Shown here: piece by piece, positions 1 through 64,000 of the stretch
How positions within the stretch are numbered: position 1 is the first letter of the stretch
Layout: each line of letters begins with the position of its first letter
Assembly (NCBI GenBank): GCA_036630325.1
Contig: CP142735.1
Span: forward strand, 186,001 to 250,000
Source: Vairimorpha necatrix
Lineage: Eukaryota
Direction: 5' to 3'
Length of the DNA stretch: 64,000 nt
Made by a program: the position numbers and the translations under genes
Notes under the pieces: generated by a model
What the model was told of the DNA's origin: nothing
Seen by the model: only the letters and a program-made list of their open reading frames with translations
The model's database searches: none

Positions 1-262
1 TCAATGTTTTTTACGCAAAAATTTTTGTCATTCCATGTTCCTTTAATTGATTGCCGATCTCCTTTTTTTTGCATGTTGCATATTTTAAGACAAGGATTCT
101 GACACAATTCAGTCCACTTGATATTTTTTTTACAGACTTTTTGAAATCATTATCATCTTTTTGATCAAAAAAAATATATTTTTCTACAAAAAAAACATCA
201 AGTTCTAAAGGAATTTTCATAAATAAAAATATGAATTATGTTATAATTTTTTTTTTTTATAG

Positions 263-1030
263 GAAGACCGTGGATCATTTAGCTACCAAGTGTGATCAAA
301 TGTTGGGTTTTGATTATATGAAAAGACACAACGATGTAGTTAGATTCATTCATCTCTTACTATGTATTAAATATGGGTTTAAGAAGACAAAGAAAATAAC
401 GGGGACACTCAGTACAAGAGATCATGGAAAATGATCGTGCAGAAATAAGAATATAACCAATGTAAAGGTGACCCATAATAAGCCAGATATTCTTGTGTTT
501 GACAAGAAGAAGAAAGAAATTTTAATAGTTGAAGTTGATATAACCAACCAGGATCGACTTACTATAGTCGAGAATGAGAAACTACGAAAGTATGACCTTC
601 TTGCAAATGAACTGGGACTAATACATAAATCTCGAACAAATATAGTTCCTTATGTATTGACATAGGATGAAGTGGTGACCAAATATCACAGAAAGTACAT
701 CGGGAAGCTGGAAATCCAACCCTACCTGGAAGAATACATCCAGTCTATTGTGATGAGAAGACTCTAGAGTCCATCTCTTTGGAACGACGACGAGGATACG
801 ATCAGGAGGATGCAGGAGAAGAAGAAGTGGCTAGAGCTGTATGCGCACTAGATAATATGGCGACTTATAAAGAAGTGGTGTCGGCAAAGTGAATGAAGCT
901 TAAAAGGGGAAGTTGAAAAGCATTAATACTTCCACAAAAACCAAAGTCTGTGAAGAGCAGAATTCGATGGCGATACGGGGGAAGCTGTGTTAAAACTAAA
1001 TATAATTAGTTATAAATTAGCCCAATAAAT
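263..1030 (+). mobile_element. 3' fragment of RLE-type (R2/R4-like) non-LTR retrotransposon, family 1
   Basis: TVDHLATKC..RHNDVV (CCHC/RHN motif) and HNKPDI..IVEV..EKLRKY (PD-D/ExK endonuclease), with frameshifts and stops. Homologous pieces lie at 25991-26280 and 54232-54801. Confidence 0.85.
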
Positions 1031-1059
1031 TATTTATTTTATATTTTTTTTTCTTGAAA

Positions 1060-3810
1060 ATGCAGAGGAATTCCAGGTAGTATAACAAACGGCATAATGA
1101 ACCGCCGTGTCCTTAGAAAGATTAACTATGCTCAAGGAGGATATTTGAATAAATACAATTTAATTAACAACAAAACTTTAGCACCAGGGAATGCATCATA
1201 GAATGCTATCTAAGGAATGACCAACTCCCGGGTAATACCTCAATGAACTCATTAGTACTAGAAAAAATTAATAGTATTTAGAAACAAAATGTTGATAAAG
1301 CGTATACCACATTTGATAAGACAATAGAGGGAACTACAATAGTAGTTGAAGAAAAAATTCTTAAATTAAGAAATGTAAAACGAGATTGCAATCTAAAGCA
1401 TCTTGAACCCTTTTGAAAGCTAGGAACTGCTAATAAATGGACTGATGAGCAGATGGAATATATCTACCATTCCTTGATAGAAGATCTTAAGGTGAAAGAT
1501 AAGCTAACCAAGAAAAGCTTCAAAAAACAAAAAAAAAAGAACTGCTGGAACTTAGATATTCAAAAAATGATGTAGCATAATTAACGGGGATGGAAACCAT
1601 AAAACAGGTCAATTATGAAAGTATTGTAGTATACTATGAAAAGATAGAGTAGATGAATGAAGTACACAGACTATCAATGAACGGCGCAACGGGCTGAGCC
1701 CGGACCTTTTTTTCTCTCTAAGGGTCCCCCTAGAGAGAAAGAAAAAAATAAAAGCTTTCTATTCTAAGAAAACTCCAATAATTTCAATAAAGAATTCTCT
1801 GCAACTCTTAATATTTTTATATATTTTGCACCTTCTTCTCCATTTAAATTCCTCCAAAAAATCTGGGATCGCACTTTCTTTGATCCCTTTTCAAGATATT
1901 ATATCACATTTTAGTTGTACCAGACACCCTCTATTAGATTTGTGGTCTCTCCTGCTTCGTTTTTACCCCCGTCATCGTGGACTACAACGCGATGATCACC
2001 GTTGATGGATTCTACTGCTGCGGGGGGGGGGGGTAGGATTTGTGCCTATCAATTATACATATAGCTTCGTTTTTTATGTATTTCTTCAAAAACTTGATCA
2101 TCATCTGGATAGTCCGGTTAAACACTATCTCGATTCTCAATTCTAACGTTCGCTCATCTATTGTACCAACCAACCATGCACAGTTTTGACTGTGTCATAT
2201 CTTTCTGATAGTGATTTGACAAATTTTCCTTTTACTATAACCGTTTCATCGGCCCGAGTCGTTTCTTCAACCCCTACTATTTTTTTTTGTGTTTGATATT
2301 TTCCTTTTTCAGTGCTTCGTATATTTTTCTTAGCCCTGAAGACACTGGAAGCTGACACACGATATTTTTTGTTTAAGTTTAGTGTAAACTGCTTTTCGGC
2401 GAATGAATGTAGAATATACAAGTAATTATGTATATATTCAGGGACTAGAAAATGAAGTTTTATCAAAAAACTCCATTGATGCTCCACATCCCCCTTTCCC
2501 CCACACTTAAACCGGTGGCAGTCTATGTACGAATCATTCGGAGTTACAACCATTATCCCAAGACAATCTGTACATTCTAGGGCTGTTTTTAGAGATTTTC
2601 ATTCACTAGCCAACTTATTGCCTCATGTGGTCTTGGAATATTTTTGATCTACTGTCAAGCGGCTCCAGACATATCATAAGGGTAAAATATTTTTGAAAAA
2701 ATCATCTAAAAAACAAACAAGTTTATAGCTCAAGAAATTTTATTACAAATGAAATTAAAACAAATCTATGAAATTTCGAGTCTTGGGGATATGATTCGTA
2801 AAAAAACATTTCCTCACTTTACGGCCTGTGCCCGGATTCGTACGTAAAAAAATAAGAAAGATCCGAGCTCAGACCGTTGCACCCGATGAACCCATAAAAA
2901 AAGGAATCTGATGTTGGATTGAAACAGACTTTTGAAAGAGGATTAGGCAGATATACTGCAATTAACGTATTAAATCAAGAATGAAAAAAAACAGCGAAAT
3001 AGACGAGGTATTAAAATACTTAAAGATCTGGAAGAAATGATTACGTTACAAGCGACACTGAAAGGGACCCAAATATCTCAATTTCAATCTAAGAAAGAGG
3101 ATTAGGAAAGACCAGAAGACATAGGAAGAACGCTAAAAAAGTAACCTGTGTTTTGTTAATCAAAAGAGATCCCATAACACACGAGAATGCTATCATAAAA
3201 GAAATGGATCAACACAAAGGCAATCAAGGGAGAAAGTTCTATATCATAAGCGAGACGAAGCAAACTGGACCAAGAAGTTTGCAACTAAGGGTCAAGATAA
3301 GGAATTATATAGAAATATTTATGCTGGGCCGTGGGTCCGATAAAACTTTATTTAAAAGACGTGGCGATAAGATACCAATGATAGACGAGGAGACAACCCC
3401 AATAAAAATCCCATTTGGAAATGGAAGAGAAGAGACGTCCTCACACATCGCGAGAGAACGGTAACTATAGGAGAAGACGATCATTGAGCGATTTTTATAT
3501 TCTAAAGAGTCTACTCGTAAACTTTTTATCGGGTCTGAAATTTTTCGATAACAACAACTGTATGAATAATTTTGGTAAAGATCTCTTACAGTTAATAATA
3601 TAATAGGTAAGCTATAGGCTGTAAGAAAAGTAATGATGAAATTTTAGATGACCGACTTAGTGAAAAGATATGCTTCCTTGTGAAGGCTAAAGAAAACTTA
3701 AATAAAAAGATTAAGGAGAATATGCTTTTAAACTTCAGTTTTAAAAACATGCAGTCCGAAACAGCAACATTTGTAATGAAACATGAGCTGGTCACGAGGG
3801 ATGAACCCTC
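1060..3810 (+). pseudogene. Highly decayed gypsy gag/protease remnant, interrupted by a Merlin element
   Basis: Fragmentary translations resemble the gag/PR of the element at 35051-36300 (W..EQ...IYHSLI.D...KDKLT; IPFGNG.EETS; DFYIL). Boundaries approximate. Confidence 0.5.
1683..2883 (-). mobile_element. Merlin (IS1016/ISXO2-like) DNA transposon, degenerate
   Basis: TIR ggcgcaacgggctgagcccgga / tccgagctcagaccgttgcacc. 8-bp TSD caatgaac/cgatgaac (7/8). Transposase fragment with ADETVIVKG (ORF 2158-2553). Confidence 0.85.
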
Positions 3811-4548
3811 GTTGAAAGTAGGCCTCTAGTAAGCTACTTGTAAAAGGCTCCTTGGCCTTGTTTGTTTACAACTAAATAGTTTATTTTTTATGTTCTTTGT
3901 ATGCATCTCCTTTTTCCTTTTTTTTGTTGGGGTAGAAAAATAATATTTTTTAAAAATATTTAAGAAATTCCATTTTAGGAAAAATGGAATTTTACATGTG
4001 GTTGTAATACTGTAATACCATAAAACAAAACATGAAGGGGATACAGTCGAAAGAGTTGGAGTTCTGTGGTATTAACCACATGAGATTATTGACATCTCAA
4101 CGAATTTTCTAGAAATTATTTTTGTATAAATAAAAATAATTCGTTTAGGGGCAAGTATTTTCAAGAAGAATGAACAACAACAAAAACAACAATAAATATG
4201 TTAGCAACTACAAAACTTATATTAAACAAAATTATAAAGCTATAACAAATATAGTAGAGAGTTTTCTCAGTACGGGGAAGGTCCCACTGAGAAATACCAC
4301 AAGTTCCTATTATGCGGTAAACCCACGCTGCCCATTAGAATTCCCAACCCCGAAGATTTTTGACATGTGTTTTGAATAAATTAAATGTTTGATACTTTTT
4401 GGTGTACAAACATTTATGGTGCAAATATGTGTAAGACACATATTTCCACAATTTCATTTTGTCTTTTTATTTCCCTCCAAAATGAAAATTTGCTTATTTA
4501 ATATTTGCTAAAAATTATTTAAGCAAATTGACCCAAGAAGGGGAAAAT

Positions 4549-7522
4549 GAGTAATAAACGATTAACTAATTGTCGTAGCCCATCAAGTCCAGCCAATCAT
4601 CTTTCGACAAATGGACGTATTTGATTGGCTACTTAAACTATTTAAAATCATTTTTAAAAGAGGGGATGGAAAACTCAAATAAAGTAATTGACATGGCGAC
4701 AACTGCGAACAATGCAAACCATTTGTCCGGGGAGCAAGGTAAAGATGTAAACACATGGGTACGAGATATAATGATGTTGGGAGAAGTCTCTGAGTGGACA
4801 TAACAACAAATGAAAAAAGCGATTATTTTTAAAATTAAAGGGAATGCTTTATCCCGGGCATTCCAAGTCTTAGCAGGAAAGATGAACTTTATAACCCTAG
4901 CAGACTTTATAAAAATGTTGAAAGCCAGATTTGGAGCGAATAAAGATAGTGACATAACATTTAGCCGATTTCTCTCTCTCCCATACCAGAAACAAGGGAA
5001 GACTTTTCTAAAATGTTAACACAAGCCGTGATCATCTCTGAAAGAAAACAAATTTATTTGAGTGCATTATTTCAAATGATTTTTAACAAATCCCCATCCG
5101 AAATAAAATCATTATTATTCCAAGCTTCTAAATCGGCCGAGACGTGGGAAGTCTTTGTTCAAATGGCCGAAGAAATGGCTTGGATTCCATATCTAGATAA
5201 GATGTTGTCTAGAGTAGAAGAATACGGACGTAAACCATCATTTAATTACAATTATGGCAGAGGCCCAATTAACAACAAAAAACATGGTAGAGAGACGCCA
5301 TATAACAGAAAACATGACAAGGAGTCATTTAGCAGAGACAGACAGGAAATTCTCATTTAAACAGGAAATACTGCATCGTGCATGGAGAAGGATTCCACGC
5401 AACAAAAGAGTGCAAAAAATTATCTAAATTTATTGAAGAAGAAAAAAGGAAATCATCTGGTAGCATCAACATAGTCGATGAAGAAGAAAATAAACATAAT
5501 AACAAAATAAACGACGATATTTTTTATTCCTTATGTGAGTTATAAATAGCGATAATCCCCTTTTCGTAGAAGGTTATATCTTCGATAACAAGAAAAGTGT
5601 TTTATTGGATACTGGAGCAGATGTTTCACTCATCGAACAATCAGATATACCAATTGATCTGCATAAACATATTAATACATATTCAGGAATTGTTAAAGGA
5701 GCAGGTAATAATACATTAAAAATTATCGGACAGTTAAAGGACGTTACTATAAAAATAAAAAACAAAACTATAACATTCTCACCACTAATTATGCAAGATA
5801 CAAGATACATAATTCTAGGATCTGAAGTAATAAAAAGAAATTTAAGCTTAGTCACTGAGATATTTACAGAAATATCACCAGATATCAACAAAAAAGTTAG
5901 ATACTGCAACGAACTAAATAAAACAAAAATCGAGGAACTATATAAAGATTTATTCAAGACCGAAATAGGAGAATTTAATTTATGTACAGCAGGGAAGCAT
6001 AGCATACAAGTTAATAGCGATAAAATAATCTGTCAAAGAAATGGTAGAATACCAATTATGCAAGAGGTAATAATTGAAAAAGAAATTCAAAAATTACTAG
6101 AGCCGGGCATAATTAGAGATAGTAAAGGCCCTTGGTGCAGTAGGATAGTCATGGTTCCGAAACCAGATATAACCTGGAGAATGTGTATAGACTAATGAGG
6201 TTTGAACTCTATTACAATAAAAGATTCCTATATGTCATCCAGAATCGACAAAATTTTAGATAGTTGTTTCAAAGCTTCATTCTTTTCAATCCTGGAAGCC
6301 ACAAGTGGATTTCAACAACTCCCCATGGAGGAAAAAGTCAAAGAGAAAACAGCTTTCTCTTTTAAAGGTTGTTTATATGAGTACAATAGAATGCCGTTTA
6401 AGCTGTGCAATGCACCGGCAACATTTCAACGTGCGATGGATAATATTTTTAGATGCGAAAATAGAAAATTTATCGTACCATACCTAGATGACATAATCAT
6501 TTATTCTAAAACAAAAGATGAGCATGATAAACATCTACAAATAGCATTGAGTAAAATTAGGGCTGCCGGATTATCATTAAACCTAAAAAAACGTAGATTT
6601 TATAAAAATGAAATTAAAATACTCGGAAATATCATAGGAAGTGGATACATAAAAGTTGATCCAGAACGAATCAGTCAAATAAAGTCCTATTCAATACCTA
6701 CCACTATAAAAGAGCTTAGAGGCCTTCTGGGGACTATTAATTATTGCAGAGATTTTATAACAAATATAGCAACCCTCACTGGACCACTTATGATATACTG
6801 AAGGGAGAAAAACAAAGCTCAAATAAAAAGATATATCTTAACAGTGAGCAAATAGAAGCTTTTAACATTACAAAATTGGAAATGGGGTAAAGTACTATCA
6901 GGACTCAGCCCGATGTTCGGAAGGAATTTATACTCATATCGGATGCGGCAGATTCAGGAATAGGAGCCGTTCTATTACAGGATAACGGACAAGGTGAAGA
7001 AAAAATGATTGCGGCTTAAAATAAAAGACTAGACAAATGTCAGAAAAACTACTTAGTAACAGATAAAGAATTACTTGGATTAATAAAAAGAATAGGTCAC
7101 TTTAGACATTATTTATTAGGGAAAAAATTTACCCCTAGAACAGACCACTAAGCACTCGTCTACCTAATGCAAACAAAAGACCTGTCAAGCCGACTCTTAA
7201 GATGGTCATTAAAACTTTCCGATTATGATTTTAAAATGGAACATGTAAAAGGAGATCATAATATAGCGGATGAATTCAGCAGATTTTTTCAACAAGAACA
7301 AATAAACAACATAAATACACAAAAACTTAGTGAGGAAGATAAGAAACAGATTTTGACAGAATATCATATGATCTCTGGCCATGGCACTGCGAATACTATA
7401 AAATTTATGATTTCGCAAAATTACGCATGGAAAAATATGCATAAAGAGATTGAAATATTTTGCGCCCAATGTACAATATGCCGTATGTCGAGGGGAACAA
7501 GAATTAAAACTAAAAATAAAGT
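4549..7522 (+). mobile_element. Degenerate Ty3/gypsy LTR retrotransposon (gag-PR-RT-RNaseH-IN start)
   Basis: LDTGAD protease, WRMCID and YLDD RT, RNase H remnant, integrase H-H-C-C finger (YHMISGHG..CTIC). Cut at 7522 by another LTR element. Many stops and frameshifts. Confidence 0.9.
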
Positions 7523-7733
7523 TGTTACCGGATATATCAGATCCTCTTGTTATAAGGCTGAAGTGCCTTCCCTAACATTATTGTTTGTTTGTTTGTTTAC
7601 TGTCATCGCTTGTCATGTAAACAAACAAACAAAGAAAAGTATTTAAGGAAGACCCCTGAACTACAGAGGCCAAATAAACAAGTTACTTCTAAAAGCAAGT
7701 CTTCTCCCACCACCAGCTCCTTCGCTGGTAACA
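7523..7733 (+). repeat. 5' LTR
   Basis: TG..CA termini with a 7-bp inverted repeat, AATAAA signal, PBS immediately downstream. Confidence 0.85.
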
Positions 7734-8710
7734 TTGGCGACAACGGGATCAAAACCAACACACTAGAAGCGATGATGGAAAAACTTGGAGTTACAACTAG
7801 CAGAATGTTGTATTTTCAAGGAGAAATTGGGAAGGATGCCTTGATATGGCTAACCCAATTCAGTTACCTTGAAGGAGAGTGGAAGGATCAGAAGCTGATG
7901 AAGTACACGAAGAAGTACTTAAGAGATTCGGCTCTACTATGGTACGAGGCCATGATTGAAGATGAGGTAGAAACCTACACAGACTTTAAACAGAAATTCC
8001 TTAACAAGTATGGGAATGAAGAGCTCAGAGAAGGGAGCAACTCTGTAAAAACGTTTTATAAGAAACTGTACACTGGACCGAAGTCGCAGAACTTAGAAGA
8101 CTTTGTTTACGAATTAATCAAGCTAAACAAAAAGGCTAAAATTGACGTTACTGAGATAATTGGAGAATTATCTAGGTACTTCCCACTATCATTAAAAGAA
8201 AGAGTGGAGGAAGCCACATCGTGGAATGATCTATTAAAGATCTACAGCAACAACATAAAACTAATCGAGACAGTAAGAACAAGAAACGAAAACTCAAAGC
8301 AAAAGGAGAGGAGTTCCGAGTCTGATATGAAAAATAAAACTAATAACACTAAGAGAAAGTTAGAATGTTACAAGTGTGGTGGTGAGCACCTATTTAGAGA
8401 CTGCAAACACGAAGGAAAGAAAGTGTTATCTATGAATGCAGTTCCGTCGTCCGAGGATAATAACTTTAATATAGTAGTAGGCTTATTCCGAGGAGAGAGA
8501 GTGAAGATACTGTTTGATTCGGGAGCATCAAATTCATTCATTAATCATGATCTTGTCGGAAGAGAAAAGCTCATACCCGTTCAAGGAGTGAACCTAAGAG
8601 CTGCCTTTGCTAGCACTGAGATCAGAAACTCAGTGGAGACTAAAATAAAAATTAATGATGATGACTACAGAACAGCGTTATTTGTAGTGAAGACCTTGAA
8701 GGTGATATAA
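7589..8710 (+). CDS. gag: Gag-protease (frameshifted from pol)
   Basis: CCHC knuckle and DSG aspartic protease. A 1-nt frameshift breaks LKV-DIILGRDF. The true start is probably downstream, near 7771. Confidence 0.8.
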   Translation: MFVYCHRLSCKQTNKEKYLRKTPELQRPNKQVTSKSKSSPTTSSFAGNIGDNGIKTNTLEAMMEKLGVTTSRMLYFQGEIGKDALIWLTQFSYLEGEWKDQKLMKYTKKYLRDSALLWYEAMIEDEVETYTDFKQKFLNKYGNEELREGSNSVKTFYKKLYTGPKSQNLEDFVYELIKLNKKAKIDVTEIIGELSRYFPLSLKERVEEATSWNDLLKIYSNNIKLIETVRTRNENSKQKERSSESDMKNKTNNTKRKLECYKCGGEHLFRDCKHEGKKVLSMNAVPSSEDNNFNIVVGLFRGERVKILFDSGASNSFINHDLVGREKLIPVQGVNLRAAFASTEIRNSVETKIKINDDDYRTALFVVKTLKVI

Positions 8711-8727
8711 TATTAGGGAGAGACTTT

Positions 8728-10458
8728 ATGAGGAAACATAATGTTCAAATAGACTATGGAAGTCAGTTAGTTAAAATCGATAATAAAACTATTACGTGCT
8801 ATAAACCTTTTAATTTAGAAAAGACACCGTCAAAGTTATCAAAACCTGATCTATCTTCGAATTATAATGTTCATAAATTGATTAATGACTACAAAAGGAA
8901 GCTGGAAACCGCAAAAGGAAAGAAAAAGTTAGTGACACATAAAATCGAACTGAGTGAACGGAAGGTAATATGCAAGCGAAACTACCCACTGAGCCTCGAT
9001 AAAAGAAAGTTTATCCAAGAGGAGGTGGAGAGGTTACTAAAGTCGAACGTGATAGAAGAAAGCACAAGCGTTTGGAATGCCCCAACGGTTGTCGCTCCGA
9101 AAAGAAATGGTGAATATAGGCTATGTATAGACTTTAGAGAGCTTAATGATATTACAGTGAAAGAGGTATGTCAGCCACCGCTGATTGAAAAATGCTTAAC
9201 ATATCTAAGCGGTGCAAGAATATTCTCTCAACTAGACCTAGAGAAGGGATACTACCAGATACCAATGGAAGAGACATCTAAGAAGTACACATCGTTTATG
9301 ACACCGTCAGGCAAATTCCAATTTAAGAGAATGCCGTTTGGTCTCACTAATGCTCCAGCTACCTTTCAGAGCCTAATGTACAAGATATTCAGGAAACAGC
9401 TAAATAGAACCACAGTCGTTTATTTAGACGACATATTTTTATACTCAAAGACTATCGAGGAGCATTATGGGCACTTAAAAGAAGTATTAGAAATTCTAGC
9501 AGAGAACGGGCTTAAGGTAAACTTTGATAAAAGCAACTTTATGACAAAGGATATCAATATTTTGGGATACAGTATAAAATCCTGGAAGCTCACTCCAGAT
9601 AAATCTCGTATGGGACCTTTAGAAAAAGAATTTGAAATCAAGAATGTAAAACAATTACACTCTATAATCGGACTTCTGGGATTCTATCGGATGTTTATAA
9701 ACAACTTTAGTAAAAAGGCGCTAGAAATACATCGAACAATCAACGAAAAGCTTCAAATTACAGAGAAAATGCGGAATGACGTCGAATCATTGAGGAAAGA
9801 ACTTATTTCCACGCCATGGCTGGCACTCCCAGACTTAACGCTGACGTTTATCATTGAAGCAGATGCATCAGAAGAATGTATAGGAGGTGCTTCGAAACAG
9901 GTACAAGACGGAGAAGAAGTAACGATTCGTTGTGCTAGCCGAAAGCTTAATAAGCATGAAAAGAACTACACAGCGCTGGTGAAAGAAGCCCTAGCTATAA
10001 TATTCTGCGCAAAAACCTTTAAAATGTATCTGCACGACGAGGTCCTGATAAGAAGCGACCACAAACCTCTACAGTGGCTGTATAAAGTTAAGAACCCCCA
10101 GGGACGAATTGCTCGATGGCTTATGTTCTTAAGCGATTTAAGATTCAAAATAGAATATAGGGAGGGAAAATCTCATACCCTTCCAGACTGCTTGTCAAGG
10201 GTTTACGCGTCGAGTATGGATATCGTAAGTTCCGATACGAAATTAACAAAAGACGATATGATTAGAGAAAATCATCATTACATAGGACACGGAGGTACGG
10301 AGGCCACAATGCTCTTCTTAAAATCGCAGAACCTGGCTAATGATATCAGCCCCAAAGATATCAGGAGAGTAATAAAAGGTTGTCAGACGTGTATAGAGCA
10401 CAAGAAACCTAGGAAAAAGTTTGTAACCTTCCCCCGCAAAACTCGAGTCGGCCTTTAA
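8728..10458 (+). CDS. pol: Pol: reverse transcriptase, RNase H, integrase zinc finger
   Basis: RLCIDFRELN, MPFGLTNAPATFQ, YLDD, EADAS, HH..CC. Confidence 0.9.
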   Translation: MRKHNVQIDYGSQLVKIDNKTITCYKPFNLEKTPSKLSKPDLSSNYNVHKLINDYKRKLETAKGKKKLVTHKIELSERKVICKRNYPLSLDKRKFIQEEVERLLKSNVIEESTSVWNAPTVVAPKRNGEYRLCIDFRELNDITVKEVCQPPLIEKCLTYLSGARIFSQLDLEKGYYQIPMEETSKKYTSFMTPSGKFQFKRMPFGLTNAPATFQSLMYKIFRKQLNRTTVVYLDDIFLYSKTIEEHYGHLKEVLEILAENGLKVNFDKSNFMTKDINILGYSIKSWKLTPDKSRMGPLEKEFEIKNVKQLHSIIGLLGFYRMFINNFSKKALEIHRTINEKLQITEKMRNDVESLRKELISTPWLALPDLTLTFIIEADASEECIGGASKQVQDGEEVTIRCASRKLNKHEKNYTALVKEALAIIFCAKTFKMYLHDEVLIRSDHKPLQWLYKVKNPQGRIARWLMFLSDLRFKIEYREGKSHTLPDCLSRVYASSMDIVSSDTKLTKDDMIRENHHYIGHGGTEATMLFLKSQNLANDISPKDIRRVIKGCQTCIEHKKPRKKFVTFPRKTRVGL

Positions 10459-10459
10459 A

Positions 10460-11279
10460 ATGATTGGAATCGATTGTATAGGGCCCCTACCCAAATGTTC
10501 CTCCGGAAAAAGGTTTATCATCGTAGCAACGGACTACATGACTAAATGGGTAGAAGCCAAGGCGGTAAAACATAAGTCTGCGTTTGAAATAGCAAAATTT
10601 ATTATTGAGGATATTTTCAGCCGGCATGGAACGGTAGACGTAATAAGAAGTGACCAAGGGCTAGAGTTCACAAATCAGATTGTTAGGAAGATCTCGGAAC
10701 TCTTCAACGCTCGTTTTAGATATTCCAGTCCGTATCACCCTCAATCCAATGGACTTGTAGAGAGGACCAATCAAAGCCTGATTGTAAAACTTGCAAAGGC
10801 GGTAACAGATTATCAAAATCAGTGGGATAGAATACTACCACTGATCCTTATGCAGTATAGGCTGTCCCCAATCGGTAAACTAAAGATGTCCCCCTTTGAA
10901 ATGCTTTATGGGAGGAAAGGCGCATTGCCTAAGATAATCAAAGAACCTCCGAGTGACTTTGAAATGCTATTTATAGATCCAGCAGAATACCTTAATGAGC
11001 GTACTACAATAACTAATGAGATTAGAGAAGTTATATGTGATATTAATAATAGTAAGATTAAGAAGCATAAAGGACAGATGAAAGGGAAACTGATTGCTGA
11101 CGACGTAAAAGAAGGGTCTCTTGTCTTTATCAAAAACAGGAACATGTCTAGTAAACTAGACAAGAAATATATAGGACCGTATATCGTTACAAAGAACAAG
11201 ACTAAAGGCGCTTATAAAGTAAAAAGCCTAGAGAATGGAATAGAACATCTTATAAATCGATGTGACTTCGTAGTGTATG
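10460..11279 (+). CDS. Integrase core (3' truncated by Ginger2 insertion)
   Basis: GIDCIGPLP, SDQGLEF, PYHPQSNGLVER, GPY motif. The ORF tail beyond 11279 is TIR read-through. Confidence 0.85.
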
Positions 11280-14026
11280 TGTTACAGTCAAAGTGTACAT
11301 TCCAGGCAATGTATACATTACCTAGTGAATGTATACATTCAATAAGATTTGTAGTTAAAGTATTCATTGTAACTGAAATGAACACATTACCTAGTGAATG
11401 TATACATTCACGAGCTCCCTCTAGTCAAAGTGTTGTATGTTAAATCCGTAGGTTAAATCGTTAAATTTGCTAGGAAACCTTAAACCTAACCTCTTTATTC
11501 GTGATGCACTGTGTGCTGTTGAATGTTGCTCTATCTGTGCAGTTTGAGAGAGTACACACTGGCTGATTGTTGGATGGTAAGTGAGTTATTTAAATTATAT
11601 GTGTCCATAGAAATTAATAATTTTTAATTATTTTACCCTAAAAATAAAATGGATAAACAACCAATGAAAGATAAATTCTACCAGCACATTAACAATACTC
11701 CACAAAAAGCTAACGGCTTTCGTATGAATACGGAAAGATATGCTCAACTAATAAGTGATGTTAAATCCGCTAAATCAGCTCAGAAAAAAGAAAATCGTCA
11801 CTTCTGGTTACTAAAACATTATGATACAGTGTATGTGAGTAATGTGGATAAACTAATTGCACCAATAGCAGATGAAAAAGTGCTGTATTATGTTACTGTT
11901 GAAGAATTGTTTGAAGTTTTATATGAAACTCATTTATCAATTGGACATGGAGGACGAGACAGAATGAAAAAGGAGCTTAACCTTCGCTTTAAAAATATAA
12001 CAGCACAAGATATTCAAATATTTTTAAATAATTGTGAAGTGTGCCTTAAAAAAAGGGCGAATGAAAAGAAAGGCTTGGTGGTTAAGCCAATGGTGTTTTC
12101 TCACTTTAATTCAAGATGTCAAGTAGATTTAATTGACTTCCAATCACAACCAGATGATAATTATAAATTTATATTGGTGTACCAGGACCACTTAACAAAG
12201 TTTGTCATTCTAAGACCCCTAAAGAATAAGACAGCATATGAAGTTGCTGATCAACTCCTTCAAATTTTTTTACTATTTGGGGCACCATCTATTTTGCAAT
12301 CGGACAATGGCAGAGAATTTGTCAACCACGTCATTGATGATTTCAAAGGTCTATGGCCTGAATTAAAAATTGTGCATGGAAAGCCCCGCCACAGCCAGTC
12401 TCAAGGCAGTGTGGAGCGTGCAAATCAAGATATTGAGAATATTTTAACCGCATGGATGCAACAGAATCAAACTAGTAATTGGAGTAGAGGACTGGGTTAT
12501 GTGCAGTTTATGAAAAATCGAGCCCTTCACGCTGGTATAAAGCGAAGTCCTTACGAGGCAATGTTTGGACAACCCGCCAAGGTCGGCCTTACCTCTTCTT
12601 CCCTACCACACGAGGCATTAAGCAGTATAAACAGTGAAGAAGATTTGGAAAATATTCTTAAAAATATCAATTGTAACGAAGAAAGTATCCAGGAGATTAC
12701 TCAAGTAGAAGTTAATGAAGAAGAGGATCTAGATCTAGAATCAGATAATCTTCGAGAAGGCGTCAGTGAATGGCTAATGAATGACAAGAAACAGTGTAGT
12801 TCATCACATGACAATGAGAACCGAAAATGTGATGGATGTGACATTTTACTCAATTCGGAATGCAATAAAATGTGCAATATTTGTAAGTTGCAATCACGCA
12901 TCAATTATGTTCGAGCAGAAGCAAAAGAAAACTTGAACAAGCAAGCTAAGCGCATGAAACAAATTTCTGATGCTTCGCATACTCCGGCGGAGGTTGGAAT
13001 GACAGTTAGAATTAAGGTACCGGAAGTTGATAGAGGACGGGGAGATTCACGTGCAGTACTAGGATGTTTATTAACAAAAACTGATGATGATTACTATCAA
13101 ATCGGAACACGTAATGGTATTTTAAAAGGATTATATTCTAGATCTCAATTTAGCGTGTGTCCTGAAAGTATATTAACGCCAAATGATATTGAAAACAATG
13201 CAATTGAATTGCCATTACGTACTATAGCTACCAAACAGTCGATAGGTAGCGGACAGGGATTTTCCAAATGCCAATGCAAAACAAAATGCGCAACAAAAAG
13301 ATGTGCATGCTTTAAAGCAAATAAATTATGCAACTCCAAATGTCATGGAAGGTTAAATTGTGGAAATAAATAACATTTTTTACTAATTTTACTTATGTTT
13401 ATGTTTCAAATTATTCTTTCTTTTATATTGTATTTTTTTGCTTTATATTTATATCTTTTCTAATTTTATGTTTTGTCGCTTTAGTGCAATCATCATAGAG
13501 TCAATTATTAATTCATTTTTTCGATATATTTTATTTAATATTATAACCTATTTATGTTGTTCTAACTTTTGTTCTAATTATTATGTGTTTCAATTTAAAA
13601 CTAAAATTTTTATTTAATATAACCTAGTTTTTACTGTTAAAACTCTATCATTGTGTGTGTTCTAATTTCAATTTCCCAATTCAACATTTATGTTTTAACC
13701 TGAATCTAGAACGGCGATCATAGTCTTGTGCCTGTAAAAAACTTGTTCCAACTTAATTTTATTTTAAAATTCATCAATTATCGCTTGACTGCAGTTGGTT
13801 AGTAACCCTGCTTACATTGTCTAGATAATACATGCATTCACTAGTTAAAATGTTCATTTTAATAGTGAGTAAACACTTTGACTAGAGGGAGCTCGTGAAT
13901 GTATACATTCACTAGGTAATGTGTTCATTTCAGTTACAATGAATACTTTAACTACAAATCTTAGTGAATGTATACATTCACTAGGTAATGTATACATTGC
14001 CTGGAATGTACACTTTGACTGCAACA
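11280..14026 (+). mobile_element. Ginger2/Tdd-type DNA transposon, full length
   Basis: ~155-bp TIRs (11280-11434 / 13872-14026) with TGTT..AACA ends and internal palindromes tgaatgtatacattca. Single integrase ORF, no RT. Confidence 0.9.
11649..13373 (+). CDS. Integrase-like transposase (KRBA2/SCAND3-like) with C-terminal Cys-rich CXC-type domain
   Basis: H-H-C-C finger, QVDLID, QSDNGREF, HSQSQGSVERAN, CQCKTKC..RCACFK..CNSKCH. Intact 574 aa. Confidence 0.92.
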   Translation: MDKQPMKDKFYQHINNTPQKANGFRMNTERYAQLISDVKSAKSAQKKENRHFWLLKHYDTVYVSNVDKLIAPIADEKVLYYVTVEELFEVLYETHLSIGHGGRDRMKKELNLRFKNITAQDIQIFLNNCEVCLKKRANEKKGLVVKPMVFSHFNSRCQVDLIDFQSQPDDNYKFILVYQDHLTKFVILRPLKNKTAYEVADQLLQIFLLFGAPSILQSDNGREFVNHVIDDFKGLWPELKIVHGKPRHSQSQGSVERANQDIENILTAWMQQNQTSNWSRGLGYVQFMKNRALHAGIKRSPYEAMFGQPAKVGLTSSSLPHEALSSINSEEDLENILKNINCNEESIQEITQVEVNEEEDLDLESDNLREGVSEWLMNDKKQCSSSHDNENRKCDGCDILLNSECNKMCNICKLQSRINYVRAEAKENLNKQAKRMKQISDASHTPAEVGMTVRIKVPEVDRGRGDSRAVLGCLLTKTDDDYYQIGTRNGILKGLYSRSQFSVCPESILTPNDIENNAIELPLRTIATKQSIGSGQGFSKCQCKTKCATKRCACFKANKLCNSKCHGRLNCGNK

Positions 14027-14425
14027 TATATAAATAGAGATACAATAAAAAGACAAATCTTGAAAAATATGAAAAAATTAAGAACAGCCGAAAATGCATA
14101 TAAATACACATTATTGTTATATAAGTGACACTTGAGTATCTTTATTTGTTTTTAAAGCATTTATGAAATTTGTTAATTTTTCATCTCCTTCCTGTATATA
14201 TATATATAAGAAGACAAATCTTGAAAAATATGAAAAAATTAAGAACAGCTGAAAATGCATATTAAATCACATTATTGTTATATAAGTTAACGTTGTGTGT
14301 CTTTTTTTGTTTCTGAGCCATTTAAAAGATTTGTTATTTTTTCATCTCCTTCCTGTATATATATATATAAGAAGACAAATCTTGAAAAATATGAAAAAAT
14401 TAAGAACAGCTGAAAATGCATATAA
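14027..14425. repeat. ~161-bp tandem repeat, about 2.5 units
   Basis: agacaaatcttgaaaaatatg recurs at 14051, 14212 and 14373. Confidence 0.9.
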
Positions 14426-15490
14426 TTGTACGGTCTTATGTGATAACAATGAATGTGTGTATATATATGCGTACTTTTTAGTTTATTGTTTCATCTTTTC
14501 TTTAAGTAAAATAAAGTATGTCTTTATTATGAAGTTTTAAAACAGAATTATTCTAAAAGTTTCTAGTGTAACCGTGGGCGTTTTACGATTTAACATTCTA
14601 ACATAAGAATAAAATTAATAAATGAATACTAATTGGTAAAATTTTTTATTTATAGATTAAATATTTTAAAAACTCTCAGAAACATTTTATACATTAATTA
14701 CAATTACATCTAAATATATATACTAGTCTCAATTACCAGCAATATTTCTAATTTTTTTGGCTTTGGAAAGTATCTTTGCATATTTGTACATGAGAGAGAT
14801 AATGAACACGAAAAAAGGGGAAATTGACATCTCATAAAACCTATTAAAATAACACATGTAGTATATGTAAGTAGAACGTGAACTTTTTTATTCTAATTAA
14901 AACCTTTATTACATACATGATTTAAATTTTTCTAAAGGGTATCTACCTGCATATATATATAATAGTCCATAATAAAACACGAAAAAATCAAGAAAAATAT
15001 ACATAAATATTAGTGCAGTGAAATTAATTGTATTGAAATAATAGAAATTTCTATATGGTAACAAATAATATATAAGTATTTTTATGTATTTAAAACATTC
15101 AATTATATAATTATTGCCGTATCAACACATAGAATAAATAGATTTTGAATTAAACAAATCAGAATATAATTTGTGTATAAATCAATAACAAAAAATTTTT
15201 TAATTTTTAGATGAATTCTTATTATTGAAATACATCGAGGTACATTGAAAGAATATAATCGTGGATAAAACAACCAATGCCCTATTGGAAAATAATACTG
15301 TATAAAAATGCAACTTTTAATATAATATAAAACGAAATTTATATATCATGAAGATTTTATATCTTATACATTTAATACGAGAGAGCGATTTTATAAATGT
15401 ATCGAGAATAAACACAATTTCTATTAAGAATAATAGCAAAATCTCTAAGTACGTATGTATGAATTTTACATTGAAATTATCTAAAAATTA

Positions 15491-16784
15491 GGCGCTACTT
15501 AAAAATTCGCACCCCTAAAAAAAATTACATTGACCAATTAAATTTATATAAAAAAAAATATTTTTAACCCTTAAAATTATATTTAAAACAATATTTTTAT
15601 GAAAATATGAATTTACAAAAGTTAAAATATTTAAAAAAACAGTTATAACATATTATAAGTTCAAAAATTTAATTACTTTAACATAGAAAAAATATCAATT
15701 ATTTTTACGAAGGCTAATTTGATTGTTAATGGTTTTGAATATTCTATATTTTCTTTTTTCCATTTAAACTCATCTAACCAACATTTAATTCTTATTTTAT
15801 TTATTCCTCCACGCTTTCTATAATCATGCTTAAGATGCGACCACATATTTTCTACATAATTTGTATTTTGTCCTTCTTCATTACAAAATCCCATAGAGTG
15901 ATTTACCACACTATGGTGAGAACCAAATTCACTTATAGCACGTGGATAGGATGGATAACCATCAGTTACTATATCCGTGCCTACTTTTACATATTTTTTT
16001 AATACTAGTAAAATCGTTTCCCATTTTCTATTGGGTATTAGTTCCACAAAAAACTCTCTACAATTTCCTTCCAATACACCTCCTATTATCCACTGAATTC
16101 CAGGTTCAGAATCCAATCGACTAGACGGATTCGATACTATAATTCCATTACAAATAGCTGTTTCGTCTATTTGTATCCTCTGACCAACTCCACCTATCGT
16201 TGTAACAACAGTAGAACACTTGGAAATTGTTTCCATTATTATTTCTTTTACAGAAATATATGTTGGTTCAGAAGTTTCACACATGTTGATGGCCTGAAAA
16301 TTAGTATATGACAGACACCAACAATAAATGCAACGAAGAATTTTTTTAAATTCAATATCTAAAGATTCAAATTTAGAACCTTTATTTAATGAACATCTTC
16401 GTTTACAAATTTTTTTGCTACATTTGTACCCCTTTCCTTGAGAAAACAAAGATATGTTTTGAATAAACATAATTCCTTTGCACTGATCATTAGTACAGGG
16501 AATACAAGGATATAACAGTTGTTCTTCAATCCGTAGTCGATTGCCCTGTCATTATCAGTGAAAATAGGATTGTATGGATTGAATTGAAGCATTTCATCCA
16601 TCATCATGTTCATTATAAGGGATAGATAAAATAAAAAAATTTCACGTTCAAAATACCATTACTTAAAAATTCGCACCCCCCGGAAAAAAAATCCTTTAAA
16701 ATTTGATTTTATCTCATTTTATACCAAATAATTTTTTTTCAGTGAACGTATTTTTTAGGGGGGTGCGAATTTTTAAGTAGCGCC
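15491..16784 (-). mobile_element. Merlin DNA transposon (one frameshift)
   Basis: TIR ggcgctacttaaaaattcgcacccc, perfect 8-bp TSD aaaaatta. Transposase IQIDET, VTDGYPSY, VNHS, NTNYVENMW split over ORFs 16386-16613 and 15673-16470. Confidence 0.95.
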
Positions 16785-17083
16785 AAAAATTATATTTTTC
16801 ATACAAAAATGTAGATATTATCGTAGCCAATCAAATACTGATCAATCATATTCTCACAAATTGGCAGATTTAATTGGCTACAAAAAGTATTTAAAAAAAT
16901 TTTAAAAAGAGGGCATGGAAAATAAGAATAAAGAAATTGACATATTTCAATTAATAACATCTTATAAAGTCAAGATACTTATATTATATAATTATATAAT
17001 TTTTTGCATAATTTAATGAGAATTTTTAAAAAAATAAGCTTGAATAAGAATTGTCATATTTATAAAAATTATGTTATGTCGAA

Positions 17084-17271
17084 GTAACATCCAGATGATC
17101 ACGCTACAAAGCATTTCTTCGGACTAGTGCAGGTTAGGATACGAAGCTGATGATGAAAGGACTATGGAGACGAGAAGCAACCTACAAACAGGAGACGTAA
17201 CGCGGAACCTATCCTTGTTAAACTATAAATATAAATTACAATAAGCATTCCCTAATTAGATTTATTTATTT
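17084..17271 (+). mobile_element. 5'-truncated 3' end of RLE LINE family 2
   Basis: Homologous to 60016-60279 (atccagatgatcacgcta...). Flanked by the 10-bp direct repeat ttatgtcgaa (17074-17083 / 17272-17281). Confidence 0.7.
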
Positions 17272-19601
17272 TTATGTCGAAATATAACTATATCCCAACG
17301 AAATCTTATGGTAGTATAACATAGAATTTTGCGACCCAATATAGGATATTATAAAATTAGTTATAACATCTTGATCTTAAGATATCTTATGATTTTACGA
17401 AATTAAAATTACTTTTAATAAAGAATAGTTTTAGAAAAACTTACTTCTAATATATGATAATATTGGCAAACCTGTTCATGAGATGTTAAGACCACCTTCA
17501 ATTAAAACGAAATATATGTATATATATCTGATTGTTATGTTAGTATTTTTTTTTGGAGAAAATATTTTATATCTGATCGTATAATATATACTCGTTAAAT
17601 CAGTAGTAGTTCAAAAAAGTAAAAAAGGACTCAACATTTTAAACTAATATTTTTTTGTATATCTTTTATATAGAAACCTCATTAATAACAATTTCTAATA
17701 TATATATAAAGTACTTTTTTGTTTAATATTTTGTTTTCGATATTTCTAAAATTTATTCCTTTTAAATCTGTTTTAAACTAAAAGCAAATTGAGAATTAGG
17801 AATATTTAAAAATACATCCTAATTAAAAATATTCATTGTTTATAATATAGTGTTATAACACTAAATATGATAACGTTTTGAATTTTAACATTTATTTATA
17901 TCAGTATATGGAGGGACACAAAAAATTTTAGCATTCTAAAAGTTTTCCTAAATTATCTATTTAAATTCTCATAATCATAAATAATAAAACTAGAATAATC
18001 ATCAAAATATTCTTGTTTACACATATCACACAATTCATCAGACTGATGCTCTATGAATAATATTAGTAAGTAAAATTATTTAAATAGTCGAAATGTCTAA
18101 AATTGCCCTTTATTCACCGTAAAACTGTTTCTAAATAGTCTATATTTATAATTTGATCTTAATTCTAATATCCCTTTGAATAATTGAATTATTTATTCAG
18201 ATAATGGTAAACTTATATCTATAGAAGTTTTCGCATACATTCATCACAATGATTATGTAAGAATCATACTTATGTTTGATTGGCAATAATAAGGTATAAA
18301 TGCGATCATTAAAATCATTATTTTCTACGGACTAGAAATATATGACCGAAGAAACCTTATGTTTATCAATCGATAGATTATATGACTAAATTTGGGTAAA
18401 GCTAATGTAGCGGAAGAGCTTCTATTATAATTATAGTAAAAAGCTGCAATTACAATTCTTGTGACAGTCCGTGTTTTTTCACTGTTAATATAATTTTTTT
18501 TATTTTATGCTCATGATCTTATTTATCAGCAAATGATTATTATACAATTTAATACTTCGGAAATTTGAGTATACAACTGTATTCCAACTTTTCAACTTCT
18601 CGCGACACGTGGGATGCGCAAGCGCTATAAGGTCTTGTCCATTGAAGTTGGTATAACTAACGGTACTCAAATTTCTGAAGTATATAATTCGTATAATAAT
18701 CATCATATATATAAAAGAATTTTATTTAATTTTTTACCCCTCTTTTTTATGGTTTTGTAAAATCCAAACTTCTTATTACAGCTTATTATGTTATTGTATT
18801 GTCAAATTTAAACTCAATGCTTAAATTTGATAATTGTAAGTGCGTATACTATTTATTAATGCATTTTTATTCTATTTATTATTTTTGTAAAACTCAGTTC
18901 CAAAATATCGTCAGAATCGTTTTTTAGAATTTATTTAACCCTTCTAGAAAAAATTCAAAAAAACATATACCAAAAATAAGTTGAATATAAGTGTTAACAA
19001 TTTAGCTTATAAGTTCCCAAAATTATCTCATTATAATTATAAAATGTTTTTAGCTCAACTTTACTCCTTATATGTTACTAAAAAGTATTTTTCAAAATCA
19101 TGTTTTCTCCTTTTTAAATTCAGTTATCCCAAAAATGGAAACTCAACAAAATTCAAGGATCAAAGACATATTATCAAACTAAACATTTAGATCCCGTTTT
19201 CAAAACGGGAAAGCATACGCTAGTTTGCTGATAAAAAAAGATCATGAGCATAAAATATAAAGATTATTACACTAGCAGAAAAAAAATTGACTGTCTTGGA
19301 TTAGATATTGTATAATACTCTATTCTTAAAAATACTATATATTCCGCAAATTTTCATTGTCATAAAAACTTAACTTATCTCTTTTATGCACCAACCCAAT
19401 CTTTGATTTATCATTGCCCATAAACAAAAAAATTTTATTTAATATTTTAGGAGGGAAATTTAAAATAAACAAAAATTGAAAAGAGCGTAGATTTTGAATT
19501 TAAAGGATTTTAAAGCAAAAATAAAACAAATTTTTGTCATAAATTAGTTGAAAAATATACAATCAAAAACTAAACAAAAACGTTAATTAATCTTTGTTCA
19601 A

Positions 19602-22600
19602 TGTATTTATTTATCATAATGAGGGGTCAAAATATCTAAATATATAACATCCCCCCTCCAGACGGTTAGTCTCACTTTACTCCCACCTCTCTATACCTTT
19701 TAAATCATAATGCCTCTTTTTAATTATCCTTCCGTTTTCAAGCCTAACAATATACGAGTCACTAGGGCATACTTCCAATATCATTCCCAAATCAACAAAT
19801 CTTCCTTTCATATACTTGGTCTGACCTCCTAAATTTTCTTTTTTCGCAACACGGACAATCTGATTTCTATAAAACTTTTCTCTTTTCCTTGCAACAAATC
19901 TCTTCGCGTATGTTCCTTCAGGTCCGTTTTCAATCATTATCTTTCCCGTTGTACCTTGAACAGCCTCTACCGGTGTATATTTTATTCCACTATGGTAACT
20001 TAAATTATAAATCTCAATGCTCTTCATAACTCTTTCCTCGAATGTTTTACCTTCAATTTTGGCTATACTCTTCCTCAACGTTCCAATAACCCTCTCCACT
20101 CTTCCATTGCTCCTATGAGCTTCTATGCTTACTTTCCTGTGCTCAATACTTAGATCTTTACATAGTTGTCTAAACCCTTCGTTAACGAACTCCTTACCAT
20201 TGTCCGTAATTATTTCTTCGGGCTTCTTCCCCTGGACACACATTTCTTTAACCCATTCAACAATCTTCTCACCTGTCTTAGCGTCAATTACTCTGTCCCA
20301 AACTCTTCTCGTAAAATAGTCGATAGCTACAACAATGTATTTTTTTTCTTCTCTATACTCAATCAAATCAAATGCTACCTTTTCTAAATATCGGCTTGTT
20401 GCTACAAAAACACATCCCCCGGATTTCTTTCTATTATTAATCTGACACACCTCACATTTACTAAGTTCGGCTTCTATATCTTTTTTCATCCCCGGCCAAT
20501 AATATTTGCTTTTCATCTCGTAATACACACTTATCATGCTTCTATGTCCTTTCAATTCATGATATTTCTCTATCAATTTGGGCCTGTCTTTTTCTTCAGG
20601 GATATCCGCCATTTTATTATTATCAAATTTCCGATAATTCAAGCCATTCTCTACGATTACATGTTTCTTCCACTTACCTATCTGTTGCTTAATTGCACGT
20701 TCTTCCATCTGTTTCTTCTTACTATCTTCTTCCGTATATATGCGGCCGATTGAATCTGCAACAACCATTATCTCCGGTTTTCTGCATTCTATCGTAAAGT
20801 CAAAATCTTGTATCTTCTCTATCCACCTATTGATCCTATCATTATTAAAATTTGCCTTGTTCCTAATTTCACTCAAGGCTTTATGGTCTGTCTCAATCTT
20901 AAATTTTCTTCCTCTGAGTTCGTATTCAAACTTTTTAATTCCCCAGAATACTGCGTACATTTCCTTTTCTGTTATCGCGTATCTACTTTCCGTTGGCGTA
21001 AACTTTTTTGAAGCCCACTGTACCGGAACCCACTCATTTAATCCGTTTCTCTGCAATAACACAGCTCCCATGCCAACGTTGCTCGCATCTTTTCGCTGCA
21101 AAAATTCTTTACTATAATCAGCTATCTTTAAACTTTTTAAATTTCTTAAACATTCTTTCAAACTTTCAAACTCTTTTTGCATTTCCTCCGCCCACTCGAA
21201 GTTATTCCCATTTCCCTTAAGCGCATTTGTTAAATGGTATGTCAACTTAGCGTAATCTTTAATAAAACTTCTAAACCATCCAGTTAATCCCAAAAATCTT
21301 CTTAATTCTGATACATTTGCTGGTGCTGGGTATTCTAACGCTTCATTCTTTTTAATTTCGCACGCCTGAGAATCCTCTCCATTCAGTGTCACCCCTAATA
21401 GCTTTACTTCCTTTTTACAGAATTGTATCTTGCTGATATTTATTTTCATATTATTTTTCTTAAATCGTTTTAGAACTTCTTTTAGCAGCTCATCGTGCTT
21501 TCTTTTCGTTTTTGCGTGAATTACTACATCATCCATATACACCTCTGCTCCTCCTCCTAACAGGTCGTCAAAAATCGTATTCATTGTCCTTTGTCATATT
21601 TGGGGCGAGTTCTTAAACCCTATTACCATACTATTCCACTCGTAAACTCTCCCATTGAATTCAAAAGCTGTTTTATGCTTATCCTCTTCGCAAATCCCAA
21701 TGTGGTAAAAACTGTCTTTAATATGTATCACAGTAAAAAACCTTGATCCCTGCGTTCCCCGCGTTACATCTCCAATTCGTGCCAATTCATACGGATCCTT
21801 ATCAACTATATCATTTAAAGCCATTAAGTTACTTACCAGTCTTATCTTCCCATTTGGCTTCCTAAGCGCCCTTACTGGATTCCGCCATTCCGATACTGAT
21901 CTTCTAATTATTTTCCTTCTTTCTAAACTCTTAATATGTTCTACAGTATCCGCAATAAGCGCTTGTTCAACCATTTGTCCTTTCTTCTTTACGACTTTTC
22001 CCTCTTCGGTTTTAATTCGGCATTTATCCAACTTACAATATTTAATTTCCTCCTCTTCGTCCGAAAATACCTCATGATACTTCCGTCTCAATCCATCTAA
22101 TTCCATATATTCAACTCTCTCACCTATAATTTCCCTGCTTCTCTTCTCTCTCTGCTCTTTTTTACACTTCTTATAATTATCTTCACTTAAACATTCTTCA
22201 TGATCCATCGCTGATCTTTTAAAAACTAAATACTTGGAATCACCTTTATTAAACCTATTATATTTACAATTTCTACTAATATGTCCTATTCTGCCACACT
22301 CATAACATCTAAAAAGCTTTCTCTTAAATCCAGTTCTTTCTGCACTTTCCGCTTCCATGGCCTTCTTAACTGTTTCCGTAATCATCAATGTCATGTTCCT
22401 TATCTCTTATTCTCTTCTCATTTCCATTTTCTTCCTTTATTTCTCTTCAATCAACTTTTTTCTTATTTCTTCAACTCCTCCTTCAATCGGAACATTCAAA
22501 ACAAAAAAATTTTTCAAATCTTCACTTCCTCTTCTGTAGACTTCTCTCTTCCATAATACTTCTTCAATTTCCTCTAATCTTAACTCATACATTATCCTCT

Positions 22601-22723
22601 CAAACTCACTATGATTTCTGAACTCTTGTCCACAGTCAACTCTTGTCAACTCATCATTAGGTTGGGCCCCCATGTATTTATTTATCATAATGAGGGGTCA
22701 AAATATCTATATATATATATACC
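19602..22723 (-). mobile_element. Complete compact Ty3/gypsy element with ~48-bp LTRs
   Basis: LTRs 19602-19649 and 22673-22723, 5-bp TSD ttcaa, PPT at 19650-19660, PBS tgggggcccaacc. Confidence 0.92.
19677..22688 (-). pseudogene. Single-frame gag-pol (short Gag, CCHC, RT, RNase H, IN) with 3 in-frame stops
   Basis: ORFs 22437-22688, 21594-22394 and 19677-21584 share one frame. Motifs CYECGRIGHISRNC, YMDD, DAS, TDNGKEF, SNGRVER. Confidence 0.9.
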
Positions 22724-22976
22724 TTCAATGATCTTTATTTAAAATTTATCACTTATTTTTCAATGTCTACAGAGTAACAACTCAATTAAAAAGATGACCA
22801 GATGGTTTTTTTTTAAAAAAATACGACCTTTAAATTTTTTAAATTCTCTGGCATTTTTGAAGAAATTCAAAATTTAATTAAATTTTTGCTAAAAATCAAT
22901 CGTAATGTCAAAATAATAGTTACAGTTGAAAATTTTAAAAGTTTAGGAATTCATTTTTTCTAAACTATATTATTAT

Positions 22977-23018
<42 letters not shown>

Positions 23019-24090
23019 TTTTAAGATCTTATTTGCATTCTGCAGAAATTTAAACATTTCTGGAAGCATACATTCAGTCGGCGCTAGGGCCTATTCCCAG
23101 TTAATGAACATAAAAAAGACGGCATTTCCCGGGAATAGGCCCTAAACTGGGAAATTTTTGCAACCCCTAAAAAATGAATAATTGTGAAGAAGAACCAAAA
23201 AATTCGAGATTTGTCATTTTTTCTTCAAATAAAGCAGCCATGCCTTTATTCAAAGGCATGGCTTACTCGAAGAATTTAAAACATGCTCGAAATGTTATGA
23301 GAGCATGGTTTTGGAACATGATATTTTTTATTCGAACGTTTTCGATTCAGATCTACTAACTTATTTTGTAGAAAATCCAAATCAGTTTTTGAGGGGCTAA
23401 AAGTTTCAAGTCCAAAGATAGACACAAGCGAATACTTATTTATAATATATTCATGGCTGGAAAAAAATTATGAATATAATATTAATAAAAATACTTCGGT
23501 TTTTTTAAATACTATAAAAAGAATTAAAAGGAATATTATAGAAGTAATAACTGGAGATAAAAGAATACATGGGAGAAATTGGGGCCAGAGCACCCAATAC
23601 AAGTGGATTAGAGTGTTATAATAAAAGGAAAACTTATTAAGTCACCATCTGAAATGTATGATTCAATTAGTAAAGCTACTTTGATAATTGGCGCAGTAGA
23701 AAAAAACTAGAAAACTAGTTCTTAAAGTTTTACCAAATAGAAAAAAAAGAACTTTCTTCGACTTTTTTTCTGAAAATATTAGTCCTATGTCTGTAATAAA
23801 AAAAGATGGGCACAGATTCTACCCATACGCTGTTGCTGGGATTAGCGGAGTACATAAAATCGTGAACCATGAGGAAGGATTCACCAATGCTGATGGAGAC
23901 CACACTAATTTAATAGAATGTGAGCGGTCTCATTTCAAAACGGACATCAAAACGAGGAAAGAATTACCAGGTTATTCAATGCCAGGGTATATAGAAGAAT
24001 ATTTTGGAGGGGAATAAATTTAAATTTCATGATTCCAAAGCCTATAAAGACGCCTTTTTAACTCTCTTAAAACTTTTAATTCGAAATAAA

Positions 24091-25893
24091 TGTCACCGTT
24101 CGGACTGGACGCCGGGGAAAATGCTTACTTGAGAAGGGTAAAAATTTAAAAAAAATATCCGTTCGGACTGGACGCCGGGAAAAATGCTTACTTAAGAAGG
24201 GTAAAAAATTAAAAAAAATTGGTGTTTATTTTTTATTTGTTTTTAAAATTATTTTAAAAATAAGGGCATGAAAACAAAATTGAATAACAATGAAAGACAA
24301 GAAGTTTTTGTCTTTTTACAGACTGGTGTTGTTCCAACAAGGTTGGTAACAAAACAAGAAAGAGATGCTTTCAAAAAAAAGCACAAAAATTTATCCTTTT
24401 TGAGGATGTAATTGACGGCATCACAGAGCTCACGGTGAGATTTAAAGTAGGTCTATATAGATCATTAAGATTCTTTACCACCAACGAGCAACGATTCAAA
24501 ATCGATTATATAAAATTGATCCACGTCTCAAATAAGCATGCGGGACTGGACAGATTGTTTCCATTATTGCAAACAAAAGTCTACGACGCTTCACAAAAAG
24601 ATATCCAGAGGGTCTTGAATAGCTGTGATATATGTCAATCAAAGAGAAATCTAGTAACTAGACCAGTTATTAGACCAATTGTAGCAAAGTATCCAAGGGA
24701 AAGATATGTTGCAGACTTGATTGATCTCCGGCTATATCACGAACTCAATGAAGGATATAAATGGTTATTGAATATTGTAGATTCATTTACCAAATTTTGT
24801 TGGACGGTACCACTGTTTGACAAAACAGGTATAAGTGTGGGGAATGCCTTTGAAACATTGTTTAGAACATTTGGTTCTTGTTATATACTTCATACTGATA
24901 ACGGCAGAGAATTTGTAAATCAAACATTCGTCGATTTATGTCAGAAATATGAAATAAGACACGTAAGGGGGAGAGCTAGATGTCCATGGATACAAGGACA
25001 GATAGAAAAATGCAATCAAACAATAAAGTGGATGATTGCATCTACTCTCAGGACAAAAAATATTTTGGGGCAATGGACCAAGGTAAGAGAAGAAGTTACC
25101 TGGTCATATAATTATTTAAGACACTCTACTACGAGACAAACACCATTCTCTTTAATGTTTGGTAGACCCATTAGGGACATAATGGACGAGTCTAGAATCA
25201 CGGGCATTCTAGATTCGATCAATAGCGAAAATCATGAACAAGAGTTAGAGGAAGAAGAAATAGCTGAGGAAAGTTTATCAGATGTTCTAGATGGCAATAC
25301 AAATGAAGAAATACAGCAACTCTATGCTCTTAATAACACAAACCTTTTTTTAAATGAAATTTATCATGATACAGCTAGAATTCATACACAAACTGCTGCA
25401 GATAGAATGGTACAAAGAAGTATGTGGAGAAATGATTTCTTAGAATTTAAAATAGGAGATAGAGTCCTTATAAGACCTTACTTGGACAACAACGTAAATA
25501 CCCGAAGACATTCTCTTTATGAACATTTAGATGCTGAAGTCTATATTGTAACAGACATAATTCAATTTAATAAAGTAAAATTATGCAAAGAAGATGATAA
25601 TGGCATTATAATAGAAGAAATAAGTACTAGAGATCTAAGGTTGCTTGGTAATGAATAAAGTACTAAAAATTTTGTTTATTTTATTTTTCTCCCTTTTTCA
25701 TTATTCCCTCCCATTATTATAAAAAAAAAAACAAAAATTCCCCCCTCAAAAAATCAGAAGAAATTTGAGCTGTCTTAAAGACGAACATTTATTTGTTCTT
25801 ATTTTCTGGTTCGCCCCTGACTGAAGAGATTTTTTTTTTAATTTTTTACCCCCGGCGTCCAGTCCGAACGGGCGTCCGGTCTGAACGGTGACA
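24091..25893 (+). mobile_element. Ginger-like integrase DNA transposon with short GC-rich TIRs
   Basis: Ends tgtcaccgttc..gaacggtgaca, repeated ccgttcggactggacgcc motifs at both ends, 5-bp TSD ataaa. Confidence 0.9.
24268..25658 (+). CDS. Integrase-like transposase (N-terminal frameshift; main ORF 24435-25658)
   Basis: H-H-C-C finger, YVADLID, HTDNGREF, QGQIEKCN, C-terminal FKIGDRV SH3-like region. ATG after a GGG motif at 24268. Confidence 0.85.
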
Positions 25894-25990
25894 ATAAATA
25901 ATTGAGATTTCTTTTTTTTTCTATAATTTTTTGTTTAAAGGGTCCCCCCCCTTTAAACAAAAAAAATACCCGGGAATAGGCCCTAGAGCC

Positions 25991-26280
25991 ATTCAGTCTA
26001 ATGTGATGAAGAAAACTCCAGAGTCCATCTCTTTGGAACGACGAACAAGATACGATAAAGATTATGCAGAAGAAGAAGTAACTAGAGCTGTAAGCGCACT
26101 AGCAAATATGGCGACTGTTAAAGAAGTGGTGTCAGCAAAGGAGAATGAAGCTAAAAATTTGGAGTTGAAAAACATAAATAATTCCACAGAAACCAAAGTC
26201 TATGAAGAGCCGAATCTAGTGAGCGATACCGAGGGAAACTGTGCTAATCTAACTTTAATGATAAATTAACTTAATAAATC
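25991..26280 (+). mobile_element. 3' fragment of RLE LINE family 1 (continues from ~23040-23079)
   Basis: Nucleotide match to 735-1030. Sequence is contiguous across the Merlin TSD. Confidence 0.85.
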
Positions 26281-26375
26281 TTCTATATGTTGTCAACACT
26301 TCACAAAAAATTGCCGTACTTACGAATGTAGTAACGACCATGCAACTTTCGTTTAATTGTGTGACCCAACTTGAC

Positions 26376-27349
26376 GGAGCTATGGCAGTCTGGTGGCCAA
26401 AAATCCCTTAAAAGGAATTTTTAAAAAAATCACCCCAAAAATGAAAAGTCAAGAGGAAAAACTTTTTGAAATTTTTAAAATATATTGAAAAAACAAGCAA
26501 ATCATGTATAAAATGTGGTTCTATAAGTAAAAAATATTATGAAAATGTTATTTTTCGATGTACTTGGTCTAAATGTAGAAGTAAATGGTCTTTATTAAAA
26601 AACACTCCATTCTACAATAACAAGCTTGGAATTAATACTATGTTATAATTATTAAATCATGGTCTGTTAATGTAAAGTATAAAGCTTTTGCGGAATTTCT
26701 TGGAATTACCATTAAAAGTGTAAGAAAAATCATTTCTTTAACAGTAAATTCCATCGAAAATTCTGTTTACGTTGAAACAGGTATAAATGGAGGACCTGGG
26801 ATTGTTGTGGAAATAGATGAAAGTAAGTTTGGTAAATTAAAATACCATAGAGGCCATGGGTAGAAGGAGTTTGGATTTTCGGAATGGTAGAAAGAACACC
26901 TCAAAGGAAAATTGTGTTTGTTCCTGTTGATAATAGAAGAGCAACTACACTAGAAGAACTTTTAAAAAAAATATGTTCACCCAGAATCTATCATACATAG
27001 TGATTGCTTCTCTTCATATTCTAGGTTGTGTTCAATTTTTCAACAACATAAGACGGTTAATCATTCAAAAGAATTTGTTAATAAAAATAAATATGCCATA
27101 CTAATACTATCGAAGGTAATTGGAGCGCTGTTAAAAGTGAAACTTCCATAAGGCATAGAACAAAAAAATTAATAAAGAGTTCTTTGTTAAGATTTATGCT
27201 TAGAAGAAATTTTGAAGGGAATTTGTTTGATAAAATTATTAAAATGATTTTTAAGTTTTTATTTTTTTCATCTTGACTTTTCATTTTTGGGGTGATTTTT
27301 TTAAAAATTCCTTTTAAGGGATTTTTGGCCACCAGATTGCCCTTTAACC
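26376..27349 (+). mobile_element. Merlin DNA transposon with long TIRs, frameshifted transposase
   Basis: ~80-bp TIRs, 9-bp TSD caacttgac. Motifs GPGIVVEIDESKFGK.KYHRG, IHSDC, VNHS, HTNTIEGNW. Confidence 0.9.
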
Positions 27350-27482
27350 CAACTTGACATGTTATCCGAAACAATTGACTTTTTTTTGACTTCTTTCCAT
27401 GTGTTGTAGTAATGTACATCACAGTATCTAAGAAAAACAAAATCTCAAGAAAAAATATTAGTTAAATCACATAAATATGTTT

Positions 27483-28170
27483 GGTACATGACCGTTTGGA
27501 ACCCGCTTTGGGAAAATGAACCCGCTTTGAAAATAAACACGCTTTGAAAAATTCAAAAAAAGGGAAAAATAAAAAAAAGTTATAAAAAAAGGACTTGATG
27601 ATTTATTTTAAATAATGACAGAAGACAATTTATCCGTTAATTTTTGTGAATTTGAAAAGCCTAGTGAAACTGTAAAAGGTACTCATAGTGTTCTTCTTTG
27701 TTTATGTTAAGATCAAATATCTCTTATAGGAATGAGCCGAAACCAACTAAATTATATAATATTGTGACTCAGAATCGCTAGAGGTTACTGCATTTATGGA
27801 GTGATTCTTAGTACTGTGCTCCACCCCTTTGCTTAGCTAATGTGACATCATATGCTACCCATTGATTAGAGATCATATAGAAACAGGTTATACATTTTCT
27901 TGTATCACCTCAAAGAAAAAGCAGTATTCTACTAGTTACAGAAACGAGCAAGGCGCACACCAATGCAGCATCAAATGTTTCCAAAATAAACTTTTCTTTG
28001 TATTCCATGCATAAATACATTACATCACTAAAAACCTCATCTGCCTCAACAAACATTGTTTTTGCCAATTTTGCCATTTTTTTAAAGGGGGTCCTTTAAA
28101 ATTTCAAGGCGGGTTCATTTCCCCAATGCGGGTTCATTTTCCCAAAGCGGGTTCCAAACGGTCATGTACC
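27483..28170 (-). mobile_element. Non-autonomous MITE (Merlin-type ends), copy 1
   Basis: TIR ggtacatgaccgtttggaacccgctttgggaaaatgaacccgc, 8-bp TSD atatgttt. Second copy at 43598-44328. Confidence 0.92.
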
Positions 28171-28852
28171 ATATGTTTTTATTATTTTGTAGTCTGAATT
28201 ATTAAAAGAATGTAGTTCATATATAGTTGTAGCAGATCAAATACATATTAATCATATTCTTACAAATGACAGTTTTAACTTGTTGAAAAAATTATTTAAA
28301 AAAATTTATTTTAGAGGGTATGGAAAATAAGAATAACAAAATTGCCAGATATAATAGAGAGATTGAAATAAGAAGCCATTAAATCTTAAAATATGCGTAA
28401 CATATGAAAGTATTTTGTATATATAATATAGGATATATACTCGTTTTGCCGTGTAAAATGTATTTTATTTTTTTAGTTTACTAAGTATATATATTAGAAA
28501 GGTATATTCGGATCAAAGAAAATCTTATATAATTTTATTTTATATAAGAAAGCATAAAACTAACATTGTAAATTGTTCTATTATTTGATTCATTCAGATT
28601 AATGATCTTTTAATCTGACTAATATGAAATGTTTTTTTATGCATAGAAAGAAAACAAAAATAAAAGAAAGTTGAACTATAATTGGTTTTCTCAAAGGATA
28701 ACCAAAAATTAAAATAAGTGTGCTTGGCAGAATAGTTGCACCTTGATTTGGGACATCGAAGGTCCAAAGTTCGATTACCGGTGGGAATAAATTTAAATTT
28801 ATTCTAAGTTAAAGATATCTACTCGCAGACATTCAGACGTCACTAAATTTAA

Positions 28853-29203
28853 TGTCACAGTCCGGAGCGGACGCAGGGGGTAAAAAATCAAAAAAAAATC
28901 ACTTAATGAGGGGCGAACCAGAAAATAAGAACAAATAAATGTTCGATTTTAGTGACTGCCCAATTTTTTTCTCGATTTTTTAGGGGTTATTTTTGTTTTA
29001 TTTTTATAATAATGGGAGGGAATAATGAAAAAAGGAGAAAAATAAAATAAACCAAATTTTGAGTACCTTATTCATTTCCATGCAACCTGAGATCTCTAAT
29101 ACAATTTCTTTTATAATAATTCCCTTATCATCTTCTCTACATAATTAGACTTTATAAAATTGTATTATGTCTGTTACAACATAGACATCTGCATCTAAAT
29201 GTT
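28853..29203 (-). mobile_element. 3' end remnant of the Ginger family seen at 24091-25893
   Basis: Reverse-complement similarity to ~25520-25893, including the tgtcac terminus. Confidence 0.8.
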
Positions 29204-29769
29204 GGCGCTACTTCATTTTCTTGCCCCTAAAAAAAACATTAATAAAAAGATACAAAATCGTGTTATTTTTCAAATCTAAACATTTTTTCGAGGGGGGCAA
29301 GAAAATGAAGCTAAGGTATTTTTTGTCGATTTGAGAATTTTAAAATGCCTCCTGCAGATTCCTCAATTAAGGGGTTAAAAAATTAATTTTTTGAAAAACC
29401 CTTAATGAGGAATCTGCAGGAGGCTATTCGAGAGCTAAATATCTGCGAAGATGCGTGCTTTAGGAACAATGAAGCAGCAATTGATTTTTTTTAGATAATG
29501 GTCTTCTAAAAAGATTGATTGCTTGCAGACATTGTTCGACATCAAAACGAACTGTTCTTATGAACATTAGTGGATGTTCCGGCTACATTGACGGTAAAGC
29601 TTATCGTTGTGTTATTAAAAAAGTGTAGTTCGAAGAGCCCATTTAAAAATGGTACGATGTTTAAAGGAATAAACGTTCCATTTCACAAAATCCTTAGAGC
29701 ATTCTATTGCTGGATATTTAATTATACTACTTACCAAGCAATAGATCTGTGCAAAATATGTGAAAATTC

Positions 29770-31020
29770 GGTTAAGTTCTCGACTTACCCCCCCCCCCCC
29801 CACCCCTAAAAAAAATAAAAAAAAATAAAAAAAAATATAAAAAAATAAAAAATAAAAAAAAATAAAAAAAGGGAAAAAATAAAAAAAATAAAAAAACGTT
29901 TAATTCTCGACTTAACCCCCCCCCCCCCAAAAAAAAAAAAAACAAAAAAAATTATTCCACAATTGTAAAGTCTATTACAGGAATAATATCATAAGTTACA
30001 ATACTAAAATTACCTATTTGAAAAAATTTTAACATTTTATCTAATAGAGTTTCACGATATATTAATTTGAATCTATTAATGTAAATCTTTCTTACAAGAT
30101 TCATAATAGTACCATGACTAGTTCCGCCTTTTCTTAGTTCTCTTTTAATAACCGACCACATTCCCTCTATAGTCTGAGTATGCGCACCAGTTATATTATC
30201 AACAAAATTTTGGCTGTGATTCACAGTCAAATGAAGATACTCATATTCTACACAGATTGTTTGAATATCACTATATCCACGCCAACAATCTGTCACAATT
30301 GTGGTCCCCGGAGCAATTTTTCTTGTAATTAATTCAACAAGAGTAGCTCTTGTTCTATTTTCTACGATCTCAAAGAAAAAAGAATTTGCATCCCCTCTCA
30401 CAACGCCTCCAACTGCCCATACTTGATATTGAAGAACCCTTCCCGCATGGTTTTTACTTTTTACAAGTAAAGTTTCATCAATTTCAACAATACAACCGAC
30501 GCCGCCAATCGTTTGATTGTTTATATATGTTGAATAAGAGACGTACACGGCGTTATTAAAACGCGTAAACCATCTTGATACCGTACATTTACCTATATCA
30601 AGTTCTAACGTGGCGGCCAAATTACTTGAACCCTTTACCCATTCGCAAAGCAATATTAAAAGATTCTCAATAGGCAATTTTGAGTTCTTAAAAACGCTTT
30701 GTTTCATTATGGTTCCTTTGTTAGAACATTTTTTACCATCACGTCTTGAATAACAACGATAGTTTTCAGTGTTGGTCCGATTTTGAGTCATTGGTATATT
30801 GCATTTATTGCACATAGGGACCCTCAAAATGATTTTTGCAATTAAAAATTGCATTAACTCATTTTTTTTATAGATGAGTTTTCTAAATTCTTTAATTCTC
30901 ATTATGGGTCAAATTTTTTATTTTTTTTATTTTTTCCCCTTTTTTTTATTTTTCCCCTTTTTTTATTTTTTTTTATTTTTTTTAGGGGTGGGGGGGGGGG
31001 GGTAAGTCGAGAACTTAACC
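29770..31020 (-). mobile_element. Intact Merlin DNA transposon
   Basis: Near-perfect >40-bp TIRs starting ggttaagttctcgacttacc, perfect 8-bp TSD gaaaattc. Confidence 0.95.
29952..30902 (-). CDS. Merlin/ISXO2-like DDE transposase, 316 aa, intact
   Basis: N-terminal Cys finger, IVEIDET, VTDCWRGY, VNHS, HTQTIEGMW. Confidence 0.93.
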   Translation of the reverse strand: MRIKEFRKLIYKKNELMQFLIAKIILRVPMCNKCNIPMTQNRTNTENYRCYSRRDGKKCSNKGTIMKQSVFKNSKLPIENLLILLCEWVKGSSNLAATLELDIGKCTVSRWFTRFNNAVYVSYSTYINNQTIGGVGCIVEIDETLLVKSKNHAGRVLQYQVWAVGGVVRGDANSFFFEIVENRTRATLVELITRKIAPGTTIVTDCWRGYSDIQTICVEYEYLHLTVNHSQNFVDNITGAHTQTIEGMWSVIKRELRKGGTSHGTIMNLVRKIYINRFKLIYRETLLDKMLKFFQIGNFSIVTYDIIPVIDFTIVE

Positions 31021-31675
31021 GAAAATTCATATTTTAAAATCAAGGATAAAGTGATGAAAATAATTGCTTCTAAAAGCGATGATAGCTACCAAATTCAAGG
31101 AACTTCTGTTCGTGTACAATTTGATGAAACCACCATATGCAACGGGTTAATTGTATCTAATCCTTCTTCAACTTTGGATTCCATGCCTGGAATTCAATAG
31201 ATTATAGGCGGCATAGTAGAAGGTAATTGTAGAGAATTTGTTCTTGAATTGCTACCTAATCGACAATCTAGTACTATTGAAGACTTTTTTAGACGCAGAG
31301 TAAAACTTGGCTCTATTATAATTACTGATGAACACCCTTCATATCCATCAGCCTCTAGAAATTTTGGCAGTGAACATTACATAGTAAATCATTCGCTTGG
31401 ATTTATAAATGCAGAAGGAGACCACACAAATAATATAGAAAATTGGCGGTCCCATTTTAAGAATGAGTATAGATCGAGAAGTGGACTTAAAAGGCATAGG
31501 ATTAATTTAATTCTAAAATAATTTGCTTGGAAAAAAAGAAATATCAATCATTCTAATAATGATGATCATAGATGTGCCTATATAAAAATTTTAGAACTTT
31601 GTAGGTTTGAATAAATAAAATTTCTTCTAAATAATTTTTTTTTCTAGGGGGGGCAAGAAAATGAAGTAGCGCGCC

Positions 31676-32877
31676 AATTACTAGTTTGATTATCTTGCAT
31701 TCATGATAATTAAAATATTCTCAATATCTTGATTCGCACGCTCCACAATGCCTTGAGACTGGCTGTGGCGTGGCTTCCCATGCACAATTTTTAATTCAGG
31801 CCACAAACCTTTAAAATCATCAATGACGTGGTTAACAAATTCTCGAAAATTGTCCGATTTCAAAATAGATGTGCCCCAAATAGTAAAAAAAATTTAAAGG
31901 AGTTGATCAGCAACTTCATATGCTGTCTTATTTTTAAGGGATCTAATAATGATAAACTTTGTTAAGTGGTCCTGGTATACCAATATAAATTTATAATTAT
32001 CAACTAGCTGTGATTTTAAGTCAATTAAATCTACTTGACATCTTGAATTAAAATGAGAAAACACCATTGGATTAACCACCAAGCCTTTCTTTTCATTCGC
32101 CCTTTTTTTAAGGCACACTTCACAATTATTTAAAAATATTTGAATATCTTGTGCTGTTATATTTTTAAAGCGAAGGTTAAGCTCCTTTTTCATTCTGTCT
32201 CGTCCTCCATGTCCAATTGATAAATGAGTTTCATATAAAACTTCAAACAATTCTTCAACAGTAACATAATACAGCACTTTTTCATCTGCTATTGGTGCAA
32301 TTAGTTTATCCACATTACTCACATACACTGTATCATAATGTTTTAGTAACCAGAAGTGACGATTTTCTTTTTTCTGTGCTGATTTAGCGGATTTAACATC
32401 ACTTATTAGTTGAGCATATCTTTCCGTATTCATACGAAAGCCGTTAGCTTTTTGTGGAGTATTGTTAATGTGCTGGTAGAATTTATCTTTCATTGGTTGT
32501 TTATCCATTTTATTTTTAGGGTAAAATAATTAAAAATTATTAATTTCTATGGACACATATAATTTAAATAACTCACTTACCATCCAACAATCAGCCAGTG
32601 TGTACTCTCTCAAACTGCACAGATAGAGCAACATTCAACAGCACACAGTGCATCACGAATAAAGAGGTTAGGTTTAAGGTTTCCTAGCAAATTTAACGAT
32701 TTAACCTACGGATTTAACATACAACACTTTGACTAGAGGGAGCTCGTGAATGTATACATTCACTAGGTAATGTGTTCATTTCAGTTACAATGAATACTTT
32801 AACTACAAATCTTAGTGAATGTATACATTCACTAGGTAATGTATACATTGCCTGGAATGTACGTTTTGACTGTAACA
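31676..32877 (-). mobile_element. 5' half of a second copy of the Ginger2 element at 11280
   Basis: TIR and first ~145 codons near-identical to 11280-12085. Remainder diverged, with stops. Truncated at the Merlin end. Confidence 0.95.
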
Positions 32878-33156
32878 TATATACAAGAATGAGATGGAAA
32901 ATGGCAAATTTCATAAATGCTTTAAAAACAAAAAAAGATACTCAAGTTTCACTTATATAACAATAATGTGTATTTATATGCATTTTCGGCTGTTCTTAAT
33001 TTTTTCATATTTTTCAAGATTTGTCTTTTTATTGTATCTCTATTTATATATACAAGAATGAGATGGAAAATGGCAAATTTCATAAATGCTTTTAAAACAA
33101 AAAAAGATACTCAAGTTTCACTAATATAACAATAATGTGTATTTATATGGATTTTC
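32878..33156. repeat. ~169-bp tandem repeat, reverse complement of 14027-14425
   Basis: tacaagaatgagatgg recurs at 32882 and 33051. Confidence 0.9.
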
Positions 33157-33231
33157 GGCGCAACGGCCCGAGCCCGGACTTTTTTTCTCTCTAAGTGTCC
33201 CCCTTATAGAGAAGCGAAAAAAAATAATAAT
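33157..33231. mobile_element. Isolated terminus of the Merlin family seen at 1683
   Basis: ggcgcaacggcccgagcccggac..ctctctaag matches 1683-1750. Confidence 0.8.
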
Positions 33232-35050
33232 TGTCAAGCGCCCAGGGCGCACGTGCGCCCAGCGCGCACAAAAACGAAGTTTTTGCCGGGTTCGAGCGCA
33301 GTGAGAACAATTTTTTTTTTCCGAAGGAAAATTAAGGAATAAAAAATAATAGATTTGTTTTACTTTAAAAAGATAATTAAATTGTTTAGATTTACAGAAG
33401 TTTTTTTTTGCATGGGAATATTTTTGATATTGGAATCTTTTTAAACTCAAGATAATATGTTGGGTTCGGGAATCCTTATAAGTAAAAGTACTGACAAAAT
33501 ATATAAACTAATTTTTTATTTTTTTAATCAAATTTAAATCTACTATAACTTCATTTCCTTCTAAATTTAACTTTACTCGATTGTTAGATAAAATTTCTAT
33601 TACTATAGACTCTTTATGATAGAAAGATTCAAGTTTTTTTTTCTTAGTTTTTTTATTATTATCAAAATCTTTTTTCAATAAAACAGTATCACCTACTTCA
33701 AAATCATAAATAGAATTGTGTACCGCGCGTCTATCCATTCGTGCAAAGTATTTTTTTTGGTAACTCGAAAATACACAGTCTTCTTTAGATTTTTCTTCCT
33801 TTTTAACACAATCGATTTCATTATCAACAGACACAGGACATATTTCTCTATCTAACTCTAAAGACACTTTATTCTCAGGTTCTAAATTTTTACGAACTAC
33901 TGTGTTGTAACCAGCTCTGTTAAACATTTTCTCAAATGGAGTAAAAGAACTCGCAGAATGAACTGCTTGATTATAAACACTAGTAACCTTTTTTAGACAA
34001 TCAATCCACCTTTCACTTCGTTCTGATGTTTCTTCGTCCATTAATTTTTTTGATAATAACCTTGTGATTGTTTGGTTAAACCGTTCCACCTGACCCTGTG
34101 TCTGTGGATGTCTAGGTCTCCCTTTTATTAGAAGGATTTTATATTTTGATGCAAGATCATACATCAATTTGTTCCTAAACTCCTTACCATTATCACTTTG
34201 AATGATCCCAGGTACACCATAATATTCAAATAAATCCTCCAAACACTCTATAACACACTCAGCTGTCTTACCTTTTAATGGATATGTTCTGGCAAATTTT
34301 GAATATACATCCAAAATAGATAATATCCAGCAATACCCATCGTTAAACTCCTTGTATGATCTCATATCAATAAGATCTATCATTAGGCGTTCCCATGGAA
34401 ATTCTGCTGTAATATGTTTCATTTTTTCCTTTGTCTTCAAAGGCTGACATTGAGCGCAAATTTTACATTCACGTACAACATCACGTATCAATTCCCTTGG
34501 GATTGAAAAATATAAACATTTACTTTTTAGGTATAGGGCATTCTGACCTAAATGCCCATCTACGTGAAGTTTTTGCATTTCTAACTTCATCGCACAAATA
34601 TCCGTTTGTGCAAAAACCTTTAAATGTAGATTGTCGATACCTCTTAAGTAAAGATGATTATCTACAATTGTAAAGTGTTCAGCCTTTTTCCTTAATCTCG
34701 CCAAAGAAAACCTCGAAATATCTTTTACGACTTTGTTTTCTACAATAATATCTAGAATATTTTTATATTCTTCCGAGTTTTTCACAGGTAAGACCATTTG
34801 AGGGATGTTATGAAATATTTTTTAAAATGGTGTTGTTTTTAACTTATTTATATTTTTAAGGTTTTTTTATAACTGAGTTTAGCTCAGCGGTCAGAAATTC
34901 TGAAACGAACTGGTCAAATTTTAAGAGGAAGGGTTCGATCCCCGCGCGAGCCATTTTTCATAAGCACCCTTAAAAAAATGAAAAATGGCTCAAAAAGCGG
35001 GAATTGGGCCGTGTGCGGGCTGGGCGCACGTGCGCCCCGCGCGCGCGACA
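33232..35050 (-). mobile_element. Ginger-like integrase DNA transposon, second short-TIR family
   Basis: TGTC..GACA ends, imperfect TIRs containing the palindrome gggcgcacgtgcgccc. No TSD match. Confidence 0.85.
33508..34797 (-). CDS. Integrase-like transposase, 429 aa, intact
   Basis: H-H-C-C finger, LMIDLID, QSDNGKEF, HPQTQGQVERFN, FEVGDTV. Confidence 0.92.
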   Translation of the reverse strand: MVLPVKNSEEYKNILDIIVENKVVKDISRFSLARLRKKAEHFTIVDNHLYLRGIDNLHLKVFAQTDICAMKLEMQKLHVDGHLGQNALYLKSKCLYFSIPRELIRDVVRECKICAQCQPLKTKEKMKHITAEFPWERLMIDLIDMRSYKEFNDGYCWILSILDVYSKFARTYPLKGKTAECVIECLEDLFEYYGVPGIIQSDNGKEFRNKLMYDLASKYKILLIKGRPRHPQTQGQVERFNQTITRLLSKKLMDEETSERSERWIDCLKKVTSVYNQAVHSASSFTPFEKMFNRAGYNTVVRKNLEPENKVSLELDREICPVSVDNEIDCVKKEEKSKEDCVFSSYQKKYFARMDRRAVHNSIYDFEVGDTVLLKKDFDNNKKTKKKKLESFYHKESIVIEILSNNRVKLNLEGNEVIVDLNLIKKIKN

Positions 35051-37613
35051 TTTAATATCAAATCAGATCTCACTACAGCAGGTCTCAAAGAGTTTGAAAC
35101 ACTTTCTGAGTATAACAGTTGGAATGACACACAAAGCGGTCAAATTTACCATAGTCTAATCTATGATTCTACTTATAAGGATAAACTTACTAGGAACAGT
35201 TACAAGGAACTGAGAAAAGAACTTCTAGACATCCTGTATCCAAAGACCCAACATAGGATTCTCCCGCAAAAAATTGACAATATCAGGCAAACTGATCATT
35301 TTTTCATTAACGAGTATATGGAAACAATTTCTAAAGGATTTGAAGGCCACATTCATGTCAACGATCTTTCAAGAAAGGAAGTGGAAAGAAAACAAGAAGA
35401 AATATTTTTAAAGGTTTGGAAGATATACCACCATCAAGATTACCGATCTAAGGCATCCCACGTGTCAAACATATCATCTTGACATTTCTTGATTTGTTTA
35501 CCCCGTAAACAAACGATAAAAATTATAAAAGAAAATTCCATACATAGGGTATGGAAGATAAACAGAATAAAACCATTAAGTTTAACTTATCTTTAATAGA
35601 GTTGTATCTCAGAAGGAGATACGACACGAGCAAATCCTTAAAACGGCTCCATTCAAAGAAATTATTCAATTTTTAATAGAAGTTGAAGAAAGCATATTAT
35701 CCCAGTCCGCAGAGACTAAACAAGGCATAATAACCCAAACTACGGGCGCGAACAAGACTAAATACGCCTTTACAAATAAGAAGTGGTGTAAATACCATCA
35801 CTCGAAGTTCCACAACACTAAAGATTGTTCCCTTAATAAAACCTCACAATCAGAAGAATGTAAAAACATGATTATCACTGAACTTAAAGTCGACAATCAC
35901 GAAGGGATAAAAATCCAAGAGGATTAAATGGGACTAACTTACAGTTATTTGTTGACACGGGTGCATCTTGCAATTATATTCACGAAAAACTGTTAAAATC
36001 CTTAAAGCTGAAAACTATTGAAACTAAATCTCTAACTATGATATTTGGAAGTGGTACTAAAGAAACCTCTAGTCGAGCCGTCGAAACTAAAATACGTAGT
36101 AAGAATAAAGACTATGCTATCACATTTTATGTGTTACAGCGCATACCAGAAGATATTATCTTGGGATATTAATTTTTATATGCTAACGAAGCAGTAGTAA
36201 ACTTAAATAAAAGAATGATTACCTTAGGAAATGGAAATACTATCTCATTTATTGGGGTTGAAGTTACATCTGAGGAAATTCTTGATGAAATATTATCTGA
36301 AAGGATTGCTTACCCATACTCTTAGAAGATAAAAAACTATTAAAAATCTTTAAGCAGTATTTTAAATTCAATGACCAATTTAGCCACATCAAAAATTTCT
36401 AAATATCGTTCCAACTTAAATCAGATATTCCAAGTTCGAGGACAAGGCACACTCTGTCCCAGGAAAGTTTTTGTCAGCAGCAAAAGAGGAAATCTAAAGA
36501 CTGGTCAACAACGACATTATTGAACCGTGCACCTCCAACATATCAAGCCCTGCATTTTTTATCAGTAAGAAGAACGGCAAGTTACGTCTTGTGGTAGATT
36601 ATAGAACGGTCAACACATACGTTGAAGATGATTTATATGTTATACCTTTGATAGATGAAAGCTTCCGATTGATGCAAGGTTGCAAGATTTTCAGCCAAAT
36701 CGATTTACGCAATGGTTTTAACCAATTGCTCTTAAATAAAAATAGCGGGAACATAACGTCTTTCACTCTTCTCGGTCGGCAATGGCGATATAAAAGAGTG
36801 CCTTTTGGGATCAAGCCAGGTCCAAAATTTTTTCAATGACACATCTCAGAAATCTTAAGCCATATAGACAATTGCTTTGTCTATATAGATGACATAATCC
36901 TGTACTCCAAAAGCAGGGAAGAGCACAACATCCTACTCAATAGAGTACTTGAAACACTGTACTAATATACAGTCAAGATCAATTTCGATAAGTCGAAATT
37001 CTGCACCTCTGAGCTCGTTATATTTGGTTCCAGAATCGATAAAAATGGGATATCACCAGTCATCGATAATCTCGCGGCTAAAATTCTACAAATAGATATG
37101 AAATCAAAACGAAGCGTTCAACAGCTTATAAGAACATTAACTGGTATCGGAAATTTGTTCCTCGTATATCAACACGTATTTCGGAATTAACAGAATTGCA
37201 AAAAAAGAGAAAAATATTATAAGTTACCAGAAGCTACAAAAACAGAGATTAACGCTATCATTGAAGAGCTTAAAGTAGTCGAGCTAGGATTCCCAGATTA
37301 TAGAAAGAAATTTACACTTCAAACAGACGCTTCAGAAAAAGGAATAGGTAGCGTACTTCTACAAGAAGACATAATCATAGGTTATTATAGCAAGAAACTG
37401 ACAGGCTCTGAACTTAATTACACTATAGTCGAAAAAGAGTATCTAGATATTCTTTTCTTCGCAATTCATTATGATAGCATCATTCAGGGATGTTATGTAG
37501 AGATACATACTGACAGTAACAACTGTTCGTTTGAAAATAAAAGCCTAGCCACGAGGATTAACAGATGGAAACTGATCATGAATAAATTTAATCATAAGAT
37601 CTTCCATATCAAA
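35051..37613 (+). mobile_element. Degenerate Ty3/gypsy (gag-PR-RT-RNaseH)
   Basis: VDTGAS (~35950), RLVVDYR, YIDD (~36885), QTDAS. Many stops. Truncated at both ends. Confidence 0.88.
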
Positions 37614-39430
37614 GGTTTTATTTATGAGATTCTTCTCCTCCACTTCCTTACTCATCTTCAAAATTGGGGTAATAAAAATATAAAAATATCAACATCCCTC
37701 CGATTAAAGAATGGGGTCATCAATGACAAGTTTGAGTTGAGATATATGCCTTTTAAACTTTCTTTTACCGGTGTCTATCATGTACGTATTACCCTCTAAA
37801 CATTCATGAATTTTACCCCTTAATTTAAATCTAGGTTGTCCCTTCTTTATTATTCCTTCTTCTTTGATAATTACTATATCGCCCATATTTAATTTAATTT
37901 CTTTTGGTTTCCTCATTTGGGCTGTATTATATGCAACAATATTCTTAATTTGTGCATTTTTTAATTCATCCGTATTTTCTAACGAGAAAGCTTCATTTGG
38001 GGTCATCCTCGTAGCCGAATGATAGCTATTATTGTATATATCTATTCCTCTGTCAACCTTTTTAGTAAGTAATTTTTCCTTTTTATTTTTATAAATTAAA
38101 TCTTGTAAAGTACGATTAAACCTTTCTACACGCCCATTTGACTGGTGATGGAAAGATGTGGTATAATGTAATTCTATTTTATTTGCTTGGCAAAACATTT
38201 TTACCTTACTACTGAGATTTTCTTTCGATTGATCCAGGATCAATGTCTTCAAAGGCATAGATGAACTTATTTCTTTTAGAAAGTTAACTACATTTTCATC
38301 TTTTCTCTTATTTATCACTTTGGCAAATCCTTTTCTCGTAAAATAATCAATCCTAGTTATAATGTATTGTGTTTTATTGAACCTATTATATCTATAGCAA
38401 TTTTTTCTCCCTTTGCATACGAGGTAACAAATATGTGTTGTTTAGATTTTTTAGAATTGTACTCGTTGCATGTTTCACACGAATCTATAATTTTTCTAAT
38501 CAATTTTTGTGAATTTTTTATATTAATACCTCTTTTATACATCTCATATTTTACTAATTGTATCCCACGGTAAAGTAACTCATTATGAATTTCTCGAATC
38601 ATCTGAAGCATTTTCTTTTCGTCTATTTCTTCACATTGATTTATCGATCCTTCGTGTAAATTTAATCGCTTGTCGTTTGTTGCTAATCCAGAATTTCGAC
38701 TTAGGCAATCCACGTGAGGAATTTCTTTACCTCGTCTATATCTAATTCTAAAATTAAACAATGACATTCTATCTAGCCATCTTTGTATTCTCAGAGACTT
38801 AATTTGACCCTTATTTAAAGCTTCTAACGCTTTATGATCTGTGATAATTTCAAAATGTGTACCGTATAAAAAATATCGAAAGTGTTCCATTGCCCATAAC
38901 ATGGCCAGACATTCCTTTTCGCTGATACTATATTTAATCTCATGTTCTAATAACCTTCTCGATGCAAATGTAAAGGGTTTTTCATCTCCATCAAAAATTT
39001 GCGAGAGTATTGCAGCTATACCTTCATTTGAAGCATCGGTCTCTAGTTTAAATTCTTTTGACCAATCTGGCTGAAATATTCCTACCGTATTAATAAAAAT
39101 TCTTTTAACTTCTTTAAAAGCGTTTTCTTCTATATACGCCCATGTGAATTATTTCTTATTTTTCAATAATTCATACAAAGGACCACATACAATTGAACAG
39201 TTTTTAATGAATTTTCTATAATAGTTTATGGCACCTAAAAATTCTTGAACCTGTTTTTTGTCCTTAGGTGGTTTTAAATCCTCAATAGCTTGCATCTTAT
39301 CTATGAGCGGAATAATGATGTTGTGTTTAATTTTGTATCCCAGGAATATAACTTCGGATTGTCTAAATACACACTTTTCCTCATTGATTTTGAGACCATT
39401 TTCTAGTAAAAGTTTTCGAATTCTATTATA
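37613..39430 (-). mobile_element. 3' part of a Ty3/gypsy element (RT end, RNase H, IN, PPT, ~80-bp 3' LTR)
   Basis: ETDAS, TDHKAL, HHQSNGRVER. PPT ggagggat before tgttga at 37694. Left LTR edge approximate. Confidence 0.88.
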
Positions 39431-40884
39431 CAGTCCTTTTCATTTTTATAGACACCTCGTTTCATTTTTATAGAACCCTCATTTCATTATTATAGACACC
39501 TTGTTTCATTTTTATAGAACCCTCATTTCATTATAGACACCTTGTTTCATTTTTATAGACACCTTGTTCTAAAATTTATTTTACTTTCCTTTAAAATTTT
39601 TAAACCTTAAAATATGAGAAACCTAAATGTCAGAGAAGAACTTGAGGAATATCGTACAGAAGAATCATTTGTCGAGATAGAAGATGAAACGCAGTCTTCT
39701 GCCCCAAGAAAAACTAGGAAAATGGTTACCAGGTCGATAATCGAAAGTTTTCTTTCGTTACTTGACACTGGTATGAAACTTATTGATATGGAAGTTGCTT
39801 TAAATCTCAGTAAGTCTAGCGTCAAACGCCTATATAAAAGATATATTACAGGAGAATTTACCAATCTTTCAACTTTTAAAACGGCAGGACAAAAAAAGAG
39901 TGAATCTTTAAAAAATATTTCTATGGTTTCAAATATTATTGCATCGGAAATAGCCCCGAATCCTTGTCTAGGTCTTTATAATTTATCCGATAAATTGCAA
40001 AATGTAAATTGTACGGGACATTACTCTAAGTCAACTGTTTGCAGACTTGTTAAAAAATTGGGGTATAGTTCTAAAACCCCGACCTTGATTTCACTAAATA
40101 GAAACAGTCCTCAGAACAAGCTGTTAAGGTCTCAATATGCGAGAGTAATAGATACCATATCGAATGATAATTTAATATTTCTCGATGAAACTGGTTTAAA
40201 TCTGCACCTTAACAATATTTTGGTTATTCTTTAAGAAATACTAAGTGTTGTGTAACGGTCCCGAATTCGAAAGGGACTAATGTTTCTTTAATGTGTGCTA
40301 TAAGCGTTAATGGATTATATGCGCATAAAACCAAAGTCGGAAGTTTTAAATCTGCAGATTTTGTCGAATTCATTAACAATAATTTACCTATATGTGAGCA
40401 AGAGGAAAACAGAATTTTAATATTGGATAACGCATCCATACACAGAACAGCCGAAGTAGCCGCCGCTCTTAGAAACAAAGGATACAGTCTAAAACTTCTC
40501 CCTCCATATTCTCCACAACTAAACCCAATCGAAGAGTTTTTTAACAGTTTCAAGTCCCGAGTAAAACAGAGACCTAGACCAACAACCACTCCTTTGTTAA
40601 TTGATTGTATTGAGGACGTGTTGAACACAGAAGTATTCGTCATGGGTGGTTACTTTTCTCATATGAGAGAATTTATTGAGAAAGCTCTTGTCAATGCGGA
40701 TTTTTTCTGAATTAATATAATTAAAAATTATAATTTAAAATTTCTAAGATATTTTCATTGTTTGGCATGTAAATATTGATGTTTAGATTGCGTTGCCTCT
40801 TCTTTACGATTCAACTATATAAATCAATTATGAAAAAATCAAATATATTTTATAACAAGGTGTCTATAAAAATGAAACAAGGTG
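39431..40884 (+). mobile_element. IS630/Tc1-mariner DD34E DNA transposon
   Basis: TA flanks, ~26-bp imperfect TIRs, about six tandem ~21-bp tttcatttttatagacacc repeats at the left end. Confidence 0.9.
39614..40710 (+). pseudogene. DD34E transposase with one frameshift
   Basis: HTH-like N-terminus, IFLDETG, ILDNASIH, then 34 residues to SPQLNPIE. Frame change near 40210. Confidence 0.9.
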
Positions 40885-40886
40885 TA

Positions 40887-43800
40887 AATCTTCTACAACC
40901 AACATCAATTAAGAAAGTGTTATTATCAAGCGAGTCAACTACCATTCTCCGATTAAATACTTTGGAGCACCTTTTTTATTTATGCCTTCGTTCCTTATCA
41001 TCACTATTTCCCCCCTTCGAAATTGTATTCCATAGGTTTCCTTTCATGCTTAGTTTTTAATTTTAGTATTTGCAGTAATTGCGTTTTTTCAATTTCTCAG
41101 CATTTTCTTCATTACATGCTTCTGTTGGAGTCATTATAATTCCCGTGTGAAATGTGGTGTTGTATACGTGTAAAGCACGTGTTAATCCTTGTGTCAGTAG
41201 TTTTCCGGTAATATTTTTATAAATAAGATCCTGCAAAGTCCTGTTAAAACGCTCTACCCGTCATATTGATTGATGATGGAATGGCGAGGTATAATGAAGA
41301 TCAATATTCTTATCAACGCATGATTGTTTAACTGAATTCCCAAATTTTCTTTCGATTGATCTAGAATTATGTTTTTATCCTTACTTTTCATTGATCTCTT
41401 AATAAATTCTGCGACTTTTGCGGGTTTCGCGATTTAATTATCTTAGCAAATCCGTAGCTTGTAAAATAATCATTTCGGCGATTATGTATTGGTTATTAAT
41501 AGGGCCAACAATATCAATGACAACCTCCTCTCCCTTCTCGTAAGATGTTACATATAGGAATCTTCTCTTTTTTGGATTATATTTTGTACAAATAGTGCAT
41601 CTTTTTAGAAACCTTTCTTTTCACCTCTTCCACGTTTTTTCCCTTAATCTTCTTTTCTCGATTCATATTTATAGATTGTATCCCTCTATGCAAGAGCTCT
41701 TTATGGATTTGCTTTATCTGTTCTCCCATCCAAACTGTTCTTTCAACTTCATTTATCGTAGGCTGCGAATCTAATTGTAGGAGAGGACTAATTTCTGCTG
41801 AAAAATTGGCAGGGTTACGGCTCAGACAGTCTACGTGTGGGGCCTCCTTTCATTTTTTATACTTTAAATTAAAACTAAAATTCGCAATTCTCGCCAACCA
41901 TCTTTGTATTCTTAACGACTTTATTTCTCCCTAATTAAGTGCTTCTGAGGCTTTATGGTCCGTTATTACCTCAAAATCAGTACCATAAAAAGTACTCAAA
42001 ATGTTCATTGCCCCAAAGTATTGCTAGGCATTCCTTTTACTGATGCTGTATTTTATTTCCGTTTCCTCAGTCTCCTGATTGCAAAAGCTACGGCTTTATC
42101 TTCACCTTCGAACTCTTGGGATAATATCGCAGCTATCCCACTGCTTGACACATCAGTCTCTAATTTAAATCGCTTAGAAAATCTGGTTGTGTCAATTCCG
42201 TGCTATGTTTAAGTGAATTTATGAGGGCTAGGGATGTATTGTTTTCTGCTTCTCTCCAATAAACGTTTTATCGCCCTTTAACAAACCATAAGGGGGTCCG
42301 TCCGTCTATTAATGCACAATTGGCAATGAATTTTCTATAGTAATTTATCAGTCCTAGGAATTCCTGTACTTTCTTCTTATCTTTCGGAAGCTCTAGATCG
42401 TCGAGCGCCTGTGTTCGTTTTACACAAGGTAGTACTTTATTATAGGTTATTTTGTAGCCCAAAAATTTCACTTCCTCTTTTTGACTATTGATTTGTCTAT
42501 ATTGATATTCATACTATATTGTTTAAATGTATCTGTAACTCTCTTATATGCCTCGTCATGTTCTATCTCATTCCTACCAAAAACTCGAATGTCGTCCACA
42601 TAGCAATAACACGACTTACCGAGCTCACTATTCAGAACATGGTCCATATATCGTTGAAAAATAGCTGGGCTATTTTAAATCCTTGTGGCATTACTCTCCA
42701 CCCATATAGCACATGCTTGTATCGGAATGCTGTTTTGTGTCTATCTCTAACACTTAATGGTACCTGAAAAATCCGTCATTCAGGTTGATCGTAGAAAAAA
42801 AACTTCATATCTCTTAAATTGCATAATATTTCGTCGATATTTGGTAATGAATAACGATCCAGTTCAACAAGATTGTCAATGCCACTAAATTAGTCGTTAT
42901 TCTAACCTTTCCATCCGGCTTTATTACTGGTCGAAGATTATTTAACCAGGAGGATTCGACTTACATATGTATCCATTATCAATGAGTGTCTTTATAGATT
43001 TATCCGCTTCAAACTCTAGCTTTTTTGGTAAAGGGTATACCTTTTCCACAACCTTACATCCTTCTTTTGTTTTTATTTCACAAATGTATTTAAATTCATC
43101 TTTGTCCATCACCTTCTTTATCGTGTTTATCCCATCAAAATTTTCTCAGATTTAACCTTTGGGAGGACATAGAAATCGGCCGTACATTTAATGGTTTTAT
43201 ATTTAAATTCGAGTGAAACATATTGTTTGATACTAAATTGTTCTTCCAAACAGGTCCAGAATTTTATTTCTTCATTCAGTTTTTTAGGTATGAGTGATAG
43301 TCTTTGTATCGCTGAGTAACTCATAAAGTTATATTTTGCCCCAGTGTCATTTAAAACTGCAACTTTTTTGTCTTTAACGATGATAAAACTCTCTTTATTA
43401 AAAATTTCAACAATATCTTCGCTTATCTCATTGATTCTCTTGGATCTATCGGCCTCTTTTCCGTTATTTCTAACATTTTTAGGATACTTTCGACATGACC
43501 TAGCGAAATGACCCCGTCGTCCGCATTTATAACATCCTGTAGAACTAGAATTTTCGTTAATTTTCAAAGAAGTTAATCTTGCTAAAAGAGAATTTAGGGT
43601 ACATGACCGTTTGGAACCCGCTTTGGGAAAATGAACCCGCATTGGGAAAATGAACCCGCATTGGGAAAATAAACCCGCATTGAAATTTTAAAGGACCCCC
43701 TTTAAAAAAATGGCAAAATTGGCAAAAACAATGTTTGTTGAGGCAGATGAGGTTTTTAGTGATGTAATGTATTTATACGTGGAATATAAAGAAAAGTTTA

Positions 43801-44919
43801 TTTTGGAAACATTTGATGCTTAATCGGCGTGCGCCTTGCTCGTTTCTGTAACTAGTAGAATACTGCTTTTTCCTTGAGGTGATACAAGAAAATGTATAAC
43901 CTGTTTCTATATGATCTCTAATCAATGGGCAGCATATGATGTCACATTAGCTAAGCAAAGGGATGGAGCACAGTACTAAGAATCACTCCATAAATGCCGT
44001 AACCTCTGGCGATTCTGAGTCACAATATTATATAATTTAGTTGGTTTCGGCTCATTTCTATAAGAGATATTTGATCTTAACATAAACAAAGAAGAACACT
44101 ATGAGTACCTTTTACAGTTTCACTAGGCTTTTCAAATTCCCAAAAATTAACGGATAAATTGTCTTCTGTCATTATTTAAAATAAATCATCAAGTCCTTTT
44201 TTTATAACTTTTTTTTATTTTTCCCTTTTTTTAAATTTTTCAAAGCGGCGGGTTTATTTTCCCAAAGCGGGTTCATTTTCCCAATGCGGGTTCATTTTCC
44301 CAAAGCGGGTTCCAAACGGTCATGTACCGAATTTAGGTTGTTCTTCTTGTCCAATTGTTTCTCTTTTTTCTTTTCTTCTTCCATGCCATGATTTCTCTGG
44401 AGTTCCCGAGCTCCAATTGATTTAACTGACCATAGATATTTTTTTATATCGCTATTATCTGCATGCAGTCCTTCTGCGATGATGTCTACAATATCTAAAT
44501 CGCTCAACTTGTAGATACTAGCCTTTTCTTTTACCCTTTCTATAAAGGCTACAATGCCTTCGTTCTCATCCTGGTTTAATGGGTATATCTCACCCAGAGA
44601 AATCTCTTCCTTATCAAATACTTCTTTGGTGGACTCTAACCATTTTTCATATATTAGAGCGCACTTTCTTCGCGACTCTAGAAACTCCTCATACCATTCT
44701 ATAATGGCGTACTCTGCTCTTCCTATGATGTACTTAATTTCTTCTTCATCGTTTTGTTAAAAAAGAAAAACATCATTCCCAATCTTTTACATTTTTTAAA
44801 GGGGGTTTCTATTGTTATAACCATGTTTATGGGCTTTGATGTCCCATTCTCCACCATGTCAATAGATTTATTGTTGTCCTTAAAAAGTTAGGGGGTTATA
44901 AAATTTAAAATAAATATCA
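40887..44919 (-). mobile_element. Degenerate Ty3/gypsy with short (~63-bp) 5' LTR, interrupted by a MITE
   Basis: Putative LTR 44857-44919 followed by PBS tggtggagaatg. CYKCGRRGHFARSC, NDTGA protease, RT, RNase H and IN remnants. Confidence 0.88.
43598..44328 (+). mobile_element. Non-autonomous MITE, copy 2
   Basis: Same TIR as 27483, 8-bp TSD gaatttag, inverted relative to copy 1. Confidence 0.93.
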
Positions 44920-46686
44920 TCAATATGGATTCAACCAAATGATTTTTTTTCTTATTTTGTTGTACATGCCTATTCCGAAATTGGTTCAGATAAAAGTATA
45001 TTTTAACATTTAATGATACCGAGAACTATAATGAAATTAAGTTTTGTGAAATTTTTTTCCCAAGAAACTACCACTGATGATTTTTTCAGTAATGACTCTT
45101 CTAATATTATTCTTGATCAGTATTACAAGGTAGCCAGAAACTATTTTATAATTATCCTGAGCACCCTGATATTAAAAAGAAAATATACGAATTATTTTAT
45201 AAAAATAAACAGATCGATATCGGATACTATTTAGGAAATTTAAACATTACACTCGAAAGTTTATTTAAAAGAACTCTATGCTCCAGAATATTTATATGAA
45301 ATATATTTTATTTTAACTCTTGCTTATCTTAGACATAAGTTTTTATATAAATTTTTTATTAAGGATATTATTATGTATTAAAACTAGATAATTAAGAGCA
45401 TTGACTTAAAATTTGATGGAAAATGTTGCATAGGTTCACACAATTATTTAACGCAAAAAGACTTATTAAGCTAGATATTGCATTGAATGGAGCAAGTACT
45501 GTAGAATACCAATACGCAGCCGAAGATTTGTATTATATTATACTAATAAAACAATAAGACCATTTATACCTAATGTTGAAAATAGTTATTCTAGGTGGAC
45601 GTCTAATCAAGGTTTTCTTCAGTTATTCATTAATAAATTTTTAATTATTAACAAACTTTCATTTTTTAATTAATTCTTTGTTTAATCGTAAAACTTGTGA
45701 TATTTGTGTATAGATGTGGAGTAGCCTTAATTCTATGTCTTGAAGATATTTACAAGAATATGTGTATTTATTAAATATGTGAGATAATTCATCTTTTTTT
45801 GTATGGGTGATATGTTTTTATAATTATACTATCTTTTGTAAACAACTAATATAAATTTTTATAGTTCAGTTCATCGTAGTCAATAAAAAAATATGGCATT
45901 GTTTGTAGGCAAATTCAATATACTATTTATTAACGCATGGTCTAGCTTAGTTATACATCGATTTTAACGATAAGTTGTACTTCCAGGATCAGATTTTATA
46001 CAAATGGGAGTCAAAAGTAATATACAAGTTTCCCTATCTAAAATTATGTACAATAGCCGAGGGAGTTTTCAAAACAAATATGCAAATACCGCGCAAAAAT
46101 TATTCATTTACATTCTTAATCAATATTATATTTAAAGGTAGAAGTATTGTTATTGTTTAGAACACCTATAGTCGCTGTTTTACTACGCTTACTTAATTCA
46201 AAGGTTCTAAAATATCATAAGAAGAAAGATTCAATATTAAAAAATTTGAACTATAGTTGTAATAAAAAATGAGAAGCAACGTCTGCGACAAAAAAGCTTT
46301 TTTATTGACTAAATAACCAGTAAGACCTTAGTAAACGTTTAATGATATATTATTCGAATTGTTATTATTTTTAAAAATCAAAAAACTTCATCTAAATAGA
46401 ACATTGAACATTATATCGATTGATTACATAGAATAAGAATTCAAAATCAACCATGCAATTATCTTGCATATGAAGATTAAATCATAATCAGATCAAATAT
46501 TTACCAATTCAAAAAGACATATAACTTTTCTATTATATATATTATATTTATCGCATCTACATCTAAATTTTTATCAATGTTGATATTTGTCGCATTATTA
46601 AGGTTTTTTCTTTTTTATGAACTCTAATATTCACTTGAGACTGTCTTTTTAATATGTTGTATCAATCTATTTTTACAAAGATATAA

Positions 46687-47047
46687 TGTCACACGACATC
46701 CTTCCTGCACCTAGGACGGCCAAGTAGGACTCTAAGACTTGAACCCCTCGGCTGTCATATCTCAATTACAGCCGAGTCATGGACGTAAACAAATACGTCT
46801 TCGTCAACAAACAAATGACGAATAAGAAAGTGTCTATCCTAGTGAATAATGCAAGAATATGAAAGCTGTACAAGAGACCAGCTTTCCCTCCAATGAATGA
46901 TAAGTTTGACACGTATTAAAAATAAAATATAAAAGGATGAATTTCCAGCCCTTGACGTTGGCATGAAGAGCACCAGAATTAATAAACATTTTAAAACTAA
47001 CAATTATTTAAACAAGCCGAGCGGCCAAGGAGGCAGCTCGCACCACA
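46687..47047. mobile_element. Solo LTR (361 bp)
   Basis: TG..CA termini, 5-bp TSD tataa on both sides, GC-richer than flanks, AATAAA motifs. Confidence 0.75.
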
Positions 47048-48042
47048 TATAATATTTTATTAGTAATTTTATAATTAAAGTGTTTGTTTCTTAGATAATT
47101 TTAATTTCAGTTCGTCATGGCACTAGTAAAATCTGATTATCCTATATTTAAGTATAAAATAAAAAATTAACTAATTTAAATCATTTATTGAATAAAGTAA
47201 AAAAATAATACTGTAAAAACATACTACAAACTGTATACATATATTACTTAAAACTCATATTTTATTGTGTATTTTAGGGGGTTTTTCCTGTTAAAGGTAC
47301 TTCATTCATTTCATGATTTTTGGGCATAAAAAGCAAAAAAAGCAATCGAAACACTTACATCTTTTAATATGATACATATTAAAAAATTATAAATTGGCAG
47401 TAGATTTAAAAATAAGTTTGAAATTTAACTTGCTGATTTTTTGTTCGCATATTTAAAAAATGAGACTATGTTTTTTTGATTCATTAATAACACTATCAAC
47501 GTATTATACATGCCACAAAACAAGTTTGTGTCAACATATCTTATTTACAATCAAGTTAAAACTAAATTTTTATGCTGCAAAAAACGTCAAAAATTTTGTT
47601 ATCTTACTATTACATCAAAATATACAATTAAATATCAAAAAACCATCTAAATGATTCTTGGTTAGTATAAATCGTCATTTTAAAATGATACTATGTGAAT
47701 TGTCATAGATCAACAATCTACGTCATCGCCTAATGATTTATAAAATTTTATATTTTTGAATTATTATTATGATAGCTTTATCTTAAAATATTATTACTCT
47801 TTTTTAATTTAAATATCTGAAAAAAATATGTTTTAAAACGAATTTTTATGAGATACTGGCACACTGGATACAATTCATTCATACCTTTAATCAAAAATTT
47901 GTGAAAACCTTTGAAAAAAAAATTGATTTTATTTTATTAAAAGCGATCTTATCGTTTAAACATCAAATATTATCAATTAAATTAATTGCAACTTAATTGT
48001 TTTTAGAAATAATAATATTTAAACGAGAATAAATCTACCCCA

Positions 48043-48702
48043 ATGTATATATTGCAGTATTTAACTATGAAATTCTGCTCTTTAGTGAATAAAGGCGGAA
48101 TGAAAACTGAACAAGAAAATCTTTTTAAACATGAATATAATTTACAAGTTAATTTTCAAGATTTTCCGCAACAAGAATATCAAGGTATAAAACTTCATCA
48201 TTATAATAAGGTGGTTAAAGACTACTTCTTTTGTATTGAGAAAAATCCCGAAATTAACAAGAAAATTTCTGATTTATTATCTAGTGATCACGACATTGAC
48301 ATTACTTATTTATTTCTCATTTTTAAACAATATTTACAACAGTTTTATTTGGGGATGCCATATGATACAAGATGTATAAAACGTTTATCTTTCATCGAAT
48401 CCTTGTCTTATCTTAGTTATAAGTCAATAATCAAATTGGCAAGTATAACAGATTTTAATGAGTACAAAAGAACCAAGGATCAAATGATTAATAGCGTTGA
48501 ATTGAAAGTAAATCCTGATTGTGAAAAGAAAATCGAGCAATTGTTTAATACCGACGAATATAATAAGATATTTTTAATGCCAAAAGACGTGGATACTAAT
48601 GAACATATAATAAGAAGTAAGAGATATGCCCCTTCTCATACGACAACATCTAGACAAGATATTATTTATGATGATGTGAAAAAGGTATTAATGAGCGATT
48701 AG
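48043..48702 (+). CDS. Hypothetical host protein, 219 aa, possibly truncated
   Basis: Long ORF for this AT content, cccc motif 2 nt before the ATG, no TE motifs recognised. Confidence 0.55.
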   Translation: MYILQYLTMKFCSLVNKGGMKTEQENLFKHEYNLQVNFQDFPQQEYQGIKLHHYNKVVKDYFFCIEKNPEINKKISDLLSSDHDIDITYLFLIFKQYLQQFYLGMPYDTRCIKRLSFIESLSYLSYKSIIKLASITDFNEYKRTKDQMINSVELKVNPDCEKKIEQLFNTDEYNKIFLMPKDVDTNEHIIRSKRYAPSHTTTSRQDIIYDDVKKVLMSD

Positions 48703-51159
48703 ACATTTGGGATTGTATAGGATTATTTGTAAATAAAAAAAAGTTTTAAAAAGTTTATTGTGTTTATTATTTACTTATGGAGTATTAAAATGTAGCAGGG
48801 AAAAAGCAAACTTTTGTGGCACTGAGGAAAAAATGCAGAAACAGTAGCCAGAAGCCAAACTTCAATAGTGTGTTCTCTCATTTCTTTCCCAAGAACTCTA
48901 CAGCTGTTTATTAGAGCATCATAGCTGCCAAAGACTTACTTTTAAAAAATTCTTTCATTAATAGATAGATTTTTAAGCATGCCAAGCGCAGGGAGAAAGA
49001 AAGCCGCTGAGTTCTTCTTACAAAAAGTTGGCTCACATTGAGGTTATCAGAATACAAGGGCAAAGTAAAAAAGCCGGCACTAGTAATAGCGGGAAAAAAT
49101 GAAAGCTTGTATATAATAGTGTATTTTTTCAAAAAACAAAATTCGAACAATGCTCGAATCTAGAGAAGATTATTTATAAAGCAAAACTTTAAAAATAAAA
49201 ATATATTTGAAATAATTTAGTTTGATCCCGAACACTTTTTGGCCATTTAAAAGCACGTTAAATTTTTTTTTGTATCTTTTGAATAACAATGCCATATTAA
49301 TTGCAGAAGAAATGGTGTAAGATTAATCCTTATGGAATGTCAGAGTTAGCGGATGTTTTAAACTTGTCAGTTCTTTTTTCCGAAAAGAAAAGAAGAGTAT
49401 AACATCTTTAGTTTCAAGGAAGCTTATAAAACGTTGATGCTATTGAATTTACGTCGCTCTTATAAATGTCAGTGCTTTATTAATTTTCGATCCAAGAAAA
49501 GTTTTTAGATTTGAAGCTAGTCCGTGAACTTAATCTGTCTAAAGCGATATCATCCGAAGGCTATTTTGATATTAAATAGACAATCTATATATTCAAGGAT
49601 GTTAAAAATACTAACCGACACAGATAGTATAGACATAAAAATCATAGATTTTGCCTTTTTAGATGCGGGTGCAACAGAAAACAGAAATTTGTACAAGATC
49701 AAATACAATGTAAACAAAAATATCCATTTTATTTGATTTACCATATGAAAAAAATAATAATCAAAGGTTACGATTTTTTATAGACTATCTGGTGTATCTC
49801 TCCAAATGTCAAGAACATTAAATTTTTACATTTTTTTTCATTCGAGGACATCATTATGAATTTACCAAGCTGCAAAAACACAAGATGATATTGCTTTTTA
49901 TGTTACTTTTTTAAAAGTGTGCAATCATATATACATATGTACATGATAACAATGATAAGAGAAATTATCTAGTAAAAAAACGATGCTTGGGTCCTAAAAT
50001 CGTTTACCTATCTATTTCAAATGATAACCAAACCAAAAAAGGCTTTAGGGCGTTTGCCCGTGAGTCAAATTTCAATATGCTTACAACAAAATACACACTT
50101 AAAATAGTGCAGACAATGTTTAAAAGAATGGACCACTTGAAAAGAACCAAATAGAGATAGTTAGTCAAATATAAGAGTCAAAAAACAATCTTGGATGTGT
50201 ATAGAGTCAATAAAAATATAACAACAAGCCTATGTACATGCTGGATAAAGTAGTCTTTCCTGTTTACTCCATAAAATATTAGAAACTATTAACATAGGAT
50301 GGTGTGTGAAATCGTCTCGCAAGAATATTCTATTTATATAGTCTACGGTTAGAGTTTGGCAAATAACAAAAGTGCAAAATGGGTTCACATTGTCAGCTCT
50401 TTGTTTTTTATCCTGTATTTATTGCGCAGCAAAAGTTAATTTAATCTGATCAAAAGTAAATAATACACATATGAAAAGTATATGCAACGTATTTTAATAT
50501 TATTTATATACGTTAAACATCTTTAAAAAAGTAGTAGTCGATTTAAGCCCGATTAATGAGTAAATAAAGGTTTTATTTTATATAGGTTAAATACTGAAAA
50601 AGAAAAAAACAATAATGAGTGAAGGGAGGATGCAAATTCATTTTATTGACACCGAAATATATATATATCAAACTAATTTTTGACGCCGTATTGTTATCAA
50701 GGATAATTTTTAAGTTGTAAACAACGCTATACTAAAGAGGTCCACAAAACTACCAATGCACAATAAACGATAAGAATGATTTGAGCTATTTACGAGTAGC
50801 AAGTCAAGTGATCAACTATTAAGTATGTTCATTTAATTGGAACTTTTAGAGTTTTAATTTGCTATCCGAAATTCGATGGTACTTATTACGTATCAAATTC
50901 CTAAATTGTACGTCTCGGAGAAAGACATACCTACCTACTATTAATTTCAGTATATCTTAAAAAGAGTTATTTAGAAGTTTATACCTATTTTGCTCAACTT
51001 GAAGTCTTGTGTGGATTCAATAATAACTTACTAAGAAGAGTAGAGATTACCATTATCGTCTAAAATTACATTTATGTTTGTAAATGGGTATCTGTGTCTT
51101 ATATATAAAAGTGGAGCGAAATACCTCGACAAAGCGTTTATTAATAACAAAAAAAGCCT

Positions 51160-51945
51160 TTATTTCATGTAAGTAGAAGGTAGGGAGAAACCTTACATAG
51201 GGATCAGAGGGATTTGGATGTGATCCTCATCCAAATGGACTGTGAGATTCTTACTCACTAAAACTTTTTCCATATAACCTGCAGGTGTAGTAAGCTCTGC
51301 CGTATCCATTGGACTTTGGCTCCAGGAGAACACTTTCGATTTATACCTCAAATCGCGTCCTGAGTGACCTCACAGCGGATGTACTTAACGGGCATGGTTA
51401 TCTATACCCCGAGAAGAGACATCATCGTACTGACTCAAAGATCCCTATAATCATCTGTATTGCACACACGTCTCCTTACACGGCCACATCACCAACGGCA
51501 TTTTTATTGGGCTGCGTTGACCACCAGTCTCCCACTAGTTTCGGCTACCGTGTTACAGAACCTTATAGGATAGGGACCACGAGACCTTCTATTGCCCTAC
51601 TTCGTTTGTTCTCTTAGTTAGCTCTAGGATCCCATGCTATAGTGCACCATTCATGGGCTCCAACTAGGCCGTACTCATTAGATACTTTTATGTATCATTA
51701 TGTCACCAAAGGGTGATATTGATTTTTGGCTTTGAGGTGCGTTCCTACACTAGATGCTAATCCCCTTGTTGCTGGACACACACAAGTTTCATTGAATCAA
51801 CTTAATGATTATCGTGAACATTTTCATCATCTGAGTTGTTCCAACTGCATCATAGAAAGTAGAAACAATTTTAAGCCACCTGGGAATCGAACACAGCCAT
51901 TGCTCAATGGAAGCATTGCATTCTACCACTGTGCTAAGGGCACCT
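51160..51945 (-). mobile_element. tRNA-derived SINE-like retroposon
   Basis: 13-bp TSD acaaaaaaagcct (51147-51159 / 51946-51958). tRNA-like head with A box tagcacagtgg and B box gttcgattcc at 51873-51944. Non-coding, GC-richer body. Confidence 0.8.
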
Positions 51946-53729
51946 ACAAAAAAAGCCTATGATCATACAAGCATAACTAATGAATCTAAGAGTTAATAAG
52001 ATGTAAAAAATGAGTTCTATAACCTTCTTATCGTTTTTATTCTACTTATCAAAGAGAACACATGCTTAATATAAAACAATTTTTTAGCAAAATTAAAAAT
52101 ACATCCTATGGTAAGAGAACAACGTCCACAAATCGACAATAAAGAATAAACTTGTACTGATAGCTGTCTAGTGTGTTCATTTGCTTTGTAAGATTAAATG
52201 AATATCATAACTAAATGTCATATATATTTACAGCTTATAATTATTTAAATATGCCTATAACAAAACAAAGAAGATATATATTTATTCTGTATACGATATT
52301 AAGGCTATGTTAACGTAACTGCAGTAAATTTCTAATATCTACTGATATGTAATAAATTTTAAAAAAGGCTGGTATTCCTATAATTAACACATATGAAAAA
52401 CAACTATTAATAGTGAAAATAAATAGAAACACAGGCTCTTAATGTAAAAAAGAAGATTAATTCCGAAATATACTGTATTAATACATTATGTCGGAAAGAA
52501 TAGTTAGATTTCGCCCTGTATTTGGTATTTTGGTGACAAGATACAAATAAAAATGCATAAGATATCTGGAAATCTAACTGTTTATGATGTATACATTAAT
52601 TTATTTCGCCGAAGAATAATTAGCGTCTATATTGTTCTATCGAAGAACAAAAAATGATCAGAAAATATATGAAGAAGAAATTTAAGCACAGATGTAAGTA
52701 AAGATAATAAAAGCTAAATTTCCAAAAGATTTACGTGTAAAAAAGCTGTAGCATTTTAGACCATACGAGCATAAACATTATGCATCTTTAAAAAGTGTAA
52801 AAATAAATCTCATTAATAATACCGTGATTTTTTAAGCAAAAAATTAAAATTACGCAAATTTACTTATTTAATTTACGATTCAATTGTGAACCATAAAAGC
52901 ATTTATTCTTTTTATATGATTCTGTTCATTCTTTTACGTAATAATCAAAAAATCTATGATGTTTTAGTAAAAGTTATGCTTTTATGAATACAGATTTTAA
53001 TATTCTTTTATTAAATTGGGTATATAAAAAAAGTTAAGTTTTTATAAAACTCCCAATATTTTTTTTCATGGAGGAAGCCCTCTTACAACAAAAATTGAAA
53101 ATAAATATAATTAGTTCAAAATTCTATGCGCCATAATATATTTTCTAAATTACAATAGTTTTCTAATCTAACTCAGATATAAAAAAATCTTTTTGACTGT
53201 AACATAATAGATTATAAAGTAGTTGTCCACATAAGGATCGTTTTTAAATTTGCTTAGTTCACCTAGTTTTACGCATATAAATTACTTATCTTGTACATTT
53301 TTATGTAAAGCCGTAATGTAAATCTTACTGGATTCATAAAAGGGCTAAGTTCCTTAAATTTTTTTAAATCAATCTTAAGTGTTAATTATAACGTGAATGA
53401 AACTGTATTAATTTTCATAGTCTTTTGGATTTCTCGATGCGAAAACATTGAAAATTTTTCAAAGAGAAGGAAGCTAATAAATCACGAATTAGCTTAAATT
53501 ACCAAGGCCTGCATGCCAATACTAACCATTTCAAAATATTTACCAATGAACGTAGAACTTCTACAAATCAACTGTCTTTTGGATACATTAACTTCCCAAT
53601 ATAAATATCTATCTACTTAATTTAGCCTTGTGTCGTGTACAGACGCTGATATTAAACGGAGAGATGGAAGAAAAAAAAAACCATCCCAGAATATATATAA
53701 ATGCTTAAAGAGTCGAAGGAAACATGGCA

Positions 53730-53980
53730 TGTCACAGTTATGAGCGATTTCAAAAAAACGCTCATTTAAAAGAAGTAAAAAAGATCTAATTATTTATTTC
53801 TACTTTATATGCTAAATACTATAATTTGAGAATTACGAAAAAAAATGAACAATGATGAAAAACAAAAAAAATCTTGTATTTTTAAAGACTGGTCTTCCTC
53901 CGACAAGGTAGGTAGAAAGATAAAAAAACATTTGTTCTTATGCACAAAACAAAAAAAATCATCCTGTTTGAGTATTTAGT
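53730..53980 (+). mobile_element. Old 5' remnant of a Ginger-like element related to 24091
   Basis: tgtcacag terminus. aacaatga..agactggt..acaagg matches 24285-24350. Confidence 0.55.
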
Positions 53981-54801
53981 TAATGTAACTGTTAGACATA
54001 TCTAAGTTAAGGGGTATTTAATAATAAAAATATAAAATAAACAATGACATGAAAATGTCACAACAATAAGAATTGTTTAGCAATTCTACTAAAGGTTCAT
54101 GCTTTTACATTTATAAACCTATTATCAAAGTATTCTTTTGCTTGTTTGTTTATTGACGCATTGGCACATCACGGAGGACACCTTTGACTGTTGATGTTCA
54201 TGACATCTGTTATTGTGAGGTAGTTCATAACATCACACAGCTCTAGCCACCTCTTCTTCTCCTGCATCCTCTTGATCGTATCCTCGTCGTCGTTCCAAAG
54301 AGATGAACTTTAGAGTCTTCTTCATCACAATAGATTGGATGTATGCTTCCAGTTAGGGTTAGATTTCCAACTCCCTGATGTACTTTCTCTGATATTTGGT
54401 CACCCCCCAGCCCATGTTATTACATAAGGAACTATTCTTGTCCGAGATTCATGTATTAGTCCTAGTTCATTTGCAAGAAGATCATATTTTCGTAGTTTTT
54501 TTTCTCGACTATAGTAAGCCATCCTGGTTGGTTATACCAACTTCAACTTTAAATTTTCTTTTTTTTTGTCAAACACAATAATATCCGACTTATTATGGGT
54601 CTCCTTTACATTATTGGATATTCTCGTATCTATTCTTATTTCCGCACGCCCATTTTATGATCTTCTGTACTGAGTGTCCACGTATTTTTTTGTCTTCTTA
54701 AACCCATATTTAATACATAGTAAGAGATGATTGATCTAATTACCCCGTTTTGTCTTTTAATATAATCAAAACCCCACATTCAATCACACTTGGTAGCTAA
54801 A

Positions 54802-56661
54802 TGAGATGTCCCATGGGGACCTAGCCATTTTTTAAATATGCCTCTATGAGGCTTTTGTTATATTTTATATTTTTAATGTTTTTATTGTCATTATATTTAT
54901 TCTTTTGATTATAGTTATCTTTTAAATTTATCATGCCCTCCTTTCTTAAAATTTTATTTATAATTTTTTAAAACTTAAAGGGAAAATAAAATAAATAAAA
55001 TAAAATTATGTTATGAAAAGACATAACATCCTGCCTCCTCTAGAACTTCAGCTGACTTAGATGTATCCAGTCGTTGTATCCAACTAGTTTTACCCATCTT
55101 CCATTTATACCTACTTCTGAGACTTTATAGGATCCGCAATACTTTGGTTCTAATTTATTAGTAGAAGGATTTTTCCGGTAGACTTCTTTTCCACATGTCA
55201 CGATATCAGTGTCATGAACCTCTGTTCTGCTTGGTTGACTGTATTCCATTTTCTTTGATTCTAGGTCATAAAAACTTCTTTTAAATACGACTTCCCTTGG
55301 AGAGAAGCCCATCGTTGTATTGACGTTGTTATTAATTCTATGTTCAATGCTTTTAACTATACTCTTCATATCCCTTTTTTTATTCATCCTCAACATTTCG
55401 GAAATTGTCCTGTTAATTCTTTCTGACACTATGTTACTTTGTGGATGATACGCCGGTATCAGTTGTTGTATATTTCCTTGTTTCTGCAAATAATTTTTTA
55501 CTAAATGGCTTGTATACTTAGTTCCGTTATCTGAAACTACCTTTTTTGGTTTAGTAAAATGTTCTTGCCAAACTTCTAAGCATTCTATAACTTCTTGACT
55601 TCGAATTTTCTCATTAAAAAATATCTTTGTATATCTGGAAAATACATCTGTAATTGTTAGTATGAAACCTTTGGTCGAGTAGTATGCACCCTCAAACTCC
55701 TCCAAACTAAAAGGTCCATAAATGTCAGTACTAATTGTCTCAAATATTCTCTCGCTGTATATTTTCACGTTGCTGTATTTTTTCTTATTTCTCTCTTTAT
55801 TGATTAAACATTTGCTGCATTCGTGACATACTTCAGTTATATTTCGTTTGATGTTATGTACCCAGTAGTGTTTTTTTTTAATATTAAGATACATAATTAC
55901 TTCGCCGCAATGTTCAGAAATTTCGTGTATAAACTTTATAAACTCTTTTGCTTTACTTTCACTGATAATTATTCTCTGCTTATTGTCTTAGTAAGCGCTA
56001 TATATGACAATTCTCACATGAATAGCATCGTAATACTCGGTTATCGTTCGGTAGCTGATTTGTAAGATTCTAAATACCTCGCTCAAAATGTCACTGGTCC
56101 TAGCACCATATTTGATCTTAATTATATTTCTTCTAATTGTTACGCAATCTTTTGCAAAAATCTCATTATCTAATCGTGAGTCTGGGATTAAATTTTTTAA
56201 AATTAAAACTTGTTGTTCATTTGTCCAGGCATTCTGGATCGCTATTGATTCAAATTCTATGAACCAGGTTGTAATGTTCCAGTTATCTATGTTTCTTATT
56301 ATTCTTATTTTCTTGTTAAATTCCGTTTCTGTTCCTGGAATTCTAATCTTTACTTGTAAAAAGTCGTCCTCATTATCAGATTTCTTCTCCTTAAAATTGT
56401 TTTTGTTATTCTCTTTTGAATTCAAATTGAGATGTCCCATGCGGACTTGGCCATTTTTTAAATATGCCTCTATGAGGCTTTTGTTATATTTTATATTTTT
56501 AATGTTTTTATTGTCATTATATTTATTCTTTTGATTATAGTTATCTTAAAAATTTATCATGCCCTCCTTTCTTAAAATTTTATTTATAATTTTTTAAAAA
56601 ACTTGGAGGGAAAATAAAATAAATAAAATAAAATTATGTTATGTTATGAAAAGACATAACA
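54802..56661 (-). mobile_element. Non-autonomous LTR retrotransposon (partial gag plus integrase only)
   Basis: ~230-bp LTRs 54802-55028 and 56428-56661, 5-bp TSD ctaaa, PPT gaggaggcagga. ORFs 55988-56440 (gag-like) and 55040-55894 (integrase). Confidence 0.92.
55040..55894 (-). CDS. Gypsy-type integrase
   Basis: CSKC, STDIYGP, SDNGTKY, YHPQSNIVSER. Confidence 0.85.
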   Translation of the reverse strand: MYLNIKKKHYWVHNIKRNITEVCHECSKCLINKERNKKKYSNVKIYSERIFETISTDIYGPFSLEEFEGAYYSTKGFILTITDVFSRYTKIFFNEKIRSQEVIECLEVWQEHFTKPKKVVSDNGTKYTSHLVKNYLQKQGNIQQLIPAYHPQSNIVSERINRTISEMLRMNKKRDMKSIVKSIEHRINNNVNTTMGFSPREVVFKRSFYDLESKKMEYSQPSRTEVHDTDIVTCGKEVYRKNPSTNKLEPKYCGSYKVSEVGINGRWVKLVGYNDWIHLSQLKF

Positions 56662-59600
56662 CTAAATGATCGTCGAACTATCTATGAGATCCAAAATGAA
56701 GACATTGTCGCTCTTGTCCACAGAAAATATTTCTATCCTGTCGAAGCAGTAAATTGCTTCAGATCTAGCCTAATTGTTTCCTTTAATCAGCTAGGTAGAA
56801 GAGTCCATAATGCTTACTAAATAATTGTCCCTAGCTTTAAACAACTTTCCATGGTTTGTTCTTATGTCAATTTTGCTGTAAAGCGCTTCTTTTTGGGATT
56901 CTATTATCATCTTCTGGGGTATATCTCCTACACAGCTGTACCCAATCCTGAGATACTCGTTAATTGTAAACAAGTTGGATTTGCTCTCTGCCTCTACTTT
57001 AAGTATCTCTGCCCGTCTTAGTGAGCTATTTCTAGGCCCATCTAATATTTTATAAATATTCAAAAGCATACTTTCGCTTCTATCTTTGAAACTTATGAGG
57101 ATTCTTCCCATTTCAGATCTAGGAAGGTATAGTCTTTCCTCGCAGGCTGGCTGTAGATGGACCTGGTACTTAATAAGATTTGTCGGGTATCAAAATCGAG
57201 ACTTTTGAAATCTATTGGTTCAATTTAGGAAGTCCTACATAATGTTTTATTACTGATATTGCATGTTAATTAGGAGTTCAAATTATATTCTTACAATTTA
57301 ATAGGGTCTTGCACAGTTTTTCAATCCTCTATAGATCTCATTTCTTACTTTTTCAAAAGTCTCTCTTCTGACAGCACTAGAGGCATCCTTTGTTATTCCA
57401 GGGTATTTGCATTCTTGATGTTCTTCTATTATTACTCCATCTTCACTAACAATTGGTTGCAGATATACACCTGTTCATTCCTAACCCTACGGCCGAGAAA
57501 CCCTTTTTAGTTTCCTCATTCATCAGTTTCAGAACGTGTCGTTCTCTGCGAGGAGCTTAATATCATTAATAAATAAAAGACAGTTAGTTACATTAACGCT
57601 TTCGTGGCTCTGTATCTCTACTTTTGGTCAAATTGAATTCAGTTTTTCTGCTCAGCGGGTCCATACATAGTACAAAAAAGCGAAAACAAAGAATCACCTT
57701 GTAATATGCATCTTATAATCTTCTTATTCAGTATTGTTTCCAAATCTGATTTTCTCTCAATCTGTCACCTTTTAACCGTAACTTTAAGAATTTACTAATA
57801 AAAATTTTATAGAAAATTATATTAAAAATATTATCGAGAAGCATTTACTCGCCGGGAAGGTTAGGGCGGGCATTATATCTAGTTTTAGTTTGCGTTTGTT
57901 ATATATGATTATAACTTTAAAAATAAAAATCTTGAATTAACATTTTGTTCTTGCATATATAACCAACATGTGATAATCCGCATTTTACTATTACATATTT
58001 AGAAAGGCCGCCAATGTTATAGAAAGCAAAAGAAAAAATATTTTTATTGAGATTTTATTAATTTCATACATCTAGCTGATGTCTTTATGAGGAATAAATG
58101 TTATGTCAATTGTTTTATATTTTTTTAAAAAGTTGTATCAGTCTTTTAAAAAATTCTACTAATTTTGTTTACAACCGTCAATCATCTCAGCATTAATTAC
58201 GAAGAATCTAAACTATTACACGAGTAGCTCGACCCATTAAATCAAAAAATGCTTTAAAACAATATATTCTTGTCTAAATCGAAAAATTATAAGAAGTTTA
58301 TTTTTTCTACAATTGTTTATGTCGCCCCAAAAGAAATAATTTGCTAATTGAACCGTTTTTGATCCTTTTGTTTATAGCGTTGGTTTACGGAAAACTCTTT
58401 GCTTCGTTTATAAAGTAAATATGTTTAACCTCTTAAAAGAGTTCTCTATATCCGAATGCATTTATTTTTCTTCATAAGGAAGCCCATTGCAATTTATGAT
58501 ATATATATATATATATATATATGTTGATTGATTAAGCTCAGTATAACATTATGAAGATGAAGACCATTATTTCTAATATAATGGTAAAATAAAGGATTAA
58601 TGATGGAGAATTTGCTCTATAATTCTCAACAAGGCAAAAAAAAAAAAATATAGTTCAATGCAATATGTGTTTTTTAGAAACGAACTGCACAAATACACAA
58701 TTCTAAAGAAAAAATCGACTAATTGTGAGGAACAACTTTTTATTTCGAAAGTTTTGGGATGTAGATAGAATAAAAGCCACCAGGTGGCCGAAATACCAAA
58801 GAGAGCAGACACACAACAAAAAATAAACTTAGCATGATTATGTAGAAACAAAAATAAAAATTCAGATTTATTTTATATATCACTTAGTCCCAATACCAAA
58901 ATTGCACATATGGTTTCTCCTTCACGTTAGAGTGAAATACCAAAAATCAATTTAAAATCTATAAAAAATGTTTCAATCTGAAAGAATACATACTATTTTT
59001 GTTAGTTTAAATGACAATGCGCAGTCTCCGGAGGAAAGGCGCAAGATAGATGCAGAAAGCTCTGATCTTCGATAAAAGATTATTATATGCTAGAATGAAA
59101 GGTTCGTCGCCTATTCACTTATATGTGAACTACATAGAAATAATGTATAAAAATGTATTTTCTTATTTAATTTCAAGAAAAAAGGATAGATAAAAACATA
59201 CGCTCATAAATTCATCATGAATAATTAGCGCATAGTAATCGTTATTTTTTAGTGTTAAAGTATGTGATATATTAGTTTTTGTACTAGTGTTGATAATTTT
59301 CTGGTATTTTACATGCAAGTTTTTTAGATAAAAAAACCATAAACGTATTTAGTAAAAATATTTGAATTTCTAAACAATCACAATGTCTAGAAATTTATAT
59401 TTTTTTTTAAAATAGGGGTTCCTTATTCATAAAATATAGATTGGCTGTTACTTCTATTGTTTTTTTGGTTGTAAGCTTTAACACCGACTATATTATATCA
59501 TATACTGGTTCAAATAATTTTTTATAAATACGAGTTTTAATATTTTATGGGTTTTTTTGTATGTCAGACACTAATGCTCCAGATAAAACTTATTGAGATT

Positions 59601-60015
59601 TTTAATTAAAGTATCTATGGAATACATCGGACAGAAACAAAAAGCCCCATGTTACACCTTTGTAACTTAGTCTATTTGTAATTTGTTTAAAATAGAAAAT
59701 ATCAAATATATGTAAAAACGATAATCATCATATAAACGGTCTCCTGATACGACGGTTTCTTCGTTAACTTTGATTTTGGAGGAATTGCAAAATATTTACT
59801 AATATTTGGAACGTAAAACATAATTTATCACGTTAAATGTCGATCATCTTAACATTTTGTCATAATCCATGAAGTTAATAAAAAAAACTGTTTTGTGAAT
59901 TAAATATATATATATACATATATATATATATACTTGAATTCGATGTCCTTTGGACGAACCGGGCTTAATAAATGGTTTTAAAACATAAATAATTTACTAA
60001 GTAATCACTTGAAAT

Positions 60016-60279
60016 TTATAGTGACTTTGTTTCACAAATCATATAGCACAAGACTTGAAATCCCTAAGAATAGAAACGTAATCCAGATGATCACGCTAAA
60101 GAAGACGCTAGAGAGCGTTTTTATGGACTACCGAAGGAGAGAAGATGAAGCCGATGTGGAAAGGGCCATTAAGACTAGAAACTACCACAAGAATGAGACG
60201 CTACCGCGAAACTTATCCTTGAAAAACTAGAAATATAAACTACATGTAGCATACTACAATTAAATTTATTTTTATATAT
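60016..60279 (+). mobile_element. 3' fragment of RLE LINE family 2
   Basis: VTLFHK..IQMITLKKTLESV resembles the family 1 C-terminus. Possible 7-bp TSD ttgaaat. Confidence 0.7.
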
Positions 60280-60817
60280 TTGAAATAATGTTGTGGTAGA
60301 TTATTTTTTCCCAAGCTTAATACAATATATAGCATCGTAACGACAACAGTCGAAAAAACTATAAATGGGTTTAAACCTTGTCGTTTACAATAACCCCGAT
60401 TTTTTATAGAATACGACATCCAATTTAAAATTTAAGCAATTTTTACAAAAACGGCATGCTAAAATAAAATTTTGGGTATTTCACAATTAAAATGTGGACA
60501 AAATTCTTCGTTATCCATTGTTTATATAATACAAATATGGCGTCGTTAGAACACACTTTTTGCTATTAGAAAAAAACTATATATTGTTGACAGCATTTTA
60601 TTAATTGTCGCGGGGGGGGCGAAAGGAAGAATTTGGATAGAAATTTTACATAAGCATAGAGTGTGTTCAATATAAGTTGATATTTGAGGATTAAAAGTGT
60701 ATTATGAACAAGGGTTAATATAAAAAGTTCTATTTTTGTAGTAAAAGTTTACTAACTTCCGCTTACATCATGAACATATAAAGATAATATAAGATTCTAT
60801 AAATTAAAAATAGATAT

Positions 60818-63800
60818 TGTTGGAATGAAAACATGGGTTTATTTATTATAAAATATTTAAAGAACAACATGTCAAAAAACTCAAAATAAACATTGCCATA
60901 TTTAACATGTGTTACACTTCCTACACTACCCTACCTTTAAAAGCTTAACGTGATTTCGACTTGCCATAACTGTTTTTCCATTATCTAGTAACACTTTGAA
61001 TGAATTAAATCGCAGGTCTATAACCGTTCCTTTTTCTTCCCATTTTGGTTCAAATTTTCCTCTGAACGGTAGAATTAAATAATACCAAACTCTATCTCCC
61101 ACCTTAATGGCATCCTTATCCCCGGAATTAGCTTTTTTACTCGTGTCGTATTCTCGTCTGTAAACTTCCAAGTTCTTAATAGCTTGCTCCTGAAACTCTT
61201 TCTTATCTTTTGTTAAATGCATTCCTTCCTGTACATCTAACTTATTTGGAACTATTCCTGTTAAGAGTTCTATTGGTGCACACCCTATAGCCCTATGATA
61301 TGATTGCATATAGGCTCTGACTGCTTCGGGGACACATTTTGCCCAATCAAATTTCCCAAATTCTGTAACCTTCCTTAATTTTATGGCTATTGTCCTGTTA
61401 AACCTCTCAACAAGCCTCGTGGTTGTAGGTTTATAAGGGGAACCATATTTCCAGATAAATTTTTTGGTCTTCGCATATCCCTCACAGATATTATTTTTGA
61501 ATTCTTTACCATTATCAGATAAAATGGCTTTTGGAATACCATACTTCCTGACTATATGTTTATCTACCAAATAAATGACCGTGTTCATGTCTTTGGTATA
61601 AATCGGCACCACCTCTGCAACTTTCGAAAAGTGGTCAATCATTGTCAATAAGAATCTATATTTCTGCTCGCTTTCTCTCAAGGGTCCTACTATGTCTACT
61701 TCCCAAATTTCGCCTATTGTCTTCATTACTAAGGGTACAATGTCACTAAATTTCCTCTGTGGTTTTTCTTTTTGACATATTTCACAATTATCTACGTAAT
61801 TTTCTATGTCTCTACTCATATTTTTCCAAGTAAATTTTCGCCCAATATTATATTTCATATTCTGTTTTGATCCATGCCCTAATAAATCATGATAAAACTT
61901 CAATAGCACTATTGTCCTTTCTTTTTTAACTATTTTCTTTTGGATTGAATTTATTTCAAAAACGTTCTCCTCTGGTTTTTTAAATTCTCTGCTCAGGTGA
62001 TCCGTATAGTTTGATGGTCCTAATATATATTCAATATCAAAATCATATTCTTGTAGTAGTAATGACCATCTAGCCAACCTAGCTTTTACATTTCTAGACT
62101 TAAACAAGTATTTCAAAGCCTGATGATCCGTTTTTAGTGTAAATTTCCCTAATAATAAATATTCTCTGAATTTTTAAATCGACTTTATAACTGCTAGCAA
62201 TTCTTGCTCAGTAGTAGAATAGTTTTTTTCTGTCTTGGAGTGTAAAGAGCTGTAATAAGAAATAATCTTGTCTTTCCCGTCACACATTTGTGCCAATGTG
62301 GCCCCGCATCCCTCATTCGATGCATCTGTGGTCAAAATAAATTTATCTTTTAAATTTGGTATCGTCAATAAGGCCGTTTTCTTCATTGCCTGTTTTACCT
62401 CTTCTATTGCCTCGCAGTATTTTTTATCATTCTCTGCATTTTTCCAGAAGTTATCCGCTTCCTCATTCTTGAGTCTTATTATGTCAAATAGTGGGTTAAC
62501 CACCCTGTGACTGTTTTTTATGAATTTAGCACAATAATTATACAGTCCCAACAAAGATTGTAATTTCTTCTTACTTTTAGAAACTGGAAATTCTTGAATG
62601 CTTTTAACTCTTTCTACATCCACACTTATTCCCTCCTTTGATATAACATGACCTAAAATTTTTAAGTGGGTCTTATTAAATTCACACTTCTTTTTATTAA
62701 GTTTTAGTCCTACTGACTTGAGCTTTTCTAATACCCTTTTAACATCTCTTCTATGATCTTCTTCCGTTTTACTATAAATTAGTATATCGTCCATATATAC
62801 TACAACAAATTTAAATAAGAATTCTTTTAAGATATTATTCATCACGCGCTGAAATGTCGCAGGTCCATTGACAAGCCCAAATGGCATTTTCGTAAATTCG
62901 AATAACCCTTCTCTACAAGCGAAGGCTGTCTTTTCTATATCACAAGGCGCCATATCAATTTGATGATATCCCCATTCTGCGTCCAATTTTGTGAAGTAAG
63001 TAGCGCCCTCTAATGCATTAATAAATTCTTCTACTCGTGGCATTGGGTATGCGTCCTTAATCGTTGCATCATTAAATCTTCTATAGTCCACACATAACCT
63101 GTGATCTCCATTCTTTTTGGGAACAATTATTATCGGACTTCTCCATGCACTTTCACTTGGTCTTATGATTCCCAAGCTCAGGTATTCTTTTACTATTTTA
63201 GAGGCTATGTCCTCTTTTGCGCCACCTAACTTGTATAACTGTGTAAGTATTGGTCTATCATCTTTTGTGATGATCTTGTGGTAACCTATGGCTTTACCCT
63301 TTGCCATTAACCCAGATTCAAGTTCCATTCTATTATCCCCAAATCTTAAATTTATTTTGTATTTATCCAGTAACGCATGTCCAATGATACATGGAATTGT
63401 AATATCTCTTGTTGTAATAAAATTATCTTCAAAAATCATCCCTTCCATTTTAATCTTAGCTACAGTTTCCCCAAAATTTTTATCTTCGATCCGTTTGCTG
63501 CCCTAAGTTGTTGTTTTGAACGATTAACTATGGTTTTATTTGGTAAAAATTCTGGTCTAATCAGATTTAGATCTGCTCCTGTATCAATCAATAACTTGAA
63601 TCTTACTTCAGAATTATTCACTGAGGCTGCTTTAAGCGTTATTCTAGTGTCATTAAATCTTGAAGAGGAATAGTTAAAAATAATTTTATTTAAATCATCT
63701 TCTTTATCTTCCTCTTTTATTTTCTCTATTTCTCTTACATTCTTCCGGAGACCATTAAATCTGCATTGAGCAACTATATGGCCTTTTTGGCCGCAAATAA

Positions 63801-64000
63801 AACACCTAATTTTACCCGTCTTCTCCGTTTTCCGATTCTCTTTTGGGTATACCTTCCCCCTAATCGCATCTACCTCCATCGGCCCACTTCGCGCTACTTC
63901 TGTATATCTTGGTACATTTTCGCACTTCACGTTACTCAAAGCTCTGTAGATGTACTCCCATGATAAAGAATCCTTGTTGTTCATTAACACAATATTTGCT
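60818..64000 (-). mobile_element. Ty3/gypsy element (Gag end, PR, RT, RNase H, IN, 3' LTR), continues beyond the window
   Basis: PMEVD..CFICGQKGHIVAQC, LIDTGAD, YMDD, TDAS, SDNGKEF. PPT then tgtaac at 60916. One frameshift and one stop. Left LTR edge uncertain. Confidence 0.92.

Follow-up and report, generated by a model that had tools for sequence, protein, structure and literature searches.

Vairimorpha necatrix carries a clade of miniature LTR retrotransposons that is real, that is Ty3/gypsy by descent, and that has no aspartic protease. The protease was lost once, anciently, across the clade, and the clade has multiplied recently under purifying selection. A recurrent signal, AATAAA followed after 12 nt by a Tyr codon, suggests how such an element might make free Gag: we infer that internal polyadenylation would turn UAY into UAA and yield a Gag-only mRNA. 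The reference point is one decayed copy in a stretch of 64,000 nucleotides (assembly GCA_036630325.1, contig CP142735.1, positions 186,001 to 250,000 of the forward strand), called the window here and numbered from its first letter.

The window copy

The element occupies 19602-22723 on the minus strand (3,122 bp) and is flanked by TTCAA on both sides, upstream of the element at 22724-22728 and downstream at 19597-19601, as an earlier sequence-only reading had described with its 5-bp TSD and size of about 3.1 kb. The same reading gave 48 bp for both LTRs; this is right for the 3' LTR (19602-19649, TG...CA), but the 5' LTR (22673-22723) measures 51 bp and has a decayed, TA-expanded start. CCCC (22694-22697), an in-frame ATG (22686-22688) and AATAAA (22677-22682) are all present in the 5' LTR as had been proposed, but the position of AATAAA within the LTR differs between families. 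A 13-nt PBS complementary to tRNA-Pro(TGG) (22660-22672) overlaps codons 1-5, and so does lie inside the coding sequence; the polypurine tract is at 19650-19659.

The frame has 998 codons when read from the ATG whose A is the last LTR base and whose TG opens the PBS, or 1,003 codons from the ATG inside the LTR, in keeping with the single frame of about 1,004 codons previously reported. It contains three stops (codons 79, 89 and 360) and no frameshift. The mini-Gag (22308-22673), which combines one small domain of helices with a long helix, holds the first two (22437-22439 and 22407-22409) and is followed by a CCHC zinc knuckle (22266-22307, codons 123-136). A charged linker of 55 aa, predicted to be disordered, then stands at the place of the relatives' protease (22101-22265). 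The RT (21120-22100) begins near codon 192 and includes YMDD at 21528-21539 and the third stop at 21594-21596; RNase H (20802-21119, from Pfam) and an integrase (19677-20594 with its stop codon, from Pfam and AlphaFold), built of HHCC, a DDE core and a C-terminal beta domain, complete the frame. Pfam matched the knuckle, RT, RNase H and integrase but no protease, and the order first read from the letters (a Gag of about 120 aa, knuckle, linker, then RT, without D-T/S-G) stands. With its stops, and with His at the position of the first RT catalytic Asp, the window copy is dead. One contig set, possibly the source sample, contains the element as a single 3.1-kb piece.

Mobile DNA occupies nearly the whole window. 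Integrase-like ORFs that stand alone without RT lie at 11628-13373, 24294-25658, 31894-32529 and 33508-34821; these we take to be KRAB-A/Ginger-like. Transposase frames at 15673-16548, 29952-30908 and 39611-40710 are presumably Merlin/IS1595-like and Tc1/IS630-like, judging from their motifs.

A protease-less clade in microsporidia

Across the 12 contigs of the genome (15.0 Mb), the window element has 44 DNA matches, and 94 RT matches were scored out of 1,232 candidates, all at least 62% identical; by manual count, 49 of the 94 lie in stop-free frames of at least 1,000 codons. At least eight protease-less families are present, 3,066-3,219 bp long, with LTRs of 38-49 bp and one frame of about 1,000-1,030 codons. 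Among 50 loci examined, 39 have both LTRs (38, 39, 48 or 49 bp), and 32 of these pairs are identical. The window copy's four siblings (93-94% identical) are dead too, with longest element frames of 238-305 codons, and a sibling copy at G000:C10:383484-387727 is split by an insertion of about 1.1 kb near query position 1800. All six LTR matches of the window family fall in known copies; neither a solo LTR nor a non-autonomous derivative turned up. Family G (L104-L111, L113), with 38-bp LTRs and a total of 3,066-3,078 bp, is smaller than the window element and is primed by tRNA-Arg. Family F (L095-L099) is young, its LTRs end in TA instead of CA, and its post-knuckle AATAAA is missing.

The protein search returned 85 matches, about 46 of them in the protease-less group. 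The named relatives are V. necatrix (nearest, 92%), V. ceranae, Nosema granulosis, Enteropsectra breve and Nematocida minor. A further match, on a 3-kb 'Clostridium' MAG contig, we take as contamination, and a metagenome contig carries a 3,163-bp clade copy with 39-bp LTRs. These names, together with the CCC promoters described below, point to a microsporidian host. The public gene model P0019 of the window family ('endonuclease', 895 aa) is 10 aa short between RT motifs, probably through a false intron spanning a stop. The idea of a streamlined lineage is supported by these results and extends across microsporidia.

An RT-RH tree was built from 92 of 114 rows, the other 22 being too short or nearly duplicate, and in it the protease-less group forms one clade with SH-aLRT 99; rows labeled as lacking a protease outside it are often fragments. 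A midpoint-rooted 45-row subset again recovers the clade as monophyletic (100/99), with the window copy inside, and places it as sister to the family of a second window element at 40887-44919 (100/98). In both trees the clade nests among protease-bearing elements. Its members have the Ty3/gypsy domain order RT-RNase H-integrase with a Ty3-like RT, a tRNA PBS and polypurine tract, and direct LTRs of the form TG...CA (TA in family F) with a 5-bp TSD, inside the 4-6 bp expected of Ty3/gypsy. Ty3/gypsy elements normally encode a protease and have LTRs of at least 100 bp. The aspartic protease expected between Gag and RT is absent from the clade, which is therefore filed as a derived, non-canonical Ty3/gypsy variant.

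The protease-bearing sister family

The window also holds a decayed copy of the sister family, at 40885-44927 on the minus strand (40887-44919 in the sequence-only reading). That this relative, with the same atypical RT motif, keeps its protease proved correct: the frame at 43127-43687 matches the retropepsin family RVP_2 in Pfam (E 2.9e-5). Besides the RT motif, the sister family (L115, L117, L123) shares with the clade the CCC promoter, the same LTR/PBS start with the PBS in codons 1-5, a short LTR (69 bp) and the same internal AATAAA signal, placed at the start of the protease. It differs in its FDTG protease, longer Gag, length of 3.45 kb and tRNA-Ala-type PBS, and the A-N5-T target described below is absent at the two sites seen. 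In most of the remaining protease-bearing families the LTRs measure about 170-340 bp, and in one 70 bp, a few of these LTR calls being unreliable. The tiny LTR and coding-region PBS are common to the clade and its sister, which indicates that short LTRs preceded protease loss. A non-coding element of 731 bp, whose inverted ends of 81 bp consist of 19-bp subrepeats, lies inside the gag of the sister copy at 43598-44328.

Absence and loss of the protease

Motif inspection, Pfam, an HMM trained on the genome and AlphaFold all failed to show an aspartic protease in the clade. The HMM, built from 15 proteases of which 14 came from this genome, scored 42-93 bits on all seven held-out elements of the same genome and at most 3.9 bits on all 53 clade proteins, some of which are fragments. 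The linker in the 39 proteins with both ends measures 29-179 aa (median 55) and is 44% charged, versus 25% in proteases. In the AlphaFold model of an open-frame relative (40 sequences, pLDDT 79.5), residues 155-206 are disordered (pLDDT<50), and every ordered part is assigned to Gag helices, RT, RH or IN; Foldseek on the clade model returns CaMV, Ty3 and retroviral RT. A Gag profile run against 1.84 billion proteins found a protease in none of 25 chosen matches among 150 listed, most of them short fragments. Residues 1-215 in the ESM Atlas gave Gag/knuckle clusters (best 0.88), which serve as a lead. The RVDCG motif singled out in the sequence-only reading is unconserved and sits in the disordered N-terminus, and on these two grounds it is ruled out as a catalytic motif.

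The junction seen in the window copy recurs in all four close siblings, whose knuckle-to-RT span is 139-143 codons versus 140 in the window copy, and neither a signal nor a fold of an aspartic protease was detected in the clade. The shared junction and the monophyly of the clade together indicate one ancient loss, not a deletion specific to a single copy.

Multiplication, selection and target sites

Five families supply 29 copies, selected for open frames, with identities of at least 98.9% and pN/pS of 0.24-0.41. Between six families, RT, RH and IN are 56-68% identical with synonymous sites saturated, Gag is 36% identical and the linker 21%. Catalytic motifs are intact and conserved in six of six representatives, and the status of a non-autonomous LTR element, which would lack intact RT and integrase, was rejected accordingly.

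Perfect 5-bp TSDs flank 36 of the 39 two-LTR loci. The preferred target is strongly palindromic, A-(T W W W A)-T, with A at -1 in 36/36 and T at +1 in 35/36 (L002-L030, L094-L113, L148); the window copy's own site has C at +1. This target is specific to the clade, which implies its own integrase.

LTR, promoter and priming

CCC lies 16-36 nt from the LTR end in all nine resolved LTR types (eight protease-less and the sister), and an in-frame ATG lies inside the LTR in eight of the nine; the window family appears alike by eye. Of 78 host-like ORFs, 50 have a CCC no more than 30 nt from the ATG, against a background of 9%, and the LTR of 38-49 bp would thus be a host-type CCC promoter. In Encephalitozoon cuniculi, 5'UTRs are shorter than 7 nt and AAUAAA is recognized stochastically, according to excerpts of PMC2803860. 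If transcription starts a few bases before the LTR ATG, R+U5 and the first cDNA jump would be just 16-23 nt or so, far under the redundancy of about 100-125 nt that Tto1 strand transfer needed (PMC3061985, in part). The PBSs match the genome's own tRNA-Pro(TGG), Pro(AGG) and Arg(TCG) over 13-14 nt (63 tRNA genes).

A predicted poly(A) signal past the zinc knuckle

In the window copy, the predicted coding-region poly(A) site (22230-22250, minus strand) consists of an in-frame AATAAA (22245-22250), 12 nt, and the Tyr codon TAT (22230-22232). Of 54 post-knuckle segments, 23 contain the corresponding protein pattern N-K-x4-Y, whereas 2,000 shuffles gave a mean of 1.2 and a maximum of 6; other NK-to-Y spacings after the knuckle occur 0-4 times each, and elsewhere in the proteins only 6 of 185 NK pairs have Y at +4. 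The distance from the knuckle floats over 2-18 residues and the internal spacing is fixed. In 16 of 17 cases with DNA, AATAAA encodes the NK of the boundary N-K-x4-Y, versus 133 of 262 for other NK pairs (p=3e-4), and this synonymous-codon bias indicates a nucleotide signal rather than a protein site. The clade has a candidate poly(A) signal at a fixed distance before an in-frame Tyr codon, and cleavage after UA followed by a poly(A) tail would create UAA.

The signal is not universal. Its exact form is present in 31 of 51 clade copies and in four of the eight families in this genome, 31 of 54 proteins are without N-K-x4-Y, and the rows behind all these counts are related, not phylogenetically independent. 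In families C and H the AATAAA is not followed by Tyr at +4, family G carries ATTAAA and a Leu codon instead, and F shows no such signal; the signal-poor families F and G are nonetheless young and numerous. In C and H (L007, L018, L094, L112), a TGY codon lies two codons past AATAAA, and cleavage after UG there would give UGA, at a different spacing.

Among 21 protease-bearing families, TAY stands at +4 in 13 of 42 in-frame signals around the protease versus 9 of 118 in the RT-IN region, and 13 of the 21 families have one such signal each, before the protease or just after it. In loci L126-L145, L115 and L123 the signal lies either where Gag meets the protease or some 40 aa past the protease. 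Such placement predicts short messages for Gag alone or for Gag-protease. Host ORFs are flat for the signal spacing (8/122), and at 50 host 3' ends a YA peak 14 nt past AATAAA was not seen.

Gag structure

The Gag model shows a helical bundle of about 70 residues, a helix of 55 residues and the knuckle. The compact fold nearest to it is the C-lobe of Arc (Z 6.2, rmsd 2.5 over 64 aa), a match that ties with unrelated helical chains and lies within helical-model noise; Foldseek gave Arc at E 3.8-4.5 and nothing at E<=0.001, and a PDB sequence search with the Gag alignment gave knuckles only. The model suggests that Gag may be a single capsid lobe.

Mechanism and alternative explanations

The reading we prefer, at about even odds, is that a short polyadenylated RNA supplies free Gag, and that the full-length RNA supplies an uncut Gag-RT-RH-IN protein that copies and integrates the element. 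Under it, an old microsporidian branch of Ty3/gypsy descent, having lost its protease once, would spread with its own RT, RNase H and integrase. The CCC promoter in the LTR would start RNA a few bases before the LTR ATG. Some transcripts would be cut and polyadenylated 14 nt past the internal AATAAA, the tail making the Tyr codon UAA, and a Gag of about 150-165 aa (capsid-like lobe, long helix and knuckle) would accumulate in excess without frameshift or proteolysis. Read-through RNA would be both genome and message for the uncut Gag-linker-RT-RNase H-integrase protein, in which the disordered linker may serve as a tether. The signal's presence in protease-bearing relatives suggests that the polyadenylation step predates the loss, and it would have made the protease dispensable. 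Between the options first offered for the lineage, an unprocessed polyprotein or protease supplied in trans, the evidence leans to the former, with internal polyadenylation added. A fuller version, in which the element needs no proteolysis at all and combines an uncut polyprotein, a single-lobe or unclosed capsid, a repeat of about 20 nt and a poly(A)-set Gag:Pol ratio as a general feature of microsporidian single-ORF gypsy elements, falls somewhat short of even odds. Several points count against the preferred reading: the exact signal is far from universal, host 3' ends show no 14-nt peak, the counted rows are related, the redundancy reported for Tto1 exceeds the proposed first jump, Ty1 particles are reported to need processing by protease in order to function (PMC6952103, in part), and retropepsins of this genome could act in trans.

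The elements might instead be protease parasites, with their own RT and integrase and a polyprotein cut by the retropepsins of co-resident families. Such enzymes are plentiful (at least 146 retropepsin domains over the cut-off, from 150 PF13975 matches listed), processing is the rule in Ty1 and Tf1 (excerpts of PMC6952103 and PMC7175516), and the linker is disordered and exposed. We consider this unlikely: the linker has no conserved hydrophobic site at 21% identity between families, the RH/IN junction is a predicted helix, and the clade's Gag is much shorter than the sister's, with BLASTP of the knuckle-RT part failing to align, which makes co-assembly doubtful. Of 17 protease-bearing rows, 5 have a cleavage-like motif at the RH/IN junction, and none of 40 protease-less rows does (4 and 11 rows skipped); at the upstream junction the counts are 4/21 versus 2/45. 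The test is weak, most controls being unmatched. A host protease, through proteasomal trimming or another cellular enzyme, could also free RT-RH-IN by cutting the charged linker, which is disordered and varies in length; this is less probable again, as a conserved site is absent and the codon bias marks N-K-x4-Y as a nucleotide signal.

It is also conceivable, with a lower chance still, that the loss and autonomy are real but that the AATAAA/Tyr pattern reflects a motif of the protein, or common descent in A-rich DNA, instead of a poly(A) site, leaving Gag:Pol at 1:1 in a capsid-poor ribonucleoprotein. The four families without the exact signal, the relatedness of the rows and the missing 14-nt peak at host 3' ends fit this account; a fixed spacing at a floating position, the codon bias and recurrence at different boundaries in distant families do not. 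It is highly improbable that the protease is missing through a deletion in single copies, or that a cryptic fold of it is hidden in another part of the frame. One protein has a sub-threshold Pfam match to Peptidase_A17 (E 0.19), but this overlaps its RNase H domain; linkers are long enough for a fold (107-179 aa) in 4 of 39 proteins, but shorter than 80 aa in the other 35. The junction is common to the siblings and all families, and the ordered parts of the model are accounted for.

Relation to known elements

TRIM, LARD and DIRS elements are likewise small or without protease. RT and integrase are missing from TRIM and LARD, which are non-autonomous; DIRS elements rely on a tyrosine recombinase where the clade has a DDE integrase and TSDs. 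Tf1 and Tf2 of Schizosaccharomyces pombe are single-ORF Metaviridae like the clade, but are 4.9 kb long, have LTRs of about 350 bp and depend on protease; Tf2 leaves PR-RT uncut (PMC7175516, in excerpt). In Ty1/copia elements (Drosophila copia, BARE, EVADE), single-ORF as well, excess Gag comes from a shorter RNA as in our model (bioRxiv 2020.01.24.919167, in part), but that RNA is spliced, the protease is kept, and the superfamily is another. Polyadenylation within a coding region that turns TAT into TAA and truncates the protein is reported for human EPRS (Yao et al. 2012, via PMC5546720), a housekeeping gene and not a mobile element.

The closest precedent is in microsporidia. Parisot et al. 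2014 (PMC4202319, in part) presented single-ORF Ty3/gypsy elements, among them Anncaliia algerae retro L (50-bp LTR, 3,127 bp); their other families mostly have LTRs of 100-270 bp and lengths of 3.6-4.3 kb. Retro L resembles the clade in LTR end, Gag, knuckle and RT motif, and contains AATAAA+12+TAT, as read by eye. The word 'protease' has no occurrence in the main text and searched supplement of that paper, where the loss and the internal signal go unremarked. Term searches of PMC13174016, PMC7313128 and PMC2474625 returned nothing on protease loss; PMC2474625, in the text searched, gives five domains to 'nearly all' Nosema bombycis Nbr elements, a wording under which an exception may already be in print. 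No description of a protease-less autonomous gypsy clade or of poly(A)-created Gag stops was found in the literature searched, most subscription papers lying outside the search. What is new here is the AATAAA, 12 nt and Tyr codon just past the knuckle.

Implications

LTR retroelements are treated as requiring a protease for maturation, a capsid of two domains and LTRs hundreds of bases long. A long-lived, recently multiplying clade of about 3.1 kb without a protease, and perhaps without a two-domain capsid, represents a natural minimum, and it makes testable whether RT and integrase work uncut. If the model is true, a stop made by polyadenylation would be an extra route to excess Gag besides frameshift, read-through, splicing and selective decay, and the Gag/Pol balance of microsporidian single-ORF elements would be explained.

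What the first reader, a model, noticed from the sequence alone, without database searches (positions are those of the whole stretch)
51147..51958. Long tRNA-headed SINE with perfect 13-bp TSD
Seen: a 786-bp insertion between acaaaaaaagcct repeats. On the minus strand it starts with a degenerate tRNA (Gly-TCC-like; A and B boxes intact, broken stems), followed by ~700 bp of non-coding GC-richer body. A 9-bp stem-loop (atttggatg-7-catccaaat, 51212-51236) lies near its 3' end. The tail does not match either LINE family in this window. Inference: a Pol III retroposon, a class I do not know to be well described in microsporidia. It could be host-derived or a retroposed structured RNA.
Basis: partly seen in the sequence, partly recalled or inferred. 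Interest (0 to 1): 0.7.

Follow-up and report, generated by a model that had tools for sequence, protein, structure and literature searches.

The report
Microsporidian SINE with LINE-derived tail
This is one worn copy of a real, recently active family of about 780-base jumping elements (a SINE) in a microsporidian parasite; it starts with a tRNA look-alike and ends with a piece taken from a rare reverse-transcriptase element of the same genome, a familiar arrangement that appears not to have been described in this group.

Summary
Window 51160-51945 (minus strand) lies between exact 13-bp repeats and belongs to a family of at least about 150 copies. Copies carry A-tails and 11-17-bp duplications; some are 5'-truncated; a young subfamily is 99.5-100% identical. 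A paralogous empty site exists for this very insertion. The last ~165 bases derive from the 3' end of a rare APE-RT LINE elsewhere in the genome ('LINE-D'): 75 of 83 copies hit its tail, none hits four other LINE tails. LINE-D's nearest relatives are microsporidian and fungal, which argues against a host origin. Corrections: the head reads CAT, not Gly-TCC, and no donor tRNA can be assigned; the 9-bp hairpin is perfect in only 2 of 83 copies; the body shows no excess folding. No intact LINE-D was found, so what moves the young copies is open. The scan noted this family before on other pieces of this genome; the listed notes did not name this tail donor. Verdict: an ordinary tRNA-SINE/LINE pair, new for microsporidia as far as my searches reach.

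The parts
51946..51958 (+). Target-site duplication at the element's 5' side (acaaaaaaagcct)
   Evidence: one copy of the target at the empty paralogue L255
51147..51159 (+). Target-site duplication at the element's 3' side
51160..51945 (-). The SINE copy, 786 bp; an older member, 92.9% identical to the majority sequence of the younger copies, 55 substitutions, mostly G>A and C>T
51873..51944 (-). tRNA-like head, 72 nt, CAT at the anticodon position (51907-51909); the 3' acceptor strand and T-stem are decayed in this copy and intact in most younger copies
   Evidence: (perfect 7-bp acceptor stem in 29 of 39 copies above 93% identity to the young copy)
51926..51936 (-). Pol III A box (TAGCACAGTGG)
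   Evidence: sequence, compared with the genome's tRNA genes
51883..51892 (-). Pol III B box (GTTCGATTCC)
   Evidence: sequence
51330..51872 (-). Central body, about 540 nt, non-coding, origin unknown, no excess folding
51239..51329 (-). Block homologous to the last ~15 codons of LINE-D ORF2 and the start of its 3' UTR (74% over 91 nt in this copy; 79%, 75 of 95 nt, in a young copy)
51168..51238 (-). Terminal ~70 nt, same length and position as the end of the LINE-D 3' UTR but diverged in sequence; holds the 51212-51236 hairpin, which is perfect only in this and one other copy
51160..51167 (-). Decayed A-rich tail (TGAAATAA); runs of 17-26 A in the 11 young copies
50542..52700 (.). Flanking DNA, an old duplicated stretch whose paralogue on contig C3 lacks the insertion (empty site)

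Best explanation
It is a tRNA-derived SINE with three parts: a tRNA-like head that supplies an internal Pol III promoter, a ~540-nt body of unknown origin, and a ~165-nt tail captured from the 3' end of an APE-RT LINE (LINE-D: end of ORF2, 3' UTR, A-tail). Mechanism: Pol III reads through the element (inferred); the LINE-like tail is bound by a LINE ORF2 protein (inferred from the stringent SINE/LINE model); the endonuclease nicks A/T-rich DNA with little sequence preference and the RNA is copied by target-primed reverse transcription from the A-tail (products shown: variable duplications, A-tails, 5' truncations, empty sites). LINE-D lineage as tail donor: shown by homology, about 0.9. LINE-D as the enzyme source for most of the family's history: inferred, about 0.75; for the youngest burst about 0.55. 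The window copy is an old, decayed insertion.
For: Copy number: 151 tail 22-mer matches with up to 3 mismatches, control 0; 86 exact head 12-mers, control 7. Duplications of 11-17 bp in 29 of 45 copies, null 25 of 1980. 5'-truncated copies with tail and duplication, one only 82 bp long (L136, L139, L140, L147). Empty site of the window insertion and a young copy inserted in the B box of an older copy with a duplication (L161). Tail homology: element positions 617-711 match L197 at 75 of 95 nt, E 2e-16 in a database of 20 loci; 75 of 83 copies hit the LINE-D tail and 0 of 83 hit the tails of LINE-A, its sister family or two R4-type families. Read in frame the block gives FSWSQSPMDTAELAAP against VSWSQSSMSTAELVAP-stop in LINE-D and FSWSQSPMGMAELDAP in the V. 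ceranae relative P0002. LINE-D is the only one of the LINE families examined that ends in poly(A); a 348-bp LINE-D copy has a ~14-bp duplication. LINE-D and young SINE tails are each predicted to fold into the same four-way junction (z -1.8 to -2.8). The young copy's sense strand has a single T4 and no longer T run, whereas 57 of 60 genomic 779-mers have T5 or more.
Against: Only four LINE-D copies were found and none is whole: the best (L197) has an open 1092-codon frame but starts inside the endonuclease domain, and no 5' part was found, yet 11 SINE copies are 99.5-100% identical with long tails. The last ~70 nt of the two tails have no significant sequence match. The alignment fold of 11 tails recovers only two hairpins at -3.9 kcal/mol and not the closing stem, and 11 of the 13 SINE tails and 2 of the 4 LINE-D tails folded have z weaker than -2. 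The lack of long T runs is what composition alone gives in 553 of 1000 shuffles, and 13 of 65 tRNA gene records have only T4 downstream, so the internal T4 could terminate. No transcript start or polymerase was measured.
Confidence: 0.85

Rival explanations
1. Same SINE, but the present driver is another LINE: LINE-A (about ten intact 1242-codon ORF2 copies) or an R4-type element copies it in trans, and the LINE-D tail is a relic.
For: LINE-A has many open, 95-100% identical ORF2 copies and one R4-type copy has an open 1199-codon frame, while no whole LINE-D was found. R4-type copies also leave 11-15-bp duplications (read by eye), so duplication length does not decide.
Against: LINE-A ends in T-rich tails and the R4-type families in TTTTAT or TATATA, the SINE in poly(A); no sequence match between their tails and any of 83 copies; local alignment to the LINE-A UTR scored 36.5, below the shuffle mean of 47.9. 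An intact LINE-D could lie on an unassembled homologue.
Confidence: 0.2
2. The element was acquired from an insect host.
For: Host-to-parasite transfer of other transposons is reported in microsporidia (passages of PMC4202319 and PMC3614468). The element is GC-richer than its surroundings. The origin of the central body is unknown.
Against: Copies run continuously from 100% down to about 60% identity, so the family is old in this lineage. Microsporidian non-LTR elements were found monophyletic in PMC3486916 (passage).
Confidence: 0.07
3. It is a functional structured RNA (a real tRNA-Met plus a large ncRNA) that was copied passively.
For: The head keeps a cloverleaf in most copies and folds better than shuffles (z -2.1, -2.7); a young head scores 28.6 bits on the mascRNA model and an older one 26.6 on tRNA, both under cut-off.
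Against: No Rfam match at cut-off; body windows give z from -1.3 to +2.0; none of the 63 scored tRNA-model matches is a family head and the genome has its own three Met-CAT genes, unlike the head; the 3' part is a LINE fragment.
Confidence: 0.05
4. Solo LTR, MITE or segmental duplication.
For: The window is rich in Ty3/gypsy and DNA transposons; a few copies share flanks, so some spread by duplication.
Against: Duplications vary from 11 to 17 bp, the ends are asymmetric (tRNA head, A-tail), truncation is at the 5' side, and the element has no other match in the 64-kb window.
Confidence: 0.01

Closest known systems
Mg-SINE with MGL/MGR583 (Magnaporthe) and SINE2-1_BG with Tad1-24_BG (Blumeria): fungal tRNA-SINE/LINE pairs with a shared 3' end (table rows of PMC3747384)
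   Same: tRNA head, LINE-derived 3' end, about 100-200 copies; Mg-SINE is described as able to fold a cloverleaf (passage of PMC5063351).
   Different: Longer (779 against 472 bp); the donor is an APE-RT LINE of a lineage shared with Smittium and other microsporidia whose clade I did not determine; the shared block includes ORF2 codons, and the last 70 nt have diverged. No sequence comparison with these families was possible.
Long fungal SINEs mgsr1 (800 bp), Egr1 (700 bp), EGH24 (900 bp), Foxy (passage of PMC5063351)
   Same: Length range and copy number; so 780 bp is long but has precedent in fungi.
   Different: Different phylum; sequences not compared.
Stringent-type SINE/LINE pairs in general (58 pairs listed in PMC3747384, passages)
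   Same: Common 3' tail, predicted stem-loops at the 3' end, poly(A) allowed (SART1 precedent in the same passage).
   Different: Here the tails are only 74-79% alike over 95 nt and the donor has no intact copy in the assembly; stringent recognition is untested.
Unnamed 'SINE' fraction of Nosema bombycis (0.18% of the genome, one table row in PMC3614468)
   Same: Shows that automated annotation has labelled SINEs in a relative.
   Different: No family, head or partner is described in the passages seen; whether it is this family is unknown.

Membership tests
tRNA-derived SINE (SINE2) | Interspersed multi-copy, non-coding element | tested here: met
   no long sense-strand frame; the 107-codon antisense frame has no Pfam match
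tRNA-derived SINE (SINE2) | 5' tRNA-related head with A and B boxes | tested here: met
tRNA-derived SINE (SINE2) | A-rich or simple-repeat tail and variable-length target duplications | tested here: met
tRNA-derived SINE (SINE2) | Marks of target-primed reverse transcription (5' truncation, empty sites) | tested here: met
tRNA-derived SINE (SINE2) | Transcribed by RNA polymerase III | not testable with these tools
   only contigs were available; T-run test inconclusive
Stringent SINE/LINE pair | 3' end homologous to the 3' end of a LINE in the same genome | tested here: met
Stringent SINE/LINE pair | Conserved 3' stem-loop structure with covariation | tested here: inconclusive
   same topology in single-sequence folds of the best copies; weak alignment fold
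Stringent SINE/LINE pair | An intact, active partner LINE present | tested here: inconclusive
   four partial LINE-D copies, none whole; searches score only best candidates and missed R4 fragments of the window (against 97)
Stringent SINE/LINE pair | Retrotransposition depends on the shared tail | not testable with these tools
   needs an assay
tRNA-Gly-derived head | TCC anticodon and closest similarity to tRNA-Gly | tested here: not met
   CAT in the fold; best matches Ala(TGC) for older heads and Leu(CAA) for the young head among 54 distinct genomic tRNA sequences, which lack His, Tyr and Val
Functional tRNA-Met gene | tRNA covariance score over cut-off and likeness to genomic tRNA-Met | tested here: not met
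   26.6 bits against 29 for L002, no tRNA match for L018 or the window copy; not near the three Met-CAT genes
SINE superfamilies with a shared central domain (CORE, V, Deu, Nin and others; names recalled) | Conserved central domain | not testable with these tools
   no SINE library is held
Solo LTR / MITE | Fixed short duplication, symmetric ends | tested here: not met

The most novel reading that the evidence does not exclude
The family has outlived its donor: its youngest burst (11 copies at 99.5-100%) followed a swap to a tRNA-Leu-like promoter head and is driven either by a different, T-tailed LINE or by a truncated LINE-D protein, recognising a four-way RNA junction that has been kept while its sequence turned over; the RNA may be abundant, with a processable tRNA-like head bearing a CAU loop. 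That would make it a natural case of SINE partner switching and promoter exchange inside a reduced parasite genome.
Probability: 0.15. Interest if true: 0.65.

Novelty: new member of a known kind. Interest (0 to 1): 0.45.

Why it matters
It gives microsporidia a defined SINE family with a named tail donor, which I did not find described in nine literature searches. It shows that the reduced Pol III system of these parasites can carry a 780-nt selfish transcript (inferred), and that the element arose from resident parts rather than from the host. Practical points: default ARAGORN of 29 copies tRNA-Met genes, so tRNA counts in such genomes can be inflated; young insertions are likely strain markers. 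It does not reveal a new kind of system.

Tried and rejected
Rfam on the window copy, two better copies and the LINE-D tail: nothing at cut-off. PF14529 search of the genome: 0 of 21 candidates; PF03372 then found LINE-A. LINE-A, its sister family and two R4-type families as tail donors: no match. Looking for a LINE behind the SINE's own tail motif: all 38 loci fetched around tail hits aligned to the SINE (L150 over 38 nt only); only 100 of 151 hits were listed and I fetched part of those. Search for the 5' part of LINE-D: none. Metagenome scan with the shared 27-nt motif: 3 contigs, matching only the motif, with no further SINE or LINE homology; treated as chance or unexplained. Structured body: rejected. 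The 9-bp hairpin as a family feature: rejected. Gly-TCC origin: rejected; no donor assigned. T-run depletion as proof of Pol III: not significant against shuffles. No joint across the whole insertion was listed in the four runs laid (13 further joints not shown). An early reading that the window holds no LINE was wrong: one search found R4-type fragments that searches missed. Look-ups of earlier findings by sequence returned nothing.
Full report
Observation. The 786 bp between two exact copies of acaaaaaaagcct (51147-51159, 51946-51958) are as described. The window lies on contig C10 of a 15.0-Mb, 12-contig genome. A LINE protein of this genome is 100% identical to a database protein labelled Vairimorpha necatrix, so the microsporidian setting is right. 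The window itself is a field of Ty3/gypsy, Merlin-like and Tc1-like remains with fragments of two R4-type LINE families.

It is a family. The element found 39 other near-full-length copies at 89-92% among 40 scored of 338 candidates. An exact head 12-mer occurs 86 times (control 7) and a tail 22-mer with up to 3 mismatches 151 times (control 0), so about 150 copies, or 0.8% of the genome, is a lower bound. Of 45 distinct full-length copies, 29 have an exact target duplication of 11-17 bp; mismatched flank pairs give 25 of 1980. The target has little preference: a pyrimidine before the duplication in 25 of 29 and A or T at its first base in 25 of 29. Copies truncated at positions 37, 51, 78 and 698 keep tail and duplication. 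Among 83 copies collected from the loci fetched, identity to a young copy runs from 100% to about 60%. Eleven copies are 99.5-100% identical with A runs of 17-26; 28 older ones have mostly 7-15. The window copy is 92.9% identical to the majority sequence and has a decayed tail and acceptor stem.

Empty sites. The left flank has one paralogue (2 of 2 candidates scored), on C3. There the left flank (72% over 632 nt) runs directly into the right flank (74% over 768 nt) with one copy of the target. A young copy also sits inside the B box of an older copy with a duplication (L161). In run X2 a 342-nt contig crosses the head-side junction with 14 differences, so the insertion is shared with a diverged isolate.

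The head. ARAGORN finds nothing in the window copy at default, calls tRNA-Met(CAT) in 27 of 29 other copies, and folds the window copy as a possible pseudogene with CAT. Rfam gives at most 26.6 bits on tRNA, under the cut-off of 29. Against 54 distinct genomic tRNA sequences (His, Tyr and Val missing from my set) older heads are nearest Ala(TGC) and the young head Leu(CAA), with small margins; Gly and Met are not near. The donor cannot be assigned. Fourteen of the 22 differences that mark the young subfamily lie in the 72-nt head: its body is 98-99% like the next-youngest copies and its head 83-85%, and parts of that head occur in older copies. I infer a head exchange.

The body. Positions 73-616 have no Rfam match, no long frame and fold no better than shuffles (130-nt windows, z -1.3 to +2.0, two copies; only the head window reaches -2.1 and -2.7). 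Its origin is unknown.

The tail donor. I collected the genome's non-LTR elements: LINE-A (APE-RT, ORF2 1242 codons, many intact copies, T-rich tail), a decayed sister family, R4-type families (one open 1199-codon frame, tails TTTTAT or TATATA), and a rare APE-RT family, LINE-D (L197, G000:C6 near 721-724 kb). SINE positions 617-711 match the LINE-D 3' end at 75 of 95 nt (E 2e-16, 20 loci); for the window copy 51239-51329 matches at 74% (E 1.6e-8). Of 83 copies, 75 hit the LINE-D tail and none the four other tails tested. The block spans the last ~15 codons of ORF2 and the start of the UTR: the SINE reads FSWSQSPMDTAELAAP, LINE-D VSWSQSSMSTAELVAP-stop, and the 78%-identical V. ceranae protein P0002 FSWSQSPMGMAELDAP. 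Both then run about 67 nt to a poly(A) tail. The capture therefore came from an older member of the LINE-D lineage (inference). Named relatives of LINE-D are Vairimorpha, Smittium, Nematocida, Cucumispora, Amphiamblys, chytrids and algae; no insect is named among 120 listed hits, most unnamed. An RNA run of another coded organism (X19) holds short pieces of the shared block and of the body; by eye the loose ends of one piece read like a LINE-D relative and of another like a diverged SINE, a hint that the pair exists in a second species.

Tail structure. Folded singly, LINE-D (L197) and two good SINE copies give the same topology: a closing stem from just after the stop codon to just before the A-tail, enclosing a GUGAG/CUCAC hairpin, a long irregular hairpin and a 3-bp hairpin (z -1.8 to -2.8). 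The older LINE-D copy L249 keeps the closing stem with a changed sequence (z -2.5). Against this, the other 11 SINE tails and two LINE-D tails tested are weaker than z -2, and the alignment fold of 11 tails gives only two hairpins at -3.9 kcal/mol. The fold is a prediction, not a result.

Mechanism. Shown: insertion by target-primed reverse transcription and a LINE-D-derived 3' end. Inferred: Pol III transcription from the A and B boxes (these motifs are reported for all Nosema tRNA genes in a passage of PMC5499648), recognition of the tail by ORF2. The sense strand has one T4 and no longer run, compatible with read-through but expected in 553 of 1000 shuffles, and 13 of 65 tRNA records have only T4 downstream. 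The open problem is the current driver: four LINE-D copies were found (3.4 kb with an open frame but starting inside the endonuclease domain; 2.0 kb at 95%; 348 bp at 92%; 346 bp at 80%) and no 5' part. An intact copy may be missing from the assembly, or another LINE may have taken over.

Comparison with what is known. It works like, and by the features tested is, a tRNA-derived SINE with a LINE tail, as Mg-SINE/MGL and SINE2-1_BG/Tad1 (table rows of PMC3747384). Fungal SINEs of 700-900 bp are known (passage of PMC5063351). For microsporidia I saw: no occurrence of 'SINE' in the main text of PMC4202319, PMC3486916 and PMC5499648, none of 'short interspersed' in PMC7313128; a table row 'SINE 0.18%' for N. 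bombycis in PMC3614468; SINEs absent in Microsporidia MB (PMC11585130); SINE as a mere category in PMC13702014; 16 tRNA pseudogenes in N. apis (PMC3726280). Of each paper I saw only the passages returned. Nine searches listed no description of such a family. I read no supplements; repeat libraries there, and Repbase, Dfam or SINEBase, may already hold it. Earlier notes of this scan record long tRNA-headed SINEs on other pieces of this genome (77 notes fit, 8 shown; 8 of 13 shown); those shown did not name LINE-D.

Verdict. Real, well supported, an ordinary kind of element; new for the group as far as searched, with the tail donor identified. Interest 0.45.

Noticed in passing
L161:840-2438 (G000:C9 near 791,400) and L160:1005-1166: A young SINE inserted into the B box of an older copy; elsewhere two extra heads stand in tandem before a full copy.
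   Followed up: partly
L177-L184, L193, L194 (e.g. G000:C6 700-724 kb): LINE-A forms head-to-tail clusters of full and truncated copies with T-rich tails and at least ten open 1242-codon ORF2 frames; the best LINE-D copy sits inside such a cluster.
   Followed up: partly
L183, L184, L193, L197:5160-5600: Short non-coding elements that begin GGTGCAGATCTCT and end in the LINE-A 3' UTR occur in the LINE-A clusters; possibly a second non-autonomous family dependent on LINE-A.
   Followed up: no
window 259-1037, 25991-26290, 54237-54804, 56662-57799, 17101-17273, 59942-60271: Fragments of two R4-type (restriction-like endonuclease) LINE families; weaker pieces at 48950-49106 and 50043-50213.
   Followed up: partly
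L138, L151, L155: The same ~1.2-kb element with G-rich inverted ends (about 91% identical) interrupts or abuts three different SINE copies.
   Followed up: no
L256, L257, L258: Three metagenome contigs hold the 27-nt hairpin motif of the SINE/LINE-D tail with no other homology.
   Followed up: partly
window 51140-51979, run X1: Summed contig depth on the element is thousands of times that of the flanks and higher at the 3' half; library type not on record, so either abundant RNA or DNA of a relative lacking these flanks.
   Followed up: no
window 34875-34960 (+): An isolated tRNA-like stretch with A- and B-box-like motifs next to a Ty3/gypsy gag region; not called by ARAGORN.
   Followed up: no
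window 27499-28154 and 43633-44328; 11273-12482 and 31674-32884: Pairs of 96%-identical repeats in inverted orientation within the window.
   Followed up: no
L006/L011/L118, L025/L103, L125/L126, L129/L130, L142/L158: Several SINE copies share flanks, so some were multiplied by duplication or inside other repeats rather than by new insertion.
   Followed up: no
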